Source: Actinomycetota bacterium (GTDB lineage Bacteria > Actinomycetota > UBA4738). Taken from it: a stretch of DNA of 64,000 nt. This document shows positions 1 through 64,000 of this stretch, one piece after another; position 1 is the first letter of the stretch; every line of letters starts with the position of its first letter. The position numbers were made by a program, and so were the translations under genes. The notes beneath the pieces are model-generated. The model saw only the letters and a list, made by a program, of their open reading frames with translations. It was not told the DNA's origin and made no database searches. The stretch covers positions 10,570 through 74,569 of the forward strand of contig JBEDUK010000013.1 in NCBI GenBank assembly GCA_040414485.1, given 5' to 3'.

Positions 1-1987
1 GCTTCGATTCGAGCTTGGTGTAGAGGATGTCGTCGGCCGTCGCGCTCGTGAGCGCCGTGGTGTCGACCGCCAGGCTGTCCAGGCCGAACTGACCGACGCA
101 CGCATCGAGCTGCTTGTACACGGCCGCCAGTCGCTCGAATCCGGATCGGTTCCCCGCGATCCCGAGCGGCAGCGCCGACGGATCCAGGACCTCAGACAGG
201 ACCCGCCCGTCCGAGACGTAATCGTCTGTCAGGCCGGTGAGGGCAAGGACGGTCGGCCTGATGTCTGTGTGGTCCGACCACACCTGGCCGTCGGCGCCGA
301 GGCTCTGGACACCCGGCCCCACCAGACCGAGCCAGGTCGTGGTGATGTCGGGATCCACGTCGCCGTGGTTCCACCCGAACTTCGGGTCCAGGGTTACGCA
401 TGGGTTGTTGCAGTTCGGCGCGCCGGTGAACAGGAAGTAGTTCTCGTTGCCGAACAGCGTGAGCGTCGGCGTTCGCTTCGGATCGCCGGTCACCATGTGG
501 AGGATCCGTTCCTCCACGGGATCGGCCATGTAATGGGTGATCGCGTCGATCTGGCCGGTGATCGGGTTCTTCGCCCACAGCAGGTTCAGGTTGCGTTCGA
601 ACGATCTGGTCGCCGGATCGTTCGGCGCCGGGTTGCCGGACACGTAGACCGTCGGCGCCGAGTCCGAGTGGACGGCGAACTGCGTGGTGTCGCCGGTCTC
701 GGTGGCGAGCAGGCCCGTCATCTGCCCGTCGACCTCGCCCTTCTGCGTGTACGTGCACGGCGTGTTGACGCCGTCGCACCCCGAAGGGCTCGCCGCGCCG
801 CCGACGAAGTGGTCGTTCTCGTCCGCGGTGATCACGAAGAGCGTGTTCGAGCTGTTGATCCCGTCGTTCGCCAGGCGAGTGAAGAACTCGCCGAAGGCGT
901 TGTCGTAGGAATGCAGGGCTGCCTCGTACCCGGCTTCGCCCGGACCGTAGTCCGGCCCGTTCGGGTGCGCGTCGTGGGCGTCGGAGATGTACGCGTAGGT
1001 GACCGGCACGCCGTGCTCCTGCATGGCGGCCACGTACGACAGCGACACCGACGCGCTCATCCCGTCGAACCCCGGGAAGCCGTCGTAGCCCTGCGGGTTC
1101 TGGATCACGTTGCCGTCGAGGTCCGTCATCGGCCCGCCGGGCGAGATCTGCGGCGCCACGTACGTGTTGCCGATCAGCGTCTGGTAGCCGGTGTAGCCGC
1201 CGGGCTCGTCGGGCAGCCGGTCGGCCACTCCGCCGTTCGCCGCGCCGCACAGCGACGCGCCGGCCGCGCAGTGCACGCCTATTCCGACGAAGTCGGCCGA
1301 CGCCTGGTCGGGGTTGTTGATCCGCTCCTGGTCCTGCGGGGACCCCGCGCCGAAGAAGTCCGGCACGTCCGGGTTCAGGTTCTCCAGGACGGTGTTCGCG
1401 AGCGCGACCTGCCCGACGTTGCAGCCCGCGCGCGTGAATGGAACCCACGGCGCCGGCGTGTTCAGGCCGTTCGGCGTGATCATGTTCGGCAGTGTGTCCG
1501 TCGGCGGGTTCGGAAACGCGGGGTCCGCCAGGGGGTCGGTCCAGTACGCGAAGGAAAGTCCCGTGTCCGTCTTGCCGTTCGGAAGCCAGTACCGGTAGCT
1601 GTTCGCGACGGGCACGCCGTGTCGGTCCCCGTACACGCCGGTGAGCGTGGTGAGGATGTCATTGCCCGTGTGCGAGATCAGCGGCGTGTGGTGGTTCGTC
1701 AGGAGCGTGCCGTTGCTCTCGAGGAAGTTCTGAAGATTCGGCATCTGCTCCAGGTCCGACGGCACGTTCGGGTTGTCGCGCGTGAGGTGCACGTTGTCGA
1801 ACTGGATCGAGATCACGTGCTGGATCGCGCCCGAGGGGGAATGCAGCGTGCACACCGGGTCGGCGTGCGCGGCGGTCGCGACGCCGGTGACAAGACCGGT
1901 CGACGCGACGACTGCGGCGGCCAGGGCGGCCACCGTCCCCCGGACGGTGCGAAGCGGTGCCCCGCGATCGCGGGCATGCCGTCTCAT
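1..1987 (-). CDS. secreted phosphoesterase family protein (phospholipase C / acid phosphatase-like), 5' complete, 3' truncated by window edge
   Basis: Own translation of minus frame from ATG at 1987 (MRRHARDRGAPLRTVRGTVAALAAAVVASTGLVTGVATAAHA signal peptide, ...LFVITADENDHFVGG... resembling phosphoesterase DENGGFFDH motif); GGGAGGTGG SD 4 nt upstream; absent from ORF track because it has no stop inside window. Confidence 0.6.
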   Translation of the reverse strand, partial: MRRHARDRGAPLRTVRGTVAALAAAVVASTGLVTGVATAAHADPVCTLHSPSGAIQHVISIQFDNVHLTRDNPNVPSDLEQMPNLQNFLESNGTLLTNHHTPLISHTGNDILTTLTGVYGDRHGVPVANSYRYWLPNGKTDTGLSFAYWTDPLADPAFPNPPTDTLPNMITPNGLNTPAPWVPFTRAGCNVGQVALANTVLENLNPDVPDFFGAGSPQDQERINNPDQASADFVGIGVHCAAGASLCGAANGGVADRLPDEPGGYTGYQTLIGNTYVAPQISPGGPMTDLDGNVIQNPQGYDGFPGFDGMSASVSLSYVAAMQEHGVPVTYAYISDAHDAHPNGPDYGPGEAGYEAALHSYDNAFGEFFTRLANDGINSSNTLFVITADENDHFVGGAASPSGCDGVNTPCTYTQKGEVDGQMTGLLATETGDTTQFAVHSDSAPTVYVSGNPAPNDPATRSFERNLNLLWAKNPITGQIDAITHYMADPVEERILHMVTGDPKRTPTLTLFGNENYFLFTGAPNCNNPCVTLDPKFGWNHGDVDPDITTTWLGLVGPGVQSLGADGQVWSDHTDIRPTVLALTGLTDDYVSDGRVLSEVLDPSALPLGIAGNRSGFERLAAVYKQLDACVGQFGLDSLAVDTTALTSATADDILYTKLESK

Positions 1988-2542
1988 GCGTCCACCTCCC
2001 GTGTTCCCATGGGCCCGGCGCGAGAACGGACCCGGTTCCGCCGGCATCTGCCGGAGCGCCCCGGACCGTAGGTGTGGAGGGTGGCGCGCTCCGGGCGGCG
2101 AGGTGTCCGCGACGCGGAGCCCCGGCGAACCTGGCGTGCCGGTCGGGCATCGGGCCGGTGGCCGCGACGCGACCGCAGGGCGACCGACGAATGACGGTCG
2201 GCCGAACGCCGCGCGGGCCGTCGGCGGCCGCCGCAGGCGCTGACATACGCTTGCTGACACGCGCCGGCCGAACGGGATTCGTCGTGCGGGCCCCGAACCG
2301 TCGACGCGGCGACGCCGAACGGTCCGCAGTTGCTCGTTGTCCTGGCAGTCGCGCGTCACCGATCCGACAGCGCTCCGCCACCGTGGCTTGCGAGGGTTGC
2401 GCCCTGTGATCCGTCCTCACCGTGGCCGGCGGGCCCTTCTCCGGCGGCGCCGGTGCGCGCGTTCGCGCGTGCCCGGCCCGCGCTTCGCCGGCTCCGTGAC
2501 GGCGGGTACGGGCTGCGGCAGCGCCTCGCCGGGCATAGGGTT

Positions 2543-2583
2543 GTTCACCGACGGGCAAATGTCCATTCACCCAACAGTCACAG
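2543..2583. promoter_or_regulatory. putative PHO box: GTTCACC (2543), ATTCACC (2565), GTCACAG (2577) direct repeats at 11/22-bp phasing, ~90-120 nt upstream of pstC
   Basis: direct-repeat units read from sequence; matches PhoP-type PHO box architecture of Streptomyces/Corynebacterium. Confidence 0.45.
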
Positions 2584-2662
2584 ACCGCCGACATGCTCCG
2601 GTGGTCTTGACGTCAGGTCGCGGCCGGAACGGTCGCGGCCGGAGCGCTCGCAGCGGGGGAAG

Positions 2663-3682
2663 ATGAGCACGATCTCTGCCGACGTGGCGCAGCCACCGGA
2701 CGGCGACAGCACGCCGGATGCGCCGCGAACCATTACCCATACCCGGACGGGGGTCGATCGAGCGTTCCGGCGGCTGGCCACCGGGGCCGGCCTCGCGACG
2801 TTCGTCATCCTCTTCCTGATCGGGCTGTTCCTGCTGATCAAGTCGTGGCCGGCGTTCCACACCATGGGCCTGAAGTTCTTCACGACCTCACGATGGGACC
2901 CGGAGGGATCGCACGTCTTCGGCATCGCGGCGATCCTGTACTGGACGTTCGTCATCGCCATCGTCGCGCTGGCGATCGCGGTGCCGCTGTCGATCGCGAC
3001 GGCGCTGTTCATCACCGAGTACGCGCCGCGCCGGCTCCGCCGATGGATGATCTCGCTGGTCGACCTGTTGGCGGCGATCCCGAGCATCATCTACGGCATC
3101 TGGGGCCTGGCCTTCCTGGAGCCGCGGCTGGTTGGCGTCTCGCGATTCATCTCGAAGAACTTCGGGTTCATCCCGATCTTCAAGGTCCCCGGATCGAACC
3201 TGAACCCCGGGGCCTTCGCGGCGTCGGCATTCGTGGCCGGTGTGATCGTCTCGCTGATGGTCCTGCCGATCTGCGCGTCGATCGTGCGCGAGGTGTTCTC
3301 ACAGACCCCGCCGGGTGAGAAGGAAGCCGCCTTCGCGCTCGGCGGCAGCCGGTGGGGCATGATTCGGAGCGTCGTGCTGCCGTTCGGCCGCGGCGGCATC
3401 ATCGGGGGCGCGATGCTCGGGCTCGGCCGGGCGCTCGGCGAGACGATCGCCGTGGCGCTGGTGATCTCCCCGATCTTCACGATCTCGATCCACGTCCTGG
3501 CGACGGGCGCGAACGGCGTGGCGCCTCTCATCGCATTGCGGTTCGGCGAGGCGACCCAGAAGTTCGGCATCCCGGCGCTGATGGCTGCCGGACTGACGTT
3601 GTTCGTCGTGACCCTCCTCGTGAACTTCGCGGCCTCCGCGATCGTGGCCCGCTCGCGGTCCGGCAAGGGGGTCGAGATCTAG
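2663..3682 (+). CDS. pstC: phosphate ABC transporter permease PstC
   Basis: MSTISADV...FITEYAPRRLRRWMISLVDLLAAIPSIIYGIWGL; ATG 2663 with GGGGGAAG SD; ORF 2330..3682 trimmed. Confidence 0.9.
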   Translation: MSTISADVAQPPDGDSTPDAPRTITHTRTGVDRAFRRLATGAGLATFVILFLIGLFLLIKSWPAFHTMGLKFFTTSRWDPEGSHVFGIAAILYWTFVIAIVALAIAVPLSIATALFITEYAPRRLRRWMISLVDLLAAIPSIIYGIWGLAFLEPRLVGVSRFISKNFGFIPIFKVPGSNLNPGAFAASAFVAGVIVSLMVLPICASIVREVFSQTPPGEKEAAFALGGSRWGMIRSVVLPFGRGGIIGGAMLGLGRALGETIAVALVISPIFTISIHVLATGANGVAPLIALRFGEATQKFGIPALMAAGLTLFVVTLLVNFAASAIVARSRSGKGVEI

Positions 3683-4870
3683 ATGGCGGTCACCGCGCCC
3701 CCCAGGTCGCCGGGCTCTGCCGAGGCGCCGCCTCCGGGCGCGGGGGTCTTCGGCGGTCCGGGCGGCGACACGCCGATCCGGCCGCGTTCGTTCAACGCGG
3801 TCGACGCCTGGGTCCTCGTCGCGTCGATCGGCTCGTCGTTCGCGTTGATATGGGTGATCTTCCGGCTGATGCCGATCTCCGGCGCTGTCGGGTTCCTGTT
3901 CTGGTGGTTCGTGTCGTTCGCGTTCATCTACTGGCTGGCGATGCTGCAACTCGAGGGGCCGCTGGTGGCCAAGGACCGCCTGATGGCCGTCCTGATCGTC
4001 ACGGGCACGGGCATCCTGATCGTGCCGCTGGTCTCGATCATCGTGTTCGTTACGGCGAAGGGCATCGCGTACATCCGGCCGCACGTGTTCGTTCAGACGA
4101 ACAACCTCTGCGGCCAGCTGGACGGCCCCACGTGCGGAGGCATCGCGCATGCCATCGTCGGCACGCTCGAACAGGTCGCCATCGCCATGGTCATCTCGGT
4201 GCCGCTGGCGGTGCTCTGCGCGGTCTATCTGAACGAGATCGGCGGACCACTGCGACGGCCGGTGAGGCTCTTCGTCGACGCGATGAGCGGCGTGCCTTCG
4301 ATCGTGGCCGGCCTGTTCATCTACGCCGTGGTGGTCGTGAGCCTGGGCTGGGGGTTCTCGGGCTTCGCGGCCGCGCTCGCCCTGTCGATCCTGATGCTCC
4401 CGACGGTGACGCGGACCTCGGAGGAGGTGCTGCGCCTGGTGCCGGACGGCCTGCGCGAAGGCTCGCTCGCCCTCGGCGGCTACGAATGGCGCACGGTGTG
4501 GAATGTGGTGCTTCCCACCGCTCGCAGCGGCCTGATCACCGCGGTGATCCTGGGCGTCGCGCGTGCGGTCGGTGAGACGGCGCCGGTCCTGCTCACCGCG
4601 TTCGGCGCCCAGGTCATGAACGGCAACCCGTTCCACGGCCCGCAGGAGTCGCTGCCCCTGTTCATCTGGACCTATGTCCGGTTCAATCCCGGCGAAGCGC
4701 CGTACCTGCGCGCGTGGATGGCCTCCTTCGTACTGATCGTCCTGGTGCTCGGCCTGTTCACGCTCGCGCGCGTCCTGGGGACGCGCACGTCGATCGAACG
4801 CAGGCAGAAGCGAGCCGCGAAGCGCGACGCCAAACGCGCCGCGGCCGAACCCGGAGGAGCGAGAGCGTGA
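3683..4870 (+). CDS. pstA: phosphate ABC transporter permease PstA
   Basis: ATG directly after pstC TAG; EAA-loop permease signature ([25 protein letters not shown]...). Confidence 0.9.
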
Positions 4871-5688
4871 CGACGACCGAACAGGACCTGAGCGCCGGCA
4901 TGAACGGCGGCCCTTCCGGCAGCGGCGGCATGCGCGCCGAACGGGTTTCGGCGTGGTTCGGCACGCACAAGGTGCTCGAGCAGGTGACCCTGGACATGCC
5001 GGCCGGGAAGGTGACGGCGCTGATCGGGCCTTCGGGGTGCGGCAAGTCCACCTTCATCAGGATCCTCAATCGCATGCACGAGCTGGTCCCCGGTGCGCAG
5101 CTCTCGGGCCAGGTGTTCCTCGACGGGACCGACATCTACTCCCCAGAGGTCCGCCCCATCGAGACGCGGCGGAAGGTGGGCATGGTCTTCCAGAAGCCCA
5201 ACCCGTTTCCGGCGATGAGCGTCTACGACAACGTCCTGTCGGGCCTGAAGCTCTCCGGGATGAAGCCGGCGAACCCTGATGCCCTGGTGGAGGACTCCCT
5301 CACCCGGGCCGGCCTGTGGCGGGAGGTCCGCAACCGCCTGGAGGATCCGGGCGGAGGCCTCTCCGGAGGCCAGCAGCAGCGCCTGTGCATCGCCAGGTCC
5401 CTCGCCGTGTCGCCGGAGGTCCTGCTCATGGACGAGCCCTGCTCGGCGCTGGACCCCTCCTCCACGAGGCGCATCGAGGAGACCATCGGCGAGATCGTCC
5501 ACGAGGTGACCGTGGTGATCGTGACCCACAACATGCAGCAGGCCCAGCGCATCTCCGACCTCTGCGCGTTCTTCAACGTTGACGAAGGCTCGCCGGGTGG
5601 GATCGTGGAGATCGGTCCCACCACGAAGATCTTCAACGACCCCGACGATCCCCGGACCGCGGACTACGTCCACGGCAGGTTCGGATAG
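4867..5688 (+). CDS. pstB: phosphate ABC transporter ATP-binding protein PstB
   Basis: GTG 4867 overlaps pstA stop (GTGA); Walker [24 protein letters not shown]-terminal ADYVHGRFG. Confidence 0.9.
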
Positions 5689-5698
5689 GAAGGTCTCC

Positions 5699-7348
5699 AT
5701 GCTTCGAGGGAGAACGAACCGAACGACGCGAACCTCGCCAGTGCGCCACATCCTCCGCGCCGCCGCGGCGATGTGGTTCGCAGCGACATCGGCGCTCCTC
5801 ATGCTCCTGCTGATCCCGGCGTTGCCGGCATCCGCGTCGGGCCCGCCGGTGACCGGTGCCGGTTCGACCTGGGTCCAGATCGCGCTGGACCAGTGGCGCG
5901 CCGACTACGCGCACTTCGGCTACCAGATCAACTACTCGGGCGTGGGCTCGAGCGCGGGCCGGAACTTCTACATCATCAATCAGGTCGATTTCGCCGCGAC
6001 CGAGATCCCGTTCCAGCCCGACGAGGTCGCCCAGCTCCAAGCGGAGCACAAGACCTACCAGTACCTGCCCGACGTCGCCGGCGGAACCTCGCTGATGTAC
6101 AACCTGCACGACACCGCGGGCCGGCGCATCAGGAGCCTGAACATCGATTCGAACGCGGCCGCCCTGATCTTCACCGGCAAGATCAGCAGCTGGCAGGATC
6201 CGGCGATCACGCGTCTGAACCCGGGGCTCCACATCAGGGACACCCACATCACGCCGGTGATCCGGTCCGACGGCTCCGGCACCTCGGCGCAGTTCTCGCT
6301 GTACCTGCAGAACCAGCAGCAGAGCCTGTGGAACCAGTTCGTCCAGCAGTGGGGGTGCCAGGCACCCTGTTCGGTGTGGCCGAGCTTCAACGGCTCGGTC
6401 GGCGCCAATGGGAGCGACGGCGTGGCGAACTTCATCGCCAACGACACGCTCGGCCAGGGCGCGATCGGCTACGTCGAAGCGGGGTACGCCTACGGGCGGA
6501 ACTTCCCCGTGGGCAATCTGCACAATCGGAGCGGGCACTACGTCCAGCCGTCGTCGAACAACGTCGCGACGGCCCTCACGCACGCGACGCTGAACCACGA
6601 CCTGACGCAGAACCTGGTGGGCGTCTACAACGCGCCCGAGGCGAACTCGTATCCCATGTCCTCGTACTCGTACATGATCACGCCGACCGCCGAAGGGTTC
6701 GGATTCACGGCCGAGAAGGGCGCGGTCCTTTCGGGCTGGATCGTCTACATCGCGTGCAAGGGCCAGCAGAGCGCTGCCCCCCTCGGGTATTCGCCGCTGC
6801 CGAAGAACCTGATCCAGGCGGACTTCGACGCCGTGAACCGCATACCAGGGCATGTGAAGCCGCCGCCGATCGACTATCAGCACTGTCCGAATCCGAATCT
6901 GCCCCAGGGAAACGGCGGCAACAACGGGGGGAACAACGGGGGGAACAACGGCGGCAACGACGGGAACACTGGCAGCACCGGTGGCAGCACCGCCAGTACG
7001 GATCCCAGCTCGACGACGCCCGGCGCGACCGATCCCAGCCCGACGGCGGCACAGACCACGCCGCCGCCCGCGATCGGAGGGGTGGGCGGCAACCAGCCGC
7101 CATCCGGCGTCCAGGTCACCACGATGACCCAGGAGCAACAGCAGGCGGCGTACGCGGCTGCCCTGAAGAGCGCCTCCTACGCGCAGCCCGAGCCCATCCT
7201 TCCGCTGGTCGTGACCGCGCTCGGCGTGCTCGTGCTCGTATTCGCGCCGGTGTTGCTGCAGGTCAGGCGGCAGGCGCCGGCGCCGCGGTCGGCAACCGAC
7301 CGGCTGCGCCGGGATGAAGGGCGAGAGACGACGGACCATGGCGGATAA
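5699..7348 (+). CDS. PstS-like phosphate-binding protein with long low-complexity C-terminal extension (NGGNNGG repeats, S/T/P-rich) and C-terminal TM anchor
   Basis: ATG 5699 after GGAAGG SD; signal peptide ...ALPASA; IFTGKISSWQDPAITRLNPGLHIRDTHITPVIRSDGSGTS matches E. coli PstS core; hydrophobic LPLVVTALGVLVLVFAPVLL + RRQ tail. Confidence 0.8.
   Translation: MLRGRTNRTTRTSPVRHILRAAAAMWFAATSALLMLLLIPALPASASGPPVTGAGSTWVQIALDQWRADYAHFGYQINYSGVGSSAGRNFYIINQVDFAATEIPFQPDEVAQLQAEHKTYQYLPDVAGGTSLMYNLHDTAGRRIRSLNIDSNAAALIFTGKISSWQDPAITRLNPGLHIRDTHITPVIRSDGSGTSAQFSLYLQNQQQSLWNQFVQQWGCQAPCSVWPSFNGSVGANGSDGVANFIANDTLGQGAIGYVEAGYAYGRNFPVGNLHNRSGHYVQPSSNNVATALTHATLNHDLTQNLVGVYNAPEANSYPMSSYSYMITPTAEGFGFTAEKGAVLSGWIVYIACKGQQSAAPLGYSPLPKNLIQADFDAVNRIPGHVKPPPIDYQHCPNPNLPQGNGGNNGGNNGGNNGGNDGNTGSTGGSTASTDPSSTTPGATDPSPTAAQTTPPPAIGGVGGNQPPSGVQVTTMTQEQQQAAYAAALKSASYAQPEPILPLVVTALGVLVLVFAPVLLQVRRQAPAPRSATDRLRRDEGRETTDHGG
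6895..6965 (+). repeat. in-frame tandem nucleotide repeat encoding (NGGN)n inside PstS-like 1
   Basis: aacaacggggggaacaacggggggaacaacggcggcaac. Confidence 0.6.
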
Positions 7349-9473
7349 GCGGCGTGCTCCGGCAAAGCATCGCGCGCGCCGCCCGGCCCCGCGGCGCGGC
7401 CCCGCGCGGGTCGCCGCGTCGCTCCTGATCCCCATCGCCATCGGGATCCTCGGCGTCGTCGCCTCTCCGCTCGAGCTCGCGGCGCATGCCGACGGCCCGC
7501 AGATCAAGCTCGATCCGTCGAAAGACGTGACGTACGGGCAGTACATCCATGTGAGCCTGTCCGGGTACGCGCCCGGCATCGGCGTCGCGTTCCGCCAGTG
7601 CGTGAACGGCACACAGACGCCGGATCTGGACACGCAGTGCTCGCCGATCTACCCGGTGAGCACGGTCACCGACTCGTCCGGCAACGGTGACATCTATCTG
7701 AACGTGCTGCCGGACCCCGAGAACGCCCAGACCGGCCAGGGCAACCTCGTGTACGCGTCGAGCGCCGACACGTCGAAGGCCTGCGGTGACGGCAACCCGT
7801 GTTTTCCATGCGACCAGAACACCCCCTGCCAGATGGCCGCGTTCACTGATCCGCACGATGTCGGCACCGGCGTGTTCGCGAAGATGGAGTACGGTCCCTC
7901 GCCCACCGCATGCCCGGCGCCCGGACAGGATCAGGCGTTCGCCCACGGCTCCGGTTCGGCCTCCGCGTACCGAGCCCTCTACACGTGGGAAGGCATCGTG
8001 TGCCAGAACCCGAAGGACCTCTCGGTCCAGGTGGATCTCACGAACTCCTACGACGGGGTGCAGGCTTGGACGAACGGCATATCCGACTTCGCCGTCACGG
8101 GGCAGCCGCTGGATGCGGACCAGAAGGCGGCGCTGCACGCCGCGGGGAGGACGTGGGCGTACGCGCCGATCAGCGGCTCGGGTGTGGTCCTCGCCTACGA
8201 CATCTTCGACAAGCGCGGTCCGCAGATCACGAACCTGATCCTCACGCCGGACCTGATCGCGCAGCAGTTCACCAGCCAGATCCCGAACTGGAACTTCGTC
8301 GACGCGATCAACAAGCTGAACCCGGGGATCCAGTGGCCCTCCCGAATCGTCTCCTACGTCCGGGCCGAGCACTCCGCGGAGACGATGGCGTTCACCACGT
8401 GGCTCACCAATGTGGCGAGTGGCTCGCTCGGGGGCCTCAACCCGCCGTGGCCGGGCGCCACGAACGTGTTCCCGCAGTACGGGTTCGACGTCGGGGTTCA
8501 GGGGGCGAACAAGCTCGCGCTGGCCATCCGGAACCCGAACACCGACTTCAGCACCTACGGGAACATCGGGTTCATCGACTCGAGCATGGCGGCCTTCTAC
8601 GGCTTGCCGACGGTGAAGATCGAGCTCGCCCCGGGGGTCGACGTGCCGGCGACACCCGACACGATCCTCAAGGCGATCAACGACGCGCTCCCGCCGGATT
8701 CCAGCGGCGCCGTGAACTTCGCCTATGACGACGCCGATCACGGCGCCTGGCCGATCCCGCTGATCTCCTACATCCCGGCACCGACGAACAAGATCGACCA
8801 GTCGGTGGGAGCCGTGCTCCGGTCGTTCATCACCTTCGCGGTGGGTGACGGACAGGATGCGCTCCCGGGGTTCCTGAACTACGCGAAGTTGCCGGCGGTG
8901 CTCTCGGCCGAGGCGGTGGCGGCCGCGAATCGGATCCCGCATGTGCCGCATACGACCCCGCCGCACCACACGACCACGCCGCCCACGCATTACACGACGC
9001 CGCCCACGTACTACACGACGCCGCCCACGTACTACACGACCACGACGCCGCCGACGTTCACGACGGGCCCACCGCCGACGTTCCCGACCGGCTCGCCAAC
9101 CGCGACGACCACGTTGCCCTGCCCGGGGGCCACCCCGAGCGCGACCGGTTCCCCGGCCGCATCCGGATCGGTCCTGCCGACGACGCAGTCGCCCACGCCG
9201 TCGGTGTCGGCATCGGGTTCGTTCGGGCCCTCCGAATCCCCCTCGCCCACCGAGAGCCCCTGCCCGAGCGGACCGCCCGCGGGTGCCGTCGCGAGCGGTG
9301 GTCCGCTCTATCCTTCGGCGGCTCGGTTCGTCCTGCCCTCGATCGCCCTCCTCGGACTGGTCGGCCTCACGGCGGGGCCCATCCTTCAGCGGATGAGCGC
9401 ACACCGTCGGACAGGGCCCGCCGCGGCCGCTGCGACCGCCGCGGTCACTCCGGAACCGCCCGCGCCGGCGTGA
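7338..9473 (+). CDS. secreted two-part protein: Cys-containing N-terminal domain + PstS/PBP-like domain + TTPPTYY repeat linker + C-terminal TM anchor
   Basis: signal peptide ending AHA; AHGSGSASAYRALYTW and DLIAQQFTSQIPNWNFVDAINKLNPGIQWPSRIVSYVRAEHSAETMAFTTWL resemble PstS; 21-nt tandem repeats 8950-9060; hydrophobic C-terminus + HRR tail; start 7338 (alt 7314). Confidence 0.6.
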   Translation: MADKRRAPAKHRARRPAPRRGPARVAASLLIPIAIGILGVVASPLELAAHADGPQIKLDPSKDVTYGQYIHVSLSGYAPGIGVAFRQCVNGTQTPDLDTQCSPIYPVSTVTDSSGNGDIYLNVLPDPENAQTGQGNLVYASSADTSKACGDGNPCFPCDQNTPCQMAAFTDPHDVGTGVFAKMEYGPSPTACPAPGQDQAFAHGSGSASAYRALYTWEGIVCQNPKDLSVQVDLTNSYDGVQAWTNGISDFAVTGQPLDADQKAALHAAGRTWAYAPISGSGVVLAYDIFDKRGPQITNLILTPDLIAQQFTSQIPNWNFVDAINKLNPGIQWPSRIVSYVRAEHSAETMAFTTWLTNVASGSLGGLNPPWPGATNVFPQYGFDVGVQGANKLALAIRNPNTDFSTYGNIGFIDSSMAAFYGLPTVKIELAPGVDVPATPDTILKAINDALPPDSSGAVNFAYDDADHGAWPIPLISYIPAPTNKIDQSVGAVLRSFITFAVGDGQDALPGFLNYAKLPAVLSAEAVAAANRIPHVPHTTPPHHTTTPPTHYTTPPTYYTTPPTYYTTTTPPTFTTGPPPTFPTGSPTATTTLPCPGATPSATGSPAASGSVLPTTQSPTPSVSASGSFGPSESPSPTESPCPSGPPAGAVASGGPLYPSAARFVLPSIALLGLVGLTAGPILQRMSAHRRTGPAAAAATAAVTPEPPAPA
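8950..9060 (+). repeat. in-frame 21-nt tandem repeat (TACACGACGCCGCCCACGTAC-like) encoding TTPPTYY units
   Basis: read directly from sequence. Confidence 0.6.
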
Positions 9474-11023
9474 GCGGATCGGTGATGCTCGAGGACCGTC
9501 CCGCCGGCGACGGCGAGGCGAAGGTCGCCCAGGCGCGAGAGGGGCTCGCCGCCCTCGATGCGCACCTTGCCACGATCGACGGGCGGCCCGTCGGCCCCGA
9601 CGAGCGCAACGAGATGATCGGCCTCGTCCTGTCGGTCGACGAGACCCTCCGTGAGCTCGAGATGTGGAGCGGCAATGGGTCGGGCGAGCCGACGGCGCCG
9701 CCGCGGCGGCGGGGTCTGCACTTCCGGCGGCACAAGGTCCGCACGGATACCGGCGGTCCCGTGAACGGCGAAGATTCGAACGCCACCGTGGTCCTCGACC
9801 GCGTCGAGCCGGGCACGAAGATCACGGCCGAGACCGCGCCTGCCGAGCTGATCCCGGTTCAGCCGATGCCCGTCGCACCGTCGCCGCCGCCGCCGACGGC
9901 GACGCCGCCGACGGCAGATCAGCCATCGCCGGTCGAACCGACGCGGGTCGAGGGACCCGGCGCCGCGCCGGATGAGCGCGTCTCGATCGACGAGGAGTAC
10001 CGGCAGGACCTTGCGGCCCGCGTCAGGGCGCTCCGCGCCGAACTCGACGAGCGCGCGGGCCGGGTGCTCGTCCTCACCACCGATGAGCGGCAACGCCCGC
10101 GCCGGCGGCTGGCCGGGTTGTTCGGCTCCATCGGTCAGCCGGCGACTGCAGAGACCGCCGCCACGACGGCGACCCTGCCCGCCGCGCTCAGGAGCCGCCG
10201 ATCCGTCGAGCGCTCCGTGGGAAAGGTCCTCACCGCCGCGGGAGTCATCGCCGTGCTGTTCCTGCTGTTCGAGTTCGGCCTGACCGGCTCCCTCGAGGCG
10301 CGGGACCAACGGGCGCTGCTGCTCCAGTTCCAGGACGCCATCGTCACGACGAACCTCGACCTGCCGAACAAGACCATCCCGTCGGGTACGGCGGTCGCGC
10401 TCATGAACATCCCGTCCATCCACGTGAGTCAGGTGGTCGTCGAGGGCACGACCAATCGCCTGCTGAAGGCGGGACCGGGCCACCTCGCCGCCGCCCCGCT
10501 GCCGGGCGAGTTCGGCAACGCGATCATCCTGGGGCACCGGACGAAGTACGGAGCGCCGTTCCGCAGCCTGAACCTGCTCCATACGGGCGACCTGATCAAC
10601 GTCACCACCGGGCAGGGGTTGTTCGTCTATTCGGTAAACCATGTTTACCACTTGAAGTCCGGCGACCCGGATGTGTTCGCCGGCTCGACCGATTCGCGCC
10701 TGACACTCGTCAGCGCTGACCCGCCCCAGGGGGCGAGCGGCCGCATCGTCGCCGTCGCACTCCTCCGAGGGAGCCCGGTCGCCGTCGACACGCGCCCGCC
10801 GGTGCCGGTGGGCCGGGACGAACTGGGGCTTTCGGCCGATCCGGTCGGCGCCGTGTTCGGCCTGATCTGGCTTCAGGTGTTCATCGTGGCGTACCTGATC
10901 ACCCGTCGTATCCGTCGGACGTGGAACCCCACCGTGACGTGGTTGCTCGCCGCGCCGATCCTGCTGGCCCTGCTGCTGCTCGTGTTCATCAACGTCGACC
11001 TGCTGCTGCCGGGCACGCTGTAA
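9470..11023 (+). CDS. class E sortase homolog with active-site Cys replaced by Ala (TLVSA instead of TLxTC); long Pro-rich N-terminal cytoplasmic extension and C-terminal TM helices
   Basis: VVEGTTNRLLKAGPGHLAAAPLPGEFGNAIILGHRTKYGAPFRSL...GDLINV...YSVNHV...SRLTLVSADP; GTG 9470 overlaps upstream stop (GTGA); catalytic His (GHRT) and Arg retained. Confidence 0.6.
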   Translation: MSGSVMLEDRPAGDGEAKVAQAREGLAALDAHLATIDGRPVGPDERNEMIGLVLSVDETLRELEMWSGNGSGEPTAPPRRRGLHFRRHKVRTDTGGPVNGEDSNATVVLDRVEPGTKITAETAPAELIPVQPMPVAPSPPPPTATPPTADQPSPVEPTRVEGPGAAPDERVSIDEEYRQDLAARVRALRAELDERAGRVLVLTTDERQRPRRRLAGLFGSIGQPATAETAATTATLPAALRSRRSVERSVGKVLTAAGVIAVLFLLFEFGLTGSLEARDQRALLLQFQDAIVTTNLDLPNKTIPSGTAVALMNIPSIHVSQVVVEGTTNRLLKAGPGHLAAAPLPGEFGNAIILGHRTKYGAPFRSLNLLHTGDLINVTTGQGLFVYSVNHVYHLKSGDPDVFAGSTDSRLTLVSADPPQGASGRIVAVALLRGSPVAVDTRPPVPVGRDELGLSADPVGAVFGLIWLQVFIVAYLITRRIRRTWNPTVTWLLAAPILLALLLLVFINVDLLLPGTL

Positions 11024-11035
11024 GGGTCACGCTCG

Positions 11036-11485
11036 ATGCCGAGCCGCGGACGATCGGTCGCTCCGGCTGCCTTGCTCGCCATCGCCGTGCTGGCGGCGGC
11101 GTGCACCTCGGGCGCGAGCGCGAACACACCGACCTCGCCGCCGGTACGGCCGACGCCGTCCCGGTCGGCAGGCTCGCCCGACCCGAACCGGGAGCGTGAC
11201 CATCCCGATCCGAACTTCGACTTTGGCTTCACGATCCGCATCACCGACCAGGGCTTCCACCCGCAGTGGCTGGTGTCGTTGTGCTGCAAGCCGGTGACGT
11301 GGATCAACGACACGAACGCGCCGGTGAAGGTGGTCTTCGACCATCAATCGGTCCGATCCGGCCAGATCGCGCCCGGGGGCACGTTCGTGTGGAAGCCGAA
11401 GAACGTCCAGAGCGTGACCTACCACGACGCGGCCGATCCGAGCCGCCACGGGATCATCCAGGTCAATCAGTCGTTCGAGTCCTGA
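11036..11485 (+). CDS. putative lipoprotein, unknown function
   Basis: lipobox LAAAC after n/h-region; high GC3; 149 aa. Confidence 0.5.
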   Translation: MPSRGRSVAPAALLAIAVLAAACTSGASANTPTSPPVRPTPSRSAGSPDPNRERDHPDPNFDFGFTIRITDQGFHPQWLVSLCCKPVTWINDTNAPVKVVFDHQSVRSGQIAPGGTFVWKPKNVQSVTYHDAADPSRHGIIQVNQSFES

Positions 11486-11496
11486 GTCCACGGGCG

Positions 11497-11537
11497 CCTT
11501 GCTCCGGGCGGGATGGGGCGTTTACTTCGGAGCAAGG
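11497..11537. terminator. possible stem-loop (10-bp stem CCTTGCTCCG / CGGAGCAAGG, 21-nt loop) after lipoprotein gene
   Basis: inverted repeat read from sequence; no U-tract. Confidence 0.25.
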
Positions 11538-11613
11538 GCTCGGGAGCGAACCGGGAGGAGAGAGCCATGCTCAATGAAGAGCGGCGGATCGTCCATGAGG
11601 CAACCCGGTACTG

Positions 11614-12156
11614 GTGGGTCCTGCTGGTGAGCGGCGGCGCCTGGCTCGTGATCGCCTGGTGCTGCGCTTGAACACCACATCGCTCGTCACCGTCGGCGTT
11701 CTGCTCGGCTTCGTGTTCCTCCTGGCCGGGATCAACGAGGTGGGCGTGGCGGCCATGGTTTCAGGGGGCTGGAAGGTCTGGCACTGGATCCTCGCGGTGA
11801 TCTTCTTCCTGGGCGCGCTCTGGGGCTTCATCCGCCCGGTCAACACCTTCTTCGCGCTGGCGTCGGTGCTCGGCTTGATCCTGATCCTCTACGGCACGTT
11901 CGAGATCATCGAGGGGATCGCGTCGCGGGCGGCGAACCCGTACTGGTGGCTCAACCTCACCCTGGGCATCCTGCTGGTGCTCCTTGCGTTCTGGGTGTCC
12001 GGCTCGGACCGCGTCTACGCCCTGGCCCGGCGCAGTTATCTGATCCTGTTCTGGATCGGCTTCATGGCCATCTTCCGCGGCGTCTCGCAGATCGCGCTGG
12101 CGTTCAGCCTCAACCACGCCCGGAAGTTGGCGGATTCGGGGACCGTGGCGGCCTGA
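11614..12156 (+). CDS. DUF308 / HdeD-like multi-TM membrane protein; first repeat (MLNEERRIVHEATRYWWVLLVSGGAWLVIAW) encoded in a different frame 11567..11671, apparent frameshift
   Basis: frame B has 5 TM helices with internal YWW(L)xL repeat; frame A short ORF with SD GGGAGGAGAGAGCC-ATG carries homologous first repeat and ends in TGA at ~11669. Confidence 0.55.
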   Translation: MGPAGERRRLARDRLVLRLNTTSLVTVGVLLGFVFLLAGINEVGVAAMVSGGWKVWHWILAVIFFLGALWGFIRPVNTFFALASVLGLILILYGTFEIIEGIASRAANPYWWLNLTLGILLVLLAFWVSGSDRVYALARRSYLILFWIGFMAIFRGVSQIALAFSLNHARKLADSGTVAA

Positions 12157-12248
12157 CCGCCCGCGAAGCCAGAACCCCACACCTACGACCCGAGAACCCC
12201 TGCCGGACCGATCCCGGCCTCCCGACGCGTGCCCGCCGGTTGCCATCC

Positions 12249-12299
12249 GTTCACGCAATCGCCCCCGCCCGTTCGTCGTCCATCCTTCGTCCGTTCGGA
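12249..12299. promoter_or_regulatory. degenerate PHO-box-like repeats: CCGTTCACG (12247), CCGTTCGTC (12269), CCGTTCGGA (12291) at exact 22-bp phasing
   Basis: read from sequence upstream of PstS-like 3. Confidence 0.3.
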
Positions 12300-12474
12300 G
12301 ACGAGCCACAGCGACGCAACCTCCCGCGGAGAGACTCCTGCCCGCTGATCGCACTTGAACGACGTGCCGAAAGGGGGGAGGGCGTTCGAGGACGTGAATG
12401 CACGGTGGTTCTCGCACGGCAGGATGGATCTGGCCGCTGAAGCGCCGGGTCATTTCGATTCCGAAAGGCAGGCG

Positions 12475-13668
12475 ATGATCAAGAAGACGAAGAGTCGCCG
12501 GCTGGGGCTCATCGGTGCGGTGATCGTGGGCAGCAGCGCCCTGTTCATCTCCGCGGCGATGCCGGCAGGGGCGACGGGAGGTGGCGGACCGGTCGCGGCG
12601 AGCGTGCTCGGCAGCGGCTCGGACACCACGCAGTTCATGATGAACGCGATCGATAACCTGTACCTGTTCAGCCCCGGGTGTTCACCCATCCCGACGCAGG
12701 GACAGAACGCGTGGCTGGACTTCAGCTGCGAGTCCCCTGACCCGCCGAACACGATCCTCTCTGAGAACTACAAGCACGACCAGGTGCACGAGGCCTACTT
12801 CCTGGGGTCGAGCAACGGGATCAAGCAGCTGTGCTCGCAGGGACAGTCGGGCGTGGCCCGCATCGACTTCGCCCGTTCGTCGCGCGGTCCCGGGAGCAGC
12901 GACTGCACCGGGCTGAAGTTCGTTGCCTACGCGCGTGACGGCATCTCCTGGGAGGCCTTCAACATCAAGGGCTCCGGTATCAAGAACATGAACAACCAGA
13001 ACGGAACCTGCGCGGGGTCCGGCGGGGACACGCAGTTCTGTCTGACCCAGAGTCAGCTGAACGGCATCTTCGTGGCCTGCACGATCACGAACTGGAGCCA
13101 GGTCGGCGGCAACAACCTCAAGTTCGCCATCTACACGCCCCAGGCCGGGTCCGGGACACGCTCCACCTGGGACGGGTTCGTCGGCGGCGACTCATCGCAT
13201 TGCATCCCGGCCGGCCAGCAGAGCACCCACATCGTCCCGGAGAACGACAACACGGCCATCTTCAACAACGGCGACCAGAAGAAGGCCATCTTCCCGTTCT
13301 CTTTCGGTGTGTGGACGCAGCGCGTCCACGGGCAGCACAAGGCGATCCTCGGCGCCATCGACAACGTCCCGGTGAACAAGGACACGATCGCCGATGGGTC
13401 GTTCCCGTTCGGCCGCTTCCTCTACAACGTCTACTGCACCGCGTCGTGCTCGAGCGGTGCCTCGGAGGACGAGGCCGTCACCTACGTGGGTGAGGAAGGC
13501 TGGATCTGCAAGCTGGACGCGGACCACGCCAACGACCCGGCCACCGGCGCGAACTACCGGACCGAGATCGCGAACGCCATCTCGGCGAGCGGGTTCGTCC
13601 CCGTGCCGAAGGGTGTCATCGGCGGCGGTGACACGAACCAGGACTACTGCAGGTTGTTCAACCACTAG
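12475..13668 (+). CDS. secreted Cys-rich PstS/PBP-superfamily-like protein (third PstS-like paralog)
   Basis: signal peptide MIKKTKSRRLGLIGAVIVGSSALFISAAMPAGA; GSSNGIKQL...IDFARSSRG and AGSGTRSTWDGFVGG resemble PstS GSGAGIRQF/VDFGASDAP/DGSGTSF motifs. Confidence 0.55.
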   Translation: MIKKTKSRRLGLIGAVIVGSSALFISAAMPAGATGGGGPVAASVLGSGSDTTQFMMNAIDNLYLFSPGCSPIPTQGQNAWLDFSCESPDPPNTILSENYKHDQVHEAYFLGSSNGIKQLCSQGQSGVARIDFARSSRGPGSSDCTGLKFVAYARDGISWEAFNIKGSGIKNMNNQNGTCAGSGGDTQFCLTQSQLNGIFVACTITNWSQVGGNNLKFAIYTPQAGSGTRSTWDGFVGGDSSHCIPAGQQSTHIVPENDNTAIFNNGDQKKAIFPFSFGVWTQRVHGQHKAILGAIDNVPVNKDTIADGSFPFGRFLYNVYCTASCSSGASEDEAVTYVGEEGWICKLDADHANDPATGANYRTEIANAISASGFVPVPKGVIGGGDTNQDYCRLFNH

Positions 13669-13695
13669 GCGCCCAAAGCGAACCGCAACACCGAA

Positions 13696-13730
13696 GGCCC
13701 GGACCGCCTGACGCGGTCCGGGCCTTCGAC
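13696..13730. terminator. perfect GC-rich hairpin (AAGGCCCGGACCGC-CTGAC-GCGGTCCGGGCCTT) 28 nt after stop of 12475..13668
   Basis: inverted repeat read from sequence; no U-tract (common in high-GC genomes). Confidence 0.5.
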
Positions 13731-13804
13731 CGTTCGACCCGCGGAACACGTTCGTCCAGGCGGGACGGGTTCAACAGGGAGCCACGCTCGGCCGGAGAAA
13801 GGGG

Positions 13805-13836
13805 CAGGCCCGGCGCCGGGGAAGCGCCGGGCCTAT
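13805..13836. terminator. second perfect hairpin (AGGCCCGGCGC-CGGGGAA-GCGCCGGGCCT)
   Basis: inverted repeat read from sequence. Confidence 0.35.
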
Positions 13837-14082
13837 CGGGGAGCCGGACGATCGCCGGGGTGGCGAGGGGCGAGGAACATCCGGCCGACAGGAATCATGC
13901 AGAGCCCGGATGACCACGTGCGGTCCCGCACGCGACCGGGAAATGAACGGTCATCACGGCAAACGGTCCACGGAGGCGGGCGTTCTTCCTGCTCGTGCGC
14001 CGCGCGTGGCCGCGCACGATTCACCGGACGGTCGACCTGCGTTCATCGCTCGGCCATCCGGCCGCTGCACCGTGCCGCGTGC

Positions 14083-14850
14083 ATGGAAGGGCAGGTGCAA
14101 CCCGTCGGGATCGGAGCCTCTCGGGCCGCCGGGCCCCGCGTCGTGGATCGCCTCGAGGCGAACCTGACCCGCCGCGCACCCGGCAGCGACGTACCCGATG
14201 CGGCGGTGCTGGCGGAGGAGCTCGAGACGACGCCCGGCGCCGTTCGCCGGGCCTTGACCGAACTGGAGCGGCGCTTCGTCGTTCGCCGGAACCAGACCCG
14301 GCACCTGGTGGTCTCCTCGCGGATCGACTACCGCATCGGCTCCGGGATGCTTCCCGGACTGACCGAGGCGGTCGCCGCATCGGGCGTCACCGTCCGCTCG
14401 GAGACCGAGCGGGTCCGCCTCCAGCGCGTACCGCCCCGCGTCCGGCTCGAGCTCGACATCGGACGGATGTCGCGTGTCCACGTCCTCTCCCGGCGCCGTT
14501 TCGTCGACGACGAACCGGTGGCGTGCTCCGTCTCCTACGTGGTCGCGGACCTGACGCCCGGCCTGCCGGACCGACTCGGCACCGAGGGATCGCTGCACGC
14601 CACGCTCCGCGAGGCGTTCGGGCTTCATCCCGTGCCCGCGTGGGTTCGGGCCGAGATGGACGTGCCGCCGGTGGACATCCCTCGCCGGCTGAAACTGGGA
14701 GGCCGGCCTGTGCTGGTGTCGATCAGGTCACGAACGGACTGCGCCAGACTGGGCCGCCCGCTCGAGGTGACCGCCTCCTGGCTGCGCCCCGACGTCTTCC
14801 GCGTGGTCCTGGAGGTGAACGGTGCGACGGGTGTGGGAGGCGCCGCGTGA
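14083..14850 (+). CDS. GntR-family transcriptional regulator with UTRA effector domain (HutC/PhnF subfamily)
   Basis: ATG 14083; HTH ...AAVLAEELETTPGAVRRALTELERRFVVRR; C-terminal UTRA-like domain. Confidence 0.75.
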   Translation: MEGQVQPVGIGASRAAGPRVVDRLEANLTRRAPGSDVPDAAVLAEELETTPGAVRRALTELERRFVVRRNQTRHLVVSSRIDYRIGSGMLPGLTEAVAASGVTVRSETERVRLQRVPPRVRLELDIGRMSRVHVLSRRRFVDDEPVACSVSYVVADLTPGLPDRLGTEGSLHATLREAFGLHPVPAWVRAEMDVPPVDIPRRLKLGGRPVLVSIRSRTDCARLGRPLEVTASWLRPDVFRVVLEVNGATGVGGAA

Positions 14851-14862
14851 GCGTCGGGCAGG

Positions 14863-15327
14863 TCAGGGCGCGGGCCAGTAGCGCGCGCACGTGAATCGTC
14901 CGCCGTCGGCCTCGAGTTCCCACACCGAACCCTTCGCGAACCCGACGTCTCCCTCGACCCGCATCCCGCGCAGCACCAGATGCGGGATGAGCGCTTCGAT
15001 CACGTCGCCGTGACTGCACGCCGCCGTCGGCTGGTCGGCCAGCCGAACGAGGAGCGCCTCCACGCGCTCCACCGGTGTCCCCTCCGCGAGGTCCGGTTCG
15101 TCGCTGACATCCTGGCGTCGCGCGGCGGCGAGGGGCTCGAGTGTCTGCACACACCGAACGAACGGGCTCGAGGCGAGCCTGCCGATGATGAGGCTGTCGA
15201 AGCTCTCCGCGAGGGACTTCGCCTGCCGACGGCCCTTCGCCGAGAGCGGGCGAAGGTCGTCCGCGCCGCTCCACGACTTCCGGTTCCCGGCGTCGGCGTG
15301 ACGGATGAGGTACAGCGTCACCGTCAC
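14863..15327 (-). CDS. histidine phosphatase family protein (SixA-like phosphohistidine phosphatase)
   Basis: LYLIRHADAG (RHG-type catalytic motif); ATG overlaps upstream NUDIX stop (ATGA). Confidence 0.7.
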   Translation of the reverse strand: MTVTLYLIRHADAGNRKSWSGADDLRPLSAKGRRQAKSLAESFDSLIIGRLASSPFVRCVQTLEPLAAARRQDVSDEPDLAEGTPVERVEALLVRLADQPTAACSHGDVIEALIPHLVLRGMRVEGDVGFAKGSVWELEADGGRFTCARYWPAP

Positions 15328-15788
15328 CTGCGGTCGTCCGGCTCGTCCGGCTCGGACGGCTCGAACGGCTCGAACGTCGCAACGAGCTCGCGATCATGCG
15401 GGTAGGTCAGCCGGGCGAGCGCCTGCTGCACGGGGAGCCAGGCGATCGCGTCCACCTCGTCGCCGGGTTCGAACGACCCCTCCCCCGATCCCGGTCCGGC
15501 GCGCATCTCGAAGTAATTGACGGCCTTCGGCGTGCCGGACGCGTCACGGTAGGAGATCGTTCCGAGCGGCCGCACGATCTGGCAGCGCACTCCGGTCTCC
15601 TCCCACACCTCGCGCAGCGCCGCGGTGACCTCGTCCTCCCCGGGCACGAGCTTGCCCTTGGGCAGGCTCCAGTCGTCGTACCTGGGGCGGTGCACGAGCA
15701 AGATCTCGACCGCGCCGTCGTCCCCGCGCCGCCTGACGATCCCGCCCGCGGCCCGAACGGTCCCTGCCCCGGTTCCAGTTCCGATCAC
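15324..15788 (-). CDS. NUDIX hydrolase
   Basis: Nudix box GKLVPGEDEVTAALREVWEETGV; GTG 15788 overlaps CHAD gene stop (GTGA). Confidence 0.8.
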   Translation of the reverse strand: MIGTGTGAGTVRAAGGIVRRRGDDGAVEILLVHRPRYDDWSLPKGKLVPGEDEVTAALREVWEETGVRCQIVRPLGTISYRDASGTPKAVNYFEMRAGPGSGEGSFEPGDEVDAIAWLPVQQALARLTYPHDRELVATFEPFEPSEPDEPDDRR

Positions 15789-17428
15789 GTCCACGCCTTC
15801 GGCCGCTTCGCCTTGACGCGCTTCCACGCCTCGCGCCACGTGTCGCGGGTCTGCGCCGCCGACCACCGCTCCAGACCGGCCAGTTCGCCCGCGACGAATG
15901 CCGTTCGGGCCGAACGCGCCCGTGCCGCCGCCTCCCGGAGCCAGCGGGCGGCGACGACGGCGTCGTTGTGCCGGCCCAGCACATCCTGGAGCCCTGCCGC
16001 CGCCTCGCCGAGATCCCGCGCCGGCTTGCCCAGCAGGGGCGAGACGGCCTCGGTCGCGTACCGAAGGCGCTTCGCCCTGATGCGGACAGCGTGAAGCCCT
16101 TCGTCGGACGGAGGATCGTCAAGCTGCTTGACGGCCTTGCGCAGCCGGCGCCATGGCTTGCGGAGCAGATCGGGGAGCGTGGCGCCCGCGGGCAGGTCGG
16201 CCTCGAGCAGCAGCGCCGGCTCGTTGCCCGCGTTCACCAGCCGGTCGAGGACCTGCGCGTACCGCGGTTCGCGCATGGCCTCCAGGAGATCGGCCCGCGC
16301 GATGCGGCGCTCTTCGGACATGCGATCGAGCAGCCGTGCCCCTGCCTCGCGGTCCGGCCCCTCGAGCGCCTCGACCCGGTCGGTGAGGAGCTCCATCAAC
16401 ACGTCCGCGTCGCGCGCGGCGCCGAGCTTGTCGGCGAGCCAGTGGAGGTCGTCGACCAGATGAGCGGCCCACGTCGGATCGAGGAGCGGCGCGAAGGTCC
16501 TGAGGTCCGAACGCAGCCGCCGGGTGGCGACCCGGGCCTGGTGGACGCCCTCCGGATGGGCGTCAAGGCGGACGACGGCGTCGTGCTTGAGCAGCCTGAT
16601 CACCGACGCGGCGATGGCGTTCCGGACGACCGCGCCCGCCGTCGCGCCCGCATGCAGTTCGGCCACGGCCAGCTCGGCCGGGCCCGTCGCCCGCGGACCC
16701 ACCGCCCGGATGTACTTGGTGGTCGAATCGGGTTCGCCCGCGCCGGCGTCGCGCAGGAGCGAGACGATCCGCGCGAGGAGCTCGTCCGTCGCTCCTTCGC
16801 CCGCCTCCACCTCGAGCTCGCGGAAGCGCGCGGCGAGCCGGCGGCCGTCCATGACCGACACCTCGTCGTCGACGATCTCGGCCACGCGGCTGCCCGGCGC
16901 CTCGTCGGACGCCACCGCCGGCCCGACCGCGTCCGCGTCGCCCTCGCCGTCCATCACGGCGTCCGGGACCCGCACGACCACCGAACGCCGCAGTGTCCGC
17001 AGGCGGGTGACGGGCACGACGTCGGCCGTTCGCACGTACGCGCGCAGCAGGTCGATCGCTCCCGCGGGAGGTTCCTTCGGGCCGCCGTCGAACGTGACCT
17101 CTTCGCGGATCAGCGCGTCGCCCTCCGTTTCGGGCGGAAGCTTGACCGTCCAGCCTTCGGTGTCGCGATACCGGAGGCTGCATCCCCATCGCGCAAGCCG
17201 AAGGTCCGGTGTGTCGAAGTAGGTCGTCCGCTGCGTCCTCGGCTGGGCGACCTCCACCTGGAGCCCGTCCAGCGCCTTTGCGAGGTCCGGCAAGCGGAAG
17301 GACGGCGCCGCGGCGAGCTTGATCTCGCGCTCGGGGGCGTGGCGTACGGGCTCGTGCCGCGCGGTGGCGGCGGAGGCCAGCTCCAAGCCGCCCCGCCCGC
17401 CTGGTTCCTGAGGCGCGGTGTCAGCCAC
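15785..17428 (-). CDS. CYTH (triphosphate tunnel) + CHAD domain protein
   Basis: N-terminal EREIKL...CYTH fold region, C-terminal CHAD helices (RVATRRLRSDLR, RIRAKRLRYATE); start uncertain (17428 GTG or 17473). Confidence 0.7.
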   Translation of the reverse strand: MADTAPQEPGGRGGLELASAATARHEPVRHAPEREIKLAAAPSFRLPDLAKALDGLQVEVAQPRTQRTTYFDTPDLRLARWGCSLRYRDTEGWTVKLPPETEGDALIREEVTFDGGPKEPPAGAIDLLRAYVRTADVVPVTRLRTLRRSVVVRVPDAVMDGEGDADAVGPAVASDEAPGSRVAEIVDDEVSVMDGRRLAARFRELEVEAGEGATDELLARIVSLLRDAGAGEPDSTTKYIRAVGPRATGPAELAVAELHAGATAGAVVRNAIAASVIRLLKHDAVVRLDAHPEGVHQARVATRRLRSDLRTFAPLLDPTWAAHLVDDLHWLADKLGAARDADVLMELLTDRVEALEGPDREAGARLLDRMSEERRIARADLLEAMREPRYAQVLDRLVNAGNEPALLLEADLPAGATLPDLLRKPWRRLRKAVKQLDDPPSDEGLHAVRIRAKRLRYATEAVSPLLGKPARDLGEAAAGLQDVLGRHNDAVVAARWLREAAARARSARTAFVAGELAGLERWSAAQTRDTWREAWKRVKAKRPKAWT

Positions 17429-19547
17429 GTCGGACGACCCGCCGGTCCTTCGCGCTGGCGCGGGCGAGGGCACGCTCCTGGAGCCGCTGCTGCGCGTCGA
17501 TGCCCGCGCGCGTGGGGACCTTCGTGTAGCAGCCGTCCGGCCCCAGGGTCCACGCCAGCATGTCGTCGGACATGCAGATGTCCAGGATCTCCTGAAGCCG
17601 TGCTTTCAACACGGGATCCTTGACCTCGACGGTCGCCTCCACGCGCCGGTCGAGGTTCCGGGGCATGAGGTCCGCGGAGCCGATGAAGTACCGCGCCTGC
17701 TTTTCCTTCGCGCCGAACCGGAAGATCCGCGAATGCTCGAGGTAGCGCCCGACGATCGAGCGCACGCTGATGTTCTCCGACAGGCCCGGCTCGCCCGGGC
17801 GGAGGCAGCAGATCCCGCGCACGATGAGGTCGATCTTCGTGCCCGCCTGCGAGGCCTCGTAGAGCGCGTCGATCATCTCGGTGTCCACCAGGCTGTTCAT
17901 CTTCAGGATGATGCGGCCCTCGGGGGCGGCGGCCTGTTCGGCGATCAGCTCGATCAGACGCGAACGAAGGCTCATGGGCGCGACCAGCAGGTTCCGGTAG
18001 CGCGTCTGCCGGCTGTACCCCGTGAGGTAGTTGAACAGGTCGGCCACGTCGGCGGTGAGGTCCGGGTCGGCCGTGAGCAGGCCGACGTCCTCGTAGGCCT
18101 TCGCCGTGTTGGGGTTGTAGTTGCCGGTGCCAACGTGGCAGTAGCGCCGCACCCCGGATGCCTCCCCTCGGACGGCCAGGGAGATCTTCGCGTGGGTCTT
18201 CAGGCCGACCACGCCGTACAGCACGTGGACGCCCGCCCGCTCCATCAGCTTCGCCCACCCGATGTTCGCCTCCTCGTCGCCCCGCGCCTGGAGCTCGACC
18301 AGCGCCACGACCTGCTTGCCACCCTCGGCGGCGCGGATCAGCGAGCGGACGATCGGGCTCTCGCGGTCGGAGGTCCGGTACAGGGTCTGCTTCAGGGCGA
18401 GCACCGCCGGGTCGCGCGCGGCCTGTTCGATGAACTCCTCGACGGTGGCGTCGAAGGACTCATACGGGAGGTGCACGAGGACGTCGCCGCGGCGAAGCAC
18501 GTCGAACACGTCGGTGGGCAATCCTTCCTCAGACGGGGCGAGCCGTCGCGGCGTGATCCCGGCCCACGGCTCGTCCTTCAGCTCCGGCCGGTCGAGCGCG
18601 TAGAGCGTCATCAGGCCCGAAGCATCGAGCAGGCTGTCGACCACGTAGACGTCCTCGTCATCCAGCTCCAGTTCCTGGATCAGCCGATCGAGCACGTCCC
18701 TGGGCATGGACGCGCCGACCTCGAGCCGCACGACCTCAGGCGACCGTTGGCGGAGCCGGACGAAGGATTCGATCGCGGACAGGAGATCCTCGCCCTCGTC
18801 GATCTCGATATCGAGGTCCGCGTCGCGCGTGACCCGGAACAGATGGTGGGCGACGATGTCCATGCCGGGGAACAGGGCCGTCACGTTCGCGCCGATGAGC
18901 TCCTCCAGCGGGATGAAACGGACCCCGTCGGGCAGCGCCATGAACCGGGGAAGCAGCGGAGGCACCTTCACGCGGGCGAACCGCCGCACCTGCGTCACCT
19001 TGTCCCGCACGACCACGGCGAGGTTCAGCGAAAGGTGCGAGATGTACGGGAACGGGTGCGCCGGGTCGACCGAGAGCGGCGTCAGCACGGGGAACACGCG
19101 GTCGCGGAAGGTGCCCTCGAGGTACTGGCGGTCCTCCTTCGTCAGGTCGTCCCAACGGACGATCGAGATCTTCGACGCGTCCATCGCCGGGATCAGCTGC
19201 TCGGCGATCACGCGTGACTGGCGGTCGACCAGCGCCTGAACCCGCGCGCGGATCGCCGCGAGTTGCTCGCCGGCGGTCATCCCGTCGGGCGTGGTGGACG
19301 AGAAGCCCGCCTCGACCTGCTCGCTCAGACCCGCCACGCGGATCTGGAAGAACTCGTCCAGGTTCGAACTGAAGATCGCCACGAAGCGCGCGCGTTCGAG
19401 CAGCGGGCGGTGCTCGTCCTCAGCCAGCGCGAGGACGCGTTCGTTGAAGTCGAGCCAGGAGAGCTCGCGATTGATGTACCGGCCCGCCACAGGCACGCGC
19501 GACGGCCTCTCGCGAGCCGTGTGGAGCCGTTCGTTCGTGTCGACCAT
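17421..19547 (-). CDS. ppk1: polyphosphate kinase 1
   Basis: 708 aa; RYINRELSWLDFNERVL...FIGSADLMPRNLDRRVE hallmark PPK1 motifs. Confidence 0.95.
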   Translation of the reverse strand: MVDTNERLHTARERPSRVPVAGRYINRELSWLDFNERVLALAEDEHRPLLERARFVAIFSSNLDEFFQIRVAGLSEQVEAGFSSTTPDGMTAGEQLAAIRARVQALVDRQSRVIAEQLIPAMDASKISIVRWDDLTKEDRQYLEGTFRDRVFPVLTPLSVDPAHPFPYISHLSLNLAVVVRDKVTQVRRFARVKVPPLLPRFMALPDGVRFIPLEELIGANVTALFPGMDIVAHHLFRVTRDADLDIEIDEGEDLLSAIESFVRLRQRSPEVVRLEVGASMPRDVLDRLIQELELDDEDVYVVDSLLDASGLMTLYALDRPELKDEPWAGITPRRLAPSEEGLPTDVFDVLRRGDVLVHLPYESFDATVEEFIEQAARDPAVLALKQTLYRTSDRESPIVRSLIRAAEGGKQVVALVELQARGDEEANIGWAKLMERAGVHVLYGVVGLKTHAKISLAVRGEASGVRRYCHVGTGNYNPNTAKAYEDVGLLTADPDLTADVADLFNYLTGYSRQTRYRNLLVAPMSLRSRLIELIAEQAAAPEGRIILKMNSLVDTEMIDALYEASQAGTKIDLIVRGICCLRPGEPGLSENISVRSIVGRYLEHSRIFRFGAKEKQARYFIGSADLMPRNLDRRVEATVEVKDPVLKARLQEILDICMSDDMLAWTLGPDGCYTKVPTRAGIDAQQRLQERALARASAKDRRVVRRG

Positions 19548-19678
19548 GTGTCCGCTGCCCCGGCGTTTGGAGGTTCGCCCACAGGGTACTCGACCACCGG
19601 CAGGGGCTGCCGAGCCGTGCGCTCCATGCCTGGTGAGCCGTGCGTTCCGGATGAACGACAGGCCTTCTCGGCGCGGTC

Positions 19679-19718
19679 GTTCACCGGACGTTCACCGTGT
19701 CGTGCCGGTCGATTCACT
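19679..19718. promoter_or_regulatory. PHO box: GTTCACC (19679), GTTCACC (19690), degenerate unit (19701), ATTCACT (19712) direct repeats at exact 11-bp phasing in ppk1/pstS divergent promoter
   Basis: read from sequence ~50-90 nt upstream of pstS ATG 19767. Confidence 0.55.
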
Positions 19719-19766
19719 TCCCACGCATAGCGTGCCCGTGGCCGCTCGACGACGAAAGGACGGCTC

Positions 19767-20849
19767 ATGAGACTTCCGCGCCCCCTCACCTGGACGGTCT
19801 GTGTCGCCGCTGCCGCGCTCGTCGCGGCGGGATGCGGCTCGAACGGCGGTGGCTCCTCGAGTGGCGTGCCCCTGACGGGCGCCGGCTCGACGTTCGCCCA
19901 GCCCATGTATCAGAGCTGGTCCCACTCGTACCTCTCGATCCAGTCGGGGGCCAAGATCAACTACCAGGCGATCGGTTCGGGCGGAGGCGTGCAGCAGTTC
20001 ACCTCGAAGACGGTCGACTTCGGCGCGACGGACGTGCCACTGCAGCAGGACGAGATCTCGGCGCTGCCGTCCAAGAACTACATCGAGTTTCCGACCTGCC
20101 TCGGCGCGGTGGTCATCGCGTACCACGTGACCGGCCTGCAGAGCGGCCTGAAGCTCGACGGCGCGACCGCCGCCGGCATCTTCCTGGGGAAGATCACCTC
20201 GTGGAACGACCAGGCCATCGCCGCGCTGAACCCGGGCATGACGTTGCCGAACACCCCGATCCACACGGTACACCGTGCCGACGAGTCGGGGACCACCGCG
20301 GTGTTCACCGGATGGCTCGCGAAGGAGAGCTCCGACTGGGAGAGCCAGGTCGGATCCGGTAAGGCCGTGCAGTGGCCCGGCGGTACCTCGGCCAACGGAA
20401 GCGACGGCGTCGCCGCGGCCGTGAGCCAGACCGACGGTGCCGTCGGCTACCTCTCCTACGACTTCGCGGTCACCGCGAACCTCGGCATCACCGACATCAA
20501 AGCGCCCGACGGCACGTACGTGGCGCCCTCGATCAAGTCGATCACCGCGGCCGGCGGCGGCCTGTCCTTCCCGATCACGCCGACCACGAACATCCTGGAT
20601 TCGTCGACGCCAGGCGCGTACCCGATCGCCAGCACGACGTACGTCCTGATCTACACGGACCAGACGAACCAGGACAAGGCGCAGACGCTGTCGAACTTCT
20701 GGACCTGGGCGCTGACCAAGGGCCAGAGCGCGACCACGGCGATCAATTACGCGCCTCTGCCGTCGTCCGTCGCGCAATCGGCGCTGGCGGAGGTCAAGAA
20801 GATCAGCGTCAACGGCACGGCCGTGACGCCCTCGGTCGGATCCTCCTAA
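19767..20849 (+). CDS. pstS: phosphate-binding lipoprotein PstS
   Basis: lipobox LVAAGC; near full-length similarity to E. coli PstS (IFLGKITSWNDQAIAALNPGMTLPNTPIHTVHRADESGTT). Confidence 0.95.
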   Translation: MRLPRPLTWTVCVAAAALVAAGCGSNGGGSSSGVPLTGAGSTFAQPMYQSWSHSYLSIQSGAKINYQAIGSGGGVQQFTSKTVDFGATDVPLQQDEISALPSKNYIEFPTCLGAVVIAYHVTGLQSGLKLDGATAAGIFLGKITSWNDQAIAALNPGMTLPNTPIHTVHRADESGTTAVFTGWLAKESSDWESQVGSGKAVQWPGGTSANGSDGVAAAVSQTDGAVGYLSYDFAVTANLGITDIKAPDGTYVAPSIKSITAAGGGLSFPITPTTNILDSSTPGAYPIASTTYVLIYTDQTNQDKAQTLSNFWTWALTKGQSATTAINYAPLPSSVAQSALAEVKKISVNGTAVTPSVGSS

Positions 20850-20856
20850 CCCGGGC

Positions 20857-21897
20857 GTGTCGGTCGCAGCGGGAGCCCCGGAGGCGTTCGCCGGTCCCTC
20901 GTCCCTGACGGGGCACGGACGGTCGCGGCTGGCCGACCGGTCGTTCGGCCGTGGGTCGATGGCGATCGCGTTCGCGCTCATCGTCCTCCTGGCGCTGATC
21001 ATGTGGGTGCTGCTCGACGGCAGCATCCGCATCTGGCAGACCGAAGGCCTGAGCTTCCTGGTCGGCACGAACTGGAACCCCGTGCCGGGCCGCGAGCAGT
21101 ACGGCGCGTTGCCGTTCATCTACGGAACGGTGGTGACCTCCGTCCTGGCGATCGCGCTCGCGGTCCCGGTTTCGGTGAGCCTGGCGCTGCTGCTGAACGA
21201 GGGGCCGGTCGGGTGGCTTCGGCACACGCTCGCTGTCCTGGTCGACCTGCTGGCGGCGATCCCGAGCGTCGTGTACGGCCTGTGGGCGGTCTTCGTCATG
21301 CTGCCGATCTTCGACCACCACGTCGAGCCGTTCCTGACGGACACGATCGGCAAGGTGCCGATCATCGGCTCGTTGTTCCAGGGCAATCCTGCCGGCGGCG
21401 ACATGTTCACGGCCGGCGTGATCCTGGCCGTCATGATCCTGCCGATCATCACGGCGGTGAGCAGGGAGGTGGTCGCCGTGGTTCCGCGAGACCTCCGTGA
21501 GGCCGCCCTGGGGCTCGGCGCCACCCGCTACGAGATGATCCGGCTGGCGGTCCTGCCGTATGCGCGAAGCGGCATCGTGGGCGCGACCATGCTCGGGCTG
21601 GGCCGCGCGCTCGGTGAGACCATCGCCGTCGCCCTCGTGGTCGGAAATTCACCCACGATCAACGTCTCGCTGTTCCACGCGGGATACACGATCCCGGCCG
21701 TCATCGCCAACGAGTTCCGCGAAGCGACCAACGCGGGCCTGCACCGTTCGGCCCTGCTCGGGCTGGCGATCATCCTCATGGTGATCGCGCTGGTGATGGC
21801 GACCCTGTCGCGGCTTCTCGTGGGCCGGACGGAACGGCAGGCCGGTGTTCCGGCGGCGGACCAGGCGGATCTGACCGCGACGACGGGGCTGCAATGA
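20857..21897 (+). CDS. pstC: phosphate ABC transporter permease PstC
   Basis: GTG 20857; homologous to 2663..3682 product. Confidence 0.9.
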   Translation: MSVAAGAPEAFAGPSSLTGHGRSRLADRSFGRGSMAIAFALIVLLALIMWVLLDGSIRIWQTEGLSFLVGTNWNPVPGREQYGALPFIYGTVVTSVLAIALAVPVSVSLALLLNEGPVGWLRHTLAVLVDLLAAIPSVVYGLWAVFVMLPIFDHHVEPFLTDTIGKVPIIGSLFQGNPAGGDMFTAGVILAVMILPIITAVSREVVAVVPRDLREAALGLGATRYEMIRLAVLPYARSGIVGATMLGLGRALGETIAVALVVGNSPTINVSLFHAGYTIPAVIANEFREATNAGLHRSALLGLAIILMVIALVMATLSRLLVGRTERQAGVPAADQADLTATTGLQ

Positions 21898-22766
21898 GCG
21901 CCACCACCCTGGGACCCGGCCTGACGATCGCCCGCTCGCGGCGGGTGAAGAACACCGTGTTCATGGTGGTCTTGTGGGCCGCCGGCGCGCTGGCCCTGCT
22001 GCCGCTGATCTTCATCAGCGCCTACGTCGTGGTGCGTGGCCTGGCGGCGCTGAACATCGACTTCTTCACGCAGGAGCCCGTCCCGCCGCCGCTGCCGGGC
22101 GGCGGATTCGGACCTGCGTTCGTCGGCACCGGGATGATGGTCGGGATCGCCTGCCTGATCTCGATCCCCATCGGGCTGCTGTCGGCCGTCTACCTCTCCG
22201 AATACGGACGGGGGAAGGTTGCCAGCTCGGTGCGGTTCGTCGCCGAGATCCTGCTTTCCACGCCCTCGATCATCGCGGGCGCGTTCATCTGGGCGCTGGT
22301 GGTCGTGGCGCTCGGCAACTTCTCCGCCCTCGCCGGCGCGCTCGCGCTCAGCGTGATCATGTGGCCGATCATCACGCGATCGGCCGAGGAGGTCCTCCGC
22401 CTGGTGCCCCATGAGCTGCGCGAGGGCGGCCTCGCCCTCGGCATGCGACGCTGGAAGGTGATCATGCGCGTGGTGGTCCCCACCGCCGGAGCGGGCATCT
22501 TCACGGCCATCATGCTCGCCGTCGCCCGCGGCCTGGGTGAGACGGCGCCCATCCTGCTCACTGCGCTCGGCAACGACTTCTACAACACGAACCCGCTCCA
22601 ACCGACGGACGCGGTCACACTAAGGATGTTCAACTACGCTCAGAGCCCCTATCCGACCCAGCACTCCCAGGCGTGGGGCGGGGCGATCGTGTTGCTGTTC
22701 GCGGTCCTGCTGCTTTCGATATCCGCGCGAGTCCTGTCGGCTCGGCAGCAACGGAGGACGAGATGA
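21894..22766 (+). CDS. pstA: phosphate ABC transporter permease PstA
   Basis: ATGA overlap with pstC; permease EAA loop. Confidence 0.9.
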
Positions 22767-23602
22767 GCGTTCCGAATCCCGCCCAGGTCCGCAGCGCGGA
22801 TCCGGGAGACCCGCCGCCGGACGACGCCGTGCAGGCTGAACCGCGGGGAACCACGATCGAGTCGGTGGATCTCCGCGTGGCGTTCGCGTCCAACGAGGTC
22901 CTCCACGGCGTGTCGGTTGCCGCGGCGACCCAGTCCGTCACCGCGGTGATCGGGCCGAGCGGCTGCGGCAAGTCCACGTTCCTCCGCGCGCTGAACCGGA
23001 TGCACGACGAGGTCCGCGGCGCTCGCGTGACGGGCAAGGTGCTGTTCGACGGCATGGACATCTACGACTCGAGCGTCGATCCGGTCCTGGTTCGAACCCG
23101 CATCGGCATGGTCTTCCAGCGGGCGAACCCGTTCCCGACCATGAGCGTGCGCGACAACGTGACGGCCGGCCTTCGGCTTCAGGGCCGGCGCTCGAAGAAG
23201 GAGATGAACGACGAGGCCGAGCGCTCCCTTCGGCGCGCCGGCCTGTGGGAGGAGGTCAAGGACCGGCTGGAGGAACCGGGCGGGAAGCTGTCCGGCGGCC
23301 AGCAGCAGCGCCTGTGCATCGCGCGCGCGCTCGCCGTGGAGCCGGAGGTCCTGTTGATGGACGAGCCGGCCTCAGCGCTCGACCCGGCGTCGACGCTTCG
23401 CATCGAGCAGCTCATCGAGGAGTTGAAGACCACCTACACGGTGATCATCGTGACCCACAACATGCAGCAGGCCGCGCGGATCTCGGACTGGACGCTGTTC
23501 CTGCTGAACGGCGACCTGGTCGAGTTCGGTCCGACGGAGCGGATCTTCACGGCTCCGACGGACTCGCGGACCGAGGACTACGTCACGGGGCGGTTCGGGT
23601 AG
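22763..23602 (+). CDS. pstB: phosphate ABC transporter ATPase PstB
   Basis: ATGA overlap; [31 protein letters not shown]. Confidence 0.95.
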
Positions 23603-23604
23603 CC

Positions 23605-24327
23605 ATGAACGAAGTGCGAGGCAAGTTTCACCAGGAGCTCCGGGACCTCGAAGGGGAGGTCCTGCGCGTGGGCGACGAGGCGGCCGACATGGTGAGCCGC
23701 GCCGTCCGGGCATTGGTAAAGCGGGATGACGAATTGGCCCGGGGCGTGATCATCTCCGACGACGTCGTCGACCGCATGTATCTGGACATCGAACGCCGGA
23801 TCCTCGACGCGTTCGCCCTGCAGGCACCGGTCGCGTCGGACCTGCGCCTGCTCTCGACCATGCTGCACATCAACCTGCATCTGGAGCGGATCGGCGACCA
23901 GGCGGTCAACGTCTCGAAGATGTCCCTCGCGGCGCGGTCGCTCCCCTCCGACGAGACGATCATGCTGCACCTCACGGAGATGGGCGACATCGTCGGCGCC
24001 ATGCTCCGGACCGCGCTGGAGGCGTTCGCGCGCCGCGATCTCGAACTGTGCATGCGGCTGCCGGCCATGGACGATCCAGTGGACGAGCTGAACCGCGGGA
24101 TGTACCGGCACGTGGTTCGGCTTTCAGGCGACGCCGCGGCGCTCGAATGGGGCATCCGCATGAACGTCGTGGCGCGCCAACTGGAGCGCGTGGGCGACAA
24201 CGCCGTCGACATCGGGGAGCAGGTCGCCTACCTGCTCACGGGAGAATTCCGCGAATTCACGGACGCCAGTCACAGGGATGGTTCGGCATCGTCCGCAGAG
24301 GGGGACCATGGCGACGAACGGACATAA
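23605..24327 (+). CDS. phoU: phosphate signalling regulator PhoU
   Basis: two PhoU repeats (DxxxD motifs), 240 aa, ATG 3 nt after pstB stop. Confidence 0.9.
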   Translation: MNEVRGKFHQELRDLEGEVLRVGDEAADMVSRAVRALVKRDDELARGVIISDDVVDRMYLDIERRILDAFALQAPVASDLRLLSTMLHINLHLERIGDQAVNVSKMSLAARSLPSDETIMLHLTEMGDIVGAMLRTALEAFARRDLELCMRLPAMDDPVDELNRGMYRHVVRLSGDAAALEWGIRMNVVARQLERVGDNAVDIGEQVAYLLTGEFREFTDASHRDGSASSAEGDHGDERT

Positions 24328-25036
24328 CCGGCCGGCGGTGCTCATCGTCGAGGACGAGCCGGCGCTCGCCGACAGCATCCAGTACTCGCTCGAACGCGAG
24401 GGGTTCGACGTGGCGATCGCCGTCGACGGCGAACGTGCGCTCGAACGGTTCCGCGTCGCGTCGCCCTCGCTGATCCTGTTGGACCTGATGCTCCCGAGGC
24501 TTTCCGGTCTGGACGTGTGCCGGATCGTCCGGTCCGAGTCCACCGTCCCGATCATCATGCTGACGGCGAAGGACTCCGAGGCGGACAAGGTCGCCGGCCT
24601 GGAACTGGGCGCCGACGACTACGTGACGAAGCCGTTCTCCATGCGCGAGCTGGTCTCGCGCGTGCGCGCGCACCTGCGGCGGGCCGGAATGGTGACCGAA
24701 CCGCCCGAGGTCGAGGTGCTCACCGGCGGACCGGTCGAGCTGGACATCGCGCGGCACGAGGCGCGCGTCCGAGGCGAAAGGGTCGGGCTCACGCCGAAGG
24801 AGTTCGAGCTGCTCGAGACGTTCCTGCTCCGCAAGGGCCGGATGCTCACGCGGGACTTCCTGATAGAGGAGGTCTGGGGCGCGGACTATTTCGGCGACAC
24901 CAAGACGCTCGACGTCCACGTGAAGCGCCTGCGGCAGAAGATCGAACGCCAGCCGCACCAGCCGGAGCACCTGGTGACCGTGCGCGGGCTCGGATACCGG
25001 TTCCTGGACGAACCGCAGCAGGCGCCCACGGGCTGA
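24308..25036 (+). CDS. OmpR/PhoB-family response regulator, overlapping phoU 3' end by 20 nt; no adjacent histidine kinase
   Basis: REC (LIVEDEPA...DLMLPRLSGLDVCR...TAKD) + winged-helix (TVRGLGYRF). Confidence 0.85.
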   Translation: MATNGHNRPAVLIVEDEPALADSIQYSLEREGFDVAIAVDGERALERFRVASPSLILLDLMLPRLSGLDVCRIVRSESTVPIIMLTAKDSEADKVAGLELGADDYVTKPFSMRELVSRVRAHLRRAGMVTEPPEVEVLTGGPVELDIARHEARVRGERVGLTPKEFELLETFLLRKGRMLTRDFLIEEVWGADYFGDTKTLDVHVKRLRQKIERQPHQPEHLVTVRGLGYRFLDEPQQAPTG

Positions 25037-25062
25037 CGCCGGGGGCCTTCGGGGGCGGCCGG

Positions 25063-25713
25063 TCAGGTGCCGGGCGTGGTCGTGTGCCGGGCGAGATACG
25101 CGGCCGCCTCCGCCCGCCGGGCCACCTCGAGCTTCGACAGGATGCTCGAGACGTAGTTCTTGACCGTCTTCTCCGCGAGGTGCAGCTCCTCGCCGATCTG
25201 CTTGTTCGTGCGTCCGTCGGCCACCAGCGAGAGGATCCGTTCCTCCTGCGGCGACAGACGGGCCAGGCGTTCGTCCCGAAGGAGGTGCTTGCCCTTGCGC
25301 AGCCGGTCCAGCACGTTCTTCGTGACGGCCGGGTCGAGCAGGCTCTGGCCCTGGCCGACCGCCCTGATGGCGCGGACCAGCTCGCCGCTCTTGATCTGCT
25401 TGAGCACGTAGCCGCTGGCGCCGGCCATGATCGAGGCGAACAGCGCCTCGTCGTCGGCGAACGATGTGAGCATCAGCACCGCCGTCTGCGGGCGGCGCGC
25501 CCGGATCTCGCGGGTTGCCTCGATGCCGCTGCCGTCGGTGAGACGCACGTCCATGACCACGACGTCCGGCCGGCTTCGTTCGGCCTCGTCGATCGCCTCC
25601 TGGACCGAGCCCGCCTCGGCGGTCACCACGATGTCGTCGGTGGACTGGAGCAGAGCCTTGATGCCCCCGCGGACCACCTCGTGGTCGTCGACGAGCATCA
25701 CGCGCAGCGGCAT
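25063..25713 (-). CDS. NarL/LuxR-family response regulator, DevR/DosR-like
   Basis: REC + LuxR HTH (KQIGEELHLAEKTVKNYVSSILSKL); start ATG 25713 (alt GTG 25734). Confidence 0.85.
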   Translation of the reverse strand: MPLRVMLVDDHEVVRGGIKALLQSTDDIVVTAEAGSVQEAIDEAERSRPDVVVMDVRLTDGSGIEATREIRARRPQTAVLMLTSFADDEALFASIMAGASGYVLKQIKSGELVRAIRAVGQGQSLLDPAVTKNVLDRLRKGKHLLRDERLARLSPQEERILSLVADGRTNKQIGEELHLAEKTVKNYVSSILSKLEVARRAEAAAYLARHTTTPGT

Positions 25714-25786
25714 CCCACCACCGGTGCTGGTCACGGCGTCATGCTCCCATCTCGCGGGGCGACCCTCAAGCCGCCACGGACAACGC

Positions 25787-27436
25787 TCACAGCGGCAGGG
25801 TGACGCACACGGTCGTCCCCTCGCCCGGTTCGCTCTTCATCGCGAGCGTCCCGCCCAGCGACTCGGCGCGGTGCTCGAGGTTCCCGAGCCCGTTGCCCGA
25901 TCCCCGGGCGGCGGCCGGATCGAACCCCCGTCCGTCGTCGTCGATCTCGAGCATCGCGCCGCCCGTGGCGCTGAATCGCAGCTGGACCCGGCAGGTGACG
26001 GCGTCCGCGTGGCGCCCCACGTTCGACAGGGCCTCCCGGGTCATCTGGACGATGTCGGCCGCCTTCGATCCGAGCTCGGCCGCCACCCGATCGTCGATGT
26101 CGACCGCGACGGTGACCCCCGACTTCTGGGCGAAGTCCTCGGCGAGCTCTCGGAGCGCCTCGCCCAGCTGCCGATCGGCCAGGATGCCCGGCCGGAGGCC
26201 GAAGATGTAGTTCCGAAGATCGCGGATGACACGGTCGAGTTCGTTGACCGCGCCTTCGATCCTGGCCGAGATCTCGTCCTCGGCGATCATTGCCGTGCCC
26301 TGCAGTCCCATCCCGACGGCGAACAGTGACTGGATCACGCCGTCGTGGAGCTCCTTCGCGATCCGCTCGCGGTCCTCCATCACGACCAGCCGCTTGAGCT
26401 GCTCCTGCGCCCGCCCGTACTCGAGGGCGATCGACGCCTGATCGGCGAAGGACGCCACGACCCGGATGTCCTCGTCTGTGAACGTCCTGCCGGGAGCCCG
26501 GTTCGCGACCGTCAGCGTGCCGAACGCCTCGCCCTGTGCGGTCATGGGCACGACCACCGCCGGGCCGACGGAGCCAAGCCGAACGACCGGCTGATCGACG
26601 CGCTCGTCCGCGGACGCGTCGGCGAGCACCTGCGGCTCGCGCTTGCGGATCGCGTCGCCCGAGATGGACCCGTCCACGGGGAACCGGAGGCCGAGCAGCT
26701 CGTCCGCCAGGTCGCCCGTTGCCGCCTGATTGACGAACCACGAGCCATCCGTTGCGCGGACCGCGATCGTGGCCAGGTCGGCGCCGGCCAGCTCGCGCGC
26801 CCTGGCCGCGGCCAGCGTCAGAACCTCGGACGAGTCGCTTCCCGCGAGGATCGCCGTGCTGATCTCCCCGACCGCGTCCAGCCAGCGCTCCCGGCGTCGG
26901 GTCTCCTCGTACAGGTGCGCGTTGGCCACCGCGACGCCCGCCTGGGTGGCGAGCACCACCAGGTCCTCCTCGTCCTGTTCGGTGAACTCGGCCGCGCCCT
27001 GCTTCTCGGCCAGGTAGATGTTGCCGTAGACGCGCCCGAGCGCCTTGACCGGCGCGCCGAGAAACGACCGCATCGGTGGGTGATGGGGTGGGAAGCCCAC
27101 CGAGCGCGGGTCGTCGGCGATGTTCGTCAGGCGGAGGGGCCGCGCGTCCTCGATGAGCGCGCCGAGCACGCCGCCGCCGGTCGGGTAATGGCCGATCGCC
27201 CGCCGCGTCTCCTCGTCGACGCCGATCGTGACGAATTCCGCGATCCGCCCGTCGGCTCCCAGCACGCCGAGCGCGCCGTAGCGGGCGCCGCAGATCTCCG
27301 TGGCGGTCTGCACGATCCGCCGGAGCACCGCCGCGAGCGAGAGCTCCGAGGACAGAACCATGCCGGCCTGAAGCAAGGCGTCCTTGCGCGATGCGTGCTC
27401 CGCCCCCTGAGGAGACCTCGTCTCCGGGTCCGCCAT
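25787..27436 (-). CDS. GAF-GAF-histidine kinase (HisKA_3 + HATPase), DevS/DosS/DosT-like sensor
   Basis: two GAF domains, H-box ERERIAKELHDGVIQSLF, N/G boxes; 549 aa. Confidence 0.85.
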   Translation of the reverse strand: MADPETRSPQGAEHASRKDALLQAGMVLSSELSLAAVLRRIVQTATEICGARYGALGVLGADGRIAEFVTIGVDEETRRAIGHYPTGGGVLGALIEDARPLRLTNIADDPRSVGFPPHHPPMRSFLGAPVKALGRVYGNIYLAEKQGAAEFTEQDEEDLVVLATQAGVAVANAHLYEETRRRERWLDAVGEISTAILAGSDSSEVLTLAAARARELAGADLATIAVRATDGSWFVNQAATGDLADELLGLRFPVDGSISGDAIRKREPQVLADASADERVDQPVVRLGSVGPAVVVPMTAQGEAFGTLTVANRAPGRTFTDEDIRVVASFADQASIALEYGRAQEQLKRLVVMEDRERIAKELHDGVIQSLFAVGMGLQGTAMIAEDEISARIEGAVNELDRVIRDLRNYIFGLRPGILADRQLGEALRELAEDFAQKSGVTVAVDIDDRVAAELGSKAADIVQMTREALSNVGRHADAVTCRVQLRFSATGGAMLEIDDDGRGFDPAAARGSGNGLGNLEHRAESLGGTLAMKSEPGEGTTVCVTLPL

Positions 27437-27502
27437 CGGCGCGAGCGTACCATCGCCGGTTCGGGCGAAATCGCGACGTCCCGGCCGGGTCCCGCGTCGT
27501 CA

Positions 27503-27516
27503 GGGCCGTTCGGCCG
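27503..27516. promoter_or_regulatory. inverted repeat GGGCCGTTCGGCCG ~67 nt upstream of DosS-like kinase start
   Basis: member of recurring GGGCCGWWCGGC(C/A)C motif family found at 7-8 promoters in window. Confidence 0.4.
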
Positions 27517-27555
27517 TAGGTGGATCCGGCGCCCTCGTCGACCCTTGCCACCATC

Positions 27556-28089
27556 ATGTTCGTCCGATACTTCGCCGTGCTGCAGATGTCCTCCGTCGAG
27601 GTCGACGAGGTGCTGCTCCGCAACGCCTTCGAATGGATCCCGGGGCTCGCCATGGACGCCGGGGATCACGGGATCCGCCTGTGGGCGGACGTCGGCATCG
27701 GGTCCGAGGGCCACCGTGTTACGAAGACCGTGGAGATCGAGGTGGGCGACGCGACGCGGCTCGGTGAGAAGACCATCCTGCCGCTCGTATGGCGTGCCGC
27801 GGGCGCCGAGGCGCTGTTCCCCGTCATGGAGGGCGATCTCGAGGTCGCCCCGCTCGGGCCGAACCGGACGCAACTGGCGATGAGCGCACGCTACCGCCCG
27901 CCGCTGGGACCCGTGGGGCGCGCGATCGACCGGGCCTTGATGCATCGCGTCGCCGAGGCGACCATCAAGGACTTCGTCGATCGGGTCGCGTCGGCGATCG
28001 AACGCCGCGGCGCGTCGCCCGCCGGTCACGCGGCGATTGCGCCGGCCGCTCCCATCGTGATGGGGACCCCGTCGGCCGGCGTGGTCTAA
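27556..28089 (+). CDS. hypothetical protein (possibly SRPBCC-fold)
   Basis: high GC3 ORF divergent from DosS-like gene; no confident family. Confidence 0.35.
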   Translation: MFVRYFAVLQMSSVEVDEVLLRNAFEWIPGLAMDAGDHGIRLWADVGIGSEGHRVTKTVEIEVGDATRLGEKTILPLVWRAAGAEALFPVMEGDLEVAPLGPNRTQLAMSARYRPPLGPVGRAIDRALMHRVAEATIKDFVDRVASAIERRGASPAGHAAIAPAAPIVMGTPSAGVV

Positions 28090-28119
28090 GACGACACGTC
28101 CGTCCGCGAAGCCCGTTCG

Positions 28120-28536
28120 TCAGGCGATGAGCGCGGATCGGACCGCGCGCAACAGTGCCTCCCGCCCGACCGGCCGCTCGATCACCGACACGTGGTCGCC
28201 GCCGGTCGGAACGAACGGTTCGTCGCCGCTTGCGACCACCACAGTCGGCTTGCCGAGCCCGAAATACAGAAGCAGCAGTTCCCACGCGCGGGTGCCCTCG
28301 CCGGCCACGTCGCCGGCGAGTGTCAGGTCGAGCACGATCGCGTCCGCGTCGGACGCAAGAGGGCACGTGCCCGTTCGGCTGCCCACGCAGTTGTAGTCGG
28401 GCGCGCTCGGGCCGGGACACACCGTCACGTCGAACCCGGCGTCCTCGAGCCAGCCGGCCTCCCAGTCGCGGGCGCGCGCATTCGCTTCGACGACCAGGAC
28501 GCGCCCCCGGCGCCCGGCGGTCCCGCTTGCACGCAT
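28120..28536 (-). CDS. stand-alone receiver (REC) domain protein
   Basis: RVLVVEANARARDWEAGWLEDAGFDV...DAIVLDLTL phospho-acceptor Asp; no output domain. Confidence 0.55.
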   Translation of the reverse strand: MRASGTAGRRGRVLVVEANARARDWEAGWLEDAGFDVTVCPGPSAPDYNCVGSRTGTCPLASDADAIVLDLTLAGDVAGEGTRAWELLLLYFGLGKPTVVVASGDEPFVPTGGDHVSVIERPVGREALLRAVRSALIA

Positions 28537-28616
28537 GCGGCCGACCTCCTCTGTCCCCGCCAGCATGGGTGCCGGGGACCACGCGGCGCCGGGCCGAAGG
28601 TCCCGCTCCCGGGACG

Positions 28617-31496
28617 TCAGATGGACCGGCGCGCGAGCAGCGGCCGGGCGGCCGGCGCCGGCTCGGCGCGGATGCGCGCGTCGACGACGAGGGCGCCTTC
28701 GGGAAGCGCGATGACCGGATTGAGGTCGAGTTCGGCGATCTCCGCGTGTGCCTCGACCATGGCCCCCACGCGAAGGATCACGTCCTCGAGCGCCGCGACG
28801 TCGGCCTTCGGCGCACCACGGAAGCCGTCAAGTAGCGGAAACGTCGCGAGCGAGCGCAGCATCTCCCGGGCCTCCAGGTCGGTGAGCGGCGTCAGGCCGA
28901 CGCGGACGTCCTTGATCAGTTCGGCGGCGGTCCCTCCCGCGCCGACGGCGACGACCGGACCGAACAGCGGGTCGTGCACCACCCCCACCAGCATCTCGAC
29001 GCCGCCGTCGACCATCCGCTGGACGATGAACCCGTCCGCCTGGTGGCCGGCGTCCGTGAGGGCCTTCCGGAGCGCCCTCGCCTCCCGTTCGACCTGTGCG
29101 CGGCCGCTCAGGCCCAATCTGATCGCGCCGATGTCGGTCTTGTGCAGCACACCGGGGCCGAGTGCCTTCAGGGCGACCGTGCCGCCCAGGCGATCCGCTG
29201 CCGCGCCGGCCGCCCGGGCGGAACGCGCGACCTCGGACGGTGGAACCGCGAGCCCGTAGCAGGCGAGCAGGCGTTCGACCTCCTCCACGGTGAGCCACCC
29301 GCCTCCGCGGAGCAGCGCGCTGGCGATCGTGGCCGCCGCGCCGTCCGCATCGACCCGGGCCAGGTCGGGCATGGCGCCGACAGGCGCGCGCCGCCAGGCG
29401 CCGTACCCCACGGTATGGGCGAGCGCGCGGGCCGCTTCCTCTGGGAAGCCGAACGACGGAACGGTGCGCAAGCCGTTCGTTTCGGCAGACGCTCCGTCGT
29501 CCTGCGTGCGTTCGCCTCGAAGGATCGCCTCGGGAAGGCCGTCGGAGGACATGAACACGGCCAGGATCGGCATTTCGTGCCGGCGGCCTGCACTGTCACG
29601 CACCGCCTCGGCCACCGCGGTCGCCTCCGCGGCGAACGGAGGCAGGGAGATGACGATCAGCGCGTCGACCTCTCCGGCGGCCGCCAGCATGTCGATCGCC
29701 TCCGTGTACGCGGACGGGCCGGCCGAGGCGATCAGGTCGACCGGGTTGAGCACGCTCGCCGCGTGCGGGATCCGTTCGCGGAGGCGGCGCTGTGTGCCGT
29801 CGGAGAGGGCGGGCACCGTCAGGCCCAGAGCCTCGCACGCGTCGGCGCAGACGATGCCGGCGCCGCCGCCGTTGGTGACGATGCCGACGCGAGCGCCGCC
29901 CGGCACCGGCTGGCTCGCCAGGACCGATGCCACGTCGAACAACTCCGACAGCGTGTCGGTCCGGATCACGCCTGCCTGGCGGAACAGCGCATCCACGGTG
30001 AGGTCCGACGCGGCGATCAGCGCGCCGGTGTGCGAGCCCGTGGCGCGGACTCCGGCCGCGAAACGTCCGGATTTCACGGCAACGATCGGCTTGCTGCGCG
30101 AGACGCGTCGCGCGATCCTGCCGAAATTCCGGGGATTTCCGAAGGACTCGAGATACAGGAGGATCACCGCCGTATCGTCGTCCTGCTCCCAGAACTGGAT
30201 CACGTCGTTTCCGGAGATGTCGGCCTTGTTCCCGACCGAGACGAAGGACGACATGGCGAGGGGCGGCGCCGTCGCGCGGGTGACCGCGGCGACGCCGAGG
30301 CCGCCGCTCTGCGAGAGGAACCCGATGCGGCCGCGCGGCGGGTATCCGGGTGAGAACGTGGCGTTCATCCGGACCGCGGGGTCGGTGTTCATGATGCCCA
30401 TGCAGTTCGGCCCGATCAGGCGCATGCCGTATTCACGGCAGATCGACAGCAGCTCGCGCTGGCGAGCCCGGCCCTCGGCGCCGGTTTCGGCGAACCCGGC
30501 CGAGATCCCGACGAGCGCGCGGACGCCCGCCTCGCCGCAGGCCCGCGCGACGTCGGCGACCTGGTCGGCGGGAACGGCCACCAGGGCGAGGTCGACCGGG
30601 CCCGGGATGTCCCCGACCGAGGCGAACGCCGGGACCGACTGCACCACGGGAGCCGACGGGTTCACCGGGTAGACCGGTCCCTGGAAGCCCGTGGCGAGCA
30701 GGTTGTGGAACAACTCGCCCCCCACCGTTCCGCGCCGGCGCGACGCGCCGATCACGGCAACGGATGACGGCCGCAGGAAGGTCGTGAGGGCGGCCACCGC
30801 GGCGATGCGGTCGCGGTCCATGAAGCGCTCCAGGCCGTCCGGGGCGAGCGAGGTGGGGACCTCGATCTCCATGTATCCGGGCATCGAGCGGGTACGAAGC
30901 GGGAACCCGCTCGCCCGGATGACGCCGATCATGCGCCGGTTGTCCGGGAGGACCTGGTTGACGAAGACCTGGTAGCCGGCCTCGTGGGCGGCCTCGGCGA
31001 GGTGCGCGAGCAGGATCGTGCCGAGCCCCCGGCCCTGGTAGTCGTCGGCAACGGCGAAGGCCGACTCGGCAGCCACCACGGAAGGCGCGCTCCCCGTCGT
31101 ACCTGCCTCCGCCACCGCGATCTCCGACCCGTGATCGTGCGGCCGGTCCAGCCGCACATAGATCGCGTGGCCCACGATCCGGTGGTCGTGCCCCACGGTG
31201 GCGACGAGCGCGTACCGGTCGAGGTAGTCGACCTCCACCGACTGCTTCGCGGCCCGGTCCAGGTTCGCCCCGGCCGAGAAGAAGCGGAACGCCCGGGATT
31301 CGATGGACAGGTGCGCGTAGAACGCCCGCATCGCGGCCTCGTCGTCGGCTCGCACCGGCCTGATGTGGACCGTCGAGCCGTCTCGCAGGGCGACGTCCGC
31401 CTCGCGGTCGGCCGGATACGGGTGGCGCTCAGCCGTGGCGGCGCCGAGTGCCTTCAGCGTCGGCGTCGCTCGGTCCGGGGCGCTGGGGGTGGTCAC
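28617..31496 (-). CDS. GNAT acetyltransferase fused to ADP-forming acetyl-CoA synthetase (CoA-binding + ligase-CoA + ATP-grasp domains)
   Basis: N-terminal GNAT (QGRGLGTILLAHL), then SVAVIGASRR...GPNCMGI...ATP-grasp; start uncertain (GTG ~31496). Confidence 0.75.
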   Translation of the reverse strand: MTTPSAPDRATPTLKALGAATAERHPYPADREADVALRDGSTVHIRPVRADDEAAMRAFYAHLSIESRAFRFFSAGANLDRAAKQSVEVDYLDRYALVATVGHDHRIVGHAIYVRLDRPHDHGSEIAVAEAGTTGSAPSVVAAESAFAVADDYQGRGLGTILLAHLAEAAHEAGYQVFVNQVLPDNRRMIGVIRASGFPLRTRSMPGYMEIEVPTSLAPDGLERFMDRDRIAAVAALTTFLRPSSVAVIGASRRRGTVGGELFHNLLATGFQGPVYPVNPSAPVVQSVPAFASVGDIPGPVDLALVAVPADQVADVARACGEAGVRALVGISAGFAETGAEGRARQRELLSICREYGMRLIGPNCMGIMNTDPAVRMNATFSPGYPPRGRIGFLSQSGGLGVAAVTRATAPPLAMSSFVSVGNKADISGNDVIQFWEQDDDTAVILLYLESFGNPRNFGRIARRVSRSKPIVAVKSGRFAAGVRATGSHTGALIAASDLTVDALFRQAGVIRTDTLSELFDVASVLASQPVPGGARVGIVTNGGGAGIVCADACEALGLTVPALSDGTQRRLRERIPHAASVLNPVDLIASAGPSAYTEAIDMLAAAGEVDALIVISLPPFAAEATAVAEAVRDSAGRRHEMPILAVFMSSDGLPEAILRGERTQDDGASAETNGLRTVPSFGFPEEAARALAHTVGYGAWRRAPVGAMPDLARVDADGAAATIASALLRGGGWLTVEEVERLLACYGLAVPPSEVARSARAAGAAADRLGGTVALKALGPGVLHKTDIGAIRLGLSGRAQVEREARALRKALTDAGHQADGFIVQRMVDGGVEMLVGVVHDPLFGPVVAVGAGGTAAELIKDVRVGLTPLTDLEAREMLRSLATFPLLDGFRGAPKADVAALEDVILRVGAMVEAHAEIAELDLNPVIALPEGALVVDARIRAEPAPAARPLLARRSI

Positions 31497-31530
31497 CGAC
31501 CGCAGCGTAGCGCCGGTGACCGGCGGACGC

Positions 31531-32214
31531 TCAGCGGGTCGCGGCGGGTTCGGGCTCGCGCGCTTCCCGAACGTGCGGAGGGCTCGGGCGCAGGGGGACG
31601 GAGACGGACGCCGCCGCGGCCGCCCCTTCAACCTGTCGGCCGGCCCGCGCCCGGACCGCCGCGGGGGCGTTGGCGGGCACCGCCTTCCGCTGTGGACGCA
31701 GACCCGCGGTGAGCCCGCGCACCAGGACCAGGAACACCACGATCGCGGCCGTGGACACGTAGATCCACCACATCCACGGCCGGGCGGTGTCGGTTCCCGC
31801 GAACACCCCGTGGACCATGGCCAGCGAGAACATCGGCACGGCCAGGAGGTGCAGGCGCCGCCACCACGCCGGACCGACGCGCTTGCGGAGCCACGACGAA
31901 CAAAGGACCACCACGGTCAGGTACATCGCCAGGATCCCGGCCGCGACCGCGGGCGCCTTGAAGCTCGTGTGGAACGGCACCAGGACGTCGACCAGCGTGA
32001 ACGGCACGAATCGGTCGAGCAGGAGCCCGCCGAGGTGGAAGGTGAGGAGCGCCAACGCGGCCGTGGAGAGGAACTGGTGCACGGCCGTGGCCGTCGCCCG
32101 CGGCAGTCGCTTCCCGCCGATGGTCGTCGTGCCGGCCAGACCCCACGCCACGGTGCCGAACAGCATCACATACGCGCCGATGCCCGCGGCTCGGAGCACG
32201 ATCCACGTCAACAC
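31531..32214 (-). CDS. ferric-reductase-like (MsrQ/YedZ-like) transmembrane haem-binding protein
   Basis: 6 predicted TM helices with conserved His pairs (VHQFL...FHLGG; HLLAVPMF...VHGVF); GTG 32214 after GGGAGG SD, 4 nt after ApbE stop. Confidence 0.55.
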   Translation of the reverse strand: MLTWIVLRAAGIGAYVMLFGTVAWGLAGTTTIGGKRLPRATATAVHQFLSTAALALLTFHLGGLLLDRFVPFTLVDVLVPFHTSFKAPAVAAGILAMYLTVVVLCSSWLRKRVGPAWWRRLHLLAVPMFSLAMVHGVFAGTDTARPWMWWIYVSTAAIVVFLVLVRGLTAGLRPQRKAVPANAPAAVRARAGRQVEGAAAAASVSVPLRPSPPHVREAREPEPAATR

Positions 32215-33191
32215 GCCGCTCCGACCTCCCGTTCGGCGCCGGCGTCGTGCATGTTCACCAGGACGCGGCCGTCCTCCAGGAAGAGCACCACGGGAAACCG
32301 GTCGAGGATCTCCTCGGCCGCCAGGAGCGCCCATTTCGATCGGATCTCCGCCTCCGCGCCCGTGGATGCCCACGCCGTGGCCTGCACGACGCGGGTCGCC
32401 GATGACGTGCCGGTGCGCGGATCGATGATGTGGTGACGACGCTCCGCGCCGCGCGACCACGAGCGGAAGAGGGTCGAGGACGTGGCCAGGGCCCCCCCGT
32501 GGAGGTCGAGGTGCAATGCCACGCCGGACCCGTCGGGGTCGTCGACCGCGACGCGGAGCGCGCCACCGTTCGGGCGCCCCCGAAGCCGGAGGTCGCCCCC
32601 CGCGTCGATCAGGGACCAGGGAAGACTGCTGGTCCGCTGCGACGCGAGATCCGCCGCCCACCCCTTCGCGATCCCACCGAGATCGAGGGCAGTGTCCGGG
32701 GGGAGGAGGACTTGCCACGGATCCGCTACCAGGCGAACGTCCGCCCACCGTCCCACCGGCCCTGGAGGAGGCGCGTCGTCGCCGCCGGCGCGGGTGCCGG
32801 TCACGCGTCGGGGATCACCCGTGCCGGCACGCACCTCCTCGAAGTCGCGGTCGTACCCGGCCGCGACCAGGGCCGGAAGGATGGTGGGATCGAACAGCCC
32901 GTTGCTCGCGCGCGCTCCGGCGAGCGCCAGGGCGAGCACCGCGGCGAACGGATCCGAAATGCGGGTCCACCGTCCCGCTCGTGCGTTGACCTTCGAGAGT
33001 TCGCTGTCGGGCCGGAACCGGGACAGGCGGGCCTCGAGCTCGTCGAACCTCGACCGCACTCGGGCGGCTGCCGTGCGTGCGGCGGCCTCACAGCCGGCCG
33101 GCGCGACGAGGGAGATCTCGGTGCCCATGGCGCGAAACGAATGCCGCGTCTCGGTCGGGGGAACCCTGGTGCGGGCAGGTGCGGTCAGCAT
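32208..33191 (-). CDS. apbE: FAD:protein FMN transferase ApbE (paralog 2)
   Basis: RAMGTEISLV...RFDELEARLSRFRPDSELSKVNARAG...LDLGGIAKGWAAD; trimmed from ORF 32208..33572; start coupled to upstream small gene stop. Confidence 0.8.
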   Translation of the reverse strand: MLTAPARTRVPPTETRHSFRAMGTEISLVAPAGCEAAARTAAARVRSRFDELEARLSRFRPDSELSKVNARAGRWTRISDPFAAVLALALAGARASNGLFDPTILPALVAAGYDRDFEEVRAGTGDPRRVTGTRAGGDDAPPPGPVGRWADVRLVADPWQVLLPPDTALDLGGIAKGWAADLASQRTSSLPWSLIDAGGDLRLRGRPNGGALRVAVDDPDGSGVALHLDLHGGALATSSTLFRSWSRGAERRHHIIDPRTGTSSATRVVQATAWASTGAEAEIRSKWALLAAEEILDRFPVVLFLEDGRVLVNMHDAGAEREVGAAC

Positions 33192-33505
33192 GTCGAGCAC
33201 TTCGTCCGCACGCCGCCCCCGCCTCCGCTCGAGCCGCTGGAGCCGCCCGTGTAGACGTATCGAACCTGGGGCGGGCCGCTTTGTGCCGGCGCATTCGGCG
33301 GATCGACGATCACGATCCGTCGGGTGATCTTGCGGATCTCGGTCGGCGCCTGCTGCTGGCTCTGCGTTCCGGCGGATGCCGGCGGACGCGGGACCGCGTT
33401 CAGCACGACCCACGGCGTGGCGAAGGAGACCGCACCGGCAGCGTAGGCCCAGACACGGATCGTCCGCTTCGACCTGCGCGGCCGGCGAGATGAGGCGGCG
33501 GTCAT
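33185..33505 (-). CDS. small single-TM protein with TEIRKIT motif and Gly/Ser-rich C-terminus ending CSTC; paralog of 34460..34783
   Basis: ATGA overlap with ApbE1 stop, stop abuts ApbE2 start; high GC3; shares TEIRxIT...V.Y..GGSSGSS core with 34460..34783 product. Confidence 0.5.
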   Translation of the reverse strand: MTAASSRRPRRSKRTIRVWAYAAGAVSFATPWVVLNAVPRPPASAGTQSQQQAPTEIRKITRRIVIVDPPNAPAQSGPPQVRYVYTGGSSGSSGGGGGVRTKCSTC

Positions 33506-34473
33506 GGGTCGGTCCGCCCGTGCTCGGCTCGCTCGTCGCCGTCAAGGTTCGTGACGACCGCGCCGTCGTCACGAACCAGGACGACGGGGAGTCGTTCCAG
33601 CGCCCGGTCCGGCGCCAGGAGCGCCCATTTCGAGCCGACCTCGGCCTTCGCGCAGGTCGGACCCCAGACCGTGGCCTGGACCACGCCGGTCCGCGCCGGC
33701 AGGCCGGTGCGCGGGTCGATCAGATGGTGGCGGTCCGGGCCCCAGGCGCGCGCGGTCACGGCCGAGGTCGCGATCGCGCCGCGGCCGACCCGCAGACGGA
33801 GGATCTCGGTCCCGGGGTCGTGAGGATCCTCCACGCCGATGTCCACCGCGCCGCCGGGTGGCCTCCCGACCACGCGAAGGTCTCCGCCGGCATCGACCAT
33901 CGCCCATGGGAGCAATCCGCGCACGCGGCGAGCGGCGCGGTCGACGGTCCAGCCCTTGGCGATCCCGCCGAAGTCGAGCGCGACCCCGCCCGGGACCAGC
34001 ACGCGGTCGTCCCGGAGGCGGATCTCGCGCCAGCGGCCGCATGGTTCGGGTGGATGCAGCGCCAATCGTCCCCCGGCGATCACGTCGTCGAAGTCGCGGT
34101 CGTACCCGATCGCGAGCAGGGCCGGCAGCACCGTCGGGTCGAACAGCCCGCCCGTCCGTCGCGCCGCGTCGAGCGCCGCGCGCAGCACCGCATGGAACGG
34201 CTTCGACACGCGGGTCCACCGGCCGGCCGTCGCGTTGACCCGCGACAGCTCGGTCGCCTCGCGGAACCGGCTGAAGCGGTCGTCCTCGCGGCTGAATGTG
34301 GCACGGATCACGCCGAATGCCTCGTCGACGGCGGCGGCCGCGGCCGCGTCCGCCGGCCCGATCAGCGTGACGAGCGTTCCCATGGAACGGAACGAACGCC
34401 GTGCCCAGCGGACCGGTTCGGACGCATCCGAGACCTCGTCGATCCGGCGGGGGAGGGCCTCAGTCGTCGTCAC
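33502..34473 (-). CDS. apbE: FAD:protein FMN transferase ApbE (paralog 1)
   Basis: RSMGTLVTLIGP...FDEAFGVIRATFSREDDRFSRF...LDFGGIAKGWTVD; ~55% identical to paralog 2. Confidence 0.8.
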   Translation of the reverse strand: MTTTEALPRRIDEVSDASEPVRWARRSFRSMGTLVTLIGPADAAAAAAVDEAFGVIRATFSREDDRFSRFREATELSRVNATAGRWTRVSKPFHAVLRAALDAARRTGGLFDPTVLPALLAIGYDRDFDDVIAGGRLALHPPEPCGRWREIRLRDDRVLVPGGVALDFGGIAKGWTVDRAARRVRGLLPWAMVDAGGDLRVVGRPPGGAVDIGVEDPHDPGTEILRLRVGRGAIATSAVTARAWGPDRHHLIDPRTGLPARTGVVQATVWGPTCAKAEVGSKWALLAPDRALERLPVVLVRDDGAVVTNLDGDERAEHGRTDP

Positions 34474-34783
34474 CGCCCTGCCCCTCTTCGCCGTCGTCGC
34501 CGTGGTGATGCGAGCCGCCCGTGTGGTGGTAGGCCGAGGATCCGGAGGACGAGCCGCCGGAGGATCGGTGCACCGTGATCGTCACGGGCGAGGGCTTCGT
34601 CTTCGGCGTTTTCGCCTTCTTGTGGATCGTGATCGTGCGGATCTCCGTCCGAACGATCGGCTTCGCGGGTGCGGCGCGGTCCGCCGAGGCGGCCTGTTCG
34701 AGGGTCGCCGTGTACCCCACCACGCCGGACACCAGGGCGCCCGTCACGCCGCCGGCCAGTGCGATCGCCGTTCGCTTGTTCAA
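34460..34783 (-). CDS. small single-TM protein, TEIRTIT motif, Gly/Ser-rich then His-rich acidic tail (HHTGGSHHHGDDGEEGQGGDDD)
   Basis: overlaps ApbE1 start by 14 nt; paralog of 33185..33505. Confidence 0.5.
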   Translation of the reverse strand: MNKRTAIALAGGVTGALVSGVVGYTATLEQAASADRAAPAKPIVRTEIRTITIHKKAKTPKTKPSPVTITVHRSSGGSSSGSSAYHHTGGSHHHGDDGEEGQGGDDD

Positions 34784-34920
34784 CGTTCACCTCCGCGGTC
34801 CGACTTCGAGAGGTGAACGCTACGAACGGGCCGGTAAGCGGTCCTCCAGCGGCGGGTTCAGGGCAGGCAAACGTTGGCTCTGAACGGCCTGTGAAGCTGG
34901 CTCCGGTCCCTGGACGATGA

Positions 34921-34934
34921 GGGGCGTTCGGCCC
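34921..34934. promoter_or_regulatory. inverted repeat GGGGCGTTCGGCCC ~58 nt upstream of CBS-BON gene (and in divergent promoter of ApbE module operon)
   Basis: recurring motif family. Confidence 0.4.
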
Positions 34935-34992
34935 AGGCGCTGAGCGACCACGCGGTGCAGCATCGGCGCGGACGAGGGAATCGAGGCGAGCC

Positions 34993-35712
34993 ATGGCCCG
35001 ACTGGTGAAGGACCTCATGACCCGAACGGTGGTCACCGTCCCCGAGGAGGCGCCGTTCAGGCAGATAGTCAAGTTGCTTGACGAATATCGGATCAGCGCG
35101 CTCCCGGTGGTCGACGCCGGCGATCGTTTGGTCGGGATCGTCTCCGAGGCGGATCTGCTGCTGAAGGAGGAACGCGACGACCGGGACCTGGACGAGCCTC
35201 GGCGGTCACCACCGTTCGAGAGCAGGAGGCGCAGGATCGAACGCATGAAGGCCGGCGGAACGGTCGCGCGCGATCTCATGACCACGCCGGTGGTCACGAT
35301 CGGCCCCGATGCGTCGGCGGGCGACGCCGCCCGGTTGATGCACCGCCAGGGTGTGAAGCGACTTCCGGTGGTGTGGCGCGATGGTCAGGTGCTGGGCATC
35401 GTGAGCCGGCGCGATCTCCTACGGCTGTTCCTGCGCAGCGACGCGGACATCCGCGAGGAGATCCATCACGAGGTGATGGAACGGACGCTCTGGATCGACC
35501 GGTACGCCGTCGCCGTCCAGGTTCGCGATGGCGTCGTGACGCTTCGCGGCGAACTCGACCGACGCTCGCTGTGTTCGATGCTGGTCACGCTTGTCGGGCG
35601 CGTGGAGGGCGTGGTCGGCGTCAACGACCGGCTGACGTATCGGATCGACGACTCCGACGTGCGGCCGCGCGGGGTCCCGCTGGAGCTGATCGTCACGGGT
35701 ATCCGGACGTGA
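34993..35712 (+). CDS. tandem CBS domain + BON domain protein
   Basis: two CBS repeats (RISALPVVD...GIVSEADLL; KRLPVVWRDGQVLGIVSRRDLL) and C-terminal BON-like region. Confidence 0.75.
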   Translation: MARLVKDLMTRTVVTVPEEAPFRQIVKLLDEYRISALPVVDAGDRLVGIVSEADLLLKEERDDRDLDEPRRSPPFESRRRRIERMKAGGTVARDLMTTPVVTIGPDASAGDAARLMHRQGVKRLPVVWRDGQVLGIVSRRDLLRLFLRSDADIREEIHHEVMERTLWIDRYAVAVQVRDGVVTLRGELDRRSLCSMLVTLVGRVEGVVGVNDRLTYRIDDSDVRPRGVPLELIVTGIRT

Positions 35713-35765
35713 TCCAGCGGCGTACAGGTGCACGGCACGAGCCGGCCGTCGTGCCCGGCACGGGC

Positions 35766-35779
35766 GGGCCATTCGGCAC
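35766..35779. promoter_or_regulatory. inverted-repeat variant GGGCCATTCGGCAC ~73 nt upstream of CBS-pair gene
   Basis: recurring motif family. Confidence 0.35.
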
Positions 35780-35851
35780 AGCTGCGGCACCGCGGCCTCC
35801 GCTAGCGTGCCCGCACGGGTCACGACGCACGTGGTCCGCGAAGGAGCCACG

Positions 35852-36220
35852 ATGAAGGTCGACGCGATCTACCGGCCGGAACTCTTCACGGTCGGGGCCG
35901 ATGACTCGCTCGCCGAGGCGGCGAGTTCGATGCAGTACAACGAGGTGGGGGCCCTTCCGGTGTACGAGGGCGAGCGGTTCGTCGGGATCATCACCGAGCG
36001 CGATCTGGTGCGCGCGATCGCCGACGACATCGCCCCGCAGGAGACTGCGGTTCGCGATTACATGACGCCGGATCCGGCGTCCATCACGCCCGAAACCGAC
36101 GTCCGCAACGCGGCCGAGCGCATGCTCCAGATGGGCGTCAGGCACCTGCCGGTGGTGGTCGGCGACGAAGTCGTCGGCATGGTGTCGGTTCGGGACCTCC
36201 TGATCGATTCGTCCGGCTGA
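35852..36220 (+). CDS. CBS-pair protein (hypoxic response protein 1-like)
   Basis: ATG 35852 after AAGGAGCC SD; two CBS domains in 122 aa. Confidence 0.8.
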   Translation: MKVDAIYRPELFTVGADDSLAEAASSMQYNEVGALPVYEGERFVGIITERDLVRAIADDIAPQETAVRDYMTPDPASITPETDVRNAAERMLQMGVRHLPVVVGDEVVGMVSVRDLLIDSSG

Positions 36221-36235
36221 TCGGGACCGGGCAGA

Positions 36236-37507
36236 TCAGAGGTAGTGAGCCGTCCGGGCGAAGCGTTCGAGCTCGTCACGGAACGCCGGGTGGGCCACGG
36301 CGATCAGCGCCTGCGCCCGTTCGCGCGTCGACCTTCCGTACAGCTCGGCGACCCCGAACTCGGTCACGACCGTCCGGACGTGCGCTCGCGTGGTGACGAC
36401 ACCGGAGCCCTCCTTCAGCACGGGCACGATGCGGCTGGCGGTGCCCTTCGCCGCGGTCGCCGGCAGCGCGATGATCGCCCTGCCCTCCTCCGCGAGGGCG
36501 GCACCGCGGATGAAGTCCATCTGGCCGCCGACACCGCTGAAGAGGTGGTAGCCGAGGGAATCGGCGCAGACCTGGCCGGTGAGGTCCACCTCGATCGCGG
36601 AGTTGATCGCGACCATCCGTGAGAGGCGCCGGATAACCGCGGTGTCGTTCGTGTAGTCACAGGGCCGGAGCTCGATCATCGGGTTGTCGTCGACGAACCG
36701 GTACAGGCGCTCGGTGCCCATCATGAACGACGAGACGATCTTGTTGCGGTTGATCTCCTTCCGGCGCCCCGTGACCACACCTTTCTCGACCAGGTCGACA
36801 ACCGCGTCCGTGAACATCTCCGTGTGGATGCCCAGATCTCGCTTGTCGCCGAGTGCCATGGCGACCGCCGCGGGGATGGCCCCGATCCCGAGCTGGAGGG
36901 TCGCCCCGTCGGGCACCAGGTCCGCGACGTGCAGACCGATCAGCCGTTCGGCATCGCCGATCTGGGGCGGCGGGCTCACGTAGGGCGGGATGTCCACCTC
37001 GACCGCCGTATCGATCTGGTCCACGTGGACGAACGCGTCGCCGAGCGTGCGCGGCATCGAGTGGTTGAACTGGGCGATCACCGTGTCCGCGGCGCGGACG
37101 GCGGCGAGCGTCGCTTCGACGGACGTGCCGAGCGAACAGAAGCCGTGGGCGTCAGGCGGCGAGACGTTGATGAGCACCGCGTCCAGATCGAGCGTCCGGT
37201 CTCGGAACATGCCCGGGATGTCGTTCAGGAACGCGGGGATGTACTCGGCGCGACCCTCGTTGATGGCGGCCCGCGCGTTGCTTCCGATGAAGAGCGCACG
37301 GTGGCGGAAATGCCCGGCCATCTCCGGTTGCAGGTGCGGTCCGGGGCCCTCCAGATGCAGATGCAGGACCTGCACGTCGTGGAGCTCGTCGGCCCGGGCG
37401 ACCAGTGCGTCGAGCAGGACCGACGGCGCGGCGGCGGCCGCGTGGACATAGATCCAGTCGCCCGACCTGATCGGCGCCACCGCTTCTTCGGCGCTCACGA
37501 TCCTCAT
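36236..37507 (-). CDS. acetyl-CoA hydrolase/transferase family protein (4-hydroxybutyrate CoA-transferase-like)
   Basis: 423 aa, N- and C-terminal AcetylCoA_hydro domains (GIGAIPAAVA..., VTTRAHVRTVVTEFGVAELYG). Confidence 0.85.
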   Translation of the reverse strand: MRIVSAEEAVAPIRSGDWIYVHAAAAAPSVLLDALVARADELHDVQVLHLHLEGPGPHLQPEMAGHFRHRALFIGSNARAAINEGRAEYIPAFLNDIPGMFRDRTLDLDAVLINVSPPDAHGFCSLGTSVEATLAAVRAADTVIAQFNHSMPRTLGDAFVHVDQIDTAVEVDIPPYVSPPPQIGDAERLIGLHVADLVPDGATLQLGIGAIPAAVAMALGDKRDLGIHTEMFTDAVVDLVEKGVVTGRRKEINRNKIVSSFMMGTERLYRFVDDNPMIELRPCDYTNDTAVIRRLSRMVAINSAIEVDLTGQVCADSLGYHLFSGVGGQMDFIRGAALAEEGRAIIALPATAAKGTASRIVPVLKEGSGVVTTRAHVRTVVTEFGVAELYGRSTRERAQALIAVAHPAFRDELERFARTAHYL

Positions 37508-37566
37508 GACGCAGCAAGTGTATTTCGCGGTCGCGGCTCTCCTCCGCCGCCTAGCCCGTCCACGGC

Positions 37567-37580
37567 GGGCCGACCGGCAC
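37567..37580. promoter_or_regulatory. inverted-repeat variant GGGCCGACCGGCAC 60 nt upstream of CoA-transferase gene
   Basis: recurring motif family. Confidence 0.3.
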
Positions 37581-37586
37581 GGCGCA

Positions 37587-37888
37587 TCAGGCCGCTTCTT
37601 CGGCGTCCTCTGGAAGCGTGGCCGTCTGCCCGATCTCGAGGCTGCGCGCCTTCGTGTAGAGCTTCCTCTCGCGCATGCCGAACGGCCAGATCCGCCGCTT
37701 CCGGCGCCGCTCGTCCCTCAGCCGGAGCGCTCGCGCCTCCTCGGCCTGCCTGGCGCGCTCCTCCTCCACGCCGGAATACGGCTTGCCCGCGACCTCTGCG
37801 TAGAACCGGCCGAGCTCGACGGCCTCAGCGTCGCTCAGGCCCACGCCCGCTGCCTTCTTCTCGAGCTGCTTCATCCGAAGCGCGTCCA
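37587..37888 (-). CDS. hypothetical charged coiled-coil protein (100 aa)
   Basis: ATG 37888 after GAGGAGG SD; no family assigned. Confidence 0.4.
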
Positions 37889-37982
37889 TGGCGTCCTCCT
37901 CGTGCGCGCCCGTCGCATGTCTCGGGATCGATCGTGCCACCGTCCGCCGCGCCGGGCGGGGGTCCATCGCGCCGACCCGCAT

Positions 37983-37996
37983 GGGCCCTTCGGCAC
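37983..37996. promoter_or_regulatory. inverted-repeat variant GGGCCCTTCGGCAC ~78 nt upstream of WS/DGAT gene
   Basis: recurring motif family. Confidence 0.35.
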
Positions 37997-38073
37997 CGCC
38001 GCGGCGGCCGCTCGGGGGCGACGATGCAGATCGAAGAGTTGTTGATCGCCGTTTTCGGCACAGGAGATCCGAC

Positions 38074-39474
38074 ATGGCCGCCATCGAACGCATCAGCGGC
38101 CGCGACGCGGCGTTCTTCCTTCTGGAGGGGCCGAAGACGCCGTATCACGTCGCCGCGCTGATCACGCTGGAGGGTCCGCCCCTCCCGCACCAGGACCTCA
38201 TGCGCGCCGTCGAGCGCCGGCTCGACGCCCTCCCGCGCTTCCGGCAGCGATTGGACCACCGTCGGTTCGCCGGGCGGCCGGTCTGGATCGACGATCCGAA
38301 CTTCGACCTGGAGTATCACGTGCGGCGGACGGCGGTGGATGCACCTGGAACCGAGGAGCAGCTCAAGCACCTCGTTGCCGGGCTCATGGAGGGGCATGTA
38401 TCGCGGTTCCGGCCTCTGTGGGAGCTGTGGGCGATCGACGGCCTGCTCTCCGGGGGGACCGCGCTGCTGCTGAAGGTGCACCACGCCATGGCCGACGGGG
38501 TGACGGGCGTCCACGACCTCATGCTGCTGTTCGACGAACGGCGGCGGCCGTCGCGTCGCGCGGGGACGGGGCCGCGGCCGGCCGAGTCATGGCGCCCTGA
38601 GCCAGCACCCGGCCGCGCCCGTCTCCTGGCGGGGGCGGCCGCCGAGGCGCTGATGACGCCGATCACGCTGTCCCGCGCCGCGGTGCGTGCAGTGGCGAAT
38701 CCACTGGCTACCGCGTCGACGGCGCTCGGATGCGCCGAGGTGGCCGCCGCCGCGTTCCGGCCCGCACCCCGGTCGCCGTTCAACGTCGCCATCGGCCCGA
38801 ACCGGACGTTCCAGCTCGCTCGGGTACCCCTGGCCGACGTGAGGGAGATCGCGACGGCACGGAGCGTAACCGTCAACGACGTGCTGCTCGCAGTGACCGC
38901 GGGAGCCCTCAGGCGGTGGCTCCTGGAGCACGGTCACCACGTCGATGGGCTCGAGCTGCGTGCCCTCATCCCGGTGTCGCTGCGACCCACCGGCGATACC
39001 GACTCGGCCGGCAATCGGGTGAGCGGCATCATCGGGCCGCTGCCGGTGTTCGAAGCCGACCCGATCGCGCGGCTCGAGCGCGTGCACCGCGCGATGCTTC
39101 GCGCGAAGCGGTCGAAGCAGGTGCTCGGGGCCGGCGCCATGCTGAACCTTCCGGCGGTCGTGCCGGGCGTGGTGGCCAGGCCGGTGGCCGGCATCCAGAG
39201 CGTCCAGCGGTTCTTCAACGTCTGCATGACGAACGTGCCCGGTCCGGCCCGACCGCTGTATCTGGCAGGGCGCCGCATCGTCGACCTGATCCCGCTCACT
39301 CCGCTGTCGGCGAACGCGGCGCTGCTCGTGGCCGCCATCTCCTACGCGGGTGAGGTGACGTTCGGGCTGGTGGCGGATCCGGACGCGGTGCCGGATCTGG
39401 CGGTGATCGCCGAGGGCATCGAGAAGTCGCTGGTCGAACTCCTGCACGCCGTGCCGGATGGAGGTGCGCGATGA
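38074..39474 (+). CDS. tgs: wax ester synthase / diacylglycerol acyltransferase (triacylglycerol synthase)
   Basis: HHAMADG catalytic motif; ATG 38074 after AGGAG SD. Confidence 0.85.
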   Translation: MAAIERISGRDAAFFLLEGPKTPYHVAALITLEGPPLPHQDLMRAVERRLDALPRFRQRLDHRRFAGRPVWIDDPNFDLEYHVRRTAVDAPGTEEQLKHLVAGLMEGHVSRFRPLWELWAIDGLLSGGTALLLKVHHAMADGVTGVHDLMLLFDERRRPSRRAGTGPRPAESWRPEPAPGRARLLAGAAAEALMTPITLSRAAVRAVANPLATASTALGCAEVAAAAFRPAPRSPFNVAIGPNRTFQLARVPLADVREIATARSVTVNDVLLAVTAGALRRWLLEHGHHVDGLELRALIPVSLRPTGDTDSAGNRVSGIIGPLPVFEADPIARLERVHRAMLRAKRSKQVLGAGAMLNLPAVVPGVVARPVAGIQSVQRFFNVCMTNVPGPARPLYLAGRRIVDLIPLTPLSANAALLVAAISYAGEVTFGLVADPDAVPDLAVIAEGIEKSLVELLHAVPDGGAR

Positions 39475-40661
39475 GCCGTGCCGCGGTCGTTCCCCCTCGT
39501 ACGTCGTCATCCGTGGTCGTGTCGCCGGCATGCGGGCCGGACGGCATGCGGGCCTTCGTCGATCTCCCGTTCCGCCTCTACCGCGACGATCCGAACTGGG
39601 TGGCGCCGTTCCGCACCGATCTGACCAGGCAGCTGGACCCGGCGCGCGGTCCGTTCTTCGACCACGGAAGGGCGAGGTACTTTCTCGCGCGTCGCGACGA
39701 TCGGGTGGTCGGACGCATCTCCGCCCACGTCGACCGGGCCTTCAACATGTTCCATGCCGACGAACCGGAGGCGGCGGCCGGCGGCTTCTGGGGATTCTTC
39801 GAATGCGATGACGATCCGGACGCCGCGTGCGCGCTGTTCGACGCGGCGGCGGGCTGGCTGGCCGGCCAGGGCATGTCGTCCATGCTCGGTCCCGCGTCGT
39901 TCTCGCTGAACGACCAGGCGGGGCTTCTGGTCGACGGGTTCGCTGCGCCGCCCATGATCGAGATGACGTACAACCCGCCGTACTACCGGCGGCTCGTGGA
40001 GTCGGCCGGCTTCACCAAGGCCCAGGACCTGTTCGCCTACCGCCTGGAGTCGACGGCGGAACCGCCCGCCGACCTGGTGGCGCTCGCGCGCAGCGCGGAG
40101 ACGCTGTTCACCTTCCGCACGGTGCGCATGCGCGACTTCGACGCCGAGCTGGAGCGGTTCCTGCGCGTGTACAACGCGGCATGGGAGCGGAACTGGGGCT
40201 TCAGCCCCATGACCGAACGCGAGATCCGGCATCACGCGAAACAGCTGAAGCCCGTGCTGGATCCGAACCTGGTGATCGTCGGCGAACGAGGCGGTGAGAC
40301 GGTGGCGGTCGGGCTCACCATCCCGAACGTGAACGAGGAGATCATCCGGATGCACGGCCGGTACTCGCCGGCGGGGCTGGCCAGGCTGCTATGGCGGGCG
40401 AAGCGCCGCAGATGGGAGTCGTGCCGCGTCTACATCCTCGGCGTCAGGCGCGAGTTCCGGGAGAGCGGCATCGGCGCGCACCTGTACCTGGACACGCTGG
40501 CTGCCGTCAGGCACGGCGGCTACCGGTGGGGCGAGATGTCGTGGATCCTCGAGTCGAACGACGCGATGAATCGCGCCATCCGGCACATGGGCGGTACGGT
40601 CTACAAGACCTACCGCATGTACCAGCGGCCCATCCCGACTACGATGCGAACGACGCCGTGA
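39471..40661 (+). CDS. GNAT-fold acyltransferase-like protein
   Basis: ATGA overlap with tgs; family assignment tentative. Confidence 0.5.
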   Translation: MSRAAVVPPRTSSSVVVSPACGPDGMRAFVDLPFRLYRDDPNWVAPFRTDLTRQLDPARGPFFDHGRARYFLARRDDRVVGRISAHVDRAFNMFHADEPEAAAGGFWGFFECDDDPDAACALFDAAAGWLAGQGMSSMLGPASFSLNDQAGLLVDGFAAPPMIEMTYNPPYYRRLVESAGFTKAQDLFAYRLESTAEPPADLVALARSAETLFTFRTVRMRDFDAELERFLRVYNAAWERNWGFSPMTEREIRHHAKQLKPVLDPNLVIVGERGGETVAVGLTIPNVNEEIIRMHGRYSPAGLARLLWRAKRRRWESCRVYILGVRREFRESGIGAHLYLDTLAAVRHGGYRWGEMSWILESNDAMNRAIRHMGGTVYKTYRMYQRPIPTTMRTTP

Positions 40662-41728
40662 CAAGAGGACGAACGCGCCGCCTTCTGCTGTGGTCGATCC
40701 TGGCGGCGTTCGTGGCGCGGCTCATGACCGTCCGCCGCCGCAGGGATGAAGCCGCCCGGCAGATCGCCGCCGGTGAAGCGCCGGGACGGCACATCGCGTG
40801 GCTCGGTCGCGCGCTCGATCCCTTTCCCGAATCGGCGAACCAGCCGTATGTGATGCCGTCGCTTCCCCCTGCCGAGGTCGTGTCGATCCCCGACCGCGGC
40901 GAGTTCGTCGTGCGGCGCGGCGGGCGCGCTGCCGGCACGCCCGTCCTCCTGCTGCATGGCTGGATGGCGACGGCGGACCTGAACTGGTTCCTTCTCTACG
41001 ACGCCCTCGGGGCGCATCACCCGATCGTCGCGCCGGACCTCCGCGGACACGGACGGGCCCCGCGTTCGTCGGGCGCGTTCACGCTCGAGTCGTGCGCCGA
41101 CGACGCGGCGGCCATCCTTCGGCAGCTCGGCATCGAACGGGCCGTCGTGGTCGGCTACTCGCTGGGCGGCCCGGTGGCGATGCTGCTCTGGCGCAGGCAT
41201 CCCGAGCTGGTCGCCGGCCTGGTGCTGGAGGCGACGGCCATGGAATGGAGCGGTACACGGCGTGAGCGCATGGCCTGGCGAACCCTTGGGCTGATCGGGT
41301 TCCTGCTGCGCTGGCCGACGGGCCGCATCGTCCTCCTTCGCGCGCTGGGCGGCGTTCGGAGTGTGCCGACGGACCTGCTCCCGTATCGCGCGTGGGCCGA
41401 CGGCGAGTTCCGCCGGAACGATCCCACCGAGGCGGCGGAGGCCGGCCGGGCGCTGGCTGCGTTCGACGCCCGCCCGTTCGCCGGGTTGGTCGACGTGCCG
41501 GCCGCGGTCGTGGTCACGTCGGAGGACAGCCTGGTGCCGCCGGAACGCCAGCGGGCATTGGCGGCCGCGCTGCGCGCCTCGGTGTTCGAACTGGCCGGCG
41601 ATCACACGGCCGTCGCGGTCCGTCCGGACGAACTGGCGGAGACGACGCTTCGGGCGATCCAGTCCGTGACGGGCGAGCCGTCCGCGCCGGTCGAGGCACC
41701 GCCTCCTGCGACCGAAACAGTGATGTAG
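40657..41728 (+). CDS. alpha/beta hydrolase fold protein with N-terminal TM segment
   Basis: HGW...GYSLGG nucleophile elbow; GTGA overlap with upstream gene. Confidence 0.7.
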
Positions 41729-41730
41729 CC

Positions 41731-42963
41731 TTACGAGTCAGCCGCAGCGGGCGTGGGCGCCGCGGCAGGAGCCTGCGCGCCGGCCGCCGTTTCCGGCAAC
41801 ATGAGCGCCAGCGCCACCGCGCCCAGCGCCAGTGCCACCTCCAGCACGACCGCGCCCGAGAAGTCGCCCTGCGCGCTCTTGAGCAGCCCCATCAGGCCCA
41901 CGATCGCGGCCCCGCCGAGGTTCCCGGACAGGAGGATCACGCCGACGGCGGTGCTGCCCACCTGAGGCCCGAGCGTTCGATCCTCCCCGACCATCGCGAT
42001 CGAGATCGGGAGCGCCGCCAGCAGAAAGAAGCCCATGACCGCCGCCACGGAGATCAGCGCACCCAGCGATCCGAGATGTCCGAGGAGCCACAGCGACGGC
42101 GCGGCCACCAGGCCGGCGAGCAGGATGAACGGCTTCCGCCGGCGGAGCCGGTCGGACACGGCGCCGAGCGAGGCCGATCCGACCATCCCCGCGATCGTGA
42201 TCACGCCGGCAACCAGACCGGCGCCCGAGGCGCCGATGCCCTTCGGCTTGAGCATCTCCTCCAGCCACGTGGTCACGCCGAGGTACAGGCCGAACCCGAG
42301 GAACAGGACCGCCGAGAGCTTCCACTGGGTCGGGGATCGAAGCACGCGTGACAGGGCCTGTCGAACGCTCAATCCCTCCGGGGCGACCAGCCGCTCGGGA
42401 ACGCGCCTCGGCGCGATCACGTAGAAGCCGAGGAGCGCGACGGAGGCGAACGATGCGTAGACGAGCTGGCAGCCCCGCACACCGATGGCGTCGACCAGCG
42501 GTGGCGTCGCGATCAGCCCCACGGTGATCCCCAGGAAGATGGCCATCGTGCCGATCCCGGTCGCAGTGGCGGCGTCCTCCGGAGGGAAATGCCGGTTCAC
42601 GACGTCGGCGACGGCGTTGATCAGGAACGGCTGAGGGAGCAGCAGGCCGACCGTGAGCAGCAGCAGGACCGGGAGGTCGGCCGCGAGGGGGCGGAGGAAG
42701 GCGAAGACCGCGGTGGCGAGCCCGGCCCACAGCAGCGGGTTCCGGTATCCGAAGCGGTCGGCGACCGCGCCGGCGGGGATCGAGAGCAGGGCCGAACAGA
42801 TGGGACCGATGGAGACGAGGAGGCCGATGGAGACCTCCGACGTATGGAACGCGCGGGCGGCGTCGGCCGTCGCCGAGGCGAACGAGATCCAGAGGATGTG
42901 GCTCGCGGCGACCAGGGCGACATAGGCGAGGAGGACGCGCCAAGCGCCTGGCCGGATCTGCAC
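41731..42963 (-). CDS. MFS transporter
   Basis: 12 TM helices, GAVADRFGYR motif; start uncertain. Confidence 0.75.
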   Translation of the reverse strand: MQIRPGAWRVLLAYVALVAASHILWISFASATADAARAFHTSEVSIGLLVSIGPICSALLSIPAGAVADRFGYRNPLLWAGLATAVFAFLRPLAADLPVLLLLTVGLLLPQPFLINAVADVVNRHFPPEDAATATGIGTMAIFLGITVGLIATPPLVDAIGVRGCQLVYASFASVALLGFYVIAPRRVPERLVAPEGLSVRQALSRVLRSPTQWKLSAVLFLGFGLYLGVTTWLEEMLKPKGIGASGAGLVAGVITIAGMVGSASLGAVSDRLRRRKPFILLAGLVAAPSLWLLGHLGSLGALISVAAVMGFFLLAALPISIAMVGEDRTLGPQVGSTAVGVILLSGNLGGAAIVGLMGLLKSAQGDFSGAVVLEVALALGAVALALMLPETAAGAQAPAAAPTPAAADS

Positions 42964-43142
42964 CGGTGCAGTGTCGCATCCCGACGGAGGCGATCGTCGC
43001 GGACTCGAAGTCCTCGTGCGCGCCCTTCGCCTCCATCTCACCTCAGGCCGAACGGCCGGTCGCGACGGGACCGACCGGCCGTGCTCGGCGGTTCGGGCGT
43101 CGACCATGCTGGGTAAGTGGTGTGGCTGGGAGGTGAGGTCTG

Positions 43143-43601
43143 ATGAACAAAACCAGGCTCGATGTTGAACGGCCGTTCGCGCTCACTTTGATCGGCTGGC
43201 TCACGGCCGCTGCCGGGTTCATGCTCGTGGTCGGCACCCTCTACCGCGTGACCTCGGGTCGGGCCGACTCAACGGCCCGGATCGCACTGGGTCTCGGCGT
43301 GGTCGAGTTCCTGATCGGTTTGGCCATGGGTATCGGCGCCCGGTGGGCATACTGGCCCATCCGGATCCTCACGCCCATCAACTTCGTCATCGCCGTCGTG
43401 GCGACCGTCATCGGCGACAGGGCACTGGTCCTCTGGGCGGTCCTGTTCGGCGGGGCCACCTTGATCCTGTGGGGACCGGATCAGCTGGTCGGACGGTTCC
43501 GGACGGCGATCCGCCGCTGGCGCAAAGGCGAGCCGGCAGTCGCCGCGCCACGGACTGCGGCCTCGGCGAAGCCTGACGCCGGTGAGCGGATCGCAGCGTA
43601 G
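43143..43601 (+). CDS. hypothetical small membrane protein
   Basis: 4 predicted TM helices; lower-GC codons at 5' end. Confidence 0.4.
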   Translation: MNKTRLDVERPFALTLIGWLTAAAGFMLVVGTLYRVTSGRADSTARIALGLGVVEFLIGLAMGIGARWAYWPIRILTPINFVIAVVATVIGDRALVLWAVLFGGATLILWGPDQLVGRFRTAIRRWRKGEPAVAAPRTAASAKPDAGERIAA

Positions 43602-43680
43602 AAGGGCGACGGTTCCGATAGGAAAGAACGGGCGGGACGCCTCCGGCGTCCCGCCCGTTTCATTCGTGCCTTCGAGCGGT

Positions 43681-44829
43681 TCACTCGATCACGTGGATGT
43701 TGTGCCGCTCACCGATCTCCTTGAGGATCTTCGGCCAGACGGTCACACTGACCTCGCCGAGGTGCGCGGTGCGAAGCAGGAGCATCTGCGTGCGTGACTG
43801 ACCGATCCCCCCGCCGACCGACAGCGGCAGCGTTCCATCAACGATGCCGCGGTGGTACGGCAGGTCGAGCCATTCGGTCTGCCCGGTGATCTCCAATTGC
43901 CGCAGAAGGGCCGGGCCGTCGACGCGGATGCCCATCGACGACAGCTCGTGGCGCCGCCGCGTGACGTGGTTCCACACGAGGATGTCGCCGTTGAGGCCGT
44001 GCCGAACCTTGCCGTCCACCGTCGAGGTCTCCGTCGACCAGTCGTCGTAGTCGGCCGCGCGAAGCTCATGCGGGTATCCGTCCGCGAGCGTCCAGCCGAT
44101 GCCGATGATGAACACGGCGGGGTGATCCTTCAGCAGCATGGTCTCGCGCTGCTTCCGCGGCAGGTCCGGGTAGCGCTCGAGCACCTCTTCGGCATGGAAG
44201 AACTCGATCTCGTCCGGCACGTTGGGGAAGCGTGGGTCCCGGAGCGCCGGAAACAGACTTTGGACGTGGAGCTCGGCGTCGCGGATGACGCGCCACAGCG
44301 TGCGCACGACCGATTTCAGGTACTCGAGGTCGCGCTGCCCGGGCGCGATCGTCTTCTCCCAGTCCCACTGGTCGACGTACGCGCTGTGGTCGTGGTCCAG
44401 GAAGTAGTCCTTGCGGACCGCGCGCATGTCCGTGCAGATTCCATCGCCGATCTGACAGTCGAACTGCCTGAGCGCCAGGCGCTTCCATTTCGTCGCCGCC
44501 TGGACGACCTGCGCCTCGACCGGGTGCAGGTCGCGGTCGTTCGAGATATGGAACTGCACCGGCGTGCGTGATCCGTCCCGGTCGAGCATGTCGTTCACGC
44601 CGCCGTCGGCAGCCACGATGAGCGGCACCTGAACCATCATGAGGTTCATCCGGCGACACAGCTCGGATTCGATGAACTGCTTCGTGGCGAAGATGGCCTG
44701 CTGCATCTGGCGGGGAGACAGCAGCGCGGCGTAGTCCGAGGGGAGCGCGCGATCGATCTCGTCGTAGGTGCCGATCCCCGGGCCGGCCAGGTCTCCCCGC
44801 TTGTCGTCGATCTGCGTACCGGTCGCCAT
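43681..44829 (-). CDS. asnA: aspartate--ammonia ligase (asparagine synthetase A)
   Basis: near full-length similarity to E. coli AsnA (VYVDQWDWE, DYDDWS, LNGDILVWN, ELSSMGIRVD, GGGIGQSR). Confidence 0.85.
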   Translation of the reverse strand: MATGTQIDDKRGDLAGPGIGTYDEIDRALPSDYAALLSPRQMQQAIFATKQFIESELCRRMNLMMVQVPLIVAADGGVNDMLDRDGSRTPVQFHISNDRDLHPVEAQVVQAATKWKRLALRQFDCQIGDGICTDMRAVRKDYFLDHDHSAYVDQWDWEKTIAPGQRDLEYLKSVVRTLWRVIRDAELHVQSLFPALRDPRFPNVPDEIEFFHAEEVLERYPDLPRKQRETMLLKDHPAVFIIGIGWTLADGYPHELRAADYDDWSTETSTVDGKVRHGLNGDILVWNHVTRRRHELSSMGIRVDGPALLRQLEITGQTEWLDLPYHRGIVDGTLPLSVGGGIGQSRTQMLLLRTAHLGEVSVTVWPKILKEIGERHNIHVIE

Positions 44830-44844
44830 GGCGCTCTCCTTTCG

Positions 44845-46947
44845 TCAGGCGCGATCAGGCGCGATCAGCCCGCCTGGGTGCGTGTTCGCATTCCGCCGCG
44901 CGGCCGCGGTCAGCACCTGTCCCAGAGCGATGCCGTCGTCCCCGATCGGAACGGCCCGAGGGACGAAGACCTCGAACCCGAACGACGCCAGTCGGGCGCC
45001 CACGTCCGAGGCCAGAAGGTCGTCGGCGAAGACCTCGCCGGCGAGGCAGACGCGGCGCAGGCCGGTCTGCATCGCGATCAGCCGCCCCATGGCCGCCACC
45101 GCCGCGGCCATCGTGCGGTGGAACCGGCCGGCCACCTGGCCGGGTGAACGACCCTGTACGAGGTCCCGGACGATCGCGGTCACGATCGGGCGGGTGTCGA
45201 TCGTGAGACGTCCGTCCTCGGCGCCGATGTCGAACGGATACTCATGGGTCGCCGAGCCGTCGGCGGCCTGCTCGAGCAGGGTCGCGGCTCTCCCGCCGGG
45301 ATCGGCCTCGCGGCAGATCCCTGTCAGCGCGGCGACCGCGGCGAAGAGGTGCTCGGCGCTCGACGTCGCCGTGACGGTGGGTGGCGTCGAAGCGTCCGCA
45401 CCCGTTCGGAACGGCAGGGAGGCCGACGACGGACGGATGTGGAGCAGCTTCATGGCCCGTTCCAGGCATCCGGCATCGTCCGCATGAGCCAGCGCCAGCC
45501 GCAGGGGATCGTTCACGGCGCTCTCCCCGCCCGGCACCCGGACCGTCAGCAGGTTCCCGATCCGCTTGGAAGAGGTCCAGTCGGAGACGAGGAACTCACC
45601 CCCCCAGACCGCTCCGTCCGTTGCGACCGAGCCCGCGTCGAACACGATTCCAAGCGTCGATCCATCCAGACCGTGCTCGGCCATGACCGCTGCGATGTGG
45701 CCATGGACGTGCTCCACGGGCACCAGCGGCACGCCGAGCGACGACGCGAACCGCACGGCCGGACCGTCGTCGCTCGCGTCGTGGGCGACCAGGGCGGGCT
45801 CGATGCCGAGGATGCGCGCCCGCCGCTCGACGCTCCGCGTGTACATCTGCAGCGCGTCCGCGGAGGCGAGCGTCCCGTCACGCTCGGCGAGGAACGCGTC
45901 GGTGCCGTCGGCCAGACAGAACGCCGGCCGCGACCCGGCGCCCGTGGCCAGCATCGGTTCGGCCTGCACCGGGATCTCCAGCGGCACCGTGGCGCGCGTC
46001 CGGCCCCGGCGGAGCACGACGGGAGCTTCACGGCGAACGGCCAGCACGGTGTCGGCGCCGGGTTCGGCGATCCTGCGGTCGTGAAACAGCACCAGGTCGT
46101 GGCCGCGGACGTGTGATCTGGCATCCGTGTCGTCCCACCTGATCGGTTCGCCGGGCGAGCCGGCCGGGATCAGCACCAGCGGCCTGCCCGCGTCCCTGGC
46201 GAGCAGATGCAGGAGCGGCGTGGACGGCAGGCACACGCCGGCGCGCACGAAACCGGGCGCGGCGTCGGACGTCACGGCCGCCGTCCGCATCGCGGCGAGC
46301 AGCACCGGCGCCTCTGCCGATGACAGCTCCGCCTCCTCTTGGGCGTTCAGCACGAACGAATGGCGCGCCGTCTCCAGGTCGGGCGCCATGATCACGAATG
46401 GCTCGTGGGGCCGATGGGTCCGCCGACGGAGACGTGCGAGCGCCTGGTCGTCGGTGGCGTCGCACACGAGCTGATACCCAGCCGCACCCTTCAGGGCGAC
46501 GATCCCGCTCTCCCGGAGCGCATCCGCCGCCTGTCGCAACGCATCGCCGGACACCCGGCGCCACCGGCTGTCCGCCAATCGGAGCGCCGGCCCACAATTC
46601 GGACACGAGATCGTCTCGTCGTCGAACCGCCGCCCGTGCGCGTCCCCGTACTCGGCACGACAGGAGTCACACATTGGGAAGTCCCGCATGGTCGTCCGCC
46701 GGCGTTCGAAGGGCAGCGACTCGACGACCGAGAGGCGTGGGCCGCAAGTGGCGCAGTCGATGAACGGGTAGCGGAACCGGCGGTTGGACGGGTCGAACAG
46801 TTCTGCCAGGCAGGAGGGGCACGGAGCCGTGTCGGCCGGAATCGCGGCGTGCTGCCCGGCGTCCGGCGTGATGAGCAGGTCGGCCGGAGAGGGAGCCTCC
46901 GGATGGAGCAGGAGTGCCTCGCCGGCGGCGCCCGCGCGTGGGCTCAC
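44845..46947 (-). CDS. hypF: [NiFe]-hydrogenase maturation carbamoyltransferase HypF (starts at zinc-finger region; no acylphosphatase domain)
   Basis: CPSCLAELFDP...RYPFIDCATCGPR zinc fingers, YrdC and Kae1-like domains; GTGA/ATGA coupling to protease gene. Confidence 0.9.
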   Translation of the reverse strand: MSPRAGAAGEALLLHPEAPSPADLLITPDAGQHAAIPADTAPCPSCLAELFDPSNRRFRYPFIDCATCGPRLSVVESLPFERRRTTMRDFPMCDSCRAEYGDAHGRRFDDETISCPNCGPALRLADSRWRRVSGDALRQAADALRESGIVALKGAAGYQLVCDATDDQALARLRRRTHRPHEPFVIMAPDLETARHSFVLNAQEEAELSSAEAPVLLAAMRTAAVTSDAAPGFVRAGVCLPSTPLLHLLARDAGRPLVLIPAGSPGEPIRWDDTDARSHVRGHDLVLFHDRRIAEPGADTVLAVRREAPVVLRRGRTRATVPLEIPVQAEPMLATGAGSRPAFCLADGTDAFLAERDGTLASADALQMYTRSVERRARILGIEPALVAHDASDDGPAVRFASSLGVPLVPVEHVHGHIAAVMAEHGLDGSTLGIVFDAGSVATDGAVWGGEFLVSDWTSSKRIGNLLTVRVPGGESAVNDPLRLALAHADDAGCLERAMKLLHIRPSSASLPFRTGADASTPPTVTATSSAEHLFAAVAALTGICREADPGGRAATLLEQAADGSATHEYPFDIGAEDGRLTIDTRPIVTAIVRDLVQGRSPGQVAGRFHRTMAAAVAAMGRLIAMQTGLRRVCLAGEVFADDLLASDVGARLASFGFEVFVPRAVPIGDDGIALGQVLTAAARRNANTHPGGLIAPDRA

Positions 46948-47507
46948 GAGGCTACCTCCGCGAGGAGGCTCCGCACCTCGCGCTCCAGCGCGTCGACGAA
47001 CGCCGGCATCGCATCGGCGACCTGGATGGAGAGCAGGCCACCCGGCGCGACCGAGGTCACCTGAAGGCCGAGGAAGACGGTCCGAGGCAACCGGCCCAGC
47101 GCACCGGCCAGCGCGATCGCTTCACCGACGCCAAGACCGTGGGTCGATACGGATGTCGCCAGCTCGGCGGGCAGACCCCCAGGTCCGGCCTCCACGCGAA
47201 TCGCCGCGCCGGACGGCCGAGCACAAGGGCTGTGCACCGCGTCGACCACGATCACCGCGGAAGCCCCTTCGAGCACGTCCAGCACCTGGAGCCCGGTCGC
47301 CGCCTCGAGCACCTCGACGTCGTTCCGGTCGCGGAGCCTCCGGCGAAGCGCGCGCACGGCGATGAGGCCGAGGGCGTCGTCGCCCCGGTCGCCGTTGCCG
47401 CACCCGATCACCCGGACACGCGCGGGGGTGGCCGTATCGCCCTTCAACGCCTTCGTCGCGGCGATCCTCGCGAGCCGAACCTCCCGCGGTTCCGTTCGCG
47501 CGCTCAT
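46944..47507 (-). CDS. hydrogenase maturation endopeptidase (HycI/HoxW-like)
   Basis: VRVIGCGNGDRGDDALG motif; ATGA overlap with large-subunit stop; trimmed from ORF 46944..48164. Confidence 0.8.
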   Translation of the reverse strand: MSARTEPREVRLARIAATKALKGDTATPARVRVIGCGNGDRGDDALGLIAVRALRRRLRDRNDVEVLEAATGLQVLDVLEGASAVIVVDAVHSPCARPSGAAIRVEAGPGGLPAELATSVSTHGLGVGEAIALAGALGRLPRTVFLGLQVTSVAPGGLLSIQVADAMPAFVDALEREVRSLLAEVAS

Positions 47508-48826
47508 GGGCGTTCGACCTCCACACGCTCCAGCCGAAGGAAGTGCGTCGCACAGGAGATGCAGGGGTCGTAGTTCCGTACGACCATCTCGCACAGACGA
47601 GCCAGATCCTCGTCGTCGCGGTCCAGCACCCCGGGGACGAAGAGCCGGAGGTCCCGCTCCATGTGACGCAGGTTCTGCGACGTCGGCGGCACGATCCGGG
47701 CGGACAGGATGGTGCCGTCCGCGGCGACGTCGTAGCGGTGGTAGAGGATGCCGCGCGGCGCTTCGGTGATCCACATACCCCGGCCGGCCCGCGGCACGAC
47801 GTGGGCGTGCGGCTCCCTCGGTGGCGTGTAGGCCTCGATCAGGCGCGCGCATTCGTCGATGGCGACGGCCGTCTCCACCACGCGCGCGGCCATCGACGCG
47901 AACGGATCCACCTCCGGCGATGACAGACGGGTTCGCCGGGCGACGTCCACAGCGGTCGGCGTCAGGTGCTCCCAGTTGAGGTTCACCCGGGCCAGAGGGC
48001 CGACGAAGTACGGCATGCCGGTGTCGGCGAACACGGCGTGCAGGGCGTTCGAGTGTTGGACGTGCTGTTCCTCGACCACGTTCTCGAAGGCGTCCGCGGT
48101 GAACTCGCGGCCCTCGGTGCTTCGGACCAGGCCCTCGTTGATCGGGTACTCGTCCGGGTGCCACAGGCCGACGAGCTCAGCCGGCCTGGGGAATGGAGGG
48201 ATGTCGAACGACGACGTCCAGTCGGCGACGCGAAGGATCTCCTCGCGAGCTTCCTCGAGTCGGGGGAGATATGCCTGCAAGGCGGCGCGCCGAGGCGCCT
48301 TCGAGAAGCCACCGACGACCGGGGAGACCGGATGGATCTCGCGGCCGCCGATCTCGGCCATCAGGTCGTTGCCCAGCCGCTTCAGTTTCAGGCCCCGCTC
48401 CAGGGCCTCGCGCTCGTGCGCCGCCATCGTCACCGCGCTCTCGTAGCCCAGGAAGTCGGGCGCCGCGAGCAGGTGGACGTGGAGCATGTGGCTTTCGATC
48501 CACTCGGCCAGGTAGAGGATCCTGCGGAGCTCGTGGACGCCGTCCGGAGGCGTGACGCCGAAGGCCTGTTCGAGGGCGTGGATCGCGCTCATCTGGTACG
48601 CGACCGGGCAGATGCCGCAGATCCTGGGGACGATGTCCGGCACCTCGGAGAAGTGCCGGCCCTCCAGGAACGCTTCGAAGAACCTCGGCGGCTCGTAGAT
48701 CTCGAGGCGAAGGTCGACGATCTCGCCATCGTGGACCCGCAGGTGCAGCGCGCCCTCGCCCTCCACGCGGGCGATCGACGGGATCTCGACCAGGCGGTTC
48801 GGGGTCCACGCGACCTTGTGCGTCAT
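47504..48826 (-). CDS. [NiFe]-hydrogenase large subunit, group 3b-type
   Basis: RICGICPVAY N-terminal and DPCISCATH C-terminal Ni-binding motifs; ATG 48826 after CAGGAGG SD. Confidence 0.9.
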   Translation of the reverse strand: MTHKVAWTPNRLVEIPSIARVEGEGALHLRVHDGEIVDLRLEIYEPPRFFEAFLEGRHFSEVPDIVPRICGICPVAYQMSAIHALEQAFGVTPPDGVHELRRILYLAEWIESHMLHVHLLAAPDFLGYESAVTMAAHEREALERGLKLKRLGNDLMAEIGGREIHPVSPVVGGFSKAPRRAALQAYLPRLEEAREEILRVADWTSSFDIPPFPRPAELVGLWHPDEYPINEGLVRSTEGREFTADAFENVVEEQHVQHSNALHAVFADTGMPYFVGPLARVNLNWEHLTPTAVDVARRTRLSSPEVDPFASMAARVVETAVAIDECARLIEAYTPPREPHAHVVPRAGRGMWITEAPRGILYHRYDVAADGTILSARIVPPTSQNLRHMERDLRLFVPGVLDRDDEDLARLCEMVVRNYDPCISCATHFLRLERVEVERP

Positions 48827-49701
48827 GCGGTCGCCTCCTGTTCCGCGGCCGGATCCTCCGCGGTGTCGGCGGCGGCGCGGAACTCCGGCGCCCATCCGGT
48901 GATGAAGCGGAACCGACCGGCCACCTCGGCGGGCGTCAGTCCGAGCGCGCCGAACCGCGCTCCCAGCGCCCCCGTGTTCGGCGGTTGCGACGGCCCGAAG
49001 CACCCGTAACACGCGCGTGCCATGCCGGGGCAGAGCGCCCCGCACCCCGTGCGGGTGACCGGTCCCATGCAGGGTTCGCCCTTCGCCACGAGCACGCAAA
49101 CGAACCCGCGCCGCTTGCACTCGACGCATACGGGCGACGTCGACAGGCGTGGAACGGCGCCCCGGAGCAGCGACACCAGCGCGCCGAGCAACTGGCCGCG
49201 ATCGATCGGGCAGCCCGGAAGTTCCAGGTCGACCCGGACGTGATCCGACACGGGCGTCGACGAGTCGAGCGTGCTGATGTACTCGGGCGAGGCGTACACC
49301 GTCCGGATGTACCGCGCGGTGTCCGCGACGTTGCGGAGGGCCTGGATGCCGCCGGAGGTGGCACAGGCGCCGATCGTGACCAGGAACGTCGACTGGCGCC
49401 GGATCTCCCTGATCTCCTCGAGCTGGGCCGGGGTCGAAACCGAACCTTCGACCAGGGCGACGTCGTAAGGACCGGGCTCCGAGAGACCGCGGGCCTCGCG
49501 GAAGTGGACGATGTCCACGGCGCCGGCGAGCGCCAGCAACGCCTCTTCGGCGTCGAGCAGCTGCAGCTGGCAGCCGTCGCAGGACGACATCTTGAACACG
49601 GCCAGGCGGGGCTTGGGCGGAGCGTTCTTCGAGCCGCCCCGGTCACCGTTCGCGGCCGCTCTGGCGGCGTCCACCCTGGCAGAGATCGCGCCCTCGCTCA
49701 C
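48823..49701 (-). CDS. [NiFe]-hydrogenase small (delta) subunit
   Basis: PKPRLAVFKMSSCDGCQLQLLD...; GTGA overlap with gamma stop. Confidence 0.8.
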   Translation of the reverse strand: MSEGAISARVDAARAAANGDRGGSKNAPPKPRLAVFKMSSCDGCQLQLLDAEEALLALAGAVDIVHFREARGLSEPGPYDVALVEGSVSTPAQLEEIREIRRQSTFLVTIGACATSGGIQALRNVADTARYIRTVYASPEYISTLDSSTPVSDHVRVDLELPGCPIDRGQLLGALVSLLRGAVPRLSTSPVCVECKRRGFVCVLVAKGEPCMGPVTRTGCGALCPGMARACYGCFGPSQPPNTGALGARFGALGLTPAEVAGRFRFITGWAPEFRAAADTAEDPAAEQEATA

Positions 49702-50594
49702 AGCGCATGCGCCCCCAGGAGGTCGGCGATGCGGTCGTAGCGGAACACCGGGCCGTCGGCGCACACGAACGTGGGCCCGAACTGGCAGTGCCCGCACAGG
49801 CGCACGCCGCACTGCATGTTCCGCTCCATCGAGAGGTAGACGCGGTCGGGTGGGACGTCGCGGGCGAGAAGCCCCCTGATCGCGAAGCTCATCATGATCT
49901 CGGGGCCGCACACGAACGCCGTCGTGCGGTCCGGATCGATCCGGGCGCCGTCGAACAGCGTCGTGACGACCCCTTCGCCGTACGGCCATGCGTCGTCGGC
50001 GACGTCGACCGTCAGCGACACCTCCATGCGGCGCGAGCGCATCCACTCGTGCCACGCGTCCAGCAGGCCGCGGTACAGCATGTGCTCCGGTCCGCGGGCA
50101 CCGACCAGCACGATCACCCGCCGGTAGGCGTGACGTTCGCGGAGTGCCTCGTAGATCGCCGGTCGCACCGGCGCCAGGCCGAGGCCGCCGGCCACGATCA
50201 GGAGGTCGCTGCCCTCGGCCGCCTGCATCGGCCACGGCGTGCCGAACGGCCCGCGCAGGCCGACGACGTCGCCCACCCGCAGCGCGCCGATGGCGTCCGT
50301 GACCCTGCCGGTCGATCGGATCGTGTGTGCGAGGCGCGTGGGCAGCCCGGGGTCGGACGAGACCGAGATCGGCACCTCACCGACGCCGAAGACGTAGAGC
50401 ATGTTGAACTGACCGGGGAGGAACCGGTACGCCGCGCGGGCGTCGGGATCCGCGAGGCTCAGCCAGAACGTGCGGGTGTCGGGCGTCTCCCGAACGACCC
50501 GCCGGATCACGGCGGGGCGGTCCAGCGTCTCGTCTCCCGCGAGTGGCGGCGTGAATCCGGCAGCGGTCCGGCTGAGCAGGGCGGGCGCGGTCAT
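49698..50594 (-). CDS. hydrogenase gamma subunit (FAD/NAD(P)-binding, 2Fe-2S; AsrB/HydG-like)
   Basis: RFLPGQFNMLYVFGVGEVPISVSS...GGLGLAPVRP...CGVRLCGHCQFG; ATG 50594 after GAAGGAGGAGG SD. Confidence 0.85.
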   Translation of the reverse strand: MTAPALLSRTAAGFTPPLAGDETLDRPAVIRRVVRETPDTRTFWLSLADPDARAAYRFLPGQFNMLYVFGVGEVPISVSSDPGLPTRLAHTIRSTGRVTDAIGALRVGDVVGLRGPFGTPWPMQAAEGSDLLIVAGGLGLAPVRPAIYEALRERHAYRRVIVLVGARGPEHMLYRGLLDAWHEWMRSRRMEVSLTVDVADDAWPYGEGVVTTLFDGARIDPDRTTAFVCGPEIMMSFAIRGLLARDVPPDRVYLSMERNMQCGVRLCGHCQFGPTFVCADGPVFRYDRIADLLGAHAL

Positions 50595-51718
50595 GCCGGC
50601 ACCTCCTCCTTCTGCCTGGCGCCGTCGGTGCGCCGAATGGCGTCGATCTCCTCGGTCACGTCGATCCCCACGGGGCACCAGGTGATGCACCGCCCGCACC
50701 CGACGCAGCCGGACGTGCCGAACTGGTCGATCCAGGCGGCGAACTTGTGCGTGAGCCACTGGCGGTACCGCGCCTCGCGCGTGGCCCGGACGTCCATGCC
50801 GACGATGTGGCTGAACTCGGATGAGAAGCAGGACGCCCACTCGCGCGTGCGCGTGGCCGTCACCCCGGTGATGTCCGAGGTGTCGACCACGTCGTGGCAG
50901 AAGCAGGTCGGGCATGCCGACGTGCAGTTGCCGCAGGCGAGACACCGCTCCGCGACCTCCGCCCAGCGCGGGTGCTCGCGGTTGCGGTACAGCAGCGACG
51001 GCATGTCGTCGGTGCGGAGTTCGCGTCCCATGGTCTCGACGGCGCCGCGACGGATGCGTTCGGCGTCGGCCTCCTCCTCTTCCGTGGACGCACGCGTGCC
51101 GATCGCGTGGAGGACCTCCTCGCCCCGTTCGGTGCCGACCTCCGCCAGGAACCCGTCCTCGTCCAGCTCGGTCAGCGCGATATCGAACCCCGTGGTGCAC
51201 CTGGGTCCGGTCCCCATCGAAGCGCAGAAGCAGGTGCCGCCCGGCGAGCCGCAGTTGACGCCGACGAAGAAGGCATCGCGACGGCGCCGTGCGTAGTGCG
51301 GATCGGCGACCGCGCCGTTCAGGAAGACCCGGTCCTGAACAGCGATCGCGTGGAGGTCGCACGAGCGGAGCCCGATGAACGCCAGCGGGCGGTCGGTGTC
51401 GAGAGGTGCCGCGGGCCTGGACTTCAGCGACCCGTTCGTCTTCGTGATCGTCGCCAGGTCCTCGCGAGCCGGGAACAGGAACCGCTTCCCCGAGTCGGGC
51501 CCGTGAGCCCAGGCGAACATCAGATGGTCAGGTTGCTTGACCAACCGGTACCGGCCCGCATCCTGGATCTCGCGGACGCCCTGCGGGAGATCGGCCGCGC
51601 CGCCGATGTGATCCAGGACGATGGCGCCGTCCCGGACGGTTGGTCCGATCAGATCGAATCCGAGCGCCCTGAGTTCGTTCAGCAGGCGTTCGAACCCGGC
51701 CCGATCGATGAATCGCAT
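50591..51718 (-). CDS. hydrogenase beta subunit (4Fe-4S, AsrA/HydB-like)
   Basis: CLACGNCTSACPTCFC and CVGCGRCITWCP clusters; ATG 51718 after GAAGGAGG SD. Confidence 0.85.
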   Translation of the reverse strand: MRFIDRAGFERLLNELRALGFDLIGPTVRDGAIVLDHIGGAADLPQGVREIQDAGRYRLVKQPDHLMFAWAHGPDSGKRFLFPAREDLATITKTNGSLKSRPAAPLDTDRPLAFIGLRSCDLHAIAVQDRVFLNGAVADPHYARRRRDAFFVGVNCGSPGGTCFCASMGTGPRCTTGFDIALTELDEDGFLAEVGTERGEEVLHAIGTRASTEEEEADAERIRRGAVETMGRELRTDDMPSLLYRNREHPRWAEVAERCLACGNCTSACPTCFCHDVVDTSDITGVTATRTREWASCFSSEFSHIVGMDVRATREARYRQWLTHKFAAWIDQFGTSGCVGCGRCITWCPVGIDVTEEIDAIRRTDGARQKEEVPA

Positions 51719-51807
51719 CGCCGACGCCTCCTTCGACCCTTCGGCCTTCATGCGCGATGCTCGTCCGCGAATAGGCGGCCGTGTGGGGGCGAAGGGCCAG
51801 GTGGACG

Positions 51808-51821
51808 TGGGCCGAACGGCC
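51808..51821. promoter_or_regulatory. perfect inverted repeat GGGCCGAACGGCCC in divergent promoter between hydrogenase operon (-90) and YbaK/P-type ATPase operon (-78)
   Basis: best instance of recurring motif family. Confidence 0.45.
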
Positions 51822-51898
51822 CGGCTCAAACGTGCCGGCCGGTCGTTGCCTGGCTTCATGATCAGAGGTGAAGACGTTGACGCCGTGCCCCACGACGG

Positions 51899-52405
51899 GT
51901 GGACCGCGAGGAGACGCGGGTGAACGGTGTGGACCGGCTTTGCAGCTACCTGGACGAGCGCCGCGTCACGTATCACCGGCGCGCGCACCCGTTCGCGTTC
52001 ACGGCTCGCGAGATCGCCCACCTCGAACGCCTGGAGCCTCACCGCGTGGCGAAGGTGGTGATCGCCTCGGCCGGCGGGTCGCTCGTCATGCTCGTGCTTC
52101 CGGCCCCCTGCCGGGTCGACGCGCGCCGGGTTGCCGCGGCGCTGAAGACGCACGACGTGCGCCTTGCCCACGAGGAGGAGTTCACCCCGCGGTTCCCGGA
52201 CTGCGATCCGGGAGCGATGCCGCCGTTCGGCAACCTCTACGACATGCCGGTCTATGTCGACGAGTCGCTGACGAACGAGGCCAGCATCACCTTCCAGGCC
52301 GGAAGTCACGCGGAGACGCTGACGATCGACTTCGGCGACTTCGAACGTCTGGTTGGGCCGGTTGTCGCAACCTTCGCCGAGCCCGAGATCCGGTACGGCG
52401 CATGA
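51899..52405 (+). CDS. YbaK/ProX-like aminoacyl-tRNA deacylase domain protein
   Basis: PPFGNLYDMPVYVDESL...ITFQAGSHAETL; GTG start region 51899-51929. Confidence 0.65.
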   Translation: MDREETRVNGVDRLCSYLDERRVTYHRRAHPFAFTAREIAHLERLEPHRVAKVVIASAGGSLVMLVLPAPCRVDARRVAAALKTHDVRLAHEEEFTPRFPDCDPGAMPPFGNLYDMPVYVDESLTNEASITFQAGSHAETLTIDFGDFERLVGPVVATFAEPEIRYGA

Positions 52406-55269
52406 GCGGTGCGTCCACACTCCGCGCGGATCCCGGTGCGGCGGCCCGGGCCGAGGCGTCCGGCACGAGCACGCTCGGCGGCCCTCCGTGGATGCTCGCG
52501 ATCGAGGACGTCTACGGAGCGCTGAGGTCTGGACCGGGGGGTCTGTCCGGTTCCGAGGCGGCGCGGCGGCTCGCGACCGCCGGCCGGAACGAGATCCAGG
52601 AGATCCGCGGCCCGAGCCTTGCGCGGCGTTTCCTCGCGCAGTTCGTCAACCTCTTCGCGCTGCTCCTGTGGGGCGGAGCCGCGCTGGCGTTCGTCGCGGG
52701 CACGCCGCAGTTCGGTGCCGCGATCATCGCGGTGATCGTGCTGAACGGGGTGTTCGGGATGCTGCAGGAGTACCGTGCCGAACGGGCGGTGACGGCGCTT
52801 CGGCGCCTCCTTCCGCAGGTCGCGACCGTCGTGCGGGACGGCGACGCCATGCCCGCGCCCGCTGAGTCGCTCGTCGCCGGCGACCTGTTGGTGGTGGCTG
52901 AGGGTGACCGCGTCTCAGCCGACGCGCGCCTCGTCGACCAGACGGACCTGCGGGTCGACGAGTCCAGCCTCACGGGCGAGGCGCATCCGGTCCACAAGAC
53001 GGCGGAGGCCGAACGAGAGCCGCCGGCGACCTCGATCCAGGCGCACAACATGCTATTCGCGGGCAGCACCGTGATGGCCGGCTCCGGCCGCGCGATCGTG
53101 ACCGCCACGGGGATGGGCACCGAGTTCGGCCGGATCGCCCGCCTGACCCAGGAGGTGCGACAGGACCCGAGCCCCCTGCAGGTCGAGGTCGGACGCGTCG
53201 CGCGGCGGGTGGCGCTGCTGTCCGTCGTCCTCGGTGTCGGGTTCTTCGTCATCGGGTACGTGTTCGCGGGGCTGCCCCTGAAGGATGGCGCGATCTTCGC
53301 GATCGGGATCGTGCTGGCGAACGTGCCCGAGGGCCTGTTGCCCACGATGACGCTGGCGTTGGCGATGGCCGTGCAACGCATGGCGAAGCGCAATGCGCTC
53401 GTGAAACGGCTGTCGTCGGTCGAGACGCTCGGTTCGTGCACGGTCATCTGCACGGACAAGACCGGGACGATCACGAAGAACCAGATGACGGTCCGGGAGC
53501 TTTGGGCGCCGACTGGGCACGTCGCCCGGATCTCCGGGTCGGGCTACGAACCGGTGGGCGAGGTGAGGGTGTGCGATGCGCCGGCCGCGCGTCAGGACCT
53601 GATTCCCTTCCTGCCGATCCTTCGGATCGGCCACATGTGCAGCTCCGCGCGCCTCGTGCCCCCGTCGGACGAAGGCGCCGCGTGGCAGATCCGCGGCGAC
53701 CCGACCGAGGGCGCGCTCCTCGTGGCCGCCACCAGAGCCGGCCTCGACCGTGACGAGGACCTGCGGCTGCGCCCGGTCGTTCGCGAGCTGGCGTTCGACC
53801 CGAAACGCAAGCGCATGTCCACGATCCATCGGGCGCTTGCGTCGGACGGTCTGCTGGTCGCGTACGTCAAAGGTGCGCCGCGGGAGTTGCTCGAGCATTG
53901 CTCGCTCGTGCTCGTGGGCGGTCAGGAGGTGCCGCGAACGGCGGCGCTCACCGATATGGCGATGGCGGAGAACGACCGGATGGCGCGGGCCGGAATGCGC
54001 GTGCTCGGCATGGCGTACCGGTACCTTCCCGAAGAGCAGGAAGCTCACCTGGGCTCGCTGCATCCAGGCGACGTCGAACAGGAACTGGTGTTCGCTGGGC
54101 TCGTCGCGATGCAGGATCAGCCCAGGGACGAGGTTCCCGACGCGGTCGAGCGGTGCCATGCGGCCGGCATCCGGATCATCATGATCACCGGGGATTACGG
54201 GCTCACGGCCGAGGCGATCGCCCGTGAGGTGGGGATCGTTCGAAGCGGGGACGGGGCCGCCGTCCGCGTCATCGACAGCGCCGAGCTGGCACGCCTCTCG
54301 GACGACGAACTCCGGGAGGTGCTCGGCACGCCACAGCTGATCTTCTCCAGGGCGACGCCCGAGCACAAGCTCCGCGTGGTGCGCGCGCTTCAGGAGATGG
54401 GTCAGGTGGTGGCGGTGACCGGCGACGGCGTGAACGACGCACCGGCCTTGCGCCGCGCCGACATCGGCGTCGCGATGGGTCTGACAGGCACCGACGTGGC
54501 GCGCGAGGCCGCCGACATGATCCTGGTGGACGACAACTTCGCGACCATCGTCAGCGCCGTCGAAGAGGGCCGCGCGATCTTCGACAACATGCGGAAGTTC
54601 ATCGTCTACATCTTCGCCCACCTGTCGCCCGAGGCCATCCCGTTCATCTTCTACGCGCTGTTCCGGGTGCCGCTGCCGCTGACCGTCATGCAGATCCTGG
54701 CCATCGACCTCGGGACCGAGACCTTGCCGGCCCTGGCGCTGGGGATCGAGCGCCCGGAGCCGGACGTGATGACGCGGCCGCCCAGGCGCAGGGCGGAGCG
54801 GCTGCTCTCGGGCGGCGCGCTTGCCCGCGGGTACGGATTCCTGGGCGGGATGACATCGGTCGTGGTGATGTCGGCGTTCTTCCTCTACCTGACCGGGCAG
54901 GGGTGGCACTGGGGCGAGCACCAGCCCCCGACGTCCGAGGCCGGCGCCGTGGCGTCGACGATCGTCTTCCTGGGGATCGTGATCATGCAGATCGGCAACG
55001 CGTTCGCGTGCCGGACCGAACGGGTTTCGGCGTTCTCCGTCGGATTGTTCTCGAACCGGTTCCTGCTGTGGGGCATCGCCTTCGAGGTGGCGTTCGCGGC
55101 GGCCCTGATCTACGTTCCGGCGCTGCATGGGCTCTTCGGAACGGGGACCGTCCGCCCGGTGTGGTGGGTGTATCTGCTCGCGTTCGTCCCCGTCGTGTTC
55201 ACGGCGGAGGAGGCGCGGAAGGCAATCATGCGACGGCGCGCGGGACACATTCTGAGCGCACACCGCTGA
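52402..55269 (+). CDS. P-type cation-transporting ATPase (type II, Ca/Mg-type)
   Basis: ATGA overlap with YbaK-like stop; TGES-like, DKTGTIT phosphorylation site, GDGVNDAPAL hinge, 10 TM. Confidence 0.9.
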   Translation: MSGASTLRADPGAAARAEASGTSTLGGPPWMLAIEDVYGALRSGPGGLSGSEAARRLATAGRNEIQEIRGPSLARRFLAQFVNLFALLLWGGAALAFVAGTPQFGAAIIAVIVLNGVFGMLQEYRAERAVTALRRLLPQVATVVRDGDAMPAPAESLVAGDLLVVAEGDRVSADARLVDQTDLRVDESSLTGEAHPVHKTAEAEREPPATSIQAHNMLFAGSTVMAGSGRAIVTATGMGTEFGRIARLTQEVRQDPSPLQVEVGRVARRVALLSVVLGVGFFVIGYVFAGLPLKDGAIFAIGIVLANVPEGLLPTMTLALAMAVQRMAKRNALVKRLSSVETLGSCTVICTDKTGTITKNQMTVRELWAPTGHVARISGSGYEPVGEVRVCDAPAARQDLIPFLPILRIGHMCSSARLVPPSDEGAAWQIRGDPTEGALLVAATRAGLDRDEDLRLRPVVRELAFDPKRKRMSTIHRALASDGLLVAYVKGAPRELLEHCSLVLVGGQEVPRTAALTDMAMAENDRMARAGMRVLGMAYRYLPEEQEAHLGSLHPGDVEQELVFAGLVAMQDQPRDEVPDAVERCHAAGIRIIMITGDYGLTAEAIAREVGIVRSGDGAAVRVIDSAELARLSDDELREVLGTPQLIFSRATPEHKLRVVRALQEMGQVVAVTGDGVNDAPALRRADIGVAMGLTGTDVAREAADMILVDDNFATIVSAVEEGRAIFDNMRKFIVYIFAHLSPEAIPFIFYALFRVPLPLTVMQILAIDLGTETLPALALGIERPEPDVMTRPPRRRAERLLSGGALARGYGFLGGMTSVVVMSAFFLYLTGQGWHWGEHQPPTSEAGAVASTIVFLGIVIMQIGNAFACRTERVSAFSVGLFSNRFLLWGIAFEVAFAAALIYVPALHGLFGTGTVRPVWWVYLLAFVPVVFTAEEARKAIMRRRAGHILSAHR

Positions 55270-55296
55270 CGATCCAGCCCGGCCGACGAGCTTGTC

Positions 55297-55497
55297 TCAG
55301 TGGTTGACCGGTTGCCTCCGGAGGACCTTCGCCGCGCCTGCGCTCGGGAAATAGACGGACTCGTGCCCGTCCGACCAGCGCACGCGGTACTGGATGCCAG
55401 TCGGATGTTCGATGATTTCGACGACGTCGCCCTCACGCGGCGTCTGACCCACCCCTTCCGACTCCACGATGATGCGATCGCCGACGCTGGCGTCCAT
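55297..55497 (-). CDS. DUF1918-like small protein (66 aa)
   Basis: GDRIIVES...YRVRWSDGHESVYFP; ATG 55497 after GAAGGAGG SD. Confidence 0.55.
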   Translation of the reverse strand: MDASVGDRIIVESEGVGQTPREGDVVEIIEHPTGIQYRVRWSDGHESVYFPSAGAAKVLRRQPVNH

Positions 55498-55561
55498 GGG
55501 CGCCTCCTTCTCGCTGCGTTGGGTGCGTGACTGATCATCGCGTGGAGGCGCTTCTTCCGCA

Positions 55562-55575
55562 GGGACGTTCGGCCC
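55562..55575. promoter_or_regulatory. inverted repeat GGGACGTTCGGCCC 65 nt upstream of DUF1918 gene
   Basis: recurring motif family; this copy carries GGGAC half-site as in mycobacterial DosR boxes. Confidence 0.4.
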
Positions 55576-55655
55576 CGTCCCGCCGGGATCATGACGTCCT
55601 GGGAACGAGGGATCCTGCAGACCGCTCGACTCCTCCGGCCCCGCACGGGATCCAT

Positions 55656-56654
55656 TCAGCCCGAACGACCGAACCTGTCCGCCGGGCGCCGCTCCAGACG
55701 GCCGGCTGCGGTGAGGACGCGCAGTGCGTTCAGGGTGAGCATCTCGTTCGGGCCGGCGCTGCCCCAGTCGGCGACGTCGATGCCGGACCCGGCCGCACCG
55801 CGCCGCCAGTAGGTGCCGTCGACCGCCCAGGTGCCGTCGGCGCGACGCTTGCGTTCGACGAGATCGAGGGCATCCGCCGCGCGCGGATCCGTGATGAGGC
55901 CCAACGGGATCAGTTTCAGCAGCGCCTGCATGACGTCGTAGTGCCAGTAGGCCGGATACCTGAGGCGCAGCCACGCAGGATTGCCAACTTCCCCGGTCCG
56001 GTGCGACTTGAAGATGTGGTGCCGAAGGAGCAACTCGCCGGCCCGTCCGGCAGCTGTGCGCGCCAGTTCATCGTTCGTCGCGAGCGCGAATTCGGTCAGG
56101 CCCCACATCGGAGAGAGGCTCTCGTGAAACGACGAATGGCTGGCCGCCGGTCGAAGGTCGCAGTTCCAGCCCCCGTCCGGCCATTGCCACTCGATCAGGT
56201 CCCGCGCCATCCGCTGGACGCGAGGATCGCGGGCCATCCCAATTCTGCAGCAGACGGCGAGCGCGTTTCCCTCCATCGAAGCGTGGACCCGCACACGACC
56301 GTCGAGCGCCTTGATGTGACTTCGGCAGTCGTCGCCGCCCAGCCAAACGAGGACCTGCTCGGCTGCCGCGAGCCCTCGTGGATCCCGCGCGGGAAGCCCG
56401 AGTTCTATCAGCGATACGAGTCGCCAGTGCGCCCCGGTCCACTTCCGGTAGGGATGGCATCCGAATCCACCGTCGGCCTGCTGGCCTTCCAGCAGCGCCT
56501 GCACCCTGGGTCCTCCGATGATCGCTCGGCGGACGCCTCGCACGGACGCCGAGGAATCCGACTGGCCGAGAACGTCGACCCGGGTCAGGAACTGTACCGA
56601 CGGGTCGTTCGACGAAAGGAGCCATGCAACGCCCGGGTCCGCGCGTCCCACCAT
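55656..56654 (-). CDS. prenyltransferase/squalene-oxidase (PFTB) repeat protein
   Basis: QADGGFG and QWPDGGWN repeats. Confidence 0.5.
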   Translation of the reverse strand: MVGRADPGVAWLLSSNDPSVQFLTRVDVLGQSDSSASVRGVRRAIIGGPRVQALLEGQQADGGFGCHPYRKWTGAHWRLVSLIELGLPARDPRGLAAAEQVLVWLGGDDCRSHIKALDGRVRVHASMEGNALAVCCRIGMARDPRVQRMARDLIEWQWPDGGWNCDLRPAASHSSFHESLSPMWGLTEFALATNDELARTAAGRAGELLLRHHIFKSHRTGEVGNPAWLRLRYPAYWHYDVMQALLKLIPLGLITDPRAADALDLVERKRRADGTWAVDGTYWRRGAAGSGIDVADWGSAGPNEMLTLNALRVLTAAGRLERRPADRFGRSG

Positions 56655-56753
56655 CGACGGCTCGAGACTACGCGCTGGGCCGCTCCGGGATCGAGCGCTC
56701 CGGCATCGGGAGGACCCGGAGTGCCGTGTCGGTGGATGCCGAACCCGTTTCGT

Positions 56754-57761
56754 TCAATGCCGGGAGCGACTCGCGTAGCCCGCGATGGTCTTCATGTAGT
56801 TCGCCCGCTCGAACGCCGCCGGGTCGGGAAGCGAACGCTGGCTCATGGAGCCCCGGAGCTGTGACACGGATTCGTACTCATGCACGAGCATCCATTCGCG
56901 GAGCGCCTCTTCCACACGAGCGACGTGCTCGGGACCGTGCCGGAGGAGCGCCGACGTCATCATGGCCACATCGGCGCCGACCATCAGGACGCGAACCACG
57001 TCCTCCGCGGTGTGCACACCGGTCGTCGCCGCCAGATATGCGTCCACCCGTCCGTGCAGGATCCCGATCCAACGAAGCGGGAGTCGTAATTCGTTGGAAT
57101 TGGACAGCGTCAGGTGGCGGACGACGTGAAATTCCTCCAGGTCAAGGTCCGGCTGATAGAACCTGTTGAACAGCACCAGCCCGTCGGCGCCGGCCGCCAC
57201 CATGCGCCGGGCCATGTGCCCGATGGAGCTGAAGAACGGCCCCACCTTCACGGCGAGCGGGACGGTGACGGAGTCTCTGACCGCCTCGATGAGATCGAGG
57301 TACTGGCGTTCGACGTCGTCTCCCGACTGCCGGGTGTCGGCCGCCACGTAGTACACGTTCAATTCGAGCGCGTCGGCGCCGGCCTCCTGCAGGCGGCGCG
57401 CGTACCGGACCCACCAGCCGTCGGACACGCCGTTGAGGCTCGCGATCACCGGCACGGAGAGCGACGCCTTCGCTTCTTCGACCAGCTGCAGGTAGTCATC
57501 CGGCCCGGTGTTGTAGTCCTCGAGCTCCGGGAAGTAGGACAGCGCCTCCGCGAAGCATTCGGCGCCGGTTTCGATCACCCGGTCCAGGTGGAGCTCGGCG
57601 TGGGTGATCTGCTCCTCGAACAGCGACGGCAGCACGACCGCGGCGACGCCCGCGTCGTCCAGGCGCCGGAGGGATGGGAGCGACCCCGTCAGCGGCGAGG
57701 CGGACGCCACCAGCGGCGATCGGAGCGGGAGACCGAGGTATGTGGTCGAAAGGTCCGTCAC
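56754..57761 (-). CDS. dihydroorotate dehydrogenase-like protein (PFOR-associated)
   Basis: TIM-barrel DHOD family 1 similarity; start overlaps PFOR stop by 4 nt. Confidence 0.75.
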   Translation of the reverse strand: MTDLSTTYLGLPLRSPLVASASPLTGSLPSLRRLDDAGVAAVVLPSLFEEQITHAELHLDRVIETGAECFAEALSYFPELEDYNTGPDDYLQLVEEAKASLSVPVIASLNGVSDGWWVRYARRLQEAGADALELNVYYVAADTRQSGDDVERQYLDLIEAVRDSVTVPLAVKVGPFFSSIGHMARRMVAAGADGLVLFNRFYQPDLDLEEFHVVRHLTLSNSNELRLPLRWIGILHGRVDAYLAATTGVHTAEDVVRVLMVGADVAMMTSALLRHGPEHVARVEEALREWMLVHEYESVSQLRGSMSQRSLPDPAAFERANYMKTIAGYASRSRH

Positions 57762-60700
57762 GATGACACCTCCTCATCCGGCTCGACCGCCGGCAACGCC
57801 GGCGCGGTGCGTTCGACGCCGACCAGTTGCTCCTGGAAGCGGCGTCGCTCGCGCACATCCTCTTCCGCGAGGTCCATCAGCCGCCGATGGCCTGCGGGGT
57901 CGCTCCTCGCGAGCATCCAGAACCGCGCCTCGCGCGAGGTGAACTCCTCCAGCGGTATCGACGGTGGCTTCGCGTCCAGGTGGAACGGATGCTCGTGCTC
58001 GCCCGCGCCCGGGTTGAACCGGAACAGCGGCCAATAGCCGCTTCGGACCGCGTCCTTCTGGTGCGTCATGGACGTCGCCATGTCGATCCCGTGCGCGATG
58101 CACGTCGAATACGCGATCACCAGCGACGGACCGTCCCACGCCTCGGCCTCGAGCAGCGCCCGCACCGCCTGCATGTCGTTGGCGCCCAACGCGATCTGCG
58201 CGACATAGACGTTGCCGTAGGTGGTCGCGATCAGCCCGAGCTCCTTCTTCTCCGTCGGCTTGCCGCGCGCCGCGAACTTCGCCAGGGCGCCGCGCGGCGT
58301 GGACTTCGACGCCTGGCCGCCGGTGTTCGAATACACCTCGGTGTCGAGGACCAGGACGTTCACGTTGCGGCCGCTCGCCAGGACGTGATCGAGGCCGGCC
58401 GACCCGATGTCGTACGCCCAGCCGTCGCCGCCGACGATCCAGACGCTTCGACGCACGAGGTCGTCCGCCAGCCCGGCGAGGTCCTCTGCCGCCGAGGAAG
58501 TTGAACCGTTCAACGACGCGAGGCGGTGCTTGAGAGAGGTGACTCGGTCTCGCTGGAGTGCCACTTCATCGTCTGTCGACTGCGTCGCGTTCAGGATGCT
58601 GTTCGCCAGCGGCTCGCCCACATCCGCGGACAGCGACTCCAGCAGGTGCCGCGCGTGCGCGTTCTGCCGGTCGAGCGCCAGCCGCATGCCCAGGCCGAAT
58701 TCGGCGTTGTCCTCGAACAGCGAGTTCGCCCACGCGGGACCGCGCCCGTCCGAGGCCCGCGCCGACCATGGTGTCGTCGGCAGGTTCCCGCCGTAGATCG
58801 ACGAGCAGCCGGTCGCGTTCGCCACGATCAACCGGTCGCCGAAGAGCTGGGTGAGCAGCTTGAGGTACGGCGTCTCCCCGCACCCGGCGCACGCGCCCGA
58901 GAACTCGAACAGCGGCGGCCGGATCTGGGAGCCCTTGACCGTGTCGGGCTCCATGAATCCGGCCGGTGGATCGGGGATCGACAGGAAGAACTCGAACGCG
59001 TCGCGCTCGGCGGCGCGGAGGGGTTCGGCCGGCGCCATGTTCAGCGCCTTGTGCTTGATCTCCTCCTTGCTTCGTGCGGGGCACACGTCCACGCAGACGC
59101 CGCATCCGGTGCAGTCGTCGGGGGCGACCTGGATCGACAGCAGCGGTCCGGTGCCGCCGTCGGCGCCGCGCGCGTGCGCACCGAACGGCTTCGAACGGAA
59201 CCCCTCCGGCGCCCCGTCGAGCGACGCGGCGTCGAAGACCTTCATGCGGACAGCCGCGTGCGGACAGACGATCGCGCACTTGCCGCAGTCGATGCAGATC
59301 GAGGGATCCCACACGGGGATCTCCTCCCCGATCGCCCGCTTCTCCCATCGGGCGGTCCCGGTGGGGAACGTCCCGTCGACGGGCAGGGCGCTGACCGGGA
59401 GCAGGTCGCCCTGGCCCGCCAGCATCCGGGCCGTCACCCGCTGCACGAAGTCGGGGGCCTCCTGCCAGACGACGGCTCGTCGCGACGGCGCTGCGGCCGA
59501 CGCCTCGCCTGGGACGCGGACCCGCTGCAGCGCCTCCAGCGCCGCATCGACGGCGGCGAGGTTGCGCTGCACGACCGTCTCGCCGCGGCGCCCGTACGTC
59601 TTCTCGATCGAACGCCGGATCGCGGCCATCGCGTCGTCGCGGGGAAGCACGTCTGCCAGCGCGAAGAAGCACGGCTGCATCACGGTGTTGATCCGTCCGG
59701 CCAAGCCGGCCTCGCGGGCGACGCTGCCTGCGTCGATCACCCACAGGTCGAGCCCCTTGTCGATGATCGTCCGCTGAACCTCGGCCGGGAGCCGTTCCCA
59801 CACCTCATCCGGCCCGTACGGGCTGTTCAGCAGGAAGGTCGCGCCCGGCTCGGCCAGACCCAGGACGTCCACCCGGTCCAGCAGGCCGAGGTGATGGCAC
59901 GCCACGAAGTTCGCCCGCGAGATCAGGTACGTCGAGCGGATCGGCTCGCGCGAGAAGCGCAGGTGCGAAGTGGTAAGGCTACCTGACTTCTTCGAGTCGT
60001 AGACGAAGTACCCCTGCACGAACAGGCCGGTCTCCTCGCCGACAATCTTCGCGCTGTTCTTGTTCGCGCCGACCGTCCCGTCGCTGCCCAGTCCGAAGAA
60101 CACCGCGCGAACGTCGGCGCGGTCGGTCGAGAACGAGGGATCGACCGTGAGGCTCGTGTGCGTGACGTCGTCGACGATGCCCACCGTGAACCGGCGCTTC
60201 GGCTCCGGGGCTGCCAGCTCGCCGAATACGGCGGCGACCATCGCCGGGGTGAACTCCTTCGACGAGAGCCCGTACCGTCCGCCGATCACCAGGGGCATGG
60301 GCACCCCGTCGCTCATCGACCGCTCCGCGAACGCCGTCACGACGTCCTGGAGGAGCGGCTCGCCCTGCGCGCCCGGCTCCTTCGTTCGATCGAGCACCGC
60401 CACGGACCGGACGCTCGCCGGCAGCGCGTCGAAGAGCGCCGCCGTCGGGAACGGCCGGAACAGGCGGATGGTGAGCAGCCCGACGCGTTCCCCGGAGGCG
60501 TTCAGTGCCTCGACCGCCTCCCCGGCTGCGCCGGCGCCCGAGCCCATCAGCACCATCACGCGCTCGGCGTCCGGCGCGCCGGTGTAGTCGATCAGGTGGT
60601 ACCGGCGGCCGGTCTGTGCGGCCAGGGAGTCCATCGATGCCTGGACCGCGTCCGGCACGGCTACGTAGAACGGGTTGCAGGCCTCGCGCGCCTGGAAGAA

Positions 60701-61396
60701 CACGTCGGGGTTCTGGGCCGAGCCGCGCAGCACCGGCCGGTCCGGGGTGAGGCCTCGTGACCGGTGCGCGCGGACGGCCTCCAGGTCGATCAGCGCCAGC
60801 AGGTCCTCGTCGGACAGCGGCCGGATGCGGTCGATCTCGTGCGAGGTGCGGAAGCCGTCGAAGAAGTGCAGGAACGGGACGCGCGTGGCAAGGGTTGTCG
60901 CGTGCGAAACCGCCGCCAGGTCCTGTGCCTCCTGGACGGTCGAGGAGCACAGCATCGCCCACCCGGTCGGTCGCACCGCCATGACGTCCGACTGGTCGCC
61001 GAAGATCGACAGGGCGTGGGTGGCGACGGTTCGCGCCGCGACGTGGATGACCGCCGGGGTCAGTTCCCCGGCGATCTTGAACATGTTCGGGATCATGAGA
61101 AGCAGGCCCTGCGACGCGGTGAACGTCGTCGCCAGCGCGCCGCGCATCACCGCTCCATGGAGCACGCCGGCCGCGCCGGCTTCCGACTGCATCTCGACCA
61201 CCTCGGGGACCTGGCCCCAGAGGTTCTGCCGTCCGGCGGCGCTCCATGCGTCGGCAAGTTCACCCATCACCGACGCCGGGGTGATCGGATAGATGGCGAT
61301 CACCTCCGACAGGCGATGGGCAACTGCTGCGACGGCTTCGTTCCCATCCACGCACGCGTCCACGGCGGTGCGCGTCTCGCGATCGATGACGGCCAT
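57758..61396 (-). CDS. nifJ: pyruvate:ferredoxin (flavodoxin) oxidoreductase
   Basis: 1212 aa; VDGNEAVAAVAHRLSEVIAIYPITPAS N-terminus, CIDCGKCAIVCPH and CTGCGVCVDVCP ferredoxin motifs, TPP GDGW motif. Confidence 0.95.
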   Translation of the reverse strand: MAVIDRETRTAVDACVDGNEAVAAVAHRLSEVIAIYPITPASVMGELADAWSAAGRQNLWGQVPEVVEMQSEAGAAGVLHGAVMRGALATTFTASQGLLLMIPNMFKIAGELTPAVIHVAARTVATHALSIFGDQSDVMAVRPTGWAMLCSSTVQEAQDLAAVSHATTLATRVPFLHFFDGFRTSHEIDRIRPLSDEDLLALIDLEAVRAHRSRGLTPDRPVLRGSAQNPDVFFQAREACNPFYVAVPDAVQASMDSLAAQTGRRYHLIDYTGAPDAERVMVLMGSGAGAAGEAVEALNASGERVGLLTIRLFRPFPTAALFDALPASVRSVAVLDRTKEPGAQGEPLLQDVVTAFAERSMSDGVPMPLVIGGRYGLSSKEFTPAMVAAVFGELAAPEPKRRFTVGIVDDVTHTSLTVDPSFSTDRADVRAVFFGLGSDGTVGANKNSAKIVGEETGLFVQGYFVYDSKKSGSLTTSHLRFSREPIRSTYLISRANFVACHHLGLLDRVDVLGLAEPGATFLLNSPYGPDEVWERLPAEVQRTIIDKGLDLWVIDAGSVAREAGLAGRINTVMQPCFFALADVLPRDDAMAAIRRSIEKTYGRRGETVVQRNLAAVDAALEALQRVRVPGEASAAAPSRRAVVWQEAPDFVQRVTARMLAGQGDLLPVSALPVDGTFPTGTARWEKRAIGEEIPVWDPSICIDCGKCAIVCPHAAVRMKVFDAASLDGAPEGFRSKPFGAHARGADGGTGPLLSIQVAPDDCTGCGVCVDVCPARSKEEIKHKALNMAPAEPLRAAERDAFEFFLSIPDPPAGFMEPDTVKGSQIRPPLFEFSGACAGCGETPYLKLLTQLFGDRLIVANATGCSSIYGGNLPTTPWSARASDGRGPAWANSLFEDNAEFGLGMRLALDRQNAHARHLLESLSADVGEPLANSILNATQSTDDEVALQRDRVTSLKHRLASLNGSTSSAAEDLAGLADDLVRRSVWIVGGDGWAYDIGSAGLDHVLASGRNVNVLVLDTEVYSNTGGQASKSTPRGALAKFAARGKPTEKKELGLIATTYGNVYVAQIALGANDMQAVRALLEAEAWDGPSLVIAYSTCIAHGIDMATSMTHQKDAVRSGYWPLFRFNPGAGEHEHPFHLDAKPPSIPLEEFTSREARFWMLARSDPAGHRRLMDLAEEDVRERRRFQEQLVGVERTAPALPAVEPDEEVSS

Positions 61397-61587
61397 GGTT
61401 CCAACCTCTCTCCAGCCTCTGCCGGTGACGTTATGGCCCCGGTGAACGGCCGCCTTGGGTCCGATGGCCCACCGCAAGCCGGGCCGGATGGCCCGAGGAC
61501 GCGGGCCCGAAGTGCCTGACGGCGAACGCACGGGCGCACGAGTCTCGGTGCGTTGATTCAAGAGGTGTCTGCCTACGGAGGTTCGAC

Positions 61588-62766
61588 ATGGACATCCACG
61601 ACGGCGGGACGATCCGGACGGTCGGCGTTCCGCGAGCGGCGAGAGCCGGAGAGCGCCGCGTCGCAGTGACGCCGGCGATGGTGCCCGTCTACGAGAAGGC
61701 CGGGCTGGGGGTGATCGTCGAACGCGGCGCGGGTGCCGCGGCGGGCTTCCTCGACGACGCGTACAGAGACCGCGGAGCGACCCTGGCCGGACGCGACGAG
61801 GTCTTCGAACGAAGCGACCTGCTCGCCCAGATCAGGGTGGCCGGGCCGGACGAGCGCCCGACGCTTCGGCCCGGTCAGATCGCCGTGGGCCTGTCAGGGG
61901 CGCTGGATGCGACGCATCTGGCGACCGGGATGGCGGCCTCGGGCGCAACGGTCTTCGGCCTGGAACTGCTCCCCCGGATCACCCGCGCGCAGTCGATGGA
62001 CGTGTTGAGCTCGCAGGCCACGGTCGCCGGGTACGCGGCGGTCCTGGTCGGTTCGGCCAGGCTGGCGAAGATGCTGCCGATGATGACCACCGCCGCCGGG
62101 ACGGTGCCGCCGTCCCGCACGCTCGTCGTCGGCGCGGGCGTGGCAGGGCTCCAGGCGATCGCCACCGCCCGGCGCCTCGGCGCCGTGGTCGAGGCCTACG
62201 ACGTCAGGCAGGCGGCGGCTGAGGACGTGGAGAGCCTGGGCGCGCGGTTCGTCGAGCTGCCTCTCAACCCCGGCGACGCCGAGGACGCCAGCGGCTACGC
62301 GAAGGCGCTCGGCGAATCGTTCTACCGCCGGCAGCGCGAACTCCTGGGTCGGGTCGTGTCGAAGGCGGACCTGGTGGTCTGCACGGCCCTCCTGGTCGGC
62401 CGCCCGGCGCCGGTCCTCGTGACCGCGGACGCGGTCCGATCGATGGGCCGCGGGTCCGTGGTCGTCGACCTCGCGGCGGAGAAGGGCGGGAACTGCGAGG
62501 TCACGGAGCCCGACGAGGAGGTGCTCACGGATGAGGGCGTGCTCGTCCTCGGCCCGACCAACCTGGCTTCGGCGACTCCGGCGACCGCCAGCCAGCTGTT
62601 CGCCAAGAACGTGTCGGCGTTCGTCCTGCATGTGGTGAGAGAAGGGGTCCTGACGGTCGACTCGGAGGATCCGATCGCCACGCAGACGCTCGTCTGCCGC
62701 GCCGGCGCCGTCGTGAACAAGCGGGTCGTGAGCATGTTCGAGGAGCACGAGGGGAGGGCGGCGTGA
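61588..62766 (+). CDS. pntAA: NAD(P) transhydrogenase subunit alpha part 1
   Basis: GVVERGAGAAAGF..., VVGAGVAGLQAI Rossmann motif. Confidence 0.9.
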   Translation: MDIHDGGTIRTVGVPRAARAGERRVAVTPAMVPVYEKAGLGVIVERGAGAAAGFLDDAYRDRGATLAGRDEVFERSDLLAQIRVAGPDERPTLRPGQIAVGLSGALDATHLATGMAASGATVFGLELLPRITRAQSMDVLSSQATVAGYAAVLVGSARLAKMLPMMTTAAGTVPPSRTLVVGAGVAGLQAIATARRLGAVVEAYDVRQAAAEDVESLGARFVELPLNPGDAEDASGYAKALGESFYRRQRELLGRVVSKADLVVCTALLVGRPAPVLVTADAVRSMGRGSVVVDLAAEKGGNCEVTEPDEEVLTDEGVLVLGPTNLASATPATASQLFAKNVSAFVLHVVREGVLTVDSEDPIATQTLVCRAGAVVNKRVVSMFEEHEGRAA

Positions 62767-64000
62767 TGTCCGCGTCGATCGAGGCGGGGCTGTACGTCCT
62801 GGTGTTGGCGACCTTCCTTGGATTCGAACTGATCCGGCGCGTGCCGAAACTGCTGCATACGCCGCTGATGGCGCTGACGAACGCGATCTCCGGCGTGGCC
62901 CTCGTGGGATCGCTGGTCGTCGCGGGCGCCGATCATCCCGGTTGGGCGGTCGCGTTGGGGGCCGTGGCGGTGATGACCTCGACGATCAACGTCGTTGGCG
63001 GGTTCCTCATCACCGACCGCATGCTGCGCATGTTCAGGCGTCGCGATCCTTCCGCGGCGGAGGCTGGCACCGATGTCGCCGGAGCGGAGAAGGCCACGCC
63101 GACGGCGCAGACGGTGTCGAAGAGGTTCCTGGTGCCGGCCGCCGGCGCCGCCTCGCTGGTAGCGATCTGGGCCGTCCGGTCCGCGTGGACCGGCGGCGCC
63201 GGGCGCGGGACGGCGACCTTCACGACGCTGATGTACCTGGGCGCGGCGGCGGCGTTCGTCCTCGGGCTCGGCTGGCTGACCGACCCGCGCACCGCGCGCC
63301 GCGGCGTGCTGGTGGCCGAGGTCGGGATGCTGCTCGCGGTCGTCGGCACACTGGTCAAGGCCGACGTCGTGTCGTTCGAATGGATCCTGCTCGCGGCGGC
63401 GGTGGGGACCGCGATCGGAATCCCGATTGCGCGGCTGACGCCCATGACCGCGGTGCCGCAGATGATCGCGCTGTCGCACGCGTTCGGCGCGCTGGCGGCG
63501 GCGTTGGTGGGGACCGTCGAGTACTACCTGCGCCAACCTCGGATCTCGGCGTTCACCATGACCGTGATCGGGATCGAGGTCCTGCTCGGGTACCTGACGT
63601 TCACGGGCTCGCTCATGGCCTTCGGCAAGCTGCAGGGGGTTCTGCCCGAACGCCCGCTGGTCTACAAAGGTCAGAACGTCGTGAACCTCGGTGTGCTGGC
63701 GCTGGCGCTCGGCATCGGGGTGTGGCTCGCGGTGAGCCCGGGCGGAGCCGTGGCGTTCGCCGTCATGGCCGCGCTCGCGCTCGCGTTCGGCGTCATGCTG
63801 ATCGTCCCGATCGGCGGGTCGGACATGCCGACGGTCATCTCGCTGATGAACTCCTACGCCGGGCTGGCCGGCGCCGCGATGGGGTTCGTGCTCCGGAACC
63901 CGCTGCTGATCGTGGCCGGCGCCCTGAACGGCGCGTCAGGGCTCCTGCTGTCCGTGATCATGTGCCGGGCGATGAACCGTTCGTTCACGAACGTCCTGTT
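62766..64000 (+). CDS. pntB: NAD(P) transhydrogenase alpha part 2 fused in-frame to beta subunit N-terminus (runs off window end)
   Basis: own translation: MSASIEAGLYVLVLATFLGFELI...RMLRMF (PntAB) continues without stop through linker into ...DMPTVISLMNSYAGLAGAAMGF...CRAMNRSF (PntB). Confidence 0.7.
   Translation, partial: MSASIEAGLYVLVLATFLGFELIRRVPKLLHTPLMALTNAISGVALVGSLVVAGADHPGWAVALGAVAVMTSTINVVGGFLITDRMLRMFRRRDPSAAEAGTDVAGAEKATPTAQTVSKRFLVPAAGAASLVAIWAVRSAWTGGAGRGTATFTTLMYLGAAAAFVLGLGWLTDPRTARRGVLVAEVGMLLAVVGTLVKADVVSFEWILLAAAVGTAIGIPIARLTPMTAVPQMIALSHAFGALAAALVGTVEYYLRQPRISAFTMTVIGIEVLLGYLTFTGSLMAFGKLQGVLPERPLVYKGQNVVNLGVLALALGIGVWLAVSPGGAVAFAVMAALALAFGVMLIVPIGGSDMPTVISLMNSYAGLAGAAMGFVLRNPLLIVAGALNGASGLLLSVIMCRAMNRSFTNVL

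Follow-up and report, generated by a model that had tools for sequence, protein, structure and literature searches.

An eight-gene set in the 64,000-nt stretch of Actinomycetota DNA analyzed here (hereafter, the window), with the order pstC-pstA-pstB-PBP1-PBP2-SrtL-lipoprotein-PBP3, is a conserved, previously undescribed phosphate-uptake cassette of soil bacteria; no description of it was found in the literature searched. The original prediction, which centered on three divergent PstS-like substrate-binding proteins (PBPs), missed this main point, namely that the PBPs belong to a conserved cassette alongside a Cys-less sortase-like protein (SrtL). We consider it probable, with modest confidence, that the cassette forms a high-affinity phosphate ABC importer under Pho control, in which three receptors, tethered or secreted, are accompanied by a sortase-like scaffold without catalytic function. 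Directly observed here are the gene content, synteny, pocket residues, catalytic-residue loss, folds, and PHO-box-like sites. Phosphate uptake by the cassette is well supported, and we infer that Pi is the ligand and that the cassette is Pho-regulated. The scaffold role of SrtL is the least certain element; it is suggested by the missing catalytic residues, by the resemblance between motifs, and by the confidence with which the tail was modelled. The features are as follows.

2543..2586, forward strand: direct repeats resembling a PHO box (GTTCACCgacg / ggcaaatgtcc / ATTCACCcaac / AGTCACAgacc), within the divergent promoter region 5′ of pstC
2663..3682 (approximate), forward strand: pstC-like permease (TIGR02138, 270.6 bits versus a cut-off of 196)
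3683..4870, forward strand: pstA-like permease with an N-terminal extension of ~95 aa (TIGR00974, 260.5 bits versus a cut-off of 193)
4870..5688 (start approximate), forward strand: pstB-like ATPase (TIGR00972, 330.3 bits versus a cut-off of 343.2)
5699..7348, forward strand: PBP1, a PstS-type receptor (PF12849) with an NGGN/STP-rich linker, C-terminal transmembrane (TM) helix, and basic tail
7314..9473, forward strand: PBP2, with a signal peptide, Cys-rich neocarzinostatin-like domain, PstS-like domain, TPPTYY/P-T-S linker, LPSIA motif, TM helix, and basic tail
9470..11023, forward strand: SrtL, a membrane protein with three TM helices, a sortase-fold domain on the extracytoplasmic side, and the C-terminus LPGTL-COOH
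11036..11485, forward strand: small lipoprotein of 149 aa with lipobox AAAC, an invariant Cys-Cys pair, and a cupredoxin-like domain
11500..11530, forward strand: terminator-like hairpin and T-run, where the pstC-to-lipoprotein operon probably ends (consensus match only)
11614-12156: DUF308 membrane protein, between the lipoprotein and PBP3
12249..12296, forward strand: three phased GTTC repeats with 22-nt spacing, a weak PHO-box-like site 5′ of PBP3
12475..13668, forward strand: PBP3, a secreted, 12-Cys, S-type (SphX-like) PstS-family protein with a signal peptide (PF12849, 44 bits)

Eleven independent loci, found in MAGs of Dormibacterota and uncultured Actinomycetes (L001, L003, L004, L006, L008, L009, L010, L011, L014, L015, and L016), carried all eight genes in an identical or nearly identical order, with the L006 copy being cut at PBP2 and the L008 contig stopping short of PBP3. 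The order pstCAB-PBP1-PBP2-SrtL-small(-PBP3) was maintained across these loci and two phyla at just 35-60% identity among cassette proteins, with pstC at 62-81%, and every examined context of SrtL or PBP2 relatives lay within a cassette. The locus most closely related to that of the window was L014, and in a more distant variant (L019), pstCAB was accompanied by a long PstS, a sortase-like gene, and genes for a small protein and a large Cys-rich protein. Three genes between PBP2 and PBP3, encoding the sortase-domain protein, the 149-aa lipoprotein, and the DUF308 membrane protein, had been passed over initially; these are real genes, given a GC3 of 0.85-0.91 for all called frames in the window and the presence of homologues elsewhere. 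Based on the hairpin, pstC through the lipoprotein gene probably form one operon.

PstC and PstA passed the NCBIfam equivalog cut-offs, while PstB fell ~13 bits short and PBP1 1.6 bits short, and the cassette pstB was 60% identical to the canonical pstB of the window. Since pstC is preceded by a minus-strand gene (2-2359), this operon has no upstream pstS, as originally proposed, and the two PstS-like genes placed after pstB were indeed found there. A canonical operon was also present, consisting of a lipoprotein pstS (19767-20849, 338 bits to TIGR00975), pstCAB, and phoU (23605-24327, 167 bits); the original prediction had recognized this operon, but its distance of 10 kb did not hold, the operon starting 6 kb after PBP3.

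PBP1 directly follows pstB both in the window and in all cassette loci that are not cut before it. It matched PF12849 (E = 1.6e-32) and the TIGR00975 PstS model (203.4 bits versus a cut-off of 205), and its sequence neighbors in a PDB search were phosphate-binding proteins. Eight of the nine E. coli PstS contact positions are retained, specifically T10, S38, R135, D137, S139, G140, and T141, plus F11 as W (a backbone contact). The exception is Asp56 to Glu, a state also seen in 91 of the 150 nearest 50%-identity representatives. We know of no characterization of Glu replacing Asp56 in PstS; the substitution could change affinity or selectivity. The unusual C-terminal extensions that had been reported for PBP1 and PBP2 were borne out. 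In PBP1, (NGGN)n corresponds to a 12-nt repeat present 4.5 times (6911-6964), and the S/T/P/G-rich linker leads into a TM helix (residues 500-518) and RR. The two proteins share a layout of a cleavable-looking N-terminal signal, PBP domain, P/T/S/G-rich linker of ~100-125 aa, a single TM helix at the C-terminus, and a basic tail, so that surface display, as had been proposed, is supported in the sense of membrane tethering. The C-terminal helix layout is a family trait, found in 77 of 124 long PstS-like representatives. Moreover, two more distant loci (L017 and L018) have long PstS genes with the C-terminal anchor and no sortase-like neighbor, indicating that SrtL is not required for the anchor itself.

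PBP2 was more divergent. Its N-terminal domain of ~150-200 aa, the Cys-containing domain noted originally, has eight Cys in the window protein, and six Cys of the whole protein were invariant in a seven-sequence alignment. Matches of this domain in the window were weak and below cut-offs (PF00960, 19.6 versus 25; NF040680, 33.2 versus 86), and PF00960 was precomputed for most of the PBP2 relatives listed. The TPPTYYT stretch represents a 21-nt repeat present 3.1 times (8976-9040), and the TM helix (residues 669-687) is followed by an Arg-rich tail (RRT / RRR). Most of the 29 relatives compared have [LVF]P[SAG][IVL] where this anchor helix starts (LPSIA in the window). By both its HMM score (82.1 bits to TIGR00975, where the cut-off is 205) and its phosphate-coordinating residues, PBP2 falls outside the D-type PstS. 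Among 28 sequences, D56 was replaced by G in 26 and T141 by E or Q in 27, while R135 was present in all; additionally, G140 was A/E/S/T and T10 was A/S, leaving only S38, R135, and S139 mostly retained. Because these states are shared by 26-28 of the 28 sequences, the pocket is conserved rather than decayed, and it is the only truly remodelled pocket among the three PBPs.

PBP3 is Cys-rich and has a signal peptide, in keeping with the secreted protein that had been predicted; each of its 12 Cys recurred in 39 or more of 44 relatives. It scored 58.8 bits to TIGR02136, not reaching the cut-off of 206.6, with the match being mainly to domain II. The best PDB structural matches of its AF2 model (pLDDT 89.7) were all phosphate-binding proteins (4GD5, 4Q8R, 9L8J, and 1TWY; TM-score (target) ~0.77), and residues S49, S112, S136, and S226-G227-T228 correspond to contacts of C. 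perfringens PBP-1. Within the 44 sequences, position 136 was S/T in all; G227, T228, and S49 were invariant; and S226 and S112 were each present in 38. At the Arg site (P222), Pro occurred in 30 sequences, Ala in 9, and other residues in the remainder, with Arg in none. The Asp-Arg-Thr triad, assigned by motif as D155, R314, and T228, was invariant. SphX of Synechocystis, which has an S-type pocket with Ser63 and Pro142, binds Pi experimentally (PMC13614923), and PBP3 has a pocket of this type apart from loop 1, where Asp (Asp50) sits at the Thr12/Ser16-equivalent in 41 of 44 sequences. Thus, of the phosphate-coordinating residues whose conservation the original prediction had proposed to check, those of PBP1 are retained except for Asp56, those of PBP3 are SphX-type, and those of PBP2 are remodelled.

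The sortase fold of SrtL was supported by Pfam Sortase (PF04203, 82.7 bits versus 26.6) and by Foldseek searches with its AF2 model (pLDDT 90.9), which gave TM-scores (target) of 0.83 to 4D70 and 0.79 to SrtE 5GO6; the class E sortase HMM (NF033747) gave 88.5 bits and its cut-off of 160 was not reached. The position of the catalytic Cys was occupied by Cys in none of 121 family members (S 105, A 14, T 1, H 1), and the window protein has TLVSA, with Ala at the Cys position, where sortases have TLxTC. The catalytic His position was R in 87 and H in 34 (H in the window), while the active-site Arg was retained in 115. As one component of the favored explanation, and held with the same modest confidence, SrtL would be a sortase-fold pseudoenzyme without a nucleophile; there is a small chance of Ser-based chemistry, as 87% of members have Ser in place of the Cys. 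The protein ends in LPGTL in 61 of 120 sequences and in an LPxT[L/M]-like variant in ~85%. This tail was modelled with a pLDDT of 83-90 despite being coil, and the predicted topology places both it and the sortase domain outside the membrane. The adjacent small lipoprotein, in a four-sequence profile, matched the cupredoxin domain of a nitrite reductase at E = 4.5e-4 and, at E = 0.002-0.2, plastocyanins; within that profile, the positions aligned with type 1 copper ligands (His-Cys-His-Met) were not conserved.

Candidate regulatory sites were found upstream of both pst operons. In Streptomyces, a PHO box is built from two or more 11-nt direct repeat units with a GTTCACC core (PMC4415409, PMC2691820). 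Candidate sites of this kind were observed upstream of pstC (GTTCACC-N15-ATTCACC-N4-AGTCACA, 2543-2582) and of the canonical pstS (two GTTCACC and one ATTCAC, 19679-19717), and GTTCAC-N16-WTTCAC occurred in the window only at these two locations (2 matches versus 0.17 expected). The pstC-upstream arrangement was conserved in L014. The repeats originally noted before PBP3 are present and form a weaker candidate, their phase having one match versus none in 100 shuffles for a pattern chosen post hoc; in L014 they were conserved and nearer to consensus (ATTCACC...GTTCACC...GTTCCGG). The window neighborhood constitutes a phosphate island, with ppk, CYTH-CHAD, a histidine phosphatase, and a phosphodiesterase-like gene. 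PhoR/PnpS-like kinases of 347-361 aa were located just upstream of the cassette in L003 and L016, and an OmpR-type regulator was close 3′ in L001, L003, and L016 and farther 3′ in L004. The L001 regulator was 67% identical to that after pstSCAB-phoU in the window, and the response regulators scored similarly against the MtrA, YycF, and PhoB models, all below cut-off.

Several other explanations were weighed against this importer. Given its sortase fold and best matches to class D/E sortases, SrtL could have transpeptidase activity, cutting at the C-terminal signals of PBP1 and PBP2 and attaching them covalently to peptidoglycan, as actinobacterial class E sortases do, and both proteins have the linker, hydrophobic helix, and basic tail of sorting signals, with a semi-conserved LP[SAG] where the PBP2 helix starts. 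We regard this as very unlikely, and as largely refuted by the residue counts, in which the nucleophile is absent throughout and His is mostly Arg. Furthermore, although helix and basic tail were found in PBP1 and PBP2, none of the three PBPs has an LPXTG or LAXTG motif, PBP1-type anchors exist without a sortase neighbor, and the class E HMM score is far from its cut-off. Least probable of all is that the region simply contains a second, ordinary Pst system whose PstS paralogues are redundant, the sortase-like and small genes being unrelated neighbors: several PstS copies per genome are frequent in mycobacteria and cyanobacteria (PMC3095447, PMC10846223), but gene order retained in 11 loci at such low protein identity, and the confinement of the examined SrtL and PBP2 relatives to cassettes, speak against it.

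Another explanation concerns the ligands. The original prediction favored specialization for another phosphorus species, and the three PBPs might bring different compounds (phosphite, phosphonates, organophosphates, polyphosphate, or pyrophosphate) to one transporter, in keeping with three distinct, individually conserved pocket architectures, a PBP2 pocket that lacks D56, G140, and T141 and has an added Glu, and the loop 1 Asp of PBP3. We deem this unlikely, because all three match only PF12849 / PstS models in Pfam, phosphate-binding proteins ranked first in PDB sequence searches with each of them and in the structural search with the PBP3 model, PstC and PstA reach equivalog level as phosphate permeases, PBP3 has the same pocket as Pi-binding SphX, and PBP1 loses just one contact; for PBP1 and PBP3, the proposed specialization is not supported. 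It also seems improbable that PBP2, SrtL, the lipoprotein, and PBP3 form an accessory module that senses external phosphate and reports to a PhoR-like kinase, as PstSCAB-PhoU does in E. coli. The flanking kinases, which are short, the OmpR-type regulators, and the non-canonical PBP2 pocket speak for such a module, while no kinase adjoins the window cassette and PBP3 has a complete transport-type Pi pocket. Sensing would be compatible with the importer explanation.

In the favored explanation, a phosphate importer with multiple receptors, PBP1 would be the main receptor, a D-type PstS with Glu in place of the proton-accepting Asp, kept on the membrane beside PstCA by its linker and C-terminal helix. 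PBP3 would act as a secreted, disulfide-rich, SphX-like S-type phosphate binder with its own PHO-like promoter, and PBP2, a tethered paralogue with an Ig-like (neocarzinostatin-fold) domain, as an accessory receptor or adaptor. SrtL would serve as a scaffold in the membrane, binding but not cleaving juxtamembrane LP-x motifs, these being its own C-terminal LPxT[L/M] and the LP[S/A/G][I/V] that opens the PBP2 anchor helix, and together with the cupredoxin-like lipoprotein it may gather receptors at the transporter. A bolder possibility, which we consider speculative and rather unlikely, is that SrtL founds a family of sortase pseudoenzymes turned non-covalent "sorting-signal readers", in which the dead groove would hold the protein's own LPxT[L/M]-COOH or swap it for the PBP2 juxtamembrane motif, assembling a multi-receptor phosphate-harvesting complex at the Pst permease. 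Such a complex would comprise E-type, G/E-type, and SphX-type PstS plus the cupredoxin-like lipoprotein and, if real, would represent an undescribed way to organize tethered binding proteins in monoderm bacteria.

Individual parts of the cassette resemble known systems. Oligopeptide-class binding proteins of Sulfolobus have a signal peptide, binding domain, S/T-rich linker, and C-terminal hydrophobic helix; the tether layout is the same, but those are archaeal sugar/peptide binders, and here it is found in bacterial PstS. The PBP2 N-terminal domain, with its weak match and conserved paired Cys, is akin to neocarzinostatin / enediyne chromoprotein apoproteins (PF00960), but is fused to a PstS-like domain and membrane anchor at a locus without enediyne biosynthesis context. 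SrtL shares the eight-stranded barrel (TM-score (target) 0.79-0.83), the GPGH, G(H/R)R, and TLxT motifs, the active-site Arg, and the N-terminal membrane helix with class E and D sortases (SrtE 5GO5 / 5CUW; C. perfringens SrtD 4D70). Unlike these, it never has the catalytic Cys, usually has Arg for His, and bears two extra C-terminal TM helices ending in the conserved LPxT[L/M]-COOH, and its gene lies inside a pst operon with no LPXTG/LAXTG substrates nearby. The closest solved folds to PBP3 are S-type PBPs. As in SphX (PMC13614923), its Asp site is occupied by Ser and its Arg site by Pro. PBP3 also shares the SGT loop and Asp-Arg-Thr triad with SphX and C. perfringens PBP-1 (4Q8R, PMC5381212), and, like sphX, is an additional PBP gene beside a pst operon. 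In contrast to SphX and PBP-1, it is ~150 aa longer, with its 12 conserved Cys in insertions, and has Asp instead of Ser/Thr in loop 1; its identity to solved S-type PBPs is merely ~18%. Finally, relative to E. coli PstSCAB (9K3S, PMC12976172), the cassette has equivalog-level PstC and PstA, a near match in PstB, a PBP1 of the PstS fold family with eight of nine phosphate contacts, and PHO-type repeats likewise. It differs in having the order pstCAB-pstS rather than pstSCAB, a PBP1 held by a C-terminal TM helix on a ~100-aa linker instead of being lipid-anchored or free in the periplasm, Glu in place of Asp56, five extra conserved genes, and no phoU.

The three PstS-like genes of the window, PBP1, PBP2 and PBP3, were found to be part of a cassette whose gene order, pstC-pstA-pstB-PBP1-PBP2-SrtL-small protein-PBP3, is present in 11 independent loci. 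SrtL is a sortase-fold membrane protein without the catalytic Cys, and the small protein is a putative lipoprotein. The window has a GC content of ~70%, and its true reading frames, marked by a third-position GC of 0.85-0.91, gave the following arrangement.

2-2359, minus strand: weakly Phosphodiest-like protein of >786 aa, divergent from pstC, with a PHO-box region common to both
about 2663-3682, plus strand: pstC
3683-4870, plus strand: pstA
about 4870-5688, plus strand: pstB
5699-7348, plus strand: PBP1
7314-9473, plus strand: PBP2
9470-11023, plus strand: SrtL, sortase-domain protein
11036-11485, plus strand: lipoprotein of 149 aa
11614-12156, plus strand: DUF308/HdeD-like membrane protein with six TM helices
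12475-13668, plus strand: PBP3
19767-24327: canonical lipoprotein pstS-pstCAB-phoU operon

The gene 5′ of pstC lies on the opposite strand, and pstC therefore lacks an upstream pstS. The original prediction had listed the genes correctly in their details but had overlooked the three located between PBP2 and PBP3. Specifically, we recovered the NGGN run it described in PBP1 (a 12-nt repeat at 6911-6964), the TPPTYYT run in PBP2 (a 21-nt repeat, 8976-9040), the C-terminal membrane anchors of both proteins, each closed by a single hydrophobic helix and basic residues, the Cys-rich N-terminal domain of PBP2, the signal peptide and 12 Cys of PBP3, and the canonical operon. The cassette is housed in a phosphate-metabolism island (2-2359 on the minus strand and 13897-19547), in which the nearby genes were ppk, CYTH-CHAD, a histidine phosphatase and a GntR/UTRA regulator, followed by the canonical pstSCAB-phoU and a response regulator. 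An Rfam scan of the whole window returned no match.

The 11 loci, identified via the gene context of PBP2 and SrtL relatives and a scan of one genome per GTDB species, included two that were interrupted by contig ends (L006 and L008); PBP3 was shifted by a few kb in some of the 11, and SrtL in one. Identity to the window proteins was, in most loci, between 35-41% for PBP2 and 52-72% for PBP1, with higher values in L014, the nearest relative. The named hosts were MAGs of Dormibacterota and of "uncultured Actinomycetes", and PBP2 had matches in only 7 of 185,579 species representatives. The family was larger in metagenomes. Among metagenome clusters, the first PBP2 search recovered only 30, which is probably a word-index artefact, since SrtL and PBP3 each had >420 matches. 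The DUF308 gene (11614-12156) was not at the corresponding position in L014 or the other cassette loci examined, and looks like an insertion specific to the window. Several cassette loci of Dormibacterota and Actinomycetes were flanked by genes for GT2/GT4 glycosyltransferases, sulfotransferases or mannosyltransferases (L001, 2287-5270 and 19899-21854; L004, 232-5277; L016, 16573-17730); these enzymes might modify the Pro/Thr-rich linkers, or may lie there by coincidence.

PF12849 was the sole Pfam family matched by PBP1, PBP2 and PBP3, and no PDB sequence match was labelled as DING, PhnD or PtxB, so that membership of any of the three proteins in those families was rejected. PBP1 scored 203.4 bits as a whole protein against the PstS cut-off of 205, all of its best PDB matches were PstS, and by these comparisons it is a predicted PstS in all but threshold. 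When aligned to E. coli PstS (the numbering used here for PBP1 and PBP2), it retained T10, S38, R135, D137, S139, G140 and T141, the sole side-chain change in the pocket being Asp56 to Glu, which is E102 of PBP1. This Glu was invariant in four aligned cassette copies and occurred in 91 of the 150 nearest 50%-identity representatives. The nearest representatives were mostly 500-700 aa long, with a C-terminal TM helix in 77/124, so that the C-terminally anchored long PstS located 3′ of pstB represents a broad clade rather than an oddity of the window. In many long PstS, the C-terminal helix also had a shared Pro-containing pattern close to its end (VFAPVLL, MFGPLL, LVPPVV), with RRRR after it (relatives P0277-P0426; residues 500-518 of the window PBP1), perhaps a signal for C-terminal anchoring or sorting that has gone unrecognised.

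PBP2, judged from its predicted pocket, is the truly divergent one of the three. Across its family, Asp56 was Gly in 26/28 members, Thr141 was Glu or Gln in 27/28 and Gly140 was replaced, while Arg135 was invariant. These changes are conserved, and the pocket is thus predicted to be functional but different; one possible reading is that the carboxylate has moved from loop 3 to loop 4.

PBP3 was modelled with a pLDDT of 89.7, and its nearest solved folds were S-type phosphate-binding proteins (4GD5, 4Q8R, 9L8J and 1TWY). It retained the phosphate contacts that have been described in C. perfringens PBP-1 (PMC5381212) except the Arg, a site occupied in the PBP3 family by Pro, Ala or another residue and by Arg in none of 44 relatives. 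Taken with a Thr-to-Asp change, this Arg-to-Pro replacement could be read as a loss of phosphate binding. However, Synechocystis SphX, which has Ser63 and Pro142, uses an Asp-Arg-Thr triad to bind Pi (PMC13614923); the Pro of PBP3 at the Arg site is exactly the SphX state, and the loss reading was dropped. The triad positions in PBP3 (D155, R314 and T228, assigned by motif) were all invariant, and together with the SphX-like residues they mean that PBP3 is best read as an SphX-like predicted phosphate binder with Cys-rich insertions.

SrtL had three predicted TM helices, with its sortase domain and C-terminus predicted outside the membrane. A sortase fold was modelled with confidence for the domain (pLDDT 90.9; TM-score (target) up to 0.83 against class D/E sortases), yet none of the 121 family members had Cys at the TLxTC Cys position, which was Ser in 105, Ala in 14 (the window copy among them), Thr in 1 and His in 1, and the catalytic His was Arg in 87/121; the sortase chemistry is, from these residues, predicted to be gone. 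The C-terminus ended in LPxT[L/M]-COOH in ~85% of members (exactly LPGTL in 61/120). This tail lies about ten residues past the last TM helix, where the sortase groove would face, and its pLDDT in the model was 83-90 despite its being coil. The anchor helix of PBP2 starts with a semi-conserved LP[S/A/G][I/V], and a search of the PBPs for LPXTG or LAXTG found none. Given the lost chemistry, the LP-type tail and the PBPs free of LPXTG/LAXTG, we treated SrtL as a pseudoenzyme, which probably binds LP-type juxtamembrane segments, the binding step being our inference. Its relatives fell below the class E cut-off and lacked the defining Cys, and the database labels "sortase A" and "class E sortase" are thus misleading annotation for this family. 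Residues 1-245 of SrtL (window 9470-10200) formed a predicted cytoplasmic extension of ~245 aa, rich in Pro/Ala/Arg and without a Pfam domain, which was comparable in length in L014 and shorter in L001, most relatives being 270-330 aa overall. The small lipoprotein had an invariant Cys-Cys pair and a weak profile similarity to cupredoxin domains, the copper ligands being absent.

More distant variants separated these components. L018 had pstAB and a long PstS without a sortase, L017 had a pstA-like gene and then a long PstS, also without a sortase, and L019 was a divergent version that did include a sortase-like gene. The accessory module thus supplements the long-PstS system, and accompanies the PBP2-type protein, not the anchor as such. 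At the PBP2 position, L017 (2965-6039) and L019 (9722-12133) encoded proteins of 800-1000 aa without a Pfam match, the latter with a Cys-rich N-terminus and an end formed by a TM helix and RRRGRR; possibly these are PBP2 analogues that have diverged further.

The pattern GTTCAC-N16-WTTCAC, which fits the 11-nt direct repeat units of the Streptomyces PHO box (PMC4415409, PMC2691820), occurred exactly twice in the 64 kb (0.17 expected), 5′ of pstC (2543) and of the canonical pstS (19690), and the pstC site was conserved in L014. GTTCACC was in excess across the whole window (29 observed vs 6.9 expected), with most copies intragenic; the excess probably reflects codon usage or frame and not regulatory sites, and only the phased copies (2543; 19679-19717) look like PHO boxes. 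Upstream of PBP3, GTTC was repeated three times at a 22-nt phase, the L014 site reading ATTCACC...GTTCACC...GTTCCGG, and a terminator-like hairpin was located 3′ of the lipoprotein gene; PBP3 thus probably forms a separate unit under Pho control. A sigma-70 promoter scan of 2300-14000 found none, which is uninformative for a 70% GC actinobacterium. A PhoR/PnpS-like kinase was directly 5′ of the cassette in L003 and L016, and an OmpR-type regulator was 3′ of it in L001, L003, L004 and L016, that of L001 being 67% identical to the window regulator at 24278-25036, which follows pstSCAB-phoU.

In the mechanism we propose, PhoP would activate a second Pst importer when phosphate is limiting. PBP1 would be its primary receptor, tethered by a flexible linker beside PstCA, and PBP3 would contribute binding of the SphX type, presumably with a different affinity. 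We hold these transport and regulatory parts to be quite probable. PBP2, SrtL and the lipoprotein could together make up an accessory module in the membrane by which the receptors are organised or retained, a scaffold role that we consider doubtful, and the combined statement stands at slightly better than even.

Phosphate scavenging is central in poor soils, the habitat of Dormibacterota and many uncultured actinomycetes, which may have this cassette as their main Pst system. One operon would hold three solutions to the phosphate pocket (Glu in place of Asp, a carboxylate moved to another loop and the Ser/Pro type of SphX), a natural experiment, side by side, on affinity and selectivity. The several hundred proteins of the SrtL family, strongly conserved and with a sortase fold, lack the nucleophile, carry an LPxT-like tail and are associated with transport instead of wall anchoring, and the possible conversion of a sortase into a binding module can be tested on them.

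The literature searched (pseudosortases, Cys-less sortases, sortase/PstS in Dormibacterota and neocarzinostatin-PstS) held no description of the cassette, nor of a conserved coupling of pst to a sortase-fold protein that lacks the Cys and bears an LPxT tail, a neocarzinostatin-fold PstS fusion or the cupredoxin-like lipoprotein, and NCBIfam had no model dedicated to SrtL, PBP2 or the small lipoprotein. The cassette would work like PstSCAB, with extra receptors, and such receptors beside a PstSCAB-like system are also present in cyanobacteria (sphX) and mycobacteria (PstS1-3).

Follow-up and report, generated by a model that had tools for sequence, protein, structure and literature searches.

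A sortase homologue lacking the catalytic cysteine is encoded with tail-anchored PstS-like proteins in a variant pst operon of Actinomycetota

Results

The window, a stretch of 64,000 nucleotides of actinobacterial DNA, contained a variant pst operon on the forward (+) strand. Its transporter genes comprised pstC (2330..3682; TIGR02138, 269 bits against a cut-off of 196), with an uncertain start codon and a PstC match beginning at residue 144 of the open reading frame, pstA (3683..4870; TIGR00974, 260 bits against 193), and a gene for a PstB-like ATPase (4714..5688; Pfam ABC_tran, and TIGR00972 at 329 bits, just below its cut-off of 343), the start of which was also uncertain. In related loci pstC was also found upstream of the Cys-less sortase described below, and pstA was likewise syntenic.

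Two genes for PstS-like proteins followed. The first product, PstS1 (5699..7348), scored 203.1 bits against the TIGR00975 PstS cut-off of 205 and, aligned with the canonical PstS of the window, kept the phosphate-binding motifs GAGST, GS, DF and RSDGSGT; its signal peptide lacked a lipobox, and a low-complexity linker of ~130 residues led to a C-terminal TM segment (residues 495-524, nt 7181-7270) and a basic tail starting RRQ. The second, PstS2-like product (7314..9473) combined a signal/anchor sequence, a neocarzinostatin-like Ig domain (NF040680, 3.9e-8), a diverged periplasmic-binding-protein (PBP) domain (PF12849, E = 1.9e-9; PstS equivalog score 82 bits) in which the phosphate-binding motifs of PstS were not kept, a Pro/Thr-rich linker, a C-terminal TM segment (residues ~668-691, nt ~9315-9386) and a basic tail. 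Both proteins thus had a lipobox-free signal sequence at the N-terminus, a long low-complexity linker, a C-terminal TM segment and a basic tail, and neither contained LPXTG or LAXTG, so that the TM scan and motif search agreed with the original prediction of two tail-anchored PstS-like proteins devoid of a sorting motif. No convincing sorting signal, sought as motif, TM segment and basic tail, was found at the ends of the high-GC3 open reading frames of the window.

The sortase homologue, hereafter the pseudo-sortase (9470..11023, 517 aa), came next, starting at a GTG codon that overlapped the TGA stop of the PstS2-like gene (GTGA at 9470-9473), the coupling foreseen in the original prediction. 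Twelve nucleotides past its stop lay a gene for a 149-aa lipoprotein (11036..11485, +; lipobox LAAAC) that gave no Pfam or NCBIfam match but had a homologue directly downstream in nine related loci (L001-L006, L019, L021 and L024), and a terminator-like hairpin followed at 11500-11520. Beyond it lay the gene for a third member of the PstS family (12475..13668, +; TIGR02136, 58 bits; PF12849), which had a signal sequence and lacked a C-terminal anchor; in related loci this gene often adjoined the module. The window also held a second, canonical pstSCAB-phoU cluster at 19767-24327, the PstS of which was a lipoprotein without a C-terminal TM segment plus basic tail. The neighbourhood was rich in genes of phosphate signalling and storage, including phoU, ppk1, CYTH-CHAD, a SixA-like phosphatase and a GntR/UTRA regulator.

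The pseudo-sortase matched the Pfam Sortase profile PF04203 over residues 312-431 (E = 2.4e-23; 82.7 bits against a cut-off of 26.6) and TIGR01076 sortase_fam (45.8 bits against 39.35). Its best NCBIfam match was class_E_sortase (NF033747) at 88.5 bits, far under the family cut-off of 160. An AF2 model of residues 240-517 (pLDDT 82.7, pTM 0.78) retrieved only sortases among its top Foldseek hits, including 4d70 (target-normalised TM 0.86, rmsd 2.2 Å) and the class E sortase SrtE 5go6 (0.79, 1.7 Å). Profile match and the predicted eight-stranded sortase β-barrel together place the protein confidently in the sortase superfamily.

The protein comprised four parts. Its N-terminal region (residues 1-247; 9470..10210), predicted to be cytoplasmic, contained conserved charged or helical blocks and gave no Pfam match and no recognisable signalling domain in that search; it was conserved only among the closest homologues and was the least constrained part (dN/dS 0.33). 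TM1 (residues 248-277; 10211..10300), recognised by hydropathy and as a long helix in the AF2 model, led to the extracytoplasmic sortase-fold domain (residues 278-435; 10301..10774), delimited by the Pfam and fold matches and clade comparison and with a dN/dS of 0.16 against the homologue L081. A TM2-TM3 hairpin (residues 454-517; 10829..11020), with helices at 454-479 and 485-517 and a conserved LLPGTL terminus supported by motif counts, was the most constrained part (dN/dS 0.05, again against L081), and P496, L513 and P514 were invariant within the clade. The C-terminal TM helices of the original prediction were therefore present, TM1 having been missed, while its Pro-rich N-terminus of ~280 residues was mistaken in both length and composition: 247 residues precede TM1, and only residues ~120-170 are Pro-rich (31% Pro versus 11% overall).

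Landmarks of the ectodomain included GPGH at 335-338, Leu339 where class E sortases have Tyr, and the residues His356, Ala416 and Arg425. In phmmer alignments to solved sortases, LTLVSADP of the window lay on LTLVTCEP, so that Ala416, encoded by GCT at 10715..10717, aligned with the nucleophilic Cys of 4d70 and 5go6 and the Cys of TLxTC was absent; His356 (in GHRT) and Arg425 aligned with catalytic residues, as had been claimed. The entire 517-aa protein contained no Cys. A frameshift at Ala416 was excluded because both other frames there carry stop codons. The five closest homologues, from independent metagenomes, all read LTLVSADP. The core of the original prediction, a sortase homologue without its catalytic Cys inside a pst operon and not produced by a simple frameshift, thus held.

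At 50% identity, the Cys-less family fell into at least about 150 clusters. Among 162 listed relatives, the Cys column held Ser in 101 (62%), Ala in 39 (the window protein included), Gly in 7, Thr in 6 and Val in 3, and the preceding column held Thr or Ser in 159. At the His column, Arg was found in 113 and His in 34 (Arg or Lys in 122/162), Arg was kept at the Arg column in only 106/162, and His was combined with Ser or Thr at the Cys column in only 19/162. The domain lacked Cys altogether in 156 of 159 Cys-less relatives. No substitute catalytic chemistry was conserved across them. It is well supported by such comparisons that the pseudo-sortase represents a functional protein under purifying selection, and with its fold kept, a catalytic residue lost, purifying selection and wide conservation it is a pseudoenzyme in the operational sense. 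Family architecture varied: many members, about 300 aa in total, had nearly no N-terminal extension, one (P0027) was fused to a GT2 domain, and a sub-clade (P0140, P0116, P0137, P0075, P0155 and the pst-linked L019) carried a PASTA domain between TM1 and the sortase-like domain, which a Pfam search did not find in the window protein.

Across 79 actinobacterial genome loci, Cys loss and pst linkage went together (Fisher p = 3.5e-18): 42 loci had a Cys-less protein and pst genes, 33 had a Cys-containing protein and no pst genes, none combined Cys with pst, and four had a Cys-less protein without pst, two of them on truncated contigs. In Embleya and in L082 the Cys-less gene lay within the operon, with pstS-like genes on one side and pstB on the other. 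The immediately upstream gene ended in a TM segment and basic tail without LAXTG in 36 of 39 loci, PstS1 orthologues carried the same TM, Pro and RRRR tail in 32 of 35, and the upstream gene overlapped the pseudo-sortase gene by 4 nt (ATGA or GTGA) in 33 of 37. The tie between a Cys-less sortase and tail-anchored PstS-like proteins without a cleavable motif is thus well supported and clade-wide. Cys loss, neighbours and overlap recurred together in dozens of independent genomes, with synteny spanning orders of Actinomycetota, and their co-occurrence is not chance. The tails themselves resembled each other only loosely, PstS2-like tails of one group having R-hhh-P at the TM start and PstS1 tails a Pro 5-8 residues ahead of RRRR, and could be generic stop-transfer anchors.

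The Cys-containing proteins of Acidimicrobiia-type genomes (e.g. L023, L036, L040, L059, L066, L070, L073, L074 and L080) belonged to the same tree subfamily and shared with the pseudo-sortase the three-TM architecture, the conserved W467, R484 and LLP C-terminus, and a gene position directly behind a protein ending in a TM segment and basic tail. By contrast, these sisters kept GHRTT...LTLTTC(N/T)PR...R and the class E Tyr, and none was pst-linked. In 9 of 33 sister loci the sortase followed right behind an SpaA_4 pilin-like protein ending in LA[SA]TG-TDVR-TM-RRRR. All 33 canonical sisters had Tyr at the class E column, as does 5go6 in its GHY; this position, the β6/β7 loop (394-402) and P418/R419, all invariant in the sisters, were relaxed in the Cys-less clade. 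The class E Tyr and the β6/β7 loop contact the sorting signal, and the conserved Tyr, located in the β3/β4 loop, selects Ala at P3 of LAXTG (PMC5148588). Since both elements are relaxed, it is unlikely that the Cys-less clade has conserved the old groove as a site for recognising a tail motif.

Discussion

The pseudo-sortase is probably a non-enzymatic partner of the upstream tail-anchored phosphate-binding-type proteins, because the nucleophilic Cys has been lost and the gene directly follows motif-less, substrate-like proteins in many actinobacteria. Somewhat short of an even chance, we favour the reading that it descends from a class E-type sortase, is no longer catalytic and serves as a dedicated membrane accessory protein of the variant Pst system. 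The binding proteins would be exported by a cleavable signal peptide and, rather than being lipoproteins, held in the membrane by the C-terminal TM segment and basic tail, a build like that of a sortase substrate but lacking LAXTG as cleavage motif. The ancestral order of a substrate gene followed by its sortase would have been kept, while cleavage motif and nucleophile were both lost. The pseudo-sortase would then capture the C-terminal anchor of the co-translated PstS2-like protein, and probably that of PstS1 too, mainly through the TM2-TM3 hairpin, which is highly conserved, and through the sortase-fold domain close to the membrane. The binding proteins would thereby remain uncleaved, in a complex next to PstCA, instead of being transferred to peptidoglycan. 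We infer both the physical binding of the tails and an effect on phosphate uptake. Such a switch from sorting to non-covalent membrane anchoring would fit the contrast to the Cys-containing sisters, several of which lie behind pilin-like substrates with LA[SA]TG.

An alternative we consider unlikely is that the fold retains a lipid II or stem-peptide ligand rather than a sorting signal and, without catalysis, places the Pst complex at the wall or threads long-tethered binding proteins there. PASTA domains bind muropeptides in penicillin-binding proteins and Ser/Thr kinases, and their insertion in a Cys-less sub-clade suggests that the ligand is peptidoglycan or lipid II, instead of or besides the tails. 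The relaxation of sorting-signal contacts with retention of the core, and binding-protein linkers of 110-190 aa, long enough to span the wall, would also agree with wall contact. However, PASTA occurs only in a minority that excludes the window protein, and such a role accounts neither for the translational coupling to a single tail-anchored gene that nearly all loci show nor for the strongest constraint falling on the TM hairpin.

It is improbable that the pseudo-sortase is instead a trans-membrane regulator that monitors the tail-anchored binding proteins on the outside and signals their state, via its variable cytoplasmic N-terminus, to phosphate regulation or to other partners in the cytoplasm. 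For SrtE1, function in vivo depends on the N-terminal cytoplasmic segment (PMC5148588), and the long, lineage-specific N-terminus of the window protein, its helical blocks kept in close homologues, the GT2 fusion and the nearby phosphate genes would suit a regulator, but the many members almost without an extension, the lack of a recognisable signalling domain and the weak constraint on this region argue against one.

We regard as very improbable an enzyme using a Ser or Thr nucleophile (Ser415 in the window protein; in most relatives the Ser that replaces the Cys), which would shed or process the tail-anchored binding proteins by hydrolysis or transpeptidation. The frequency of Ser at the Cys column and of Thr or Ser before it, together with His356 and Arg425 of the window protein, would speak for it, and residual chemistry is possible in the Ser-bearing members. 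Yet the nucleophile column is Ala in the window protein and 38 other listed sequences and Gly or Val in others, the His is mostly replaced by Arg or Lys and seldom accompanies Ser or Thr, the preceding Thr/Ser is inherited from canonical TLTTC rather than new, and no cleavage motif is conserved among the partner proteins. An error in sequencing the Cys codon, or a decaying housekeeping sortase, suggested by nothing beyond the reading of a single window, is for practical purposes refuted by the identical LTLVSADP of the closest homologues, the stop codons in the alternative frames, the intact 517-codon frame with its low dN/dS, the breadth of the Cys-less clusters, and the conservation of synteny and overlap across orders.

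Returning to the accessory-protein reading, we offer the broader and more speculative proposal, for which we would claim perhaps a one-in-three standing, that the sortase fold was reused as a non-covalent receptor for sorting-signal-like anchors, enzyme nucleophile and substrate motif having been lost together, to yield a new accessory subunit of an ABC importer that organises binding proteins around PstCA and in some lineages also touches peptidoglycan through PASTA. If true, the system would preserve what was once a sortase/substrate pair in fossil form, and the subunit would be a previously unrecognised one. We found no description of a Cys-less sortase in a pst operon in Pfam, NCBIfam or the searchable literature.

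Among known systems, the class E sortases (S. coelicolor SrtE1/SrtE2, PDB 5cuw; S. avermitilis SrtE, PDB 5go5/5go6; T. fusca SrtE) share with the pseudo-sortase the fold and a layout in which a cytoplasmic N-terminal segment leads into a TM anchor. Common to both are also the GxGH...PG..GN...GHR block, the LTL strand and the Arg downstream of it. The pseudo-sortase differs in Ala416 for Cys, Leu339 for the specificity Tyr, a β6/β7 loop that is not conserved, two extra C-terminal TM helices, neighbours without LAXTG and the pst operon setting.

The PstS of actinobacterial PstSCAB systems, exemplified by the lipoprotein PstS of S. lividans (PMC2605767) and by the canonical copy of the window, shares with PstS1 the fold signature, the phosphate-binding motifs and joint encoding with pstC, pstA and pstB. 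PstS1, unlike these lipoproteins, has the linker, C-terminal TM segment and basic tail in place of a lipobox, and the variant operon has the order pstCAB-pstS rather than pstSCAB and adds a second, diverged binding protein and the pseudo-sortase.

Substrate-binding domains that are fused to the transporter or tethered to the membrane occur in other ABC importers, such as OpuA and GlnPQ of Firmicutes and those of archaea with TM-anchored substrate-binding proteins. To our knowledge, no sortase-derived accessory subunit is known from any of these. They resemble the variant Pst system in using a protein rather than a lipid anchor and in having more than one binding domain per transporter, whereas the variant Pst system is set apart by its anchor, a C-terminal helix of its own that has the form of a sorting signal, and by the co-encoded, sortase-derived protein.

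A sortase fold without the catalytic cysteine

The pseudo-sortase, a Cys-less sortase homologue of 517 aa, is encoded from a GTG start at window positions 9470–11023 on the + strand. Its single Pfam domain was Sortase (PF04203, E = 2.4e-23, aa 312–431), and its top NCBIfam match was class_E_sortase at 88.5 bits, well under the 160-bit cut-off. An AlphaFold2 model of aa 240–517 (pLDDT 82.7, pTM 0.78) matched only sortases in the PDB, superposing on 4d70 with a target-normalised TM of 0.86 and an rmsd of 2.2 Å, and on S. avermitilis SrtE (5go6) with 0.79 and 1.7 Å, so that the structural alignment, which by the original prediction could have refuted it, returned a sortase fold. The sortase assignment is solid.

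The original prediction had read alanine at the nucleophilic Cys position, with the His of GHRT and the downstream Arg kept. Phmmer alignments to solved sortases gave the same reading, placing LTLVSADP of the window protein on LTLVTCEP, with Ala416 (codon GCT, 10715–10717) at the nucleophilic position and both His356 and Arg425 retained. The whole 517-aa protein contains no cysteine, thereby excluding an alternative Cys nucleophile. Hydropathy placed membrane segments at aa 248–277 (TM1), 454–479 (TM2) and 485–517 (TM3), the last two being the C-terminal helices already proposed. A long N-terminal region was likewise found, but at 247 aa rather than ~280 aa and Pro-rich only across aa ~120–170. 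By the positive-inside rule, this region and the RRIRR loop are predicted to lie inside the cell, and the sortase-like domain and extreme C-terminus outside.

Loss of the nucleophile across the family

A simple frameshift, discounted from the start, was rejected together with sequencing error, given that stop codons interrupt both alternative frames, homology runs on either side of the site, and independent metagenomes carry the identical motif. All 12 closest database homologues lacked the Cys, and the more distant among them also lacked the His. When 1.84 billion cluster representatives were searched with a profile, 1658 matched at E <= 1e-30. In an alignment of 162 sequences, comprising the 150 best representatives, earlier homologues and the window protein, the Cys was absent from 159, its column holding Ser (101), Ala (39), Gly (7), Thr (6) or Val (3), while the His column held Arg (113), His (34) or Lys (9); no Cys occurred anywhere in the domain in 156 of the 159 Cys-less sequences. 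The 150 representatives were ranked by a profile that was itself made from Cys-less members, so the 98% of them that are Cys-less set a minimum for the size of the family and should not be read as an unbiased proportion.

Compared with the homologue on the metagenome contig L081, dN/dS was lowest in the C-terminal hairpin (0.05), intermediate in the sortase-like domain (0.16) and highest in the N-terminal region (0.33). These sequence comparisons indicate that the Cys loss is neither an error nor a relic, and the pseudo-sortase of the window is very probably non-catalytic.

A variant pst operon with tail-anchored binding proteins

In a tightly packed run of genes, the pseudo-sortase gene comes sixth, after pstC (2330–3682, start uncertain), pstA (3683–4870), pstB (to 5688, start uncertain) and the genes of two phosphate-binding-type proteins, PstS1 (5699–7348) and PstS2-like (7314–9473). 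The run ends with a 149-aa lipoprotein gene (11036–11485, lipobox LAAAC) located 12 nt downstream of the pseudo-sortase and followed by a terminator-like hairpin at 11500–11520. This lipoprotein had no family match in Pfam or NCBIfam and is kept at the same position in the related loci L001-L006, L019, L021 and L024. The overlap underlying the proposed translational coupling is present as GTGA at 9470–9473, a tetranucleotide that contains both the GTG start of the pseudo-sortase and the TGA stop of the ORF before it.

PstS1 retains phosphate-binding motifs, and PstS2-like combines a neocarzinostatin-like (NCS) Ig domain with a diverged binding-protein (PBP) domain without these motifs. The neocarzinostatin/enediyne chromoprotein-like domain, of Ig-like fold, occupies aa ~49–131 and precedes the PBP domain, an architecture also seen in L001, L019 and L083. 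As the original prediction had it, both proteins are tail-anchored by a C-terminal TM segment and a basic tail, with an LPXTG or LAXTG motif in neither. Each also has a long low-complexity linker and a signal sequence that lacks a lipobox. Neither a canonical sortase nor an LPXTG/LAXTG substrate was found elsewhere within the 64-kb window. A second, canonical pstS-pstC-pstA-pstB-phoU system (19767–24327) encodes an ordinary lipoprotein PstS (lipobox LVAAGC) without a tail, therefore providing an internal control for the tail-anchored PstS1 and PstS2-like.

Between the two pst systems lie genes for a GntR/UTRA regulator (13897–14850) and, on the − strand, a SixA-like histidine phosphatase (14863–15327), a NUDIX protein (15324–15866), a CYTH-CHAD protein (15785–17473) and polyphosphate kinase 1 (ppk1, 17421–19547), forming a dense phosphate-metabolism neighbourhood at 13897–24327 with the same arrangement on L081. 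Upstream of pstC, long overlapping ORFs at 269–2071 (+) and 192–1448 (−) had no Pfam or NCBIfam match; the matching region of L081 encodes a minus-strand HisKA sensor kinase together with a 290-aa protein that has no family assignment.

Cys loss coincides with pst linkage

A one-genome-per-species scan yielded 188 relatives, of which the best 80 loci were kept, all from Actinomycetota and carried by Acidimicrobiia MAGs, Embleya, Dactylosporangium, Actinophytocola, Nanopelagicales, Promicromonosporaceae and Frankiaceae. These loci were then compared by tblastn with the window proteins, and their catalytic columns were read out. Among 79 loci, Cys-less ones were pst-linked in 42 cases and not in four, whereas Cys-containing loci were pst-linked in none and not in 33 (Fisher p = 3.5e-18). 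Two of the four exceptions were truncated contigs, and two belonged to a separate small clade from one MAG (L045:9112-10512 and L054:9536-10879), which is of GHY type with AAHRVG...LTLTSAH, has no adjacent pst genes, and may have lost the nucleophile independently.

In a simple and crude NJ tree, built from loci that include many MAGs, some with frameshifts and all with approximate ORF starts, the Cys-less pst-linked proteins formed one clade, except for the long branch L019, and this clade was sister to the canonical one. Independent gene calls on metagenome contigs gave the gene order of the window for L081, pstC-pstA-PBP-841 aa-pseudo-sortase-Big_3_5-pstB for L082, and PBP-NCS/PBP-pseudo-sortase for L083. 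In Embleya and L082 the pseudo-sortase gene lies inside the operon, between pstS-like genes and pstB. We consider it likely that the pseudo-sortase is dedicated to this Pst variant.

Partner genes of the Cys-less and Cys-containing clades

The immediately upstream gene ended in a TM segment and basic tail without LAXTG in 36 of 39 Cys-less loci. The PstS1 orthologue carried a 110–190-aa extension in 32 of 35 loci, its TM segment containing a Pro 5–8 residues before an RRRR-type tail, and the upstream stop overlapped the pseudo-sortase start as ATGA or GTGA in 33 of 37. The Cys-containing sisters kept GHRTT...LTLTTC(N/T)PR...R, and in nine sister loci (L023, L036, L040, L059, L066, L070, L073, L074 and L080) the sortase lay directly downstream of a SpaA_4 pilin-like protein whose C-terminus, LA[SA]TG-TDVR-TM-RRRR, reads as a textbook class E sorting signal. 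These pilin-like proteins are 700–850 aa long and encoded about 2–2.5 kb upstream of position 10001, and the active sister sortases have an unusual C-terminal two-TM hairpin. This arrangement is suggestive of a dedicated sortase/pilin-like pair in Acidimicrobiia. As a tail-ended upstream gene occurs in Cys-less and sister loci, both clades share a layout in which the substrate gene is placed before the sortase gene, and the Cys-less clade has lost both the enzyme nucleophile and the partner cleavage motif.

Both clades kept QVVVEG, GPGH, PG..G, G.PF, the LTL strand, V.A.L, W467, R484 and the C-terminal LLP. Sister-invariant positions relaxed in the Cys-less clade were N350, A354, R357, T358, the beta6/beta7 loop (394–402), C416, P418, R419 and the Tyr after GPGH (Leu339 in the window protein), the class E determinant for P3-Ala (PMC5148588), while V389, R410, G434 and P496 were newly fixed. 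With the scaffold and membrane hairpin kept and the active site and old specificity pocket lost, the pattern is therefore that of a pseudoenzyme.

The last six codons of the pseudo-sortase gene (11003–11020) encode LLPGTL, located after TM3 on the predicted outer face. Cys-less C-termini read LLP[GSA]T[LM] or LLPNL[LIV] and those of the sisters LLPAS[FY] (L001-L080, P0014-P0161), an LPxT-like end conserved in both clades that resembles a sorting motif. Docking of LLPGTL in the old active site gained no support from the AF2 model, in which pLDDT falls below 50 over the final residues.

A possible accessory subunit of the variant Pst system

We propose that the pseudo-sortase is a non-catalytic accessory subunit of the variant Pst system. 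It would associate with the anchors at the C-termini of its co-encoded binding proteins, holding these proteins at the membrane, uncleaved and close to PstCA. The association would run chiefly through the TM2-TM3 hairpin, which is under stronger constraint than any other part of the pseudo-sortase and common to the active sisters, where it presumably aids capture of the substrate anchor. That the protein works by binding these tails is a tentative proposal, plausible but somewhat short of probable.

The main rival is a role in wall contact, suggested by a Cys-less sub-clade (P0140, P0116, P0137, P0075, P0155 and L019:9554-10669) in which an inserted PASTA domain separates TM1 from the sortase-like domain. 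L019 is pst-linked and adjoins an upstream tail-anchored protein with NCS-like and PBP_like_2 domains, and wall contact is compatible with tail binding. A regulatory role, exerted through the variable N-terminus predicted to be cytoplasmic, is less likely. Residual Ser-based chemistry in Ser-type members is also less likely, and a conserved Ser/His dyad was rejected at family level by the Cys- and His-column counts of the 162 sequences.

One relative, P0025, encodes NCS-like, PBP_like_2 and Cys-less Sortase domains in one 980-aa ORF, which may be a natural fusion of two neighbouring genes. We set it aside as Rosetta-stone evidence because it is a single known sequence without a convincing TM segment at the junction, and thus possibly a frameshift artefact. 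In another, P0027, a Cys-less sortase domain is fused to a GT2 glycosyltransferase domain at the N-terminus.

Comparison with known sortases

Sortases are textbook cysteine transpeptidases. We found no description of Cys-less or inactive sortase families, or of sortases in pst operons, in the full-text literature, and no clade-specific model for Cys-less sortases among the Pfam and NCBIfam matches of the pseudo-sortase. We rate the Cys-less clade as a family of pseudoenzymes that derives from sortases and is linked to phosphate uptake; large, conserved phylum-wide and under selection, it would be, as far as we found, the first pseudoenzyme family of sortase origin. The names 'sortase A' and 'LPXTG-site transpeptidase', given to Cys-less proteins in some sources, exceed what these sequences can do.

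The findings point to an undescribed way of holding binding proteins in monoderm actinobacteria, in which C-tail anchors shaped like sorting signals would replace lipid anchors and be used together with a dedicated sortase-like partner. The variant Pst system is widespread among Acidimicrobiia of soils and related groups and is therefore relevant to how phosphate is scavenged there. The sister loci, with an active sortase and a LAXTG substrate, offer a ready comparison for the passage from an enzyme/substrate pair to a non-catalytic partnership. Among known systems, class E sortases are the nearest to the pseudo-sortase and share its fold, but an active class E sortase has the nucleophilic Cys, the specificity Tyr, a score at the family cut-off and a LAXTG substrate, all of which the pseudo-sortase lacks.

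Follow-up and report, generated by a model that had tools for sequence, protein, structure and literature searches.

The divergent promoter of ppk and pstS in this uncultured actinobacterium carries closely spaced GTTCACC repeats, which raises the question of whether these are Pho-regulon operators (PHO boxes) and, if so, which regulator would read them. The window, by which we mean the whole 64,000-nt stretch of DNA that was analyzed, has a G+C content of 69.9%. Its polyphosphate kinase (Ppk) is 76% identical to that of another uncultured Actinomycetota MAG (L001), and 60–66% identical to the proteins of Gaiellaceae, the nearest named relatives, and of other uncultured Actinomycetota; the host is therefore a deep-branching actinobacterium and no Streptomyces. 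These relatives were retrieved with Ppk as the query of the genome collection, while PstS as the query retrieved none.

Domain searches of the window ORFs (Pfam and NCBIfam) showed that the phosphate-related genes form two groups, a core and an accessory one. The core group consists, on the minus strand, of a CHAD/CYTH gene (15785–17473) and the polyphosphate kinase gene ppk (17421–19547; Pfam), and, diverging from ppk on the plus strand, of pstS (19767–20849), pstC (20857–21897), pstA (21894–22766), pstB (ending at 23602) and phoU (ending at 24327), so that pst-phoU spans 19767–24327; the pstS-pstC-pstA-pstB-phoU order is identical in L001, L093, L095, and L096. The accessory cluster (2663–11485, plus strand) comprises pstC' (2663–3682), pstA' (3683–4870), pstB' (ending at 5688), genes for two long PstS-like proteins (the first ending at 7348, the second at 7314–9473) and a sortase gene (9470–11023), all assigned with Pfam and NCBIfam, and ends with a small secreted ORF (11036–11485). 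A search for LPXTG/LAXTG sorting signals in the PstS-like proteins gave no hit. The cluster is kept in L082, L084, L086, L088, L098, L099, and L100. It is absent within 16 kb in L001, which made that genome unusable for footprints of the two promoters outside the core group, and relatives for these were instead obtained by a metagenome scan with sortase homologues and with a third PstS-like protein. The gene for the latter (PBP_like_2; 12475–13668, plus strand; Pfam, NCBIfam) is separated from the accessory cluster by a DUF308 gene and is followed by a gene for a GntR/UTRA regulator. Its start is probably the ATG at 12475 (MIKKTK..., RBS GAAAGG) and not 12355, as supported by an N-terminal signal sequence and by a 397-aa gene call in L100.

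Upstream of pstS, four 11-nt units (site 1; 19679–19722, plus strand) read GTTCACCGGAC, GTTCACCGTGT, CGTGCCGGTCG, and ATTCACTTCCC. The original prediction had placed GTTCACC at 19679 and 19690, followed by a degenerate unit and by ATTCACT at 19712, and all of these positions were confirmed, with the degenerate unit at 19701. Site 1 is the sole exact GTTCAC-N5-GTTCAC in the window (both strands of the 64 kb, i.e., 128 kb searched); no match with one mismatch was found elsewhere in the window, and matches with two mismatches occurred at background level. The ppk/pstS spacer was then compared across five lineages (alignment A3), all with regulators 81–100% identical to that of the window. Mean column identity across the spacer was only 51%, while the core columns of site 1 were invariant in 22 of 26 cases, compared with 24 of 193 columns elsewhere (Fisher p = 8e-14). 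The invariant stretches were GTTCACC in unit 1, CGTTCAC in unit 2, TTCA in unit 4, and TAGC-T; unit 3 was degenerate in every lineage, and the layout is a fixed C-C-x-C, in which site 1 differs from Streptomyces. The same tandem recurs directly upstream of pst or ppk genes in L001 and, among more distant genomes, in L006, L015, L016, L026, L032, L074, and L080; these represent several Actinomycetota lineages, among them Acidimicrobiales (L032) and Micromonosporaceae and Catelliglobosispora (L074 and L080).

The second array (site 2; 2543–2586, plus strand) lies upstream of pstC' and reads GTTCACCGACG, GGCAAATGTCC (degenerate), ATTCACCCAAC, and AGTCACAGACC. GTTCACC at 2543 and ATTCACC at 2565 were found where they had been predicted, but the fourth unit that is in phase with them is AGTCACA at 2576 and not GTCACAG at 2577. 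ATTCACC or ATTCACG with an adjacent (A/G)GTCA unit is conserved in L098 and L100, and the GACATGCT that follows the units is common to the window and L100, with the site 2 footprint giving it as shared across L098 and L100. Site 2 is only partly conserved in L098, where a 2-bp deletion shifts the distal unit (unit A) out of phase.

The GTTCAC direct repeats are conserved in sequence, in phase, and in distance from a -10-like hexamer at pstS and pstC', and more weakly at the third PstS-like gene, upstream of which lies a further phased array (site 3; 12249–12303, plus strand). All three arrays stand at a fixed distance from their hexamers. At pstS, TAGCGT (19728–19733, plus strand) begins 16 nt after the start of unit 4, and in 10 loci with promoters of the site 1 type, exactly 5 nt separate the fourth unit from a following TAGCNT. 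At site 2, CATGCT (2592–2597, plus strand) has the same 16-nt offset from where its last unit starts, and promoters of this type consist of four units, 5 nt, and then CATGCT or CATACT (the latter in L082, at the same offset). At site 3, GAGACT (12331–12336, plus strand) follows the beginning of the last unit by 38 nt (16 + 22) and is thus in phase with the array; the related promoters have seven unit-lengths, 5 nt, and then GAGACT, CAGACT (L100 and L081), TAGGCT (L083), or CATCAT (L084–L086). We regard these hexamers as putative -10 elements resembling the actinobacterial TANNNT, which would put the pstS transcription start near 19740, the core of the proximal unit at about -28 to -22, and that of the next unit at about -39 to -33. 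In site 1, the -35 position would fall within unit 3, and as this unit is degenerate in all lineages, its occupancy would depend on cooperativity. A scan of the ppk/pstS intergenic region with the sigma-70 consensus returned no -35/-10 pair, which would fit, if weakly, an activator-dependent promoter.

A lone GTTCACC is uninformative in this genome, since the window holds 29 copies vs. 6.9 expected, mostly as a coding TTC-ACC (Phe-Thr) codon pair. We scored arrays of four phased 11-nt units with a weight matrix built from 26 units taken from relatives only. Because its units were harvested through a search for GTTCAC-N5-GTTCAC, the core of the matrix is partly circular; position, geometry, and footprints support the boxes independently of it. 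Run on a Streptomyces locus as a positive control, the matrix ranked the validated operator region of phoU/phoR first. Site 1 (19679) scored 28.8 bits and ranked first in the window, and site 2 (2543) scored 20.1 bits and ranked third. In Markov simulations, the mean maximum per window was 15.7 bits, and 0.02 arrays of at least 20 bits were expected. Arrays upstream of pstC' scored 21.7 bits in L082 and 20.7 bits in L088, and no scoring array was present upstream of pstC' in L084. Site 3 (12249) scored 10.2 bits, which is background, as 74 arrays in the window reach at least 10 bits.

Site 3 is thus the least certain of the three. It reads GTTCACGCAAT, x, GTTCGTCGTCC, x, GTTCGGAGACG; good units recur only at 22-bp intervals. 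CCGTTC occurs at 12247, 12269, and 12291, which confirms the predicted unit positions (GTTC starts at 12249, 12271, and 12293), and the regular 22-bp spacing is real; as a PHO box, however, the array is weaker than had been implied when compared with GTTCACC. Its units are GTTCACG, GTTCGTC, and GTTCGGA, which do not conform to a G(G/T)TCAYY core, and they include TTCAC only once. The array also lies far upstream, at about -94 to -50 from the putative -10 and 172–226 nt from the ATG, and the core common to eight loci with a homologous PstS-like gene is GTTC and not GTTCAC. These features would suit an operator at which a GTTC-type repeat is recognized by some other protein, for instance a paralogous regulator or the neighboring GntR/UTRA protein. 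We consider this possible, although on balance the evidence leans the other way. Triples of CGTTC and of CCGTTC at 22-bp spacing, exactly two helical turns, are unique in the window, no such triples were found there at other spacings of 15–40 bp, and 100 simulations yielded none. All eight loci have three phased units, with the GTT of the last unit invariant (alignment A2). At the same offsets, the orthologous L100 promoter reads GTTCCAC-ATTCACC-x-GTTCACC-x-GTTCCGG (24.6 bits) and does contain the G(G/T)TCAYY core, in the form of canonical ATTCACC and GTTCACC units, and L084–L086 read TTTCACC-GTTCR-GTTCG in phase; the window copy is the most degenerate among the orthologous promoters. The gene product is, moreover, a PstS-family protein, and a RegX3-like regulator adjoins the homologous gene in L081 and L082.

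The architecture of the arrays agrees with what had been proposed, namely PHO boxes built as 11-nt direct repeats with a GTTCAC core at phosphate-transport promoters. The Streptomyces unit is G(G/T)TCAYYYR(G/C)G, of which at least two are required (PMC2275107). Here, consecutive 11-nt direct repeat units occur at site 1 (19679 and 19690) and at site 2 (2565 and 2576), with cores represented by GTTCACC, GTTCACC, and ATTCACT at the former and by GTTCACC, ATTCACC, and AGTCACA at the latter. Every unit of the window arrays has the same polarity, and a search of the three promoters for an inverted pair (GTGAAC-N5-7-GTTCAC, up to two mismatches) found none apart from the direct repeat itself. The PHO boxes of S. 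coelicolor, which are PhoP operators (Sola-Landa 2005, 2008; PMC2275107), share with those described here the 11-nt direct repeats with GTTCACC as the first seven bases, the adjacent core units beside degenerate “extension” units, and the location at pstS and a divergent ppk-linked region. The pho box of E. coli PhoB likewise has 7-bp repeats arranged head to tail with a period of 11 bp, and its proximal repeat stands in for the -35, ending some 10 bp before the -10 (PMC4415409), but its core is CTGTCAT as opposed to GTTCACC and its regulator is more distant. The original comparison with PhoP sites of both Streptomyces and Corynebacterium holds for the 11-nt GTTCAC units of Streptomyces and is loose for Corynebacterium. 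C. glutamicum PhoR belongs to the M. tuberculosis PhoP branch and not to the RegX3 branch. Its sites at pstS have the same 11-bp periodicity (an 8-bp tandem repeat with a 3-bp linker), but the motif that it binds is CCTGTGAAaatCCTGTGAA (PMC3353115), which on the opposite strand reads TTCACAGG.

Because the site 1 boxes are common to a divergent region, they might mainly or additionally repress ppk rather than only activate pstS. In L016, L074, and L080, similar tandems lie directly upstream of ppk and in the ppk orientation, and RegX3 regulates ppk1 in M. tuberculosis, as cited in passages of PMC6754071 and PMC7525159. The window boxes, on the other hand, point toward pstS, and they lie about 95–140 bp upstream of the conserved -10-like TACCCT of ppk (19583–19588, minus strand), which is too far for simple occlusion; a conserved GGTTACTCGAC block marks this element in alignments A1 and A3. 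We think that a repressing role at ppk is unlikely.

Which protein, then, would bind these boxes? The pst operon, the main target, itself encodes a response regulator of the RegX3/PhoP(Streptomyces) family directly after phoU (24308–25036, plus strand). Its best start is the ATG at 24308 (RBS GAGGGGG), which overlaps the phoU stop (24327) by 20 nt, and an identical database protein of 242 aa is consistent with this start. The protein has a receiver and an OmpR-type winged helix (Pfam). Among solved structures, its best match was RegX3 of M. tuberculosis (271 bits), followed by MtrA (217 bits) and M. tuberculosis PhoP (174 bits), with E. coli PhoB more distant (about 95 bits for the PhoB receiver). 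No NCBIfam equivalog cut-off was reached by the protein, and its homologues are named RegX3 by JGI. Sequence identity is 61% with Streptomyces PhoP and 58% with M. tuberculosis RegX3, while these two are 73% identical to each other; the Streptomyces PhoP used here (P0130) was confirmed as such by its context, in which phoU diverges from a HisKA kinase-regulator pair. The recognition helix, GDTKTLDVHVKRLRQKIE, is one residue off those of Streptomyces PhoP (...RLRAKIE) and RegX3 (...RLRSKIE), so that GDTKTLDVHVKRLR(Q/A/S)KIE is common to all three. Since this helix is nearly the same as in the two characterized proteins, the regulator is a good candidate binder, as had been suggested.

The accompanying proposal that control is of a PhoR/PhoP type rather than of a RegX3 type did not survive. 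At the protein level the contrast is false, given the 73% identity of PhoP and RegX3 and the fact that RegX3 is the best structure match of the window regulator. Nor does it hold for the DNA: the RegX3 half-site, given as GTGAAC in an inverted repeat in the part of PMC7525159 that cites Glover 2007, is the reverse complement of GTTCAC, from which it differs only in the central dinucleotide, and the contrast therefore fails. Other descriptions of the RegX3 site include G(T/G)TCAcc-n4-cG (in the passage of PMC7884335 that cites Glover 2007) and, at esx-5, direct repeats with an obligatory 5-bp spacer (bioRxiv 10.1101/400960); the near-palindromy of GTTCAC may explain these conflicting accounts. 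Judged from sequence, PhoP and RegX3 are one protein family with one half-site, and only the reported arrangement differs. This equivalence, which we settled by direct sequence comparison, is unmentioned in a review of phosphate systems in actinobacteria (PMC7866108) and in a 2025 paper on SenX3-RegX3 and PhoU (PMC12301784). A further likeness to the system proposed here is that SenX3-RegX3 controls pst and ppk; it differs in that some papers describe its sites as inverted repeats, whereas the window units all have one orientation, and in that senX3 adjoins regX3, whereas no kinase lies beside the window regulator. In Streptomyces, phoU diverges from phoR-phoP, while here the regulator lies inside the pst operon with no adjacent phoR.

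A second regulator in the neighborhood also deserves consideration. A DevR-like LuxR-family regulator gene (25063–25734, minus strand), with a GAF/HisKA_3 kinase gene beside it, lies downstream of and convergent with the OmpR-family regulator gene, and its product could bind the boxes instead or in addition, coupling the phosphate and polyphosphate genes to a redox or oxygen signal, as has been proposed for PolS-PolR. The precedent is Microlunatus phosphovorus, where the identical 17-bp motif, GTTCACnnnnnGTTCaC, lies upstream of pit, ppk, and pstS and was bound by the DevR-like PolR in EMSA and footprinting (PMC6754071). The best solved-structure match of the window protein is DevR (185 bits), its partner kinase is of the NarL type and matches the GAF region of NifA in its N-terminal part, the counterpart of this kinase in L093 carries GAF and HisKA_3, and the pair is also found beside the pst operon in L093 and L094. 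This adjacency is lost, however, in L095, L096, and the P0008 contig, although the boxes are kept. LuxR/NarL-type domains, moreover, usually bind palindromes, while head-to-tail 11-nt repeats are the hallmark of dimers of the OmpR/PhoB family. The Microlunatus authors themselves noted that their motif equals the PhoP site (PMC6754071). Unlike in Microlunatus, where the binder was assigned experimentally, a RegX3/PhoP-family protein is the more likely binder here, and we regard a role for the DevR-like protein at these boxes as very unlikely.

That the repeats are chance by-products of GTTCACC abundance in a GC-rich genome is, despite that mostly coding abundance and the many arrays of at least 10 bits, highly improbable, and for sites 1 and 2 the footprints effectively refute it: the exact tandem is unique, the arrays of at least 20 bits that were observed sit at pst promoters when almost none are expected, and the units are invariant across lineages inside diverged intergenic DNA.

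The regulator had been called an orphan. No HisKA-type (PhoR/SenX3) kinase was found among the window ORFs, and the regulator has phoU as its upstream neighbor and the convergent DevR-like gene downstream, with no cognate kinase adjacent. The kinase-less pstSCAB-phoU-regulator arrangement is conserved in L001, L093, L095, and L096, as well as in one further contig, with variable downstream genes, and more distant relatives keep phoU-regulator beside ppk. “Orphan” does not hold, however, in the sense of lacking a kinase altogether. In L098, the regulator of which is 96% identical, a 427-aa PhoR-like kinase with a PAS-like segment, a PhoR-type H-box, and 44% identity to Streptomyces PhoR is encoded away from the regulator and divergently from the accessory pst cluster. 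Where such a kinase was seen, it thus adjoined the second, sortase-linked pst cluster with its own putative Pho boxes. The window and L098 have no synteny upstream of position 2495, and an attempt to extend the window contig upstream yielded only one 1.6-kb Logan contig with the exact PstA' protein. In alignments, the receiver of the window regulator is canonical: its acidic pocket, phospho-acceptor Asp, Thr, and Lys are all retained, and the regulator should for this reason need a kinase; most likely, its cognate kinase is unlinked rather than absent.

Taken together, we think it probable that the repeats are PHO boxes, i.e., Pho-regulon operators through which the RegX3/PhoP-family regulator would activate transcription under phosphate limitation. 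Going by knowledge of the family, a PhoR/SenX3-type kinase encoded elsewhere would phosphorylate the 24308–25036 regulator when phosphate is low. Regulator dimers would then bind head to tail to the high-affinity adjacent units, namely units 1 and 2 of site 1 and units C and D of site 2, and would spread cooperatively onto the weaker units, as in the class III operators of Streptomyces (PMC2275107). With the proximal and next units at the distances from the putative -10 given above, the placement would be that of the E. coli PhoB pho box, and, because these promoters have no recognizable -35, the bound regulator would be expected to recruit RNA polymerase and so activate them. Since the regulator gene stands last in the operon that it would activate and is translationally coupled to phoU, induction would amplify itself through autoregulation, and the co-produced PhoU would act as a brake on the positive feedback.

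A more far-reaching reading, which we put forward only tentatively and hold to be rather improbable, is that this clade has separated the Pho regulator from its kinase and fixed its gene, translationally coupled, at the end of pstSCAB-phoU, which could amount to a different wiring of phosphate signaling. The regulator and PhoU could then be made in a fixed ratio from the operon that they control, and the DevR-like system would possibly add an input at the same boxes. If true, this would go beyond a mere relocation of the PhoR-PhoP circuit.

The motif itself is already known from Streptomyces, Microlunatus, and, in effect, mycobacteria, and its presence here implies no new mechanism: the conserved boxes appear to be an ordinary and well-supported regulatory element in an uncultured actinobacterium. 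What is new is that boxes with fixed geometry occur in deep-branching Actinomycetota, that the regulator gene lies inside the pst-phoU operon and away from its kinase, and that the putative regulon takes in an accessory pst cluster linked to a sortase. The candidate regulon comprises pstSCAB-phoU-regulator, this accessory cluster, and the third PstS-like gene, and possibly also a PhnF-like regulator and an MFS transporter. That “PhoP-type” and “RegX3-type” denote the same system should be useful for annotating Pho regulons in actinobacterial MAGs. The known range of the GTTCAC-type PHO box and its exact promoter geometry, so far Streptomyces, Microlunatus, and mycobacteria, now also takes in uncultured deep-branching Actinomycetota and an Acidimicrobiales MAG, and the conservation of these repeats across Actinomycetota lineages suggests that the operator and its regulator form an old and conserved pair.

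A weight-matrix scan of the window for phased arrays of 11-nt direct-repeat units identified a fourth PHO-like array at 14019–14062 on the + strand, which ranked fourth with 16.4 bits and comprised the units ATTCACCGGAC, GGTCGACCTGC, GTTCATCGCTC and GGCCATCCGGC. This array lies directly 5′ of a gene for a GntR/UTRA (PhnF/PhnR-like) regulator, whose true start is probably the ATG at ~14084, and the motif CACCGT occurs 5 nt past its end. The array is kept in the close relative L098 (at 14335) but not clearly so in L001. The second-best array in the window, GTTCAACATCG-x-GTTCATCAGAC (20.8 bits; 43138–43181, − strand), precedes an MFS transporter gene (41731–43096, −) by 45–85 nt. It also overlaps the 5′ end of a small membrane ORF (43137–43601) that is divergent from this gene. 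It may mark an additional member of the Pho regulon, or it may be a chance match.

The more distant genomes L081, L082 and L088 encode a RegX3-like regulator (63–66% identical) that does not follow phoU but directly adjoins either the third PstS-like gene or the accessory pst cluster. The region 5′ of this regulator gene in L082 contains a strong array (27.5 bits). In L098, a gene for a PhoR/SenX3-like kinase (504–1787, −; 44% identical to Streptomyces PhoR) is divergent from the accessory cluster. Synteny of the window with L098 ends upstream of window position 2495, and the first ~2.2 kb of the window yielded neither a Pfam match nor any ORF whose GC3 signature resembled that of coding sequence.

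Convergent with the window's own RegX3-like gene are a DevR-like LuxR-family response regulator, for which the top solved-structure match was DevR (185 bits), and a GAF/HisKA_3 kinase (25063–27499, −). A GNAT-linked ADP-forming acyl-CoA synthetase-like protein is encoded at 28617–31631, with an acetyl-CoA hydrolase/transferase downstream of it (36236–37717); L093 holds the regulator, the kinase, the GNAT-ligase and an acetyl-CoA hydrolase together. Further along, 44845–51400 encodes HypF, a hydrogenase maturation protease, an FAD/NAD oxidoreductase and NiFe-hydrogenase large and small subunit-like ORFs, with a P-type ATPase, PFOR and alanine dehydrogenase beyond the hydrogenase genes, all unrelated to the PHO-box finding.

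The accessory cluster (2663–13668), of which the third PstS-like gene is often a part, is also kept in seven relatives (L082, L084, L086, L088, L098, L099 and L100), and comprises pstC′A′B′, two unusually long PstS-like proteins (~590 and ~720 aa), a sortase and a small secreted protein. One of the two long proteins carries a neocarzinostatin/chromoprotein-like N-terminal domain, and both end in a hydrophobic helix followed by a basic tail; no LPXTG/LAXTG sorting motif was found in the PstS-like proteins of the window.

In nearly all relatives, as in the window (15785–19547, −), ppk is followed by a gene for a CYTH-CHAD protein, which combines triphosphate-tunnel and polyphosphate-binding domains, and L098 has extra NUDIX and His_Phos_1 genes at this locus. 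The ppk and CYTH-CHAD pair looks like a conserved polyphosphate module.
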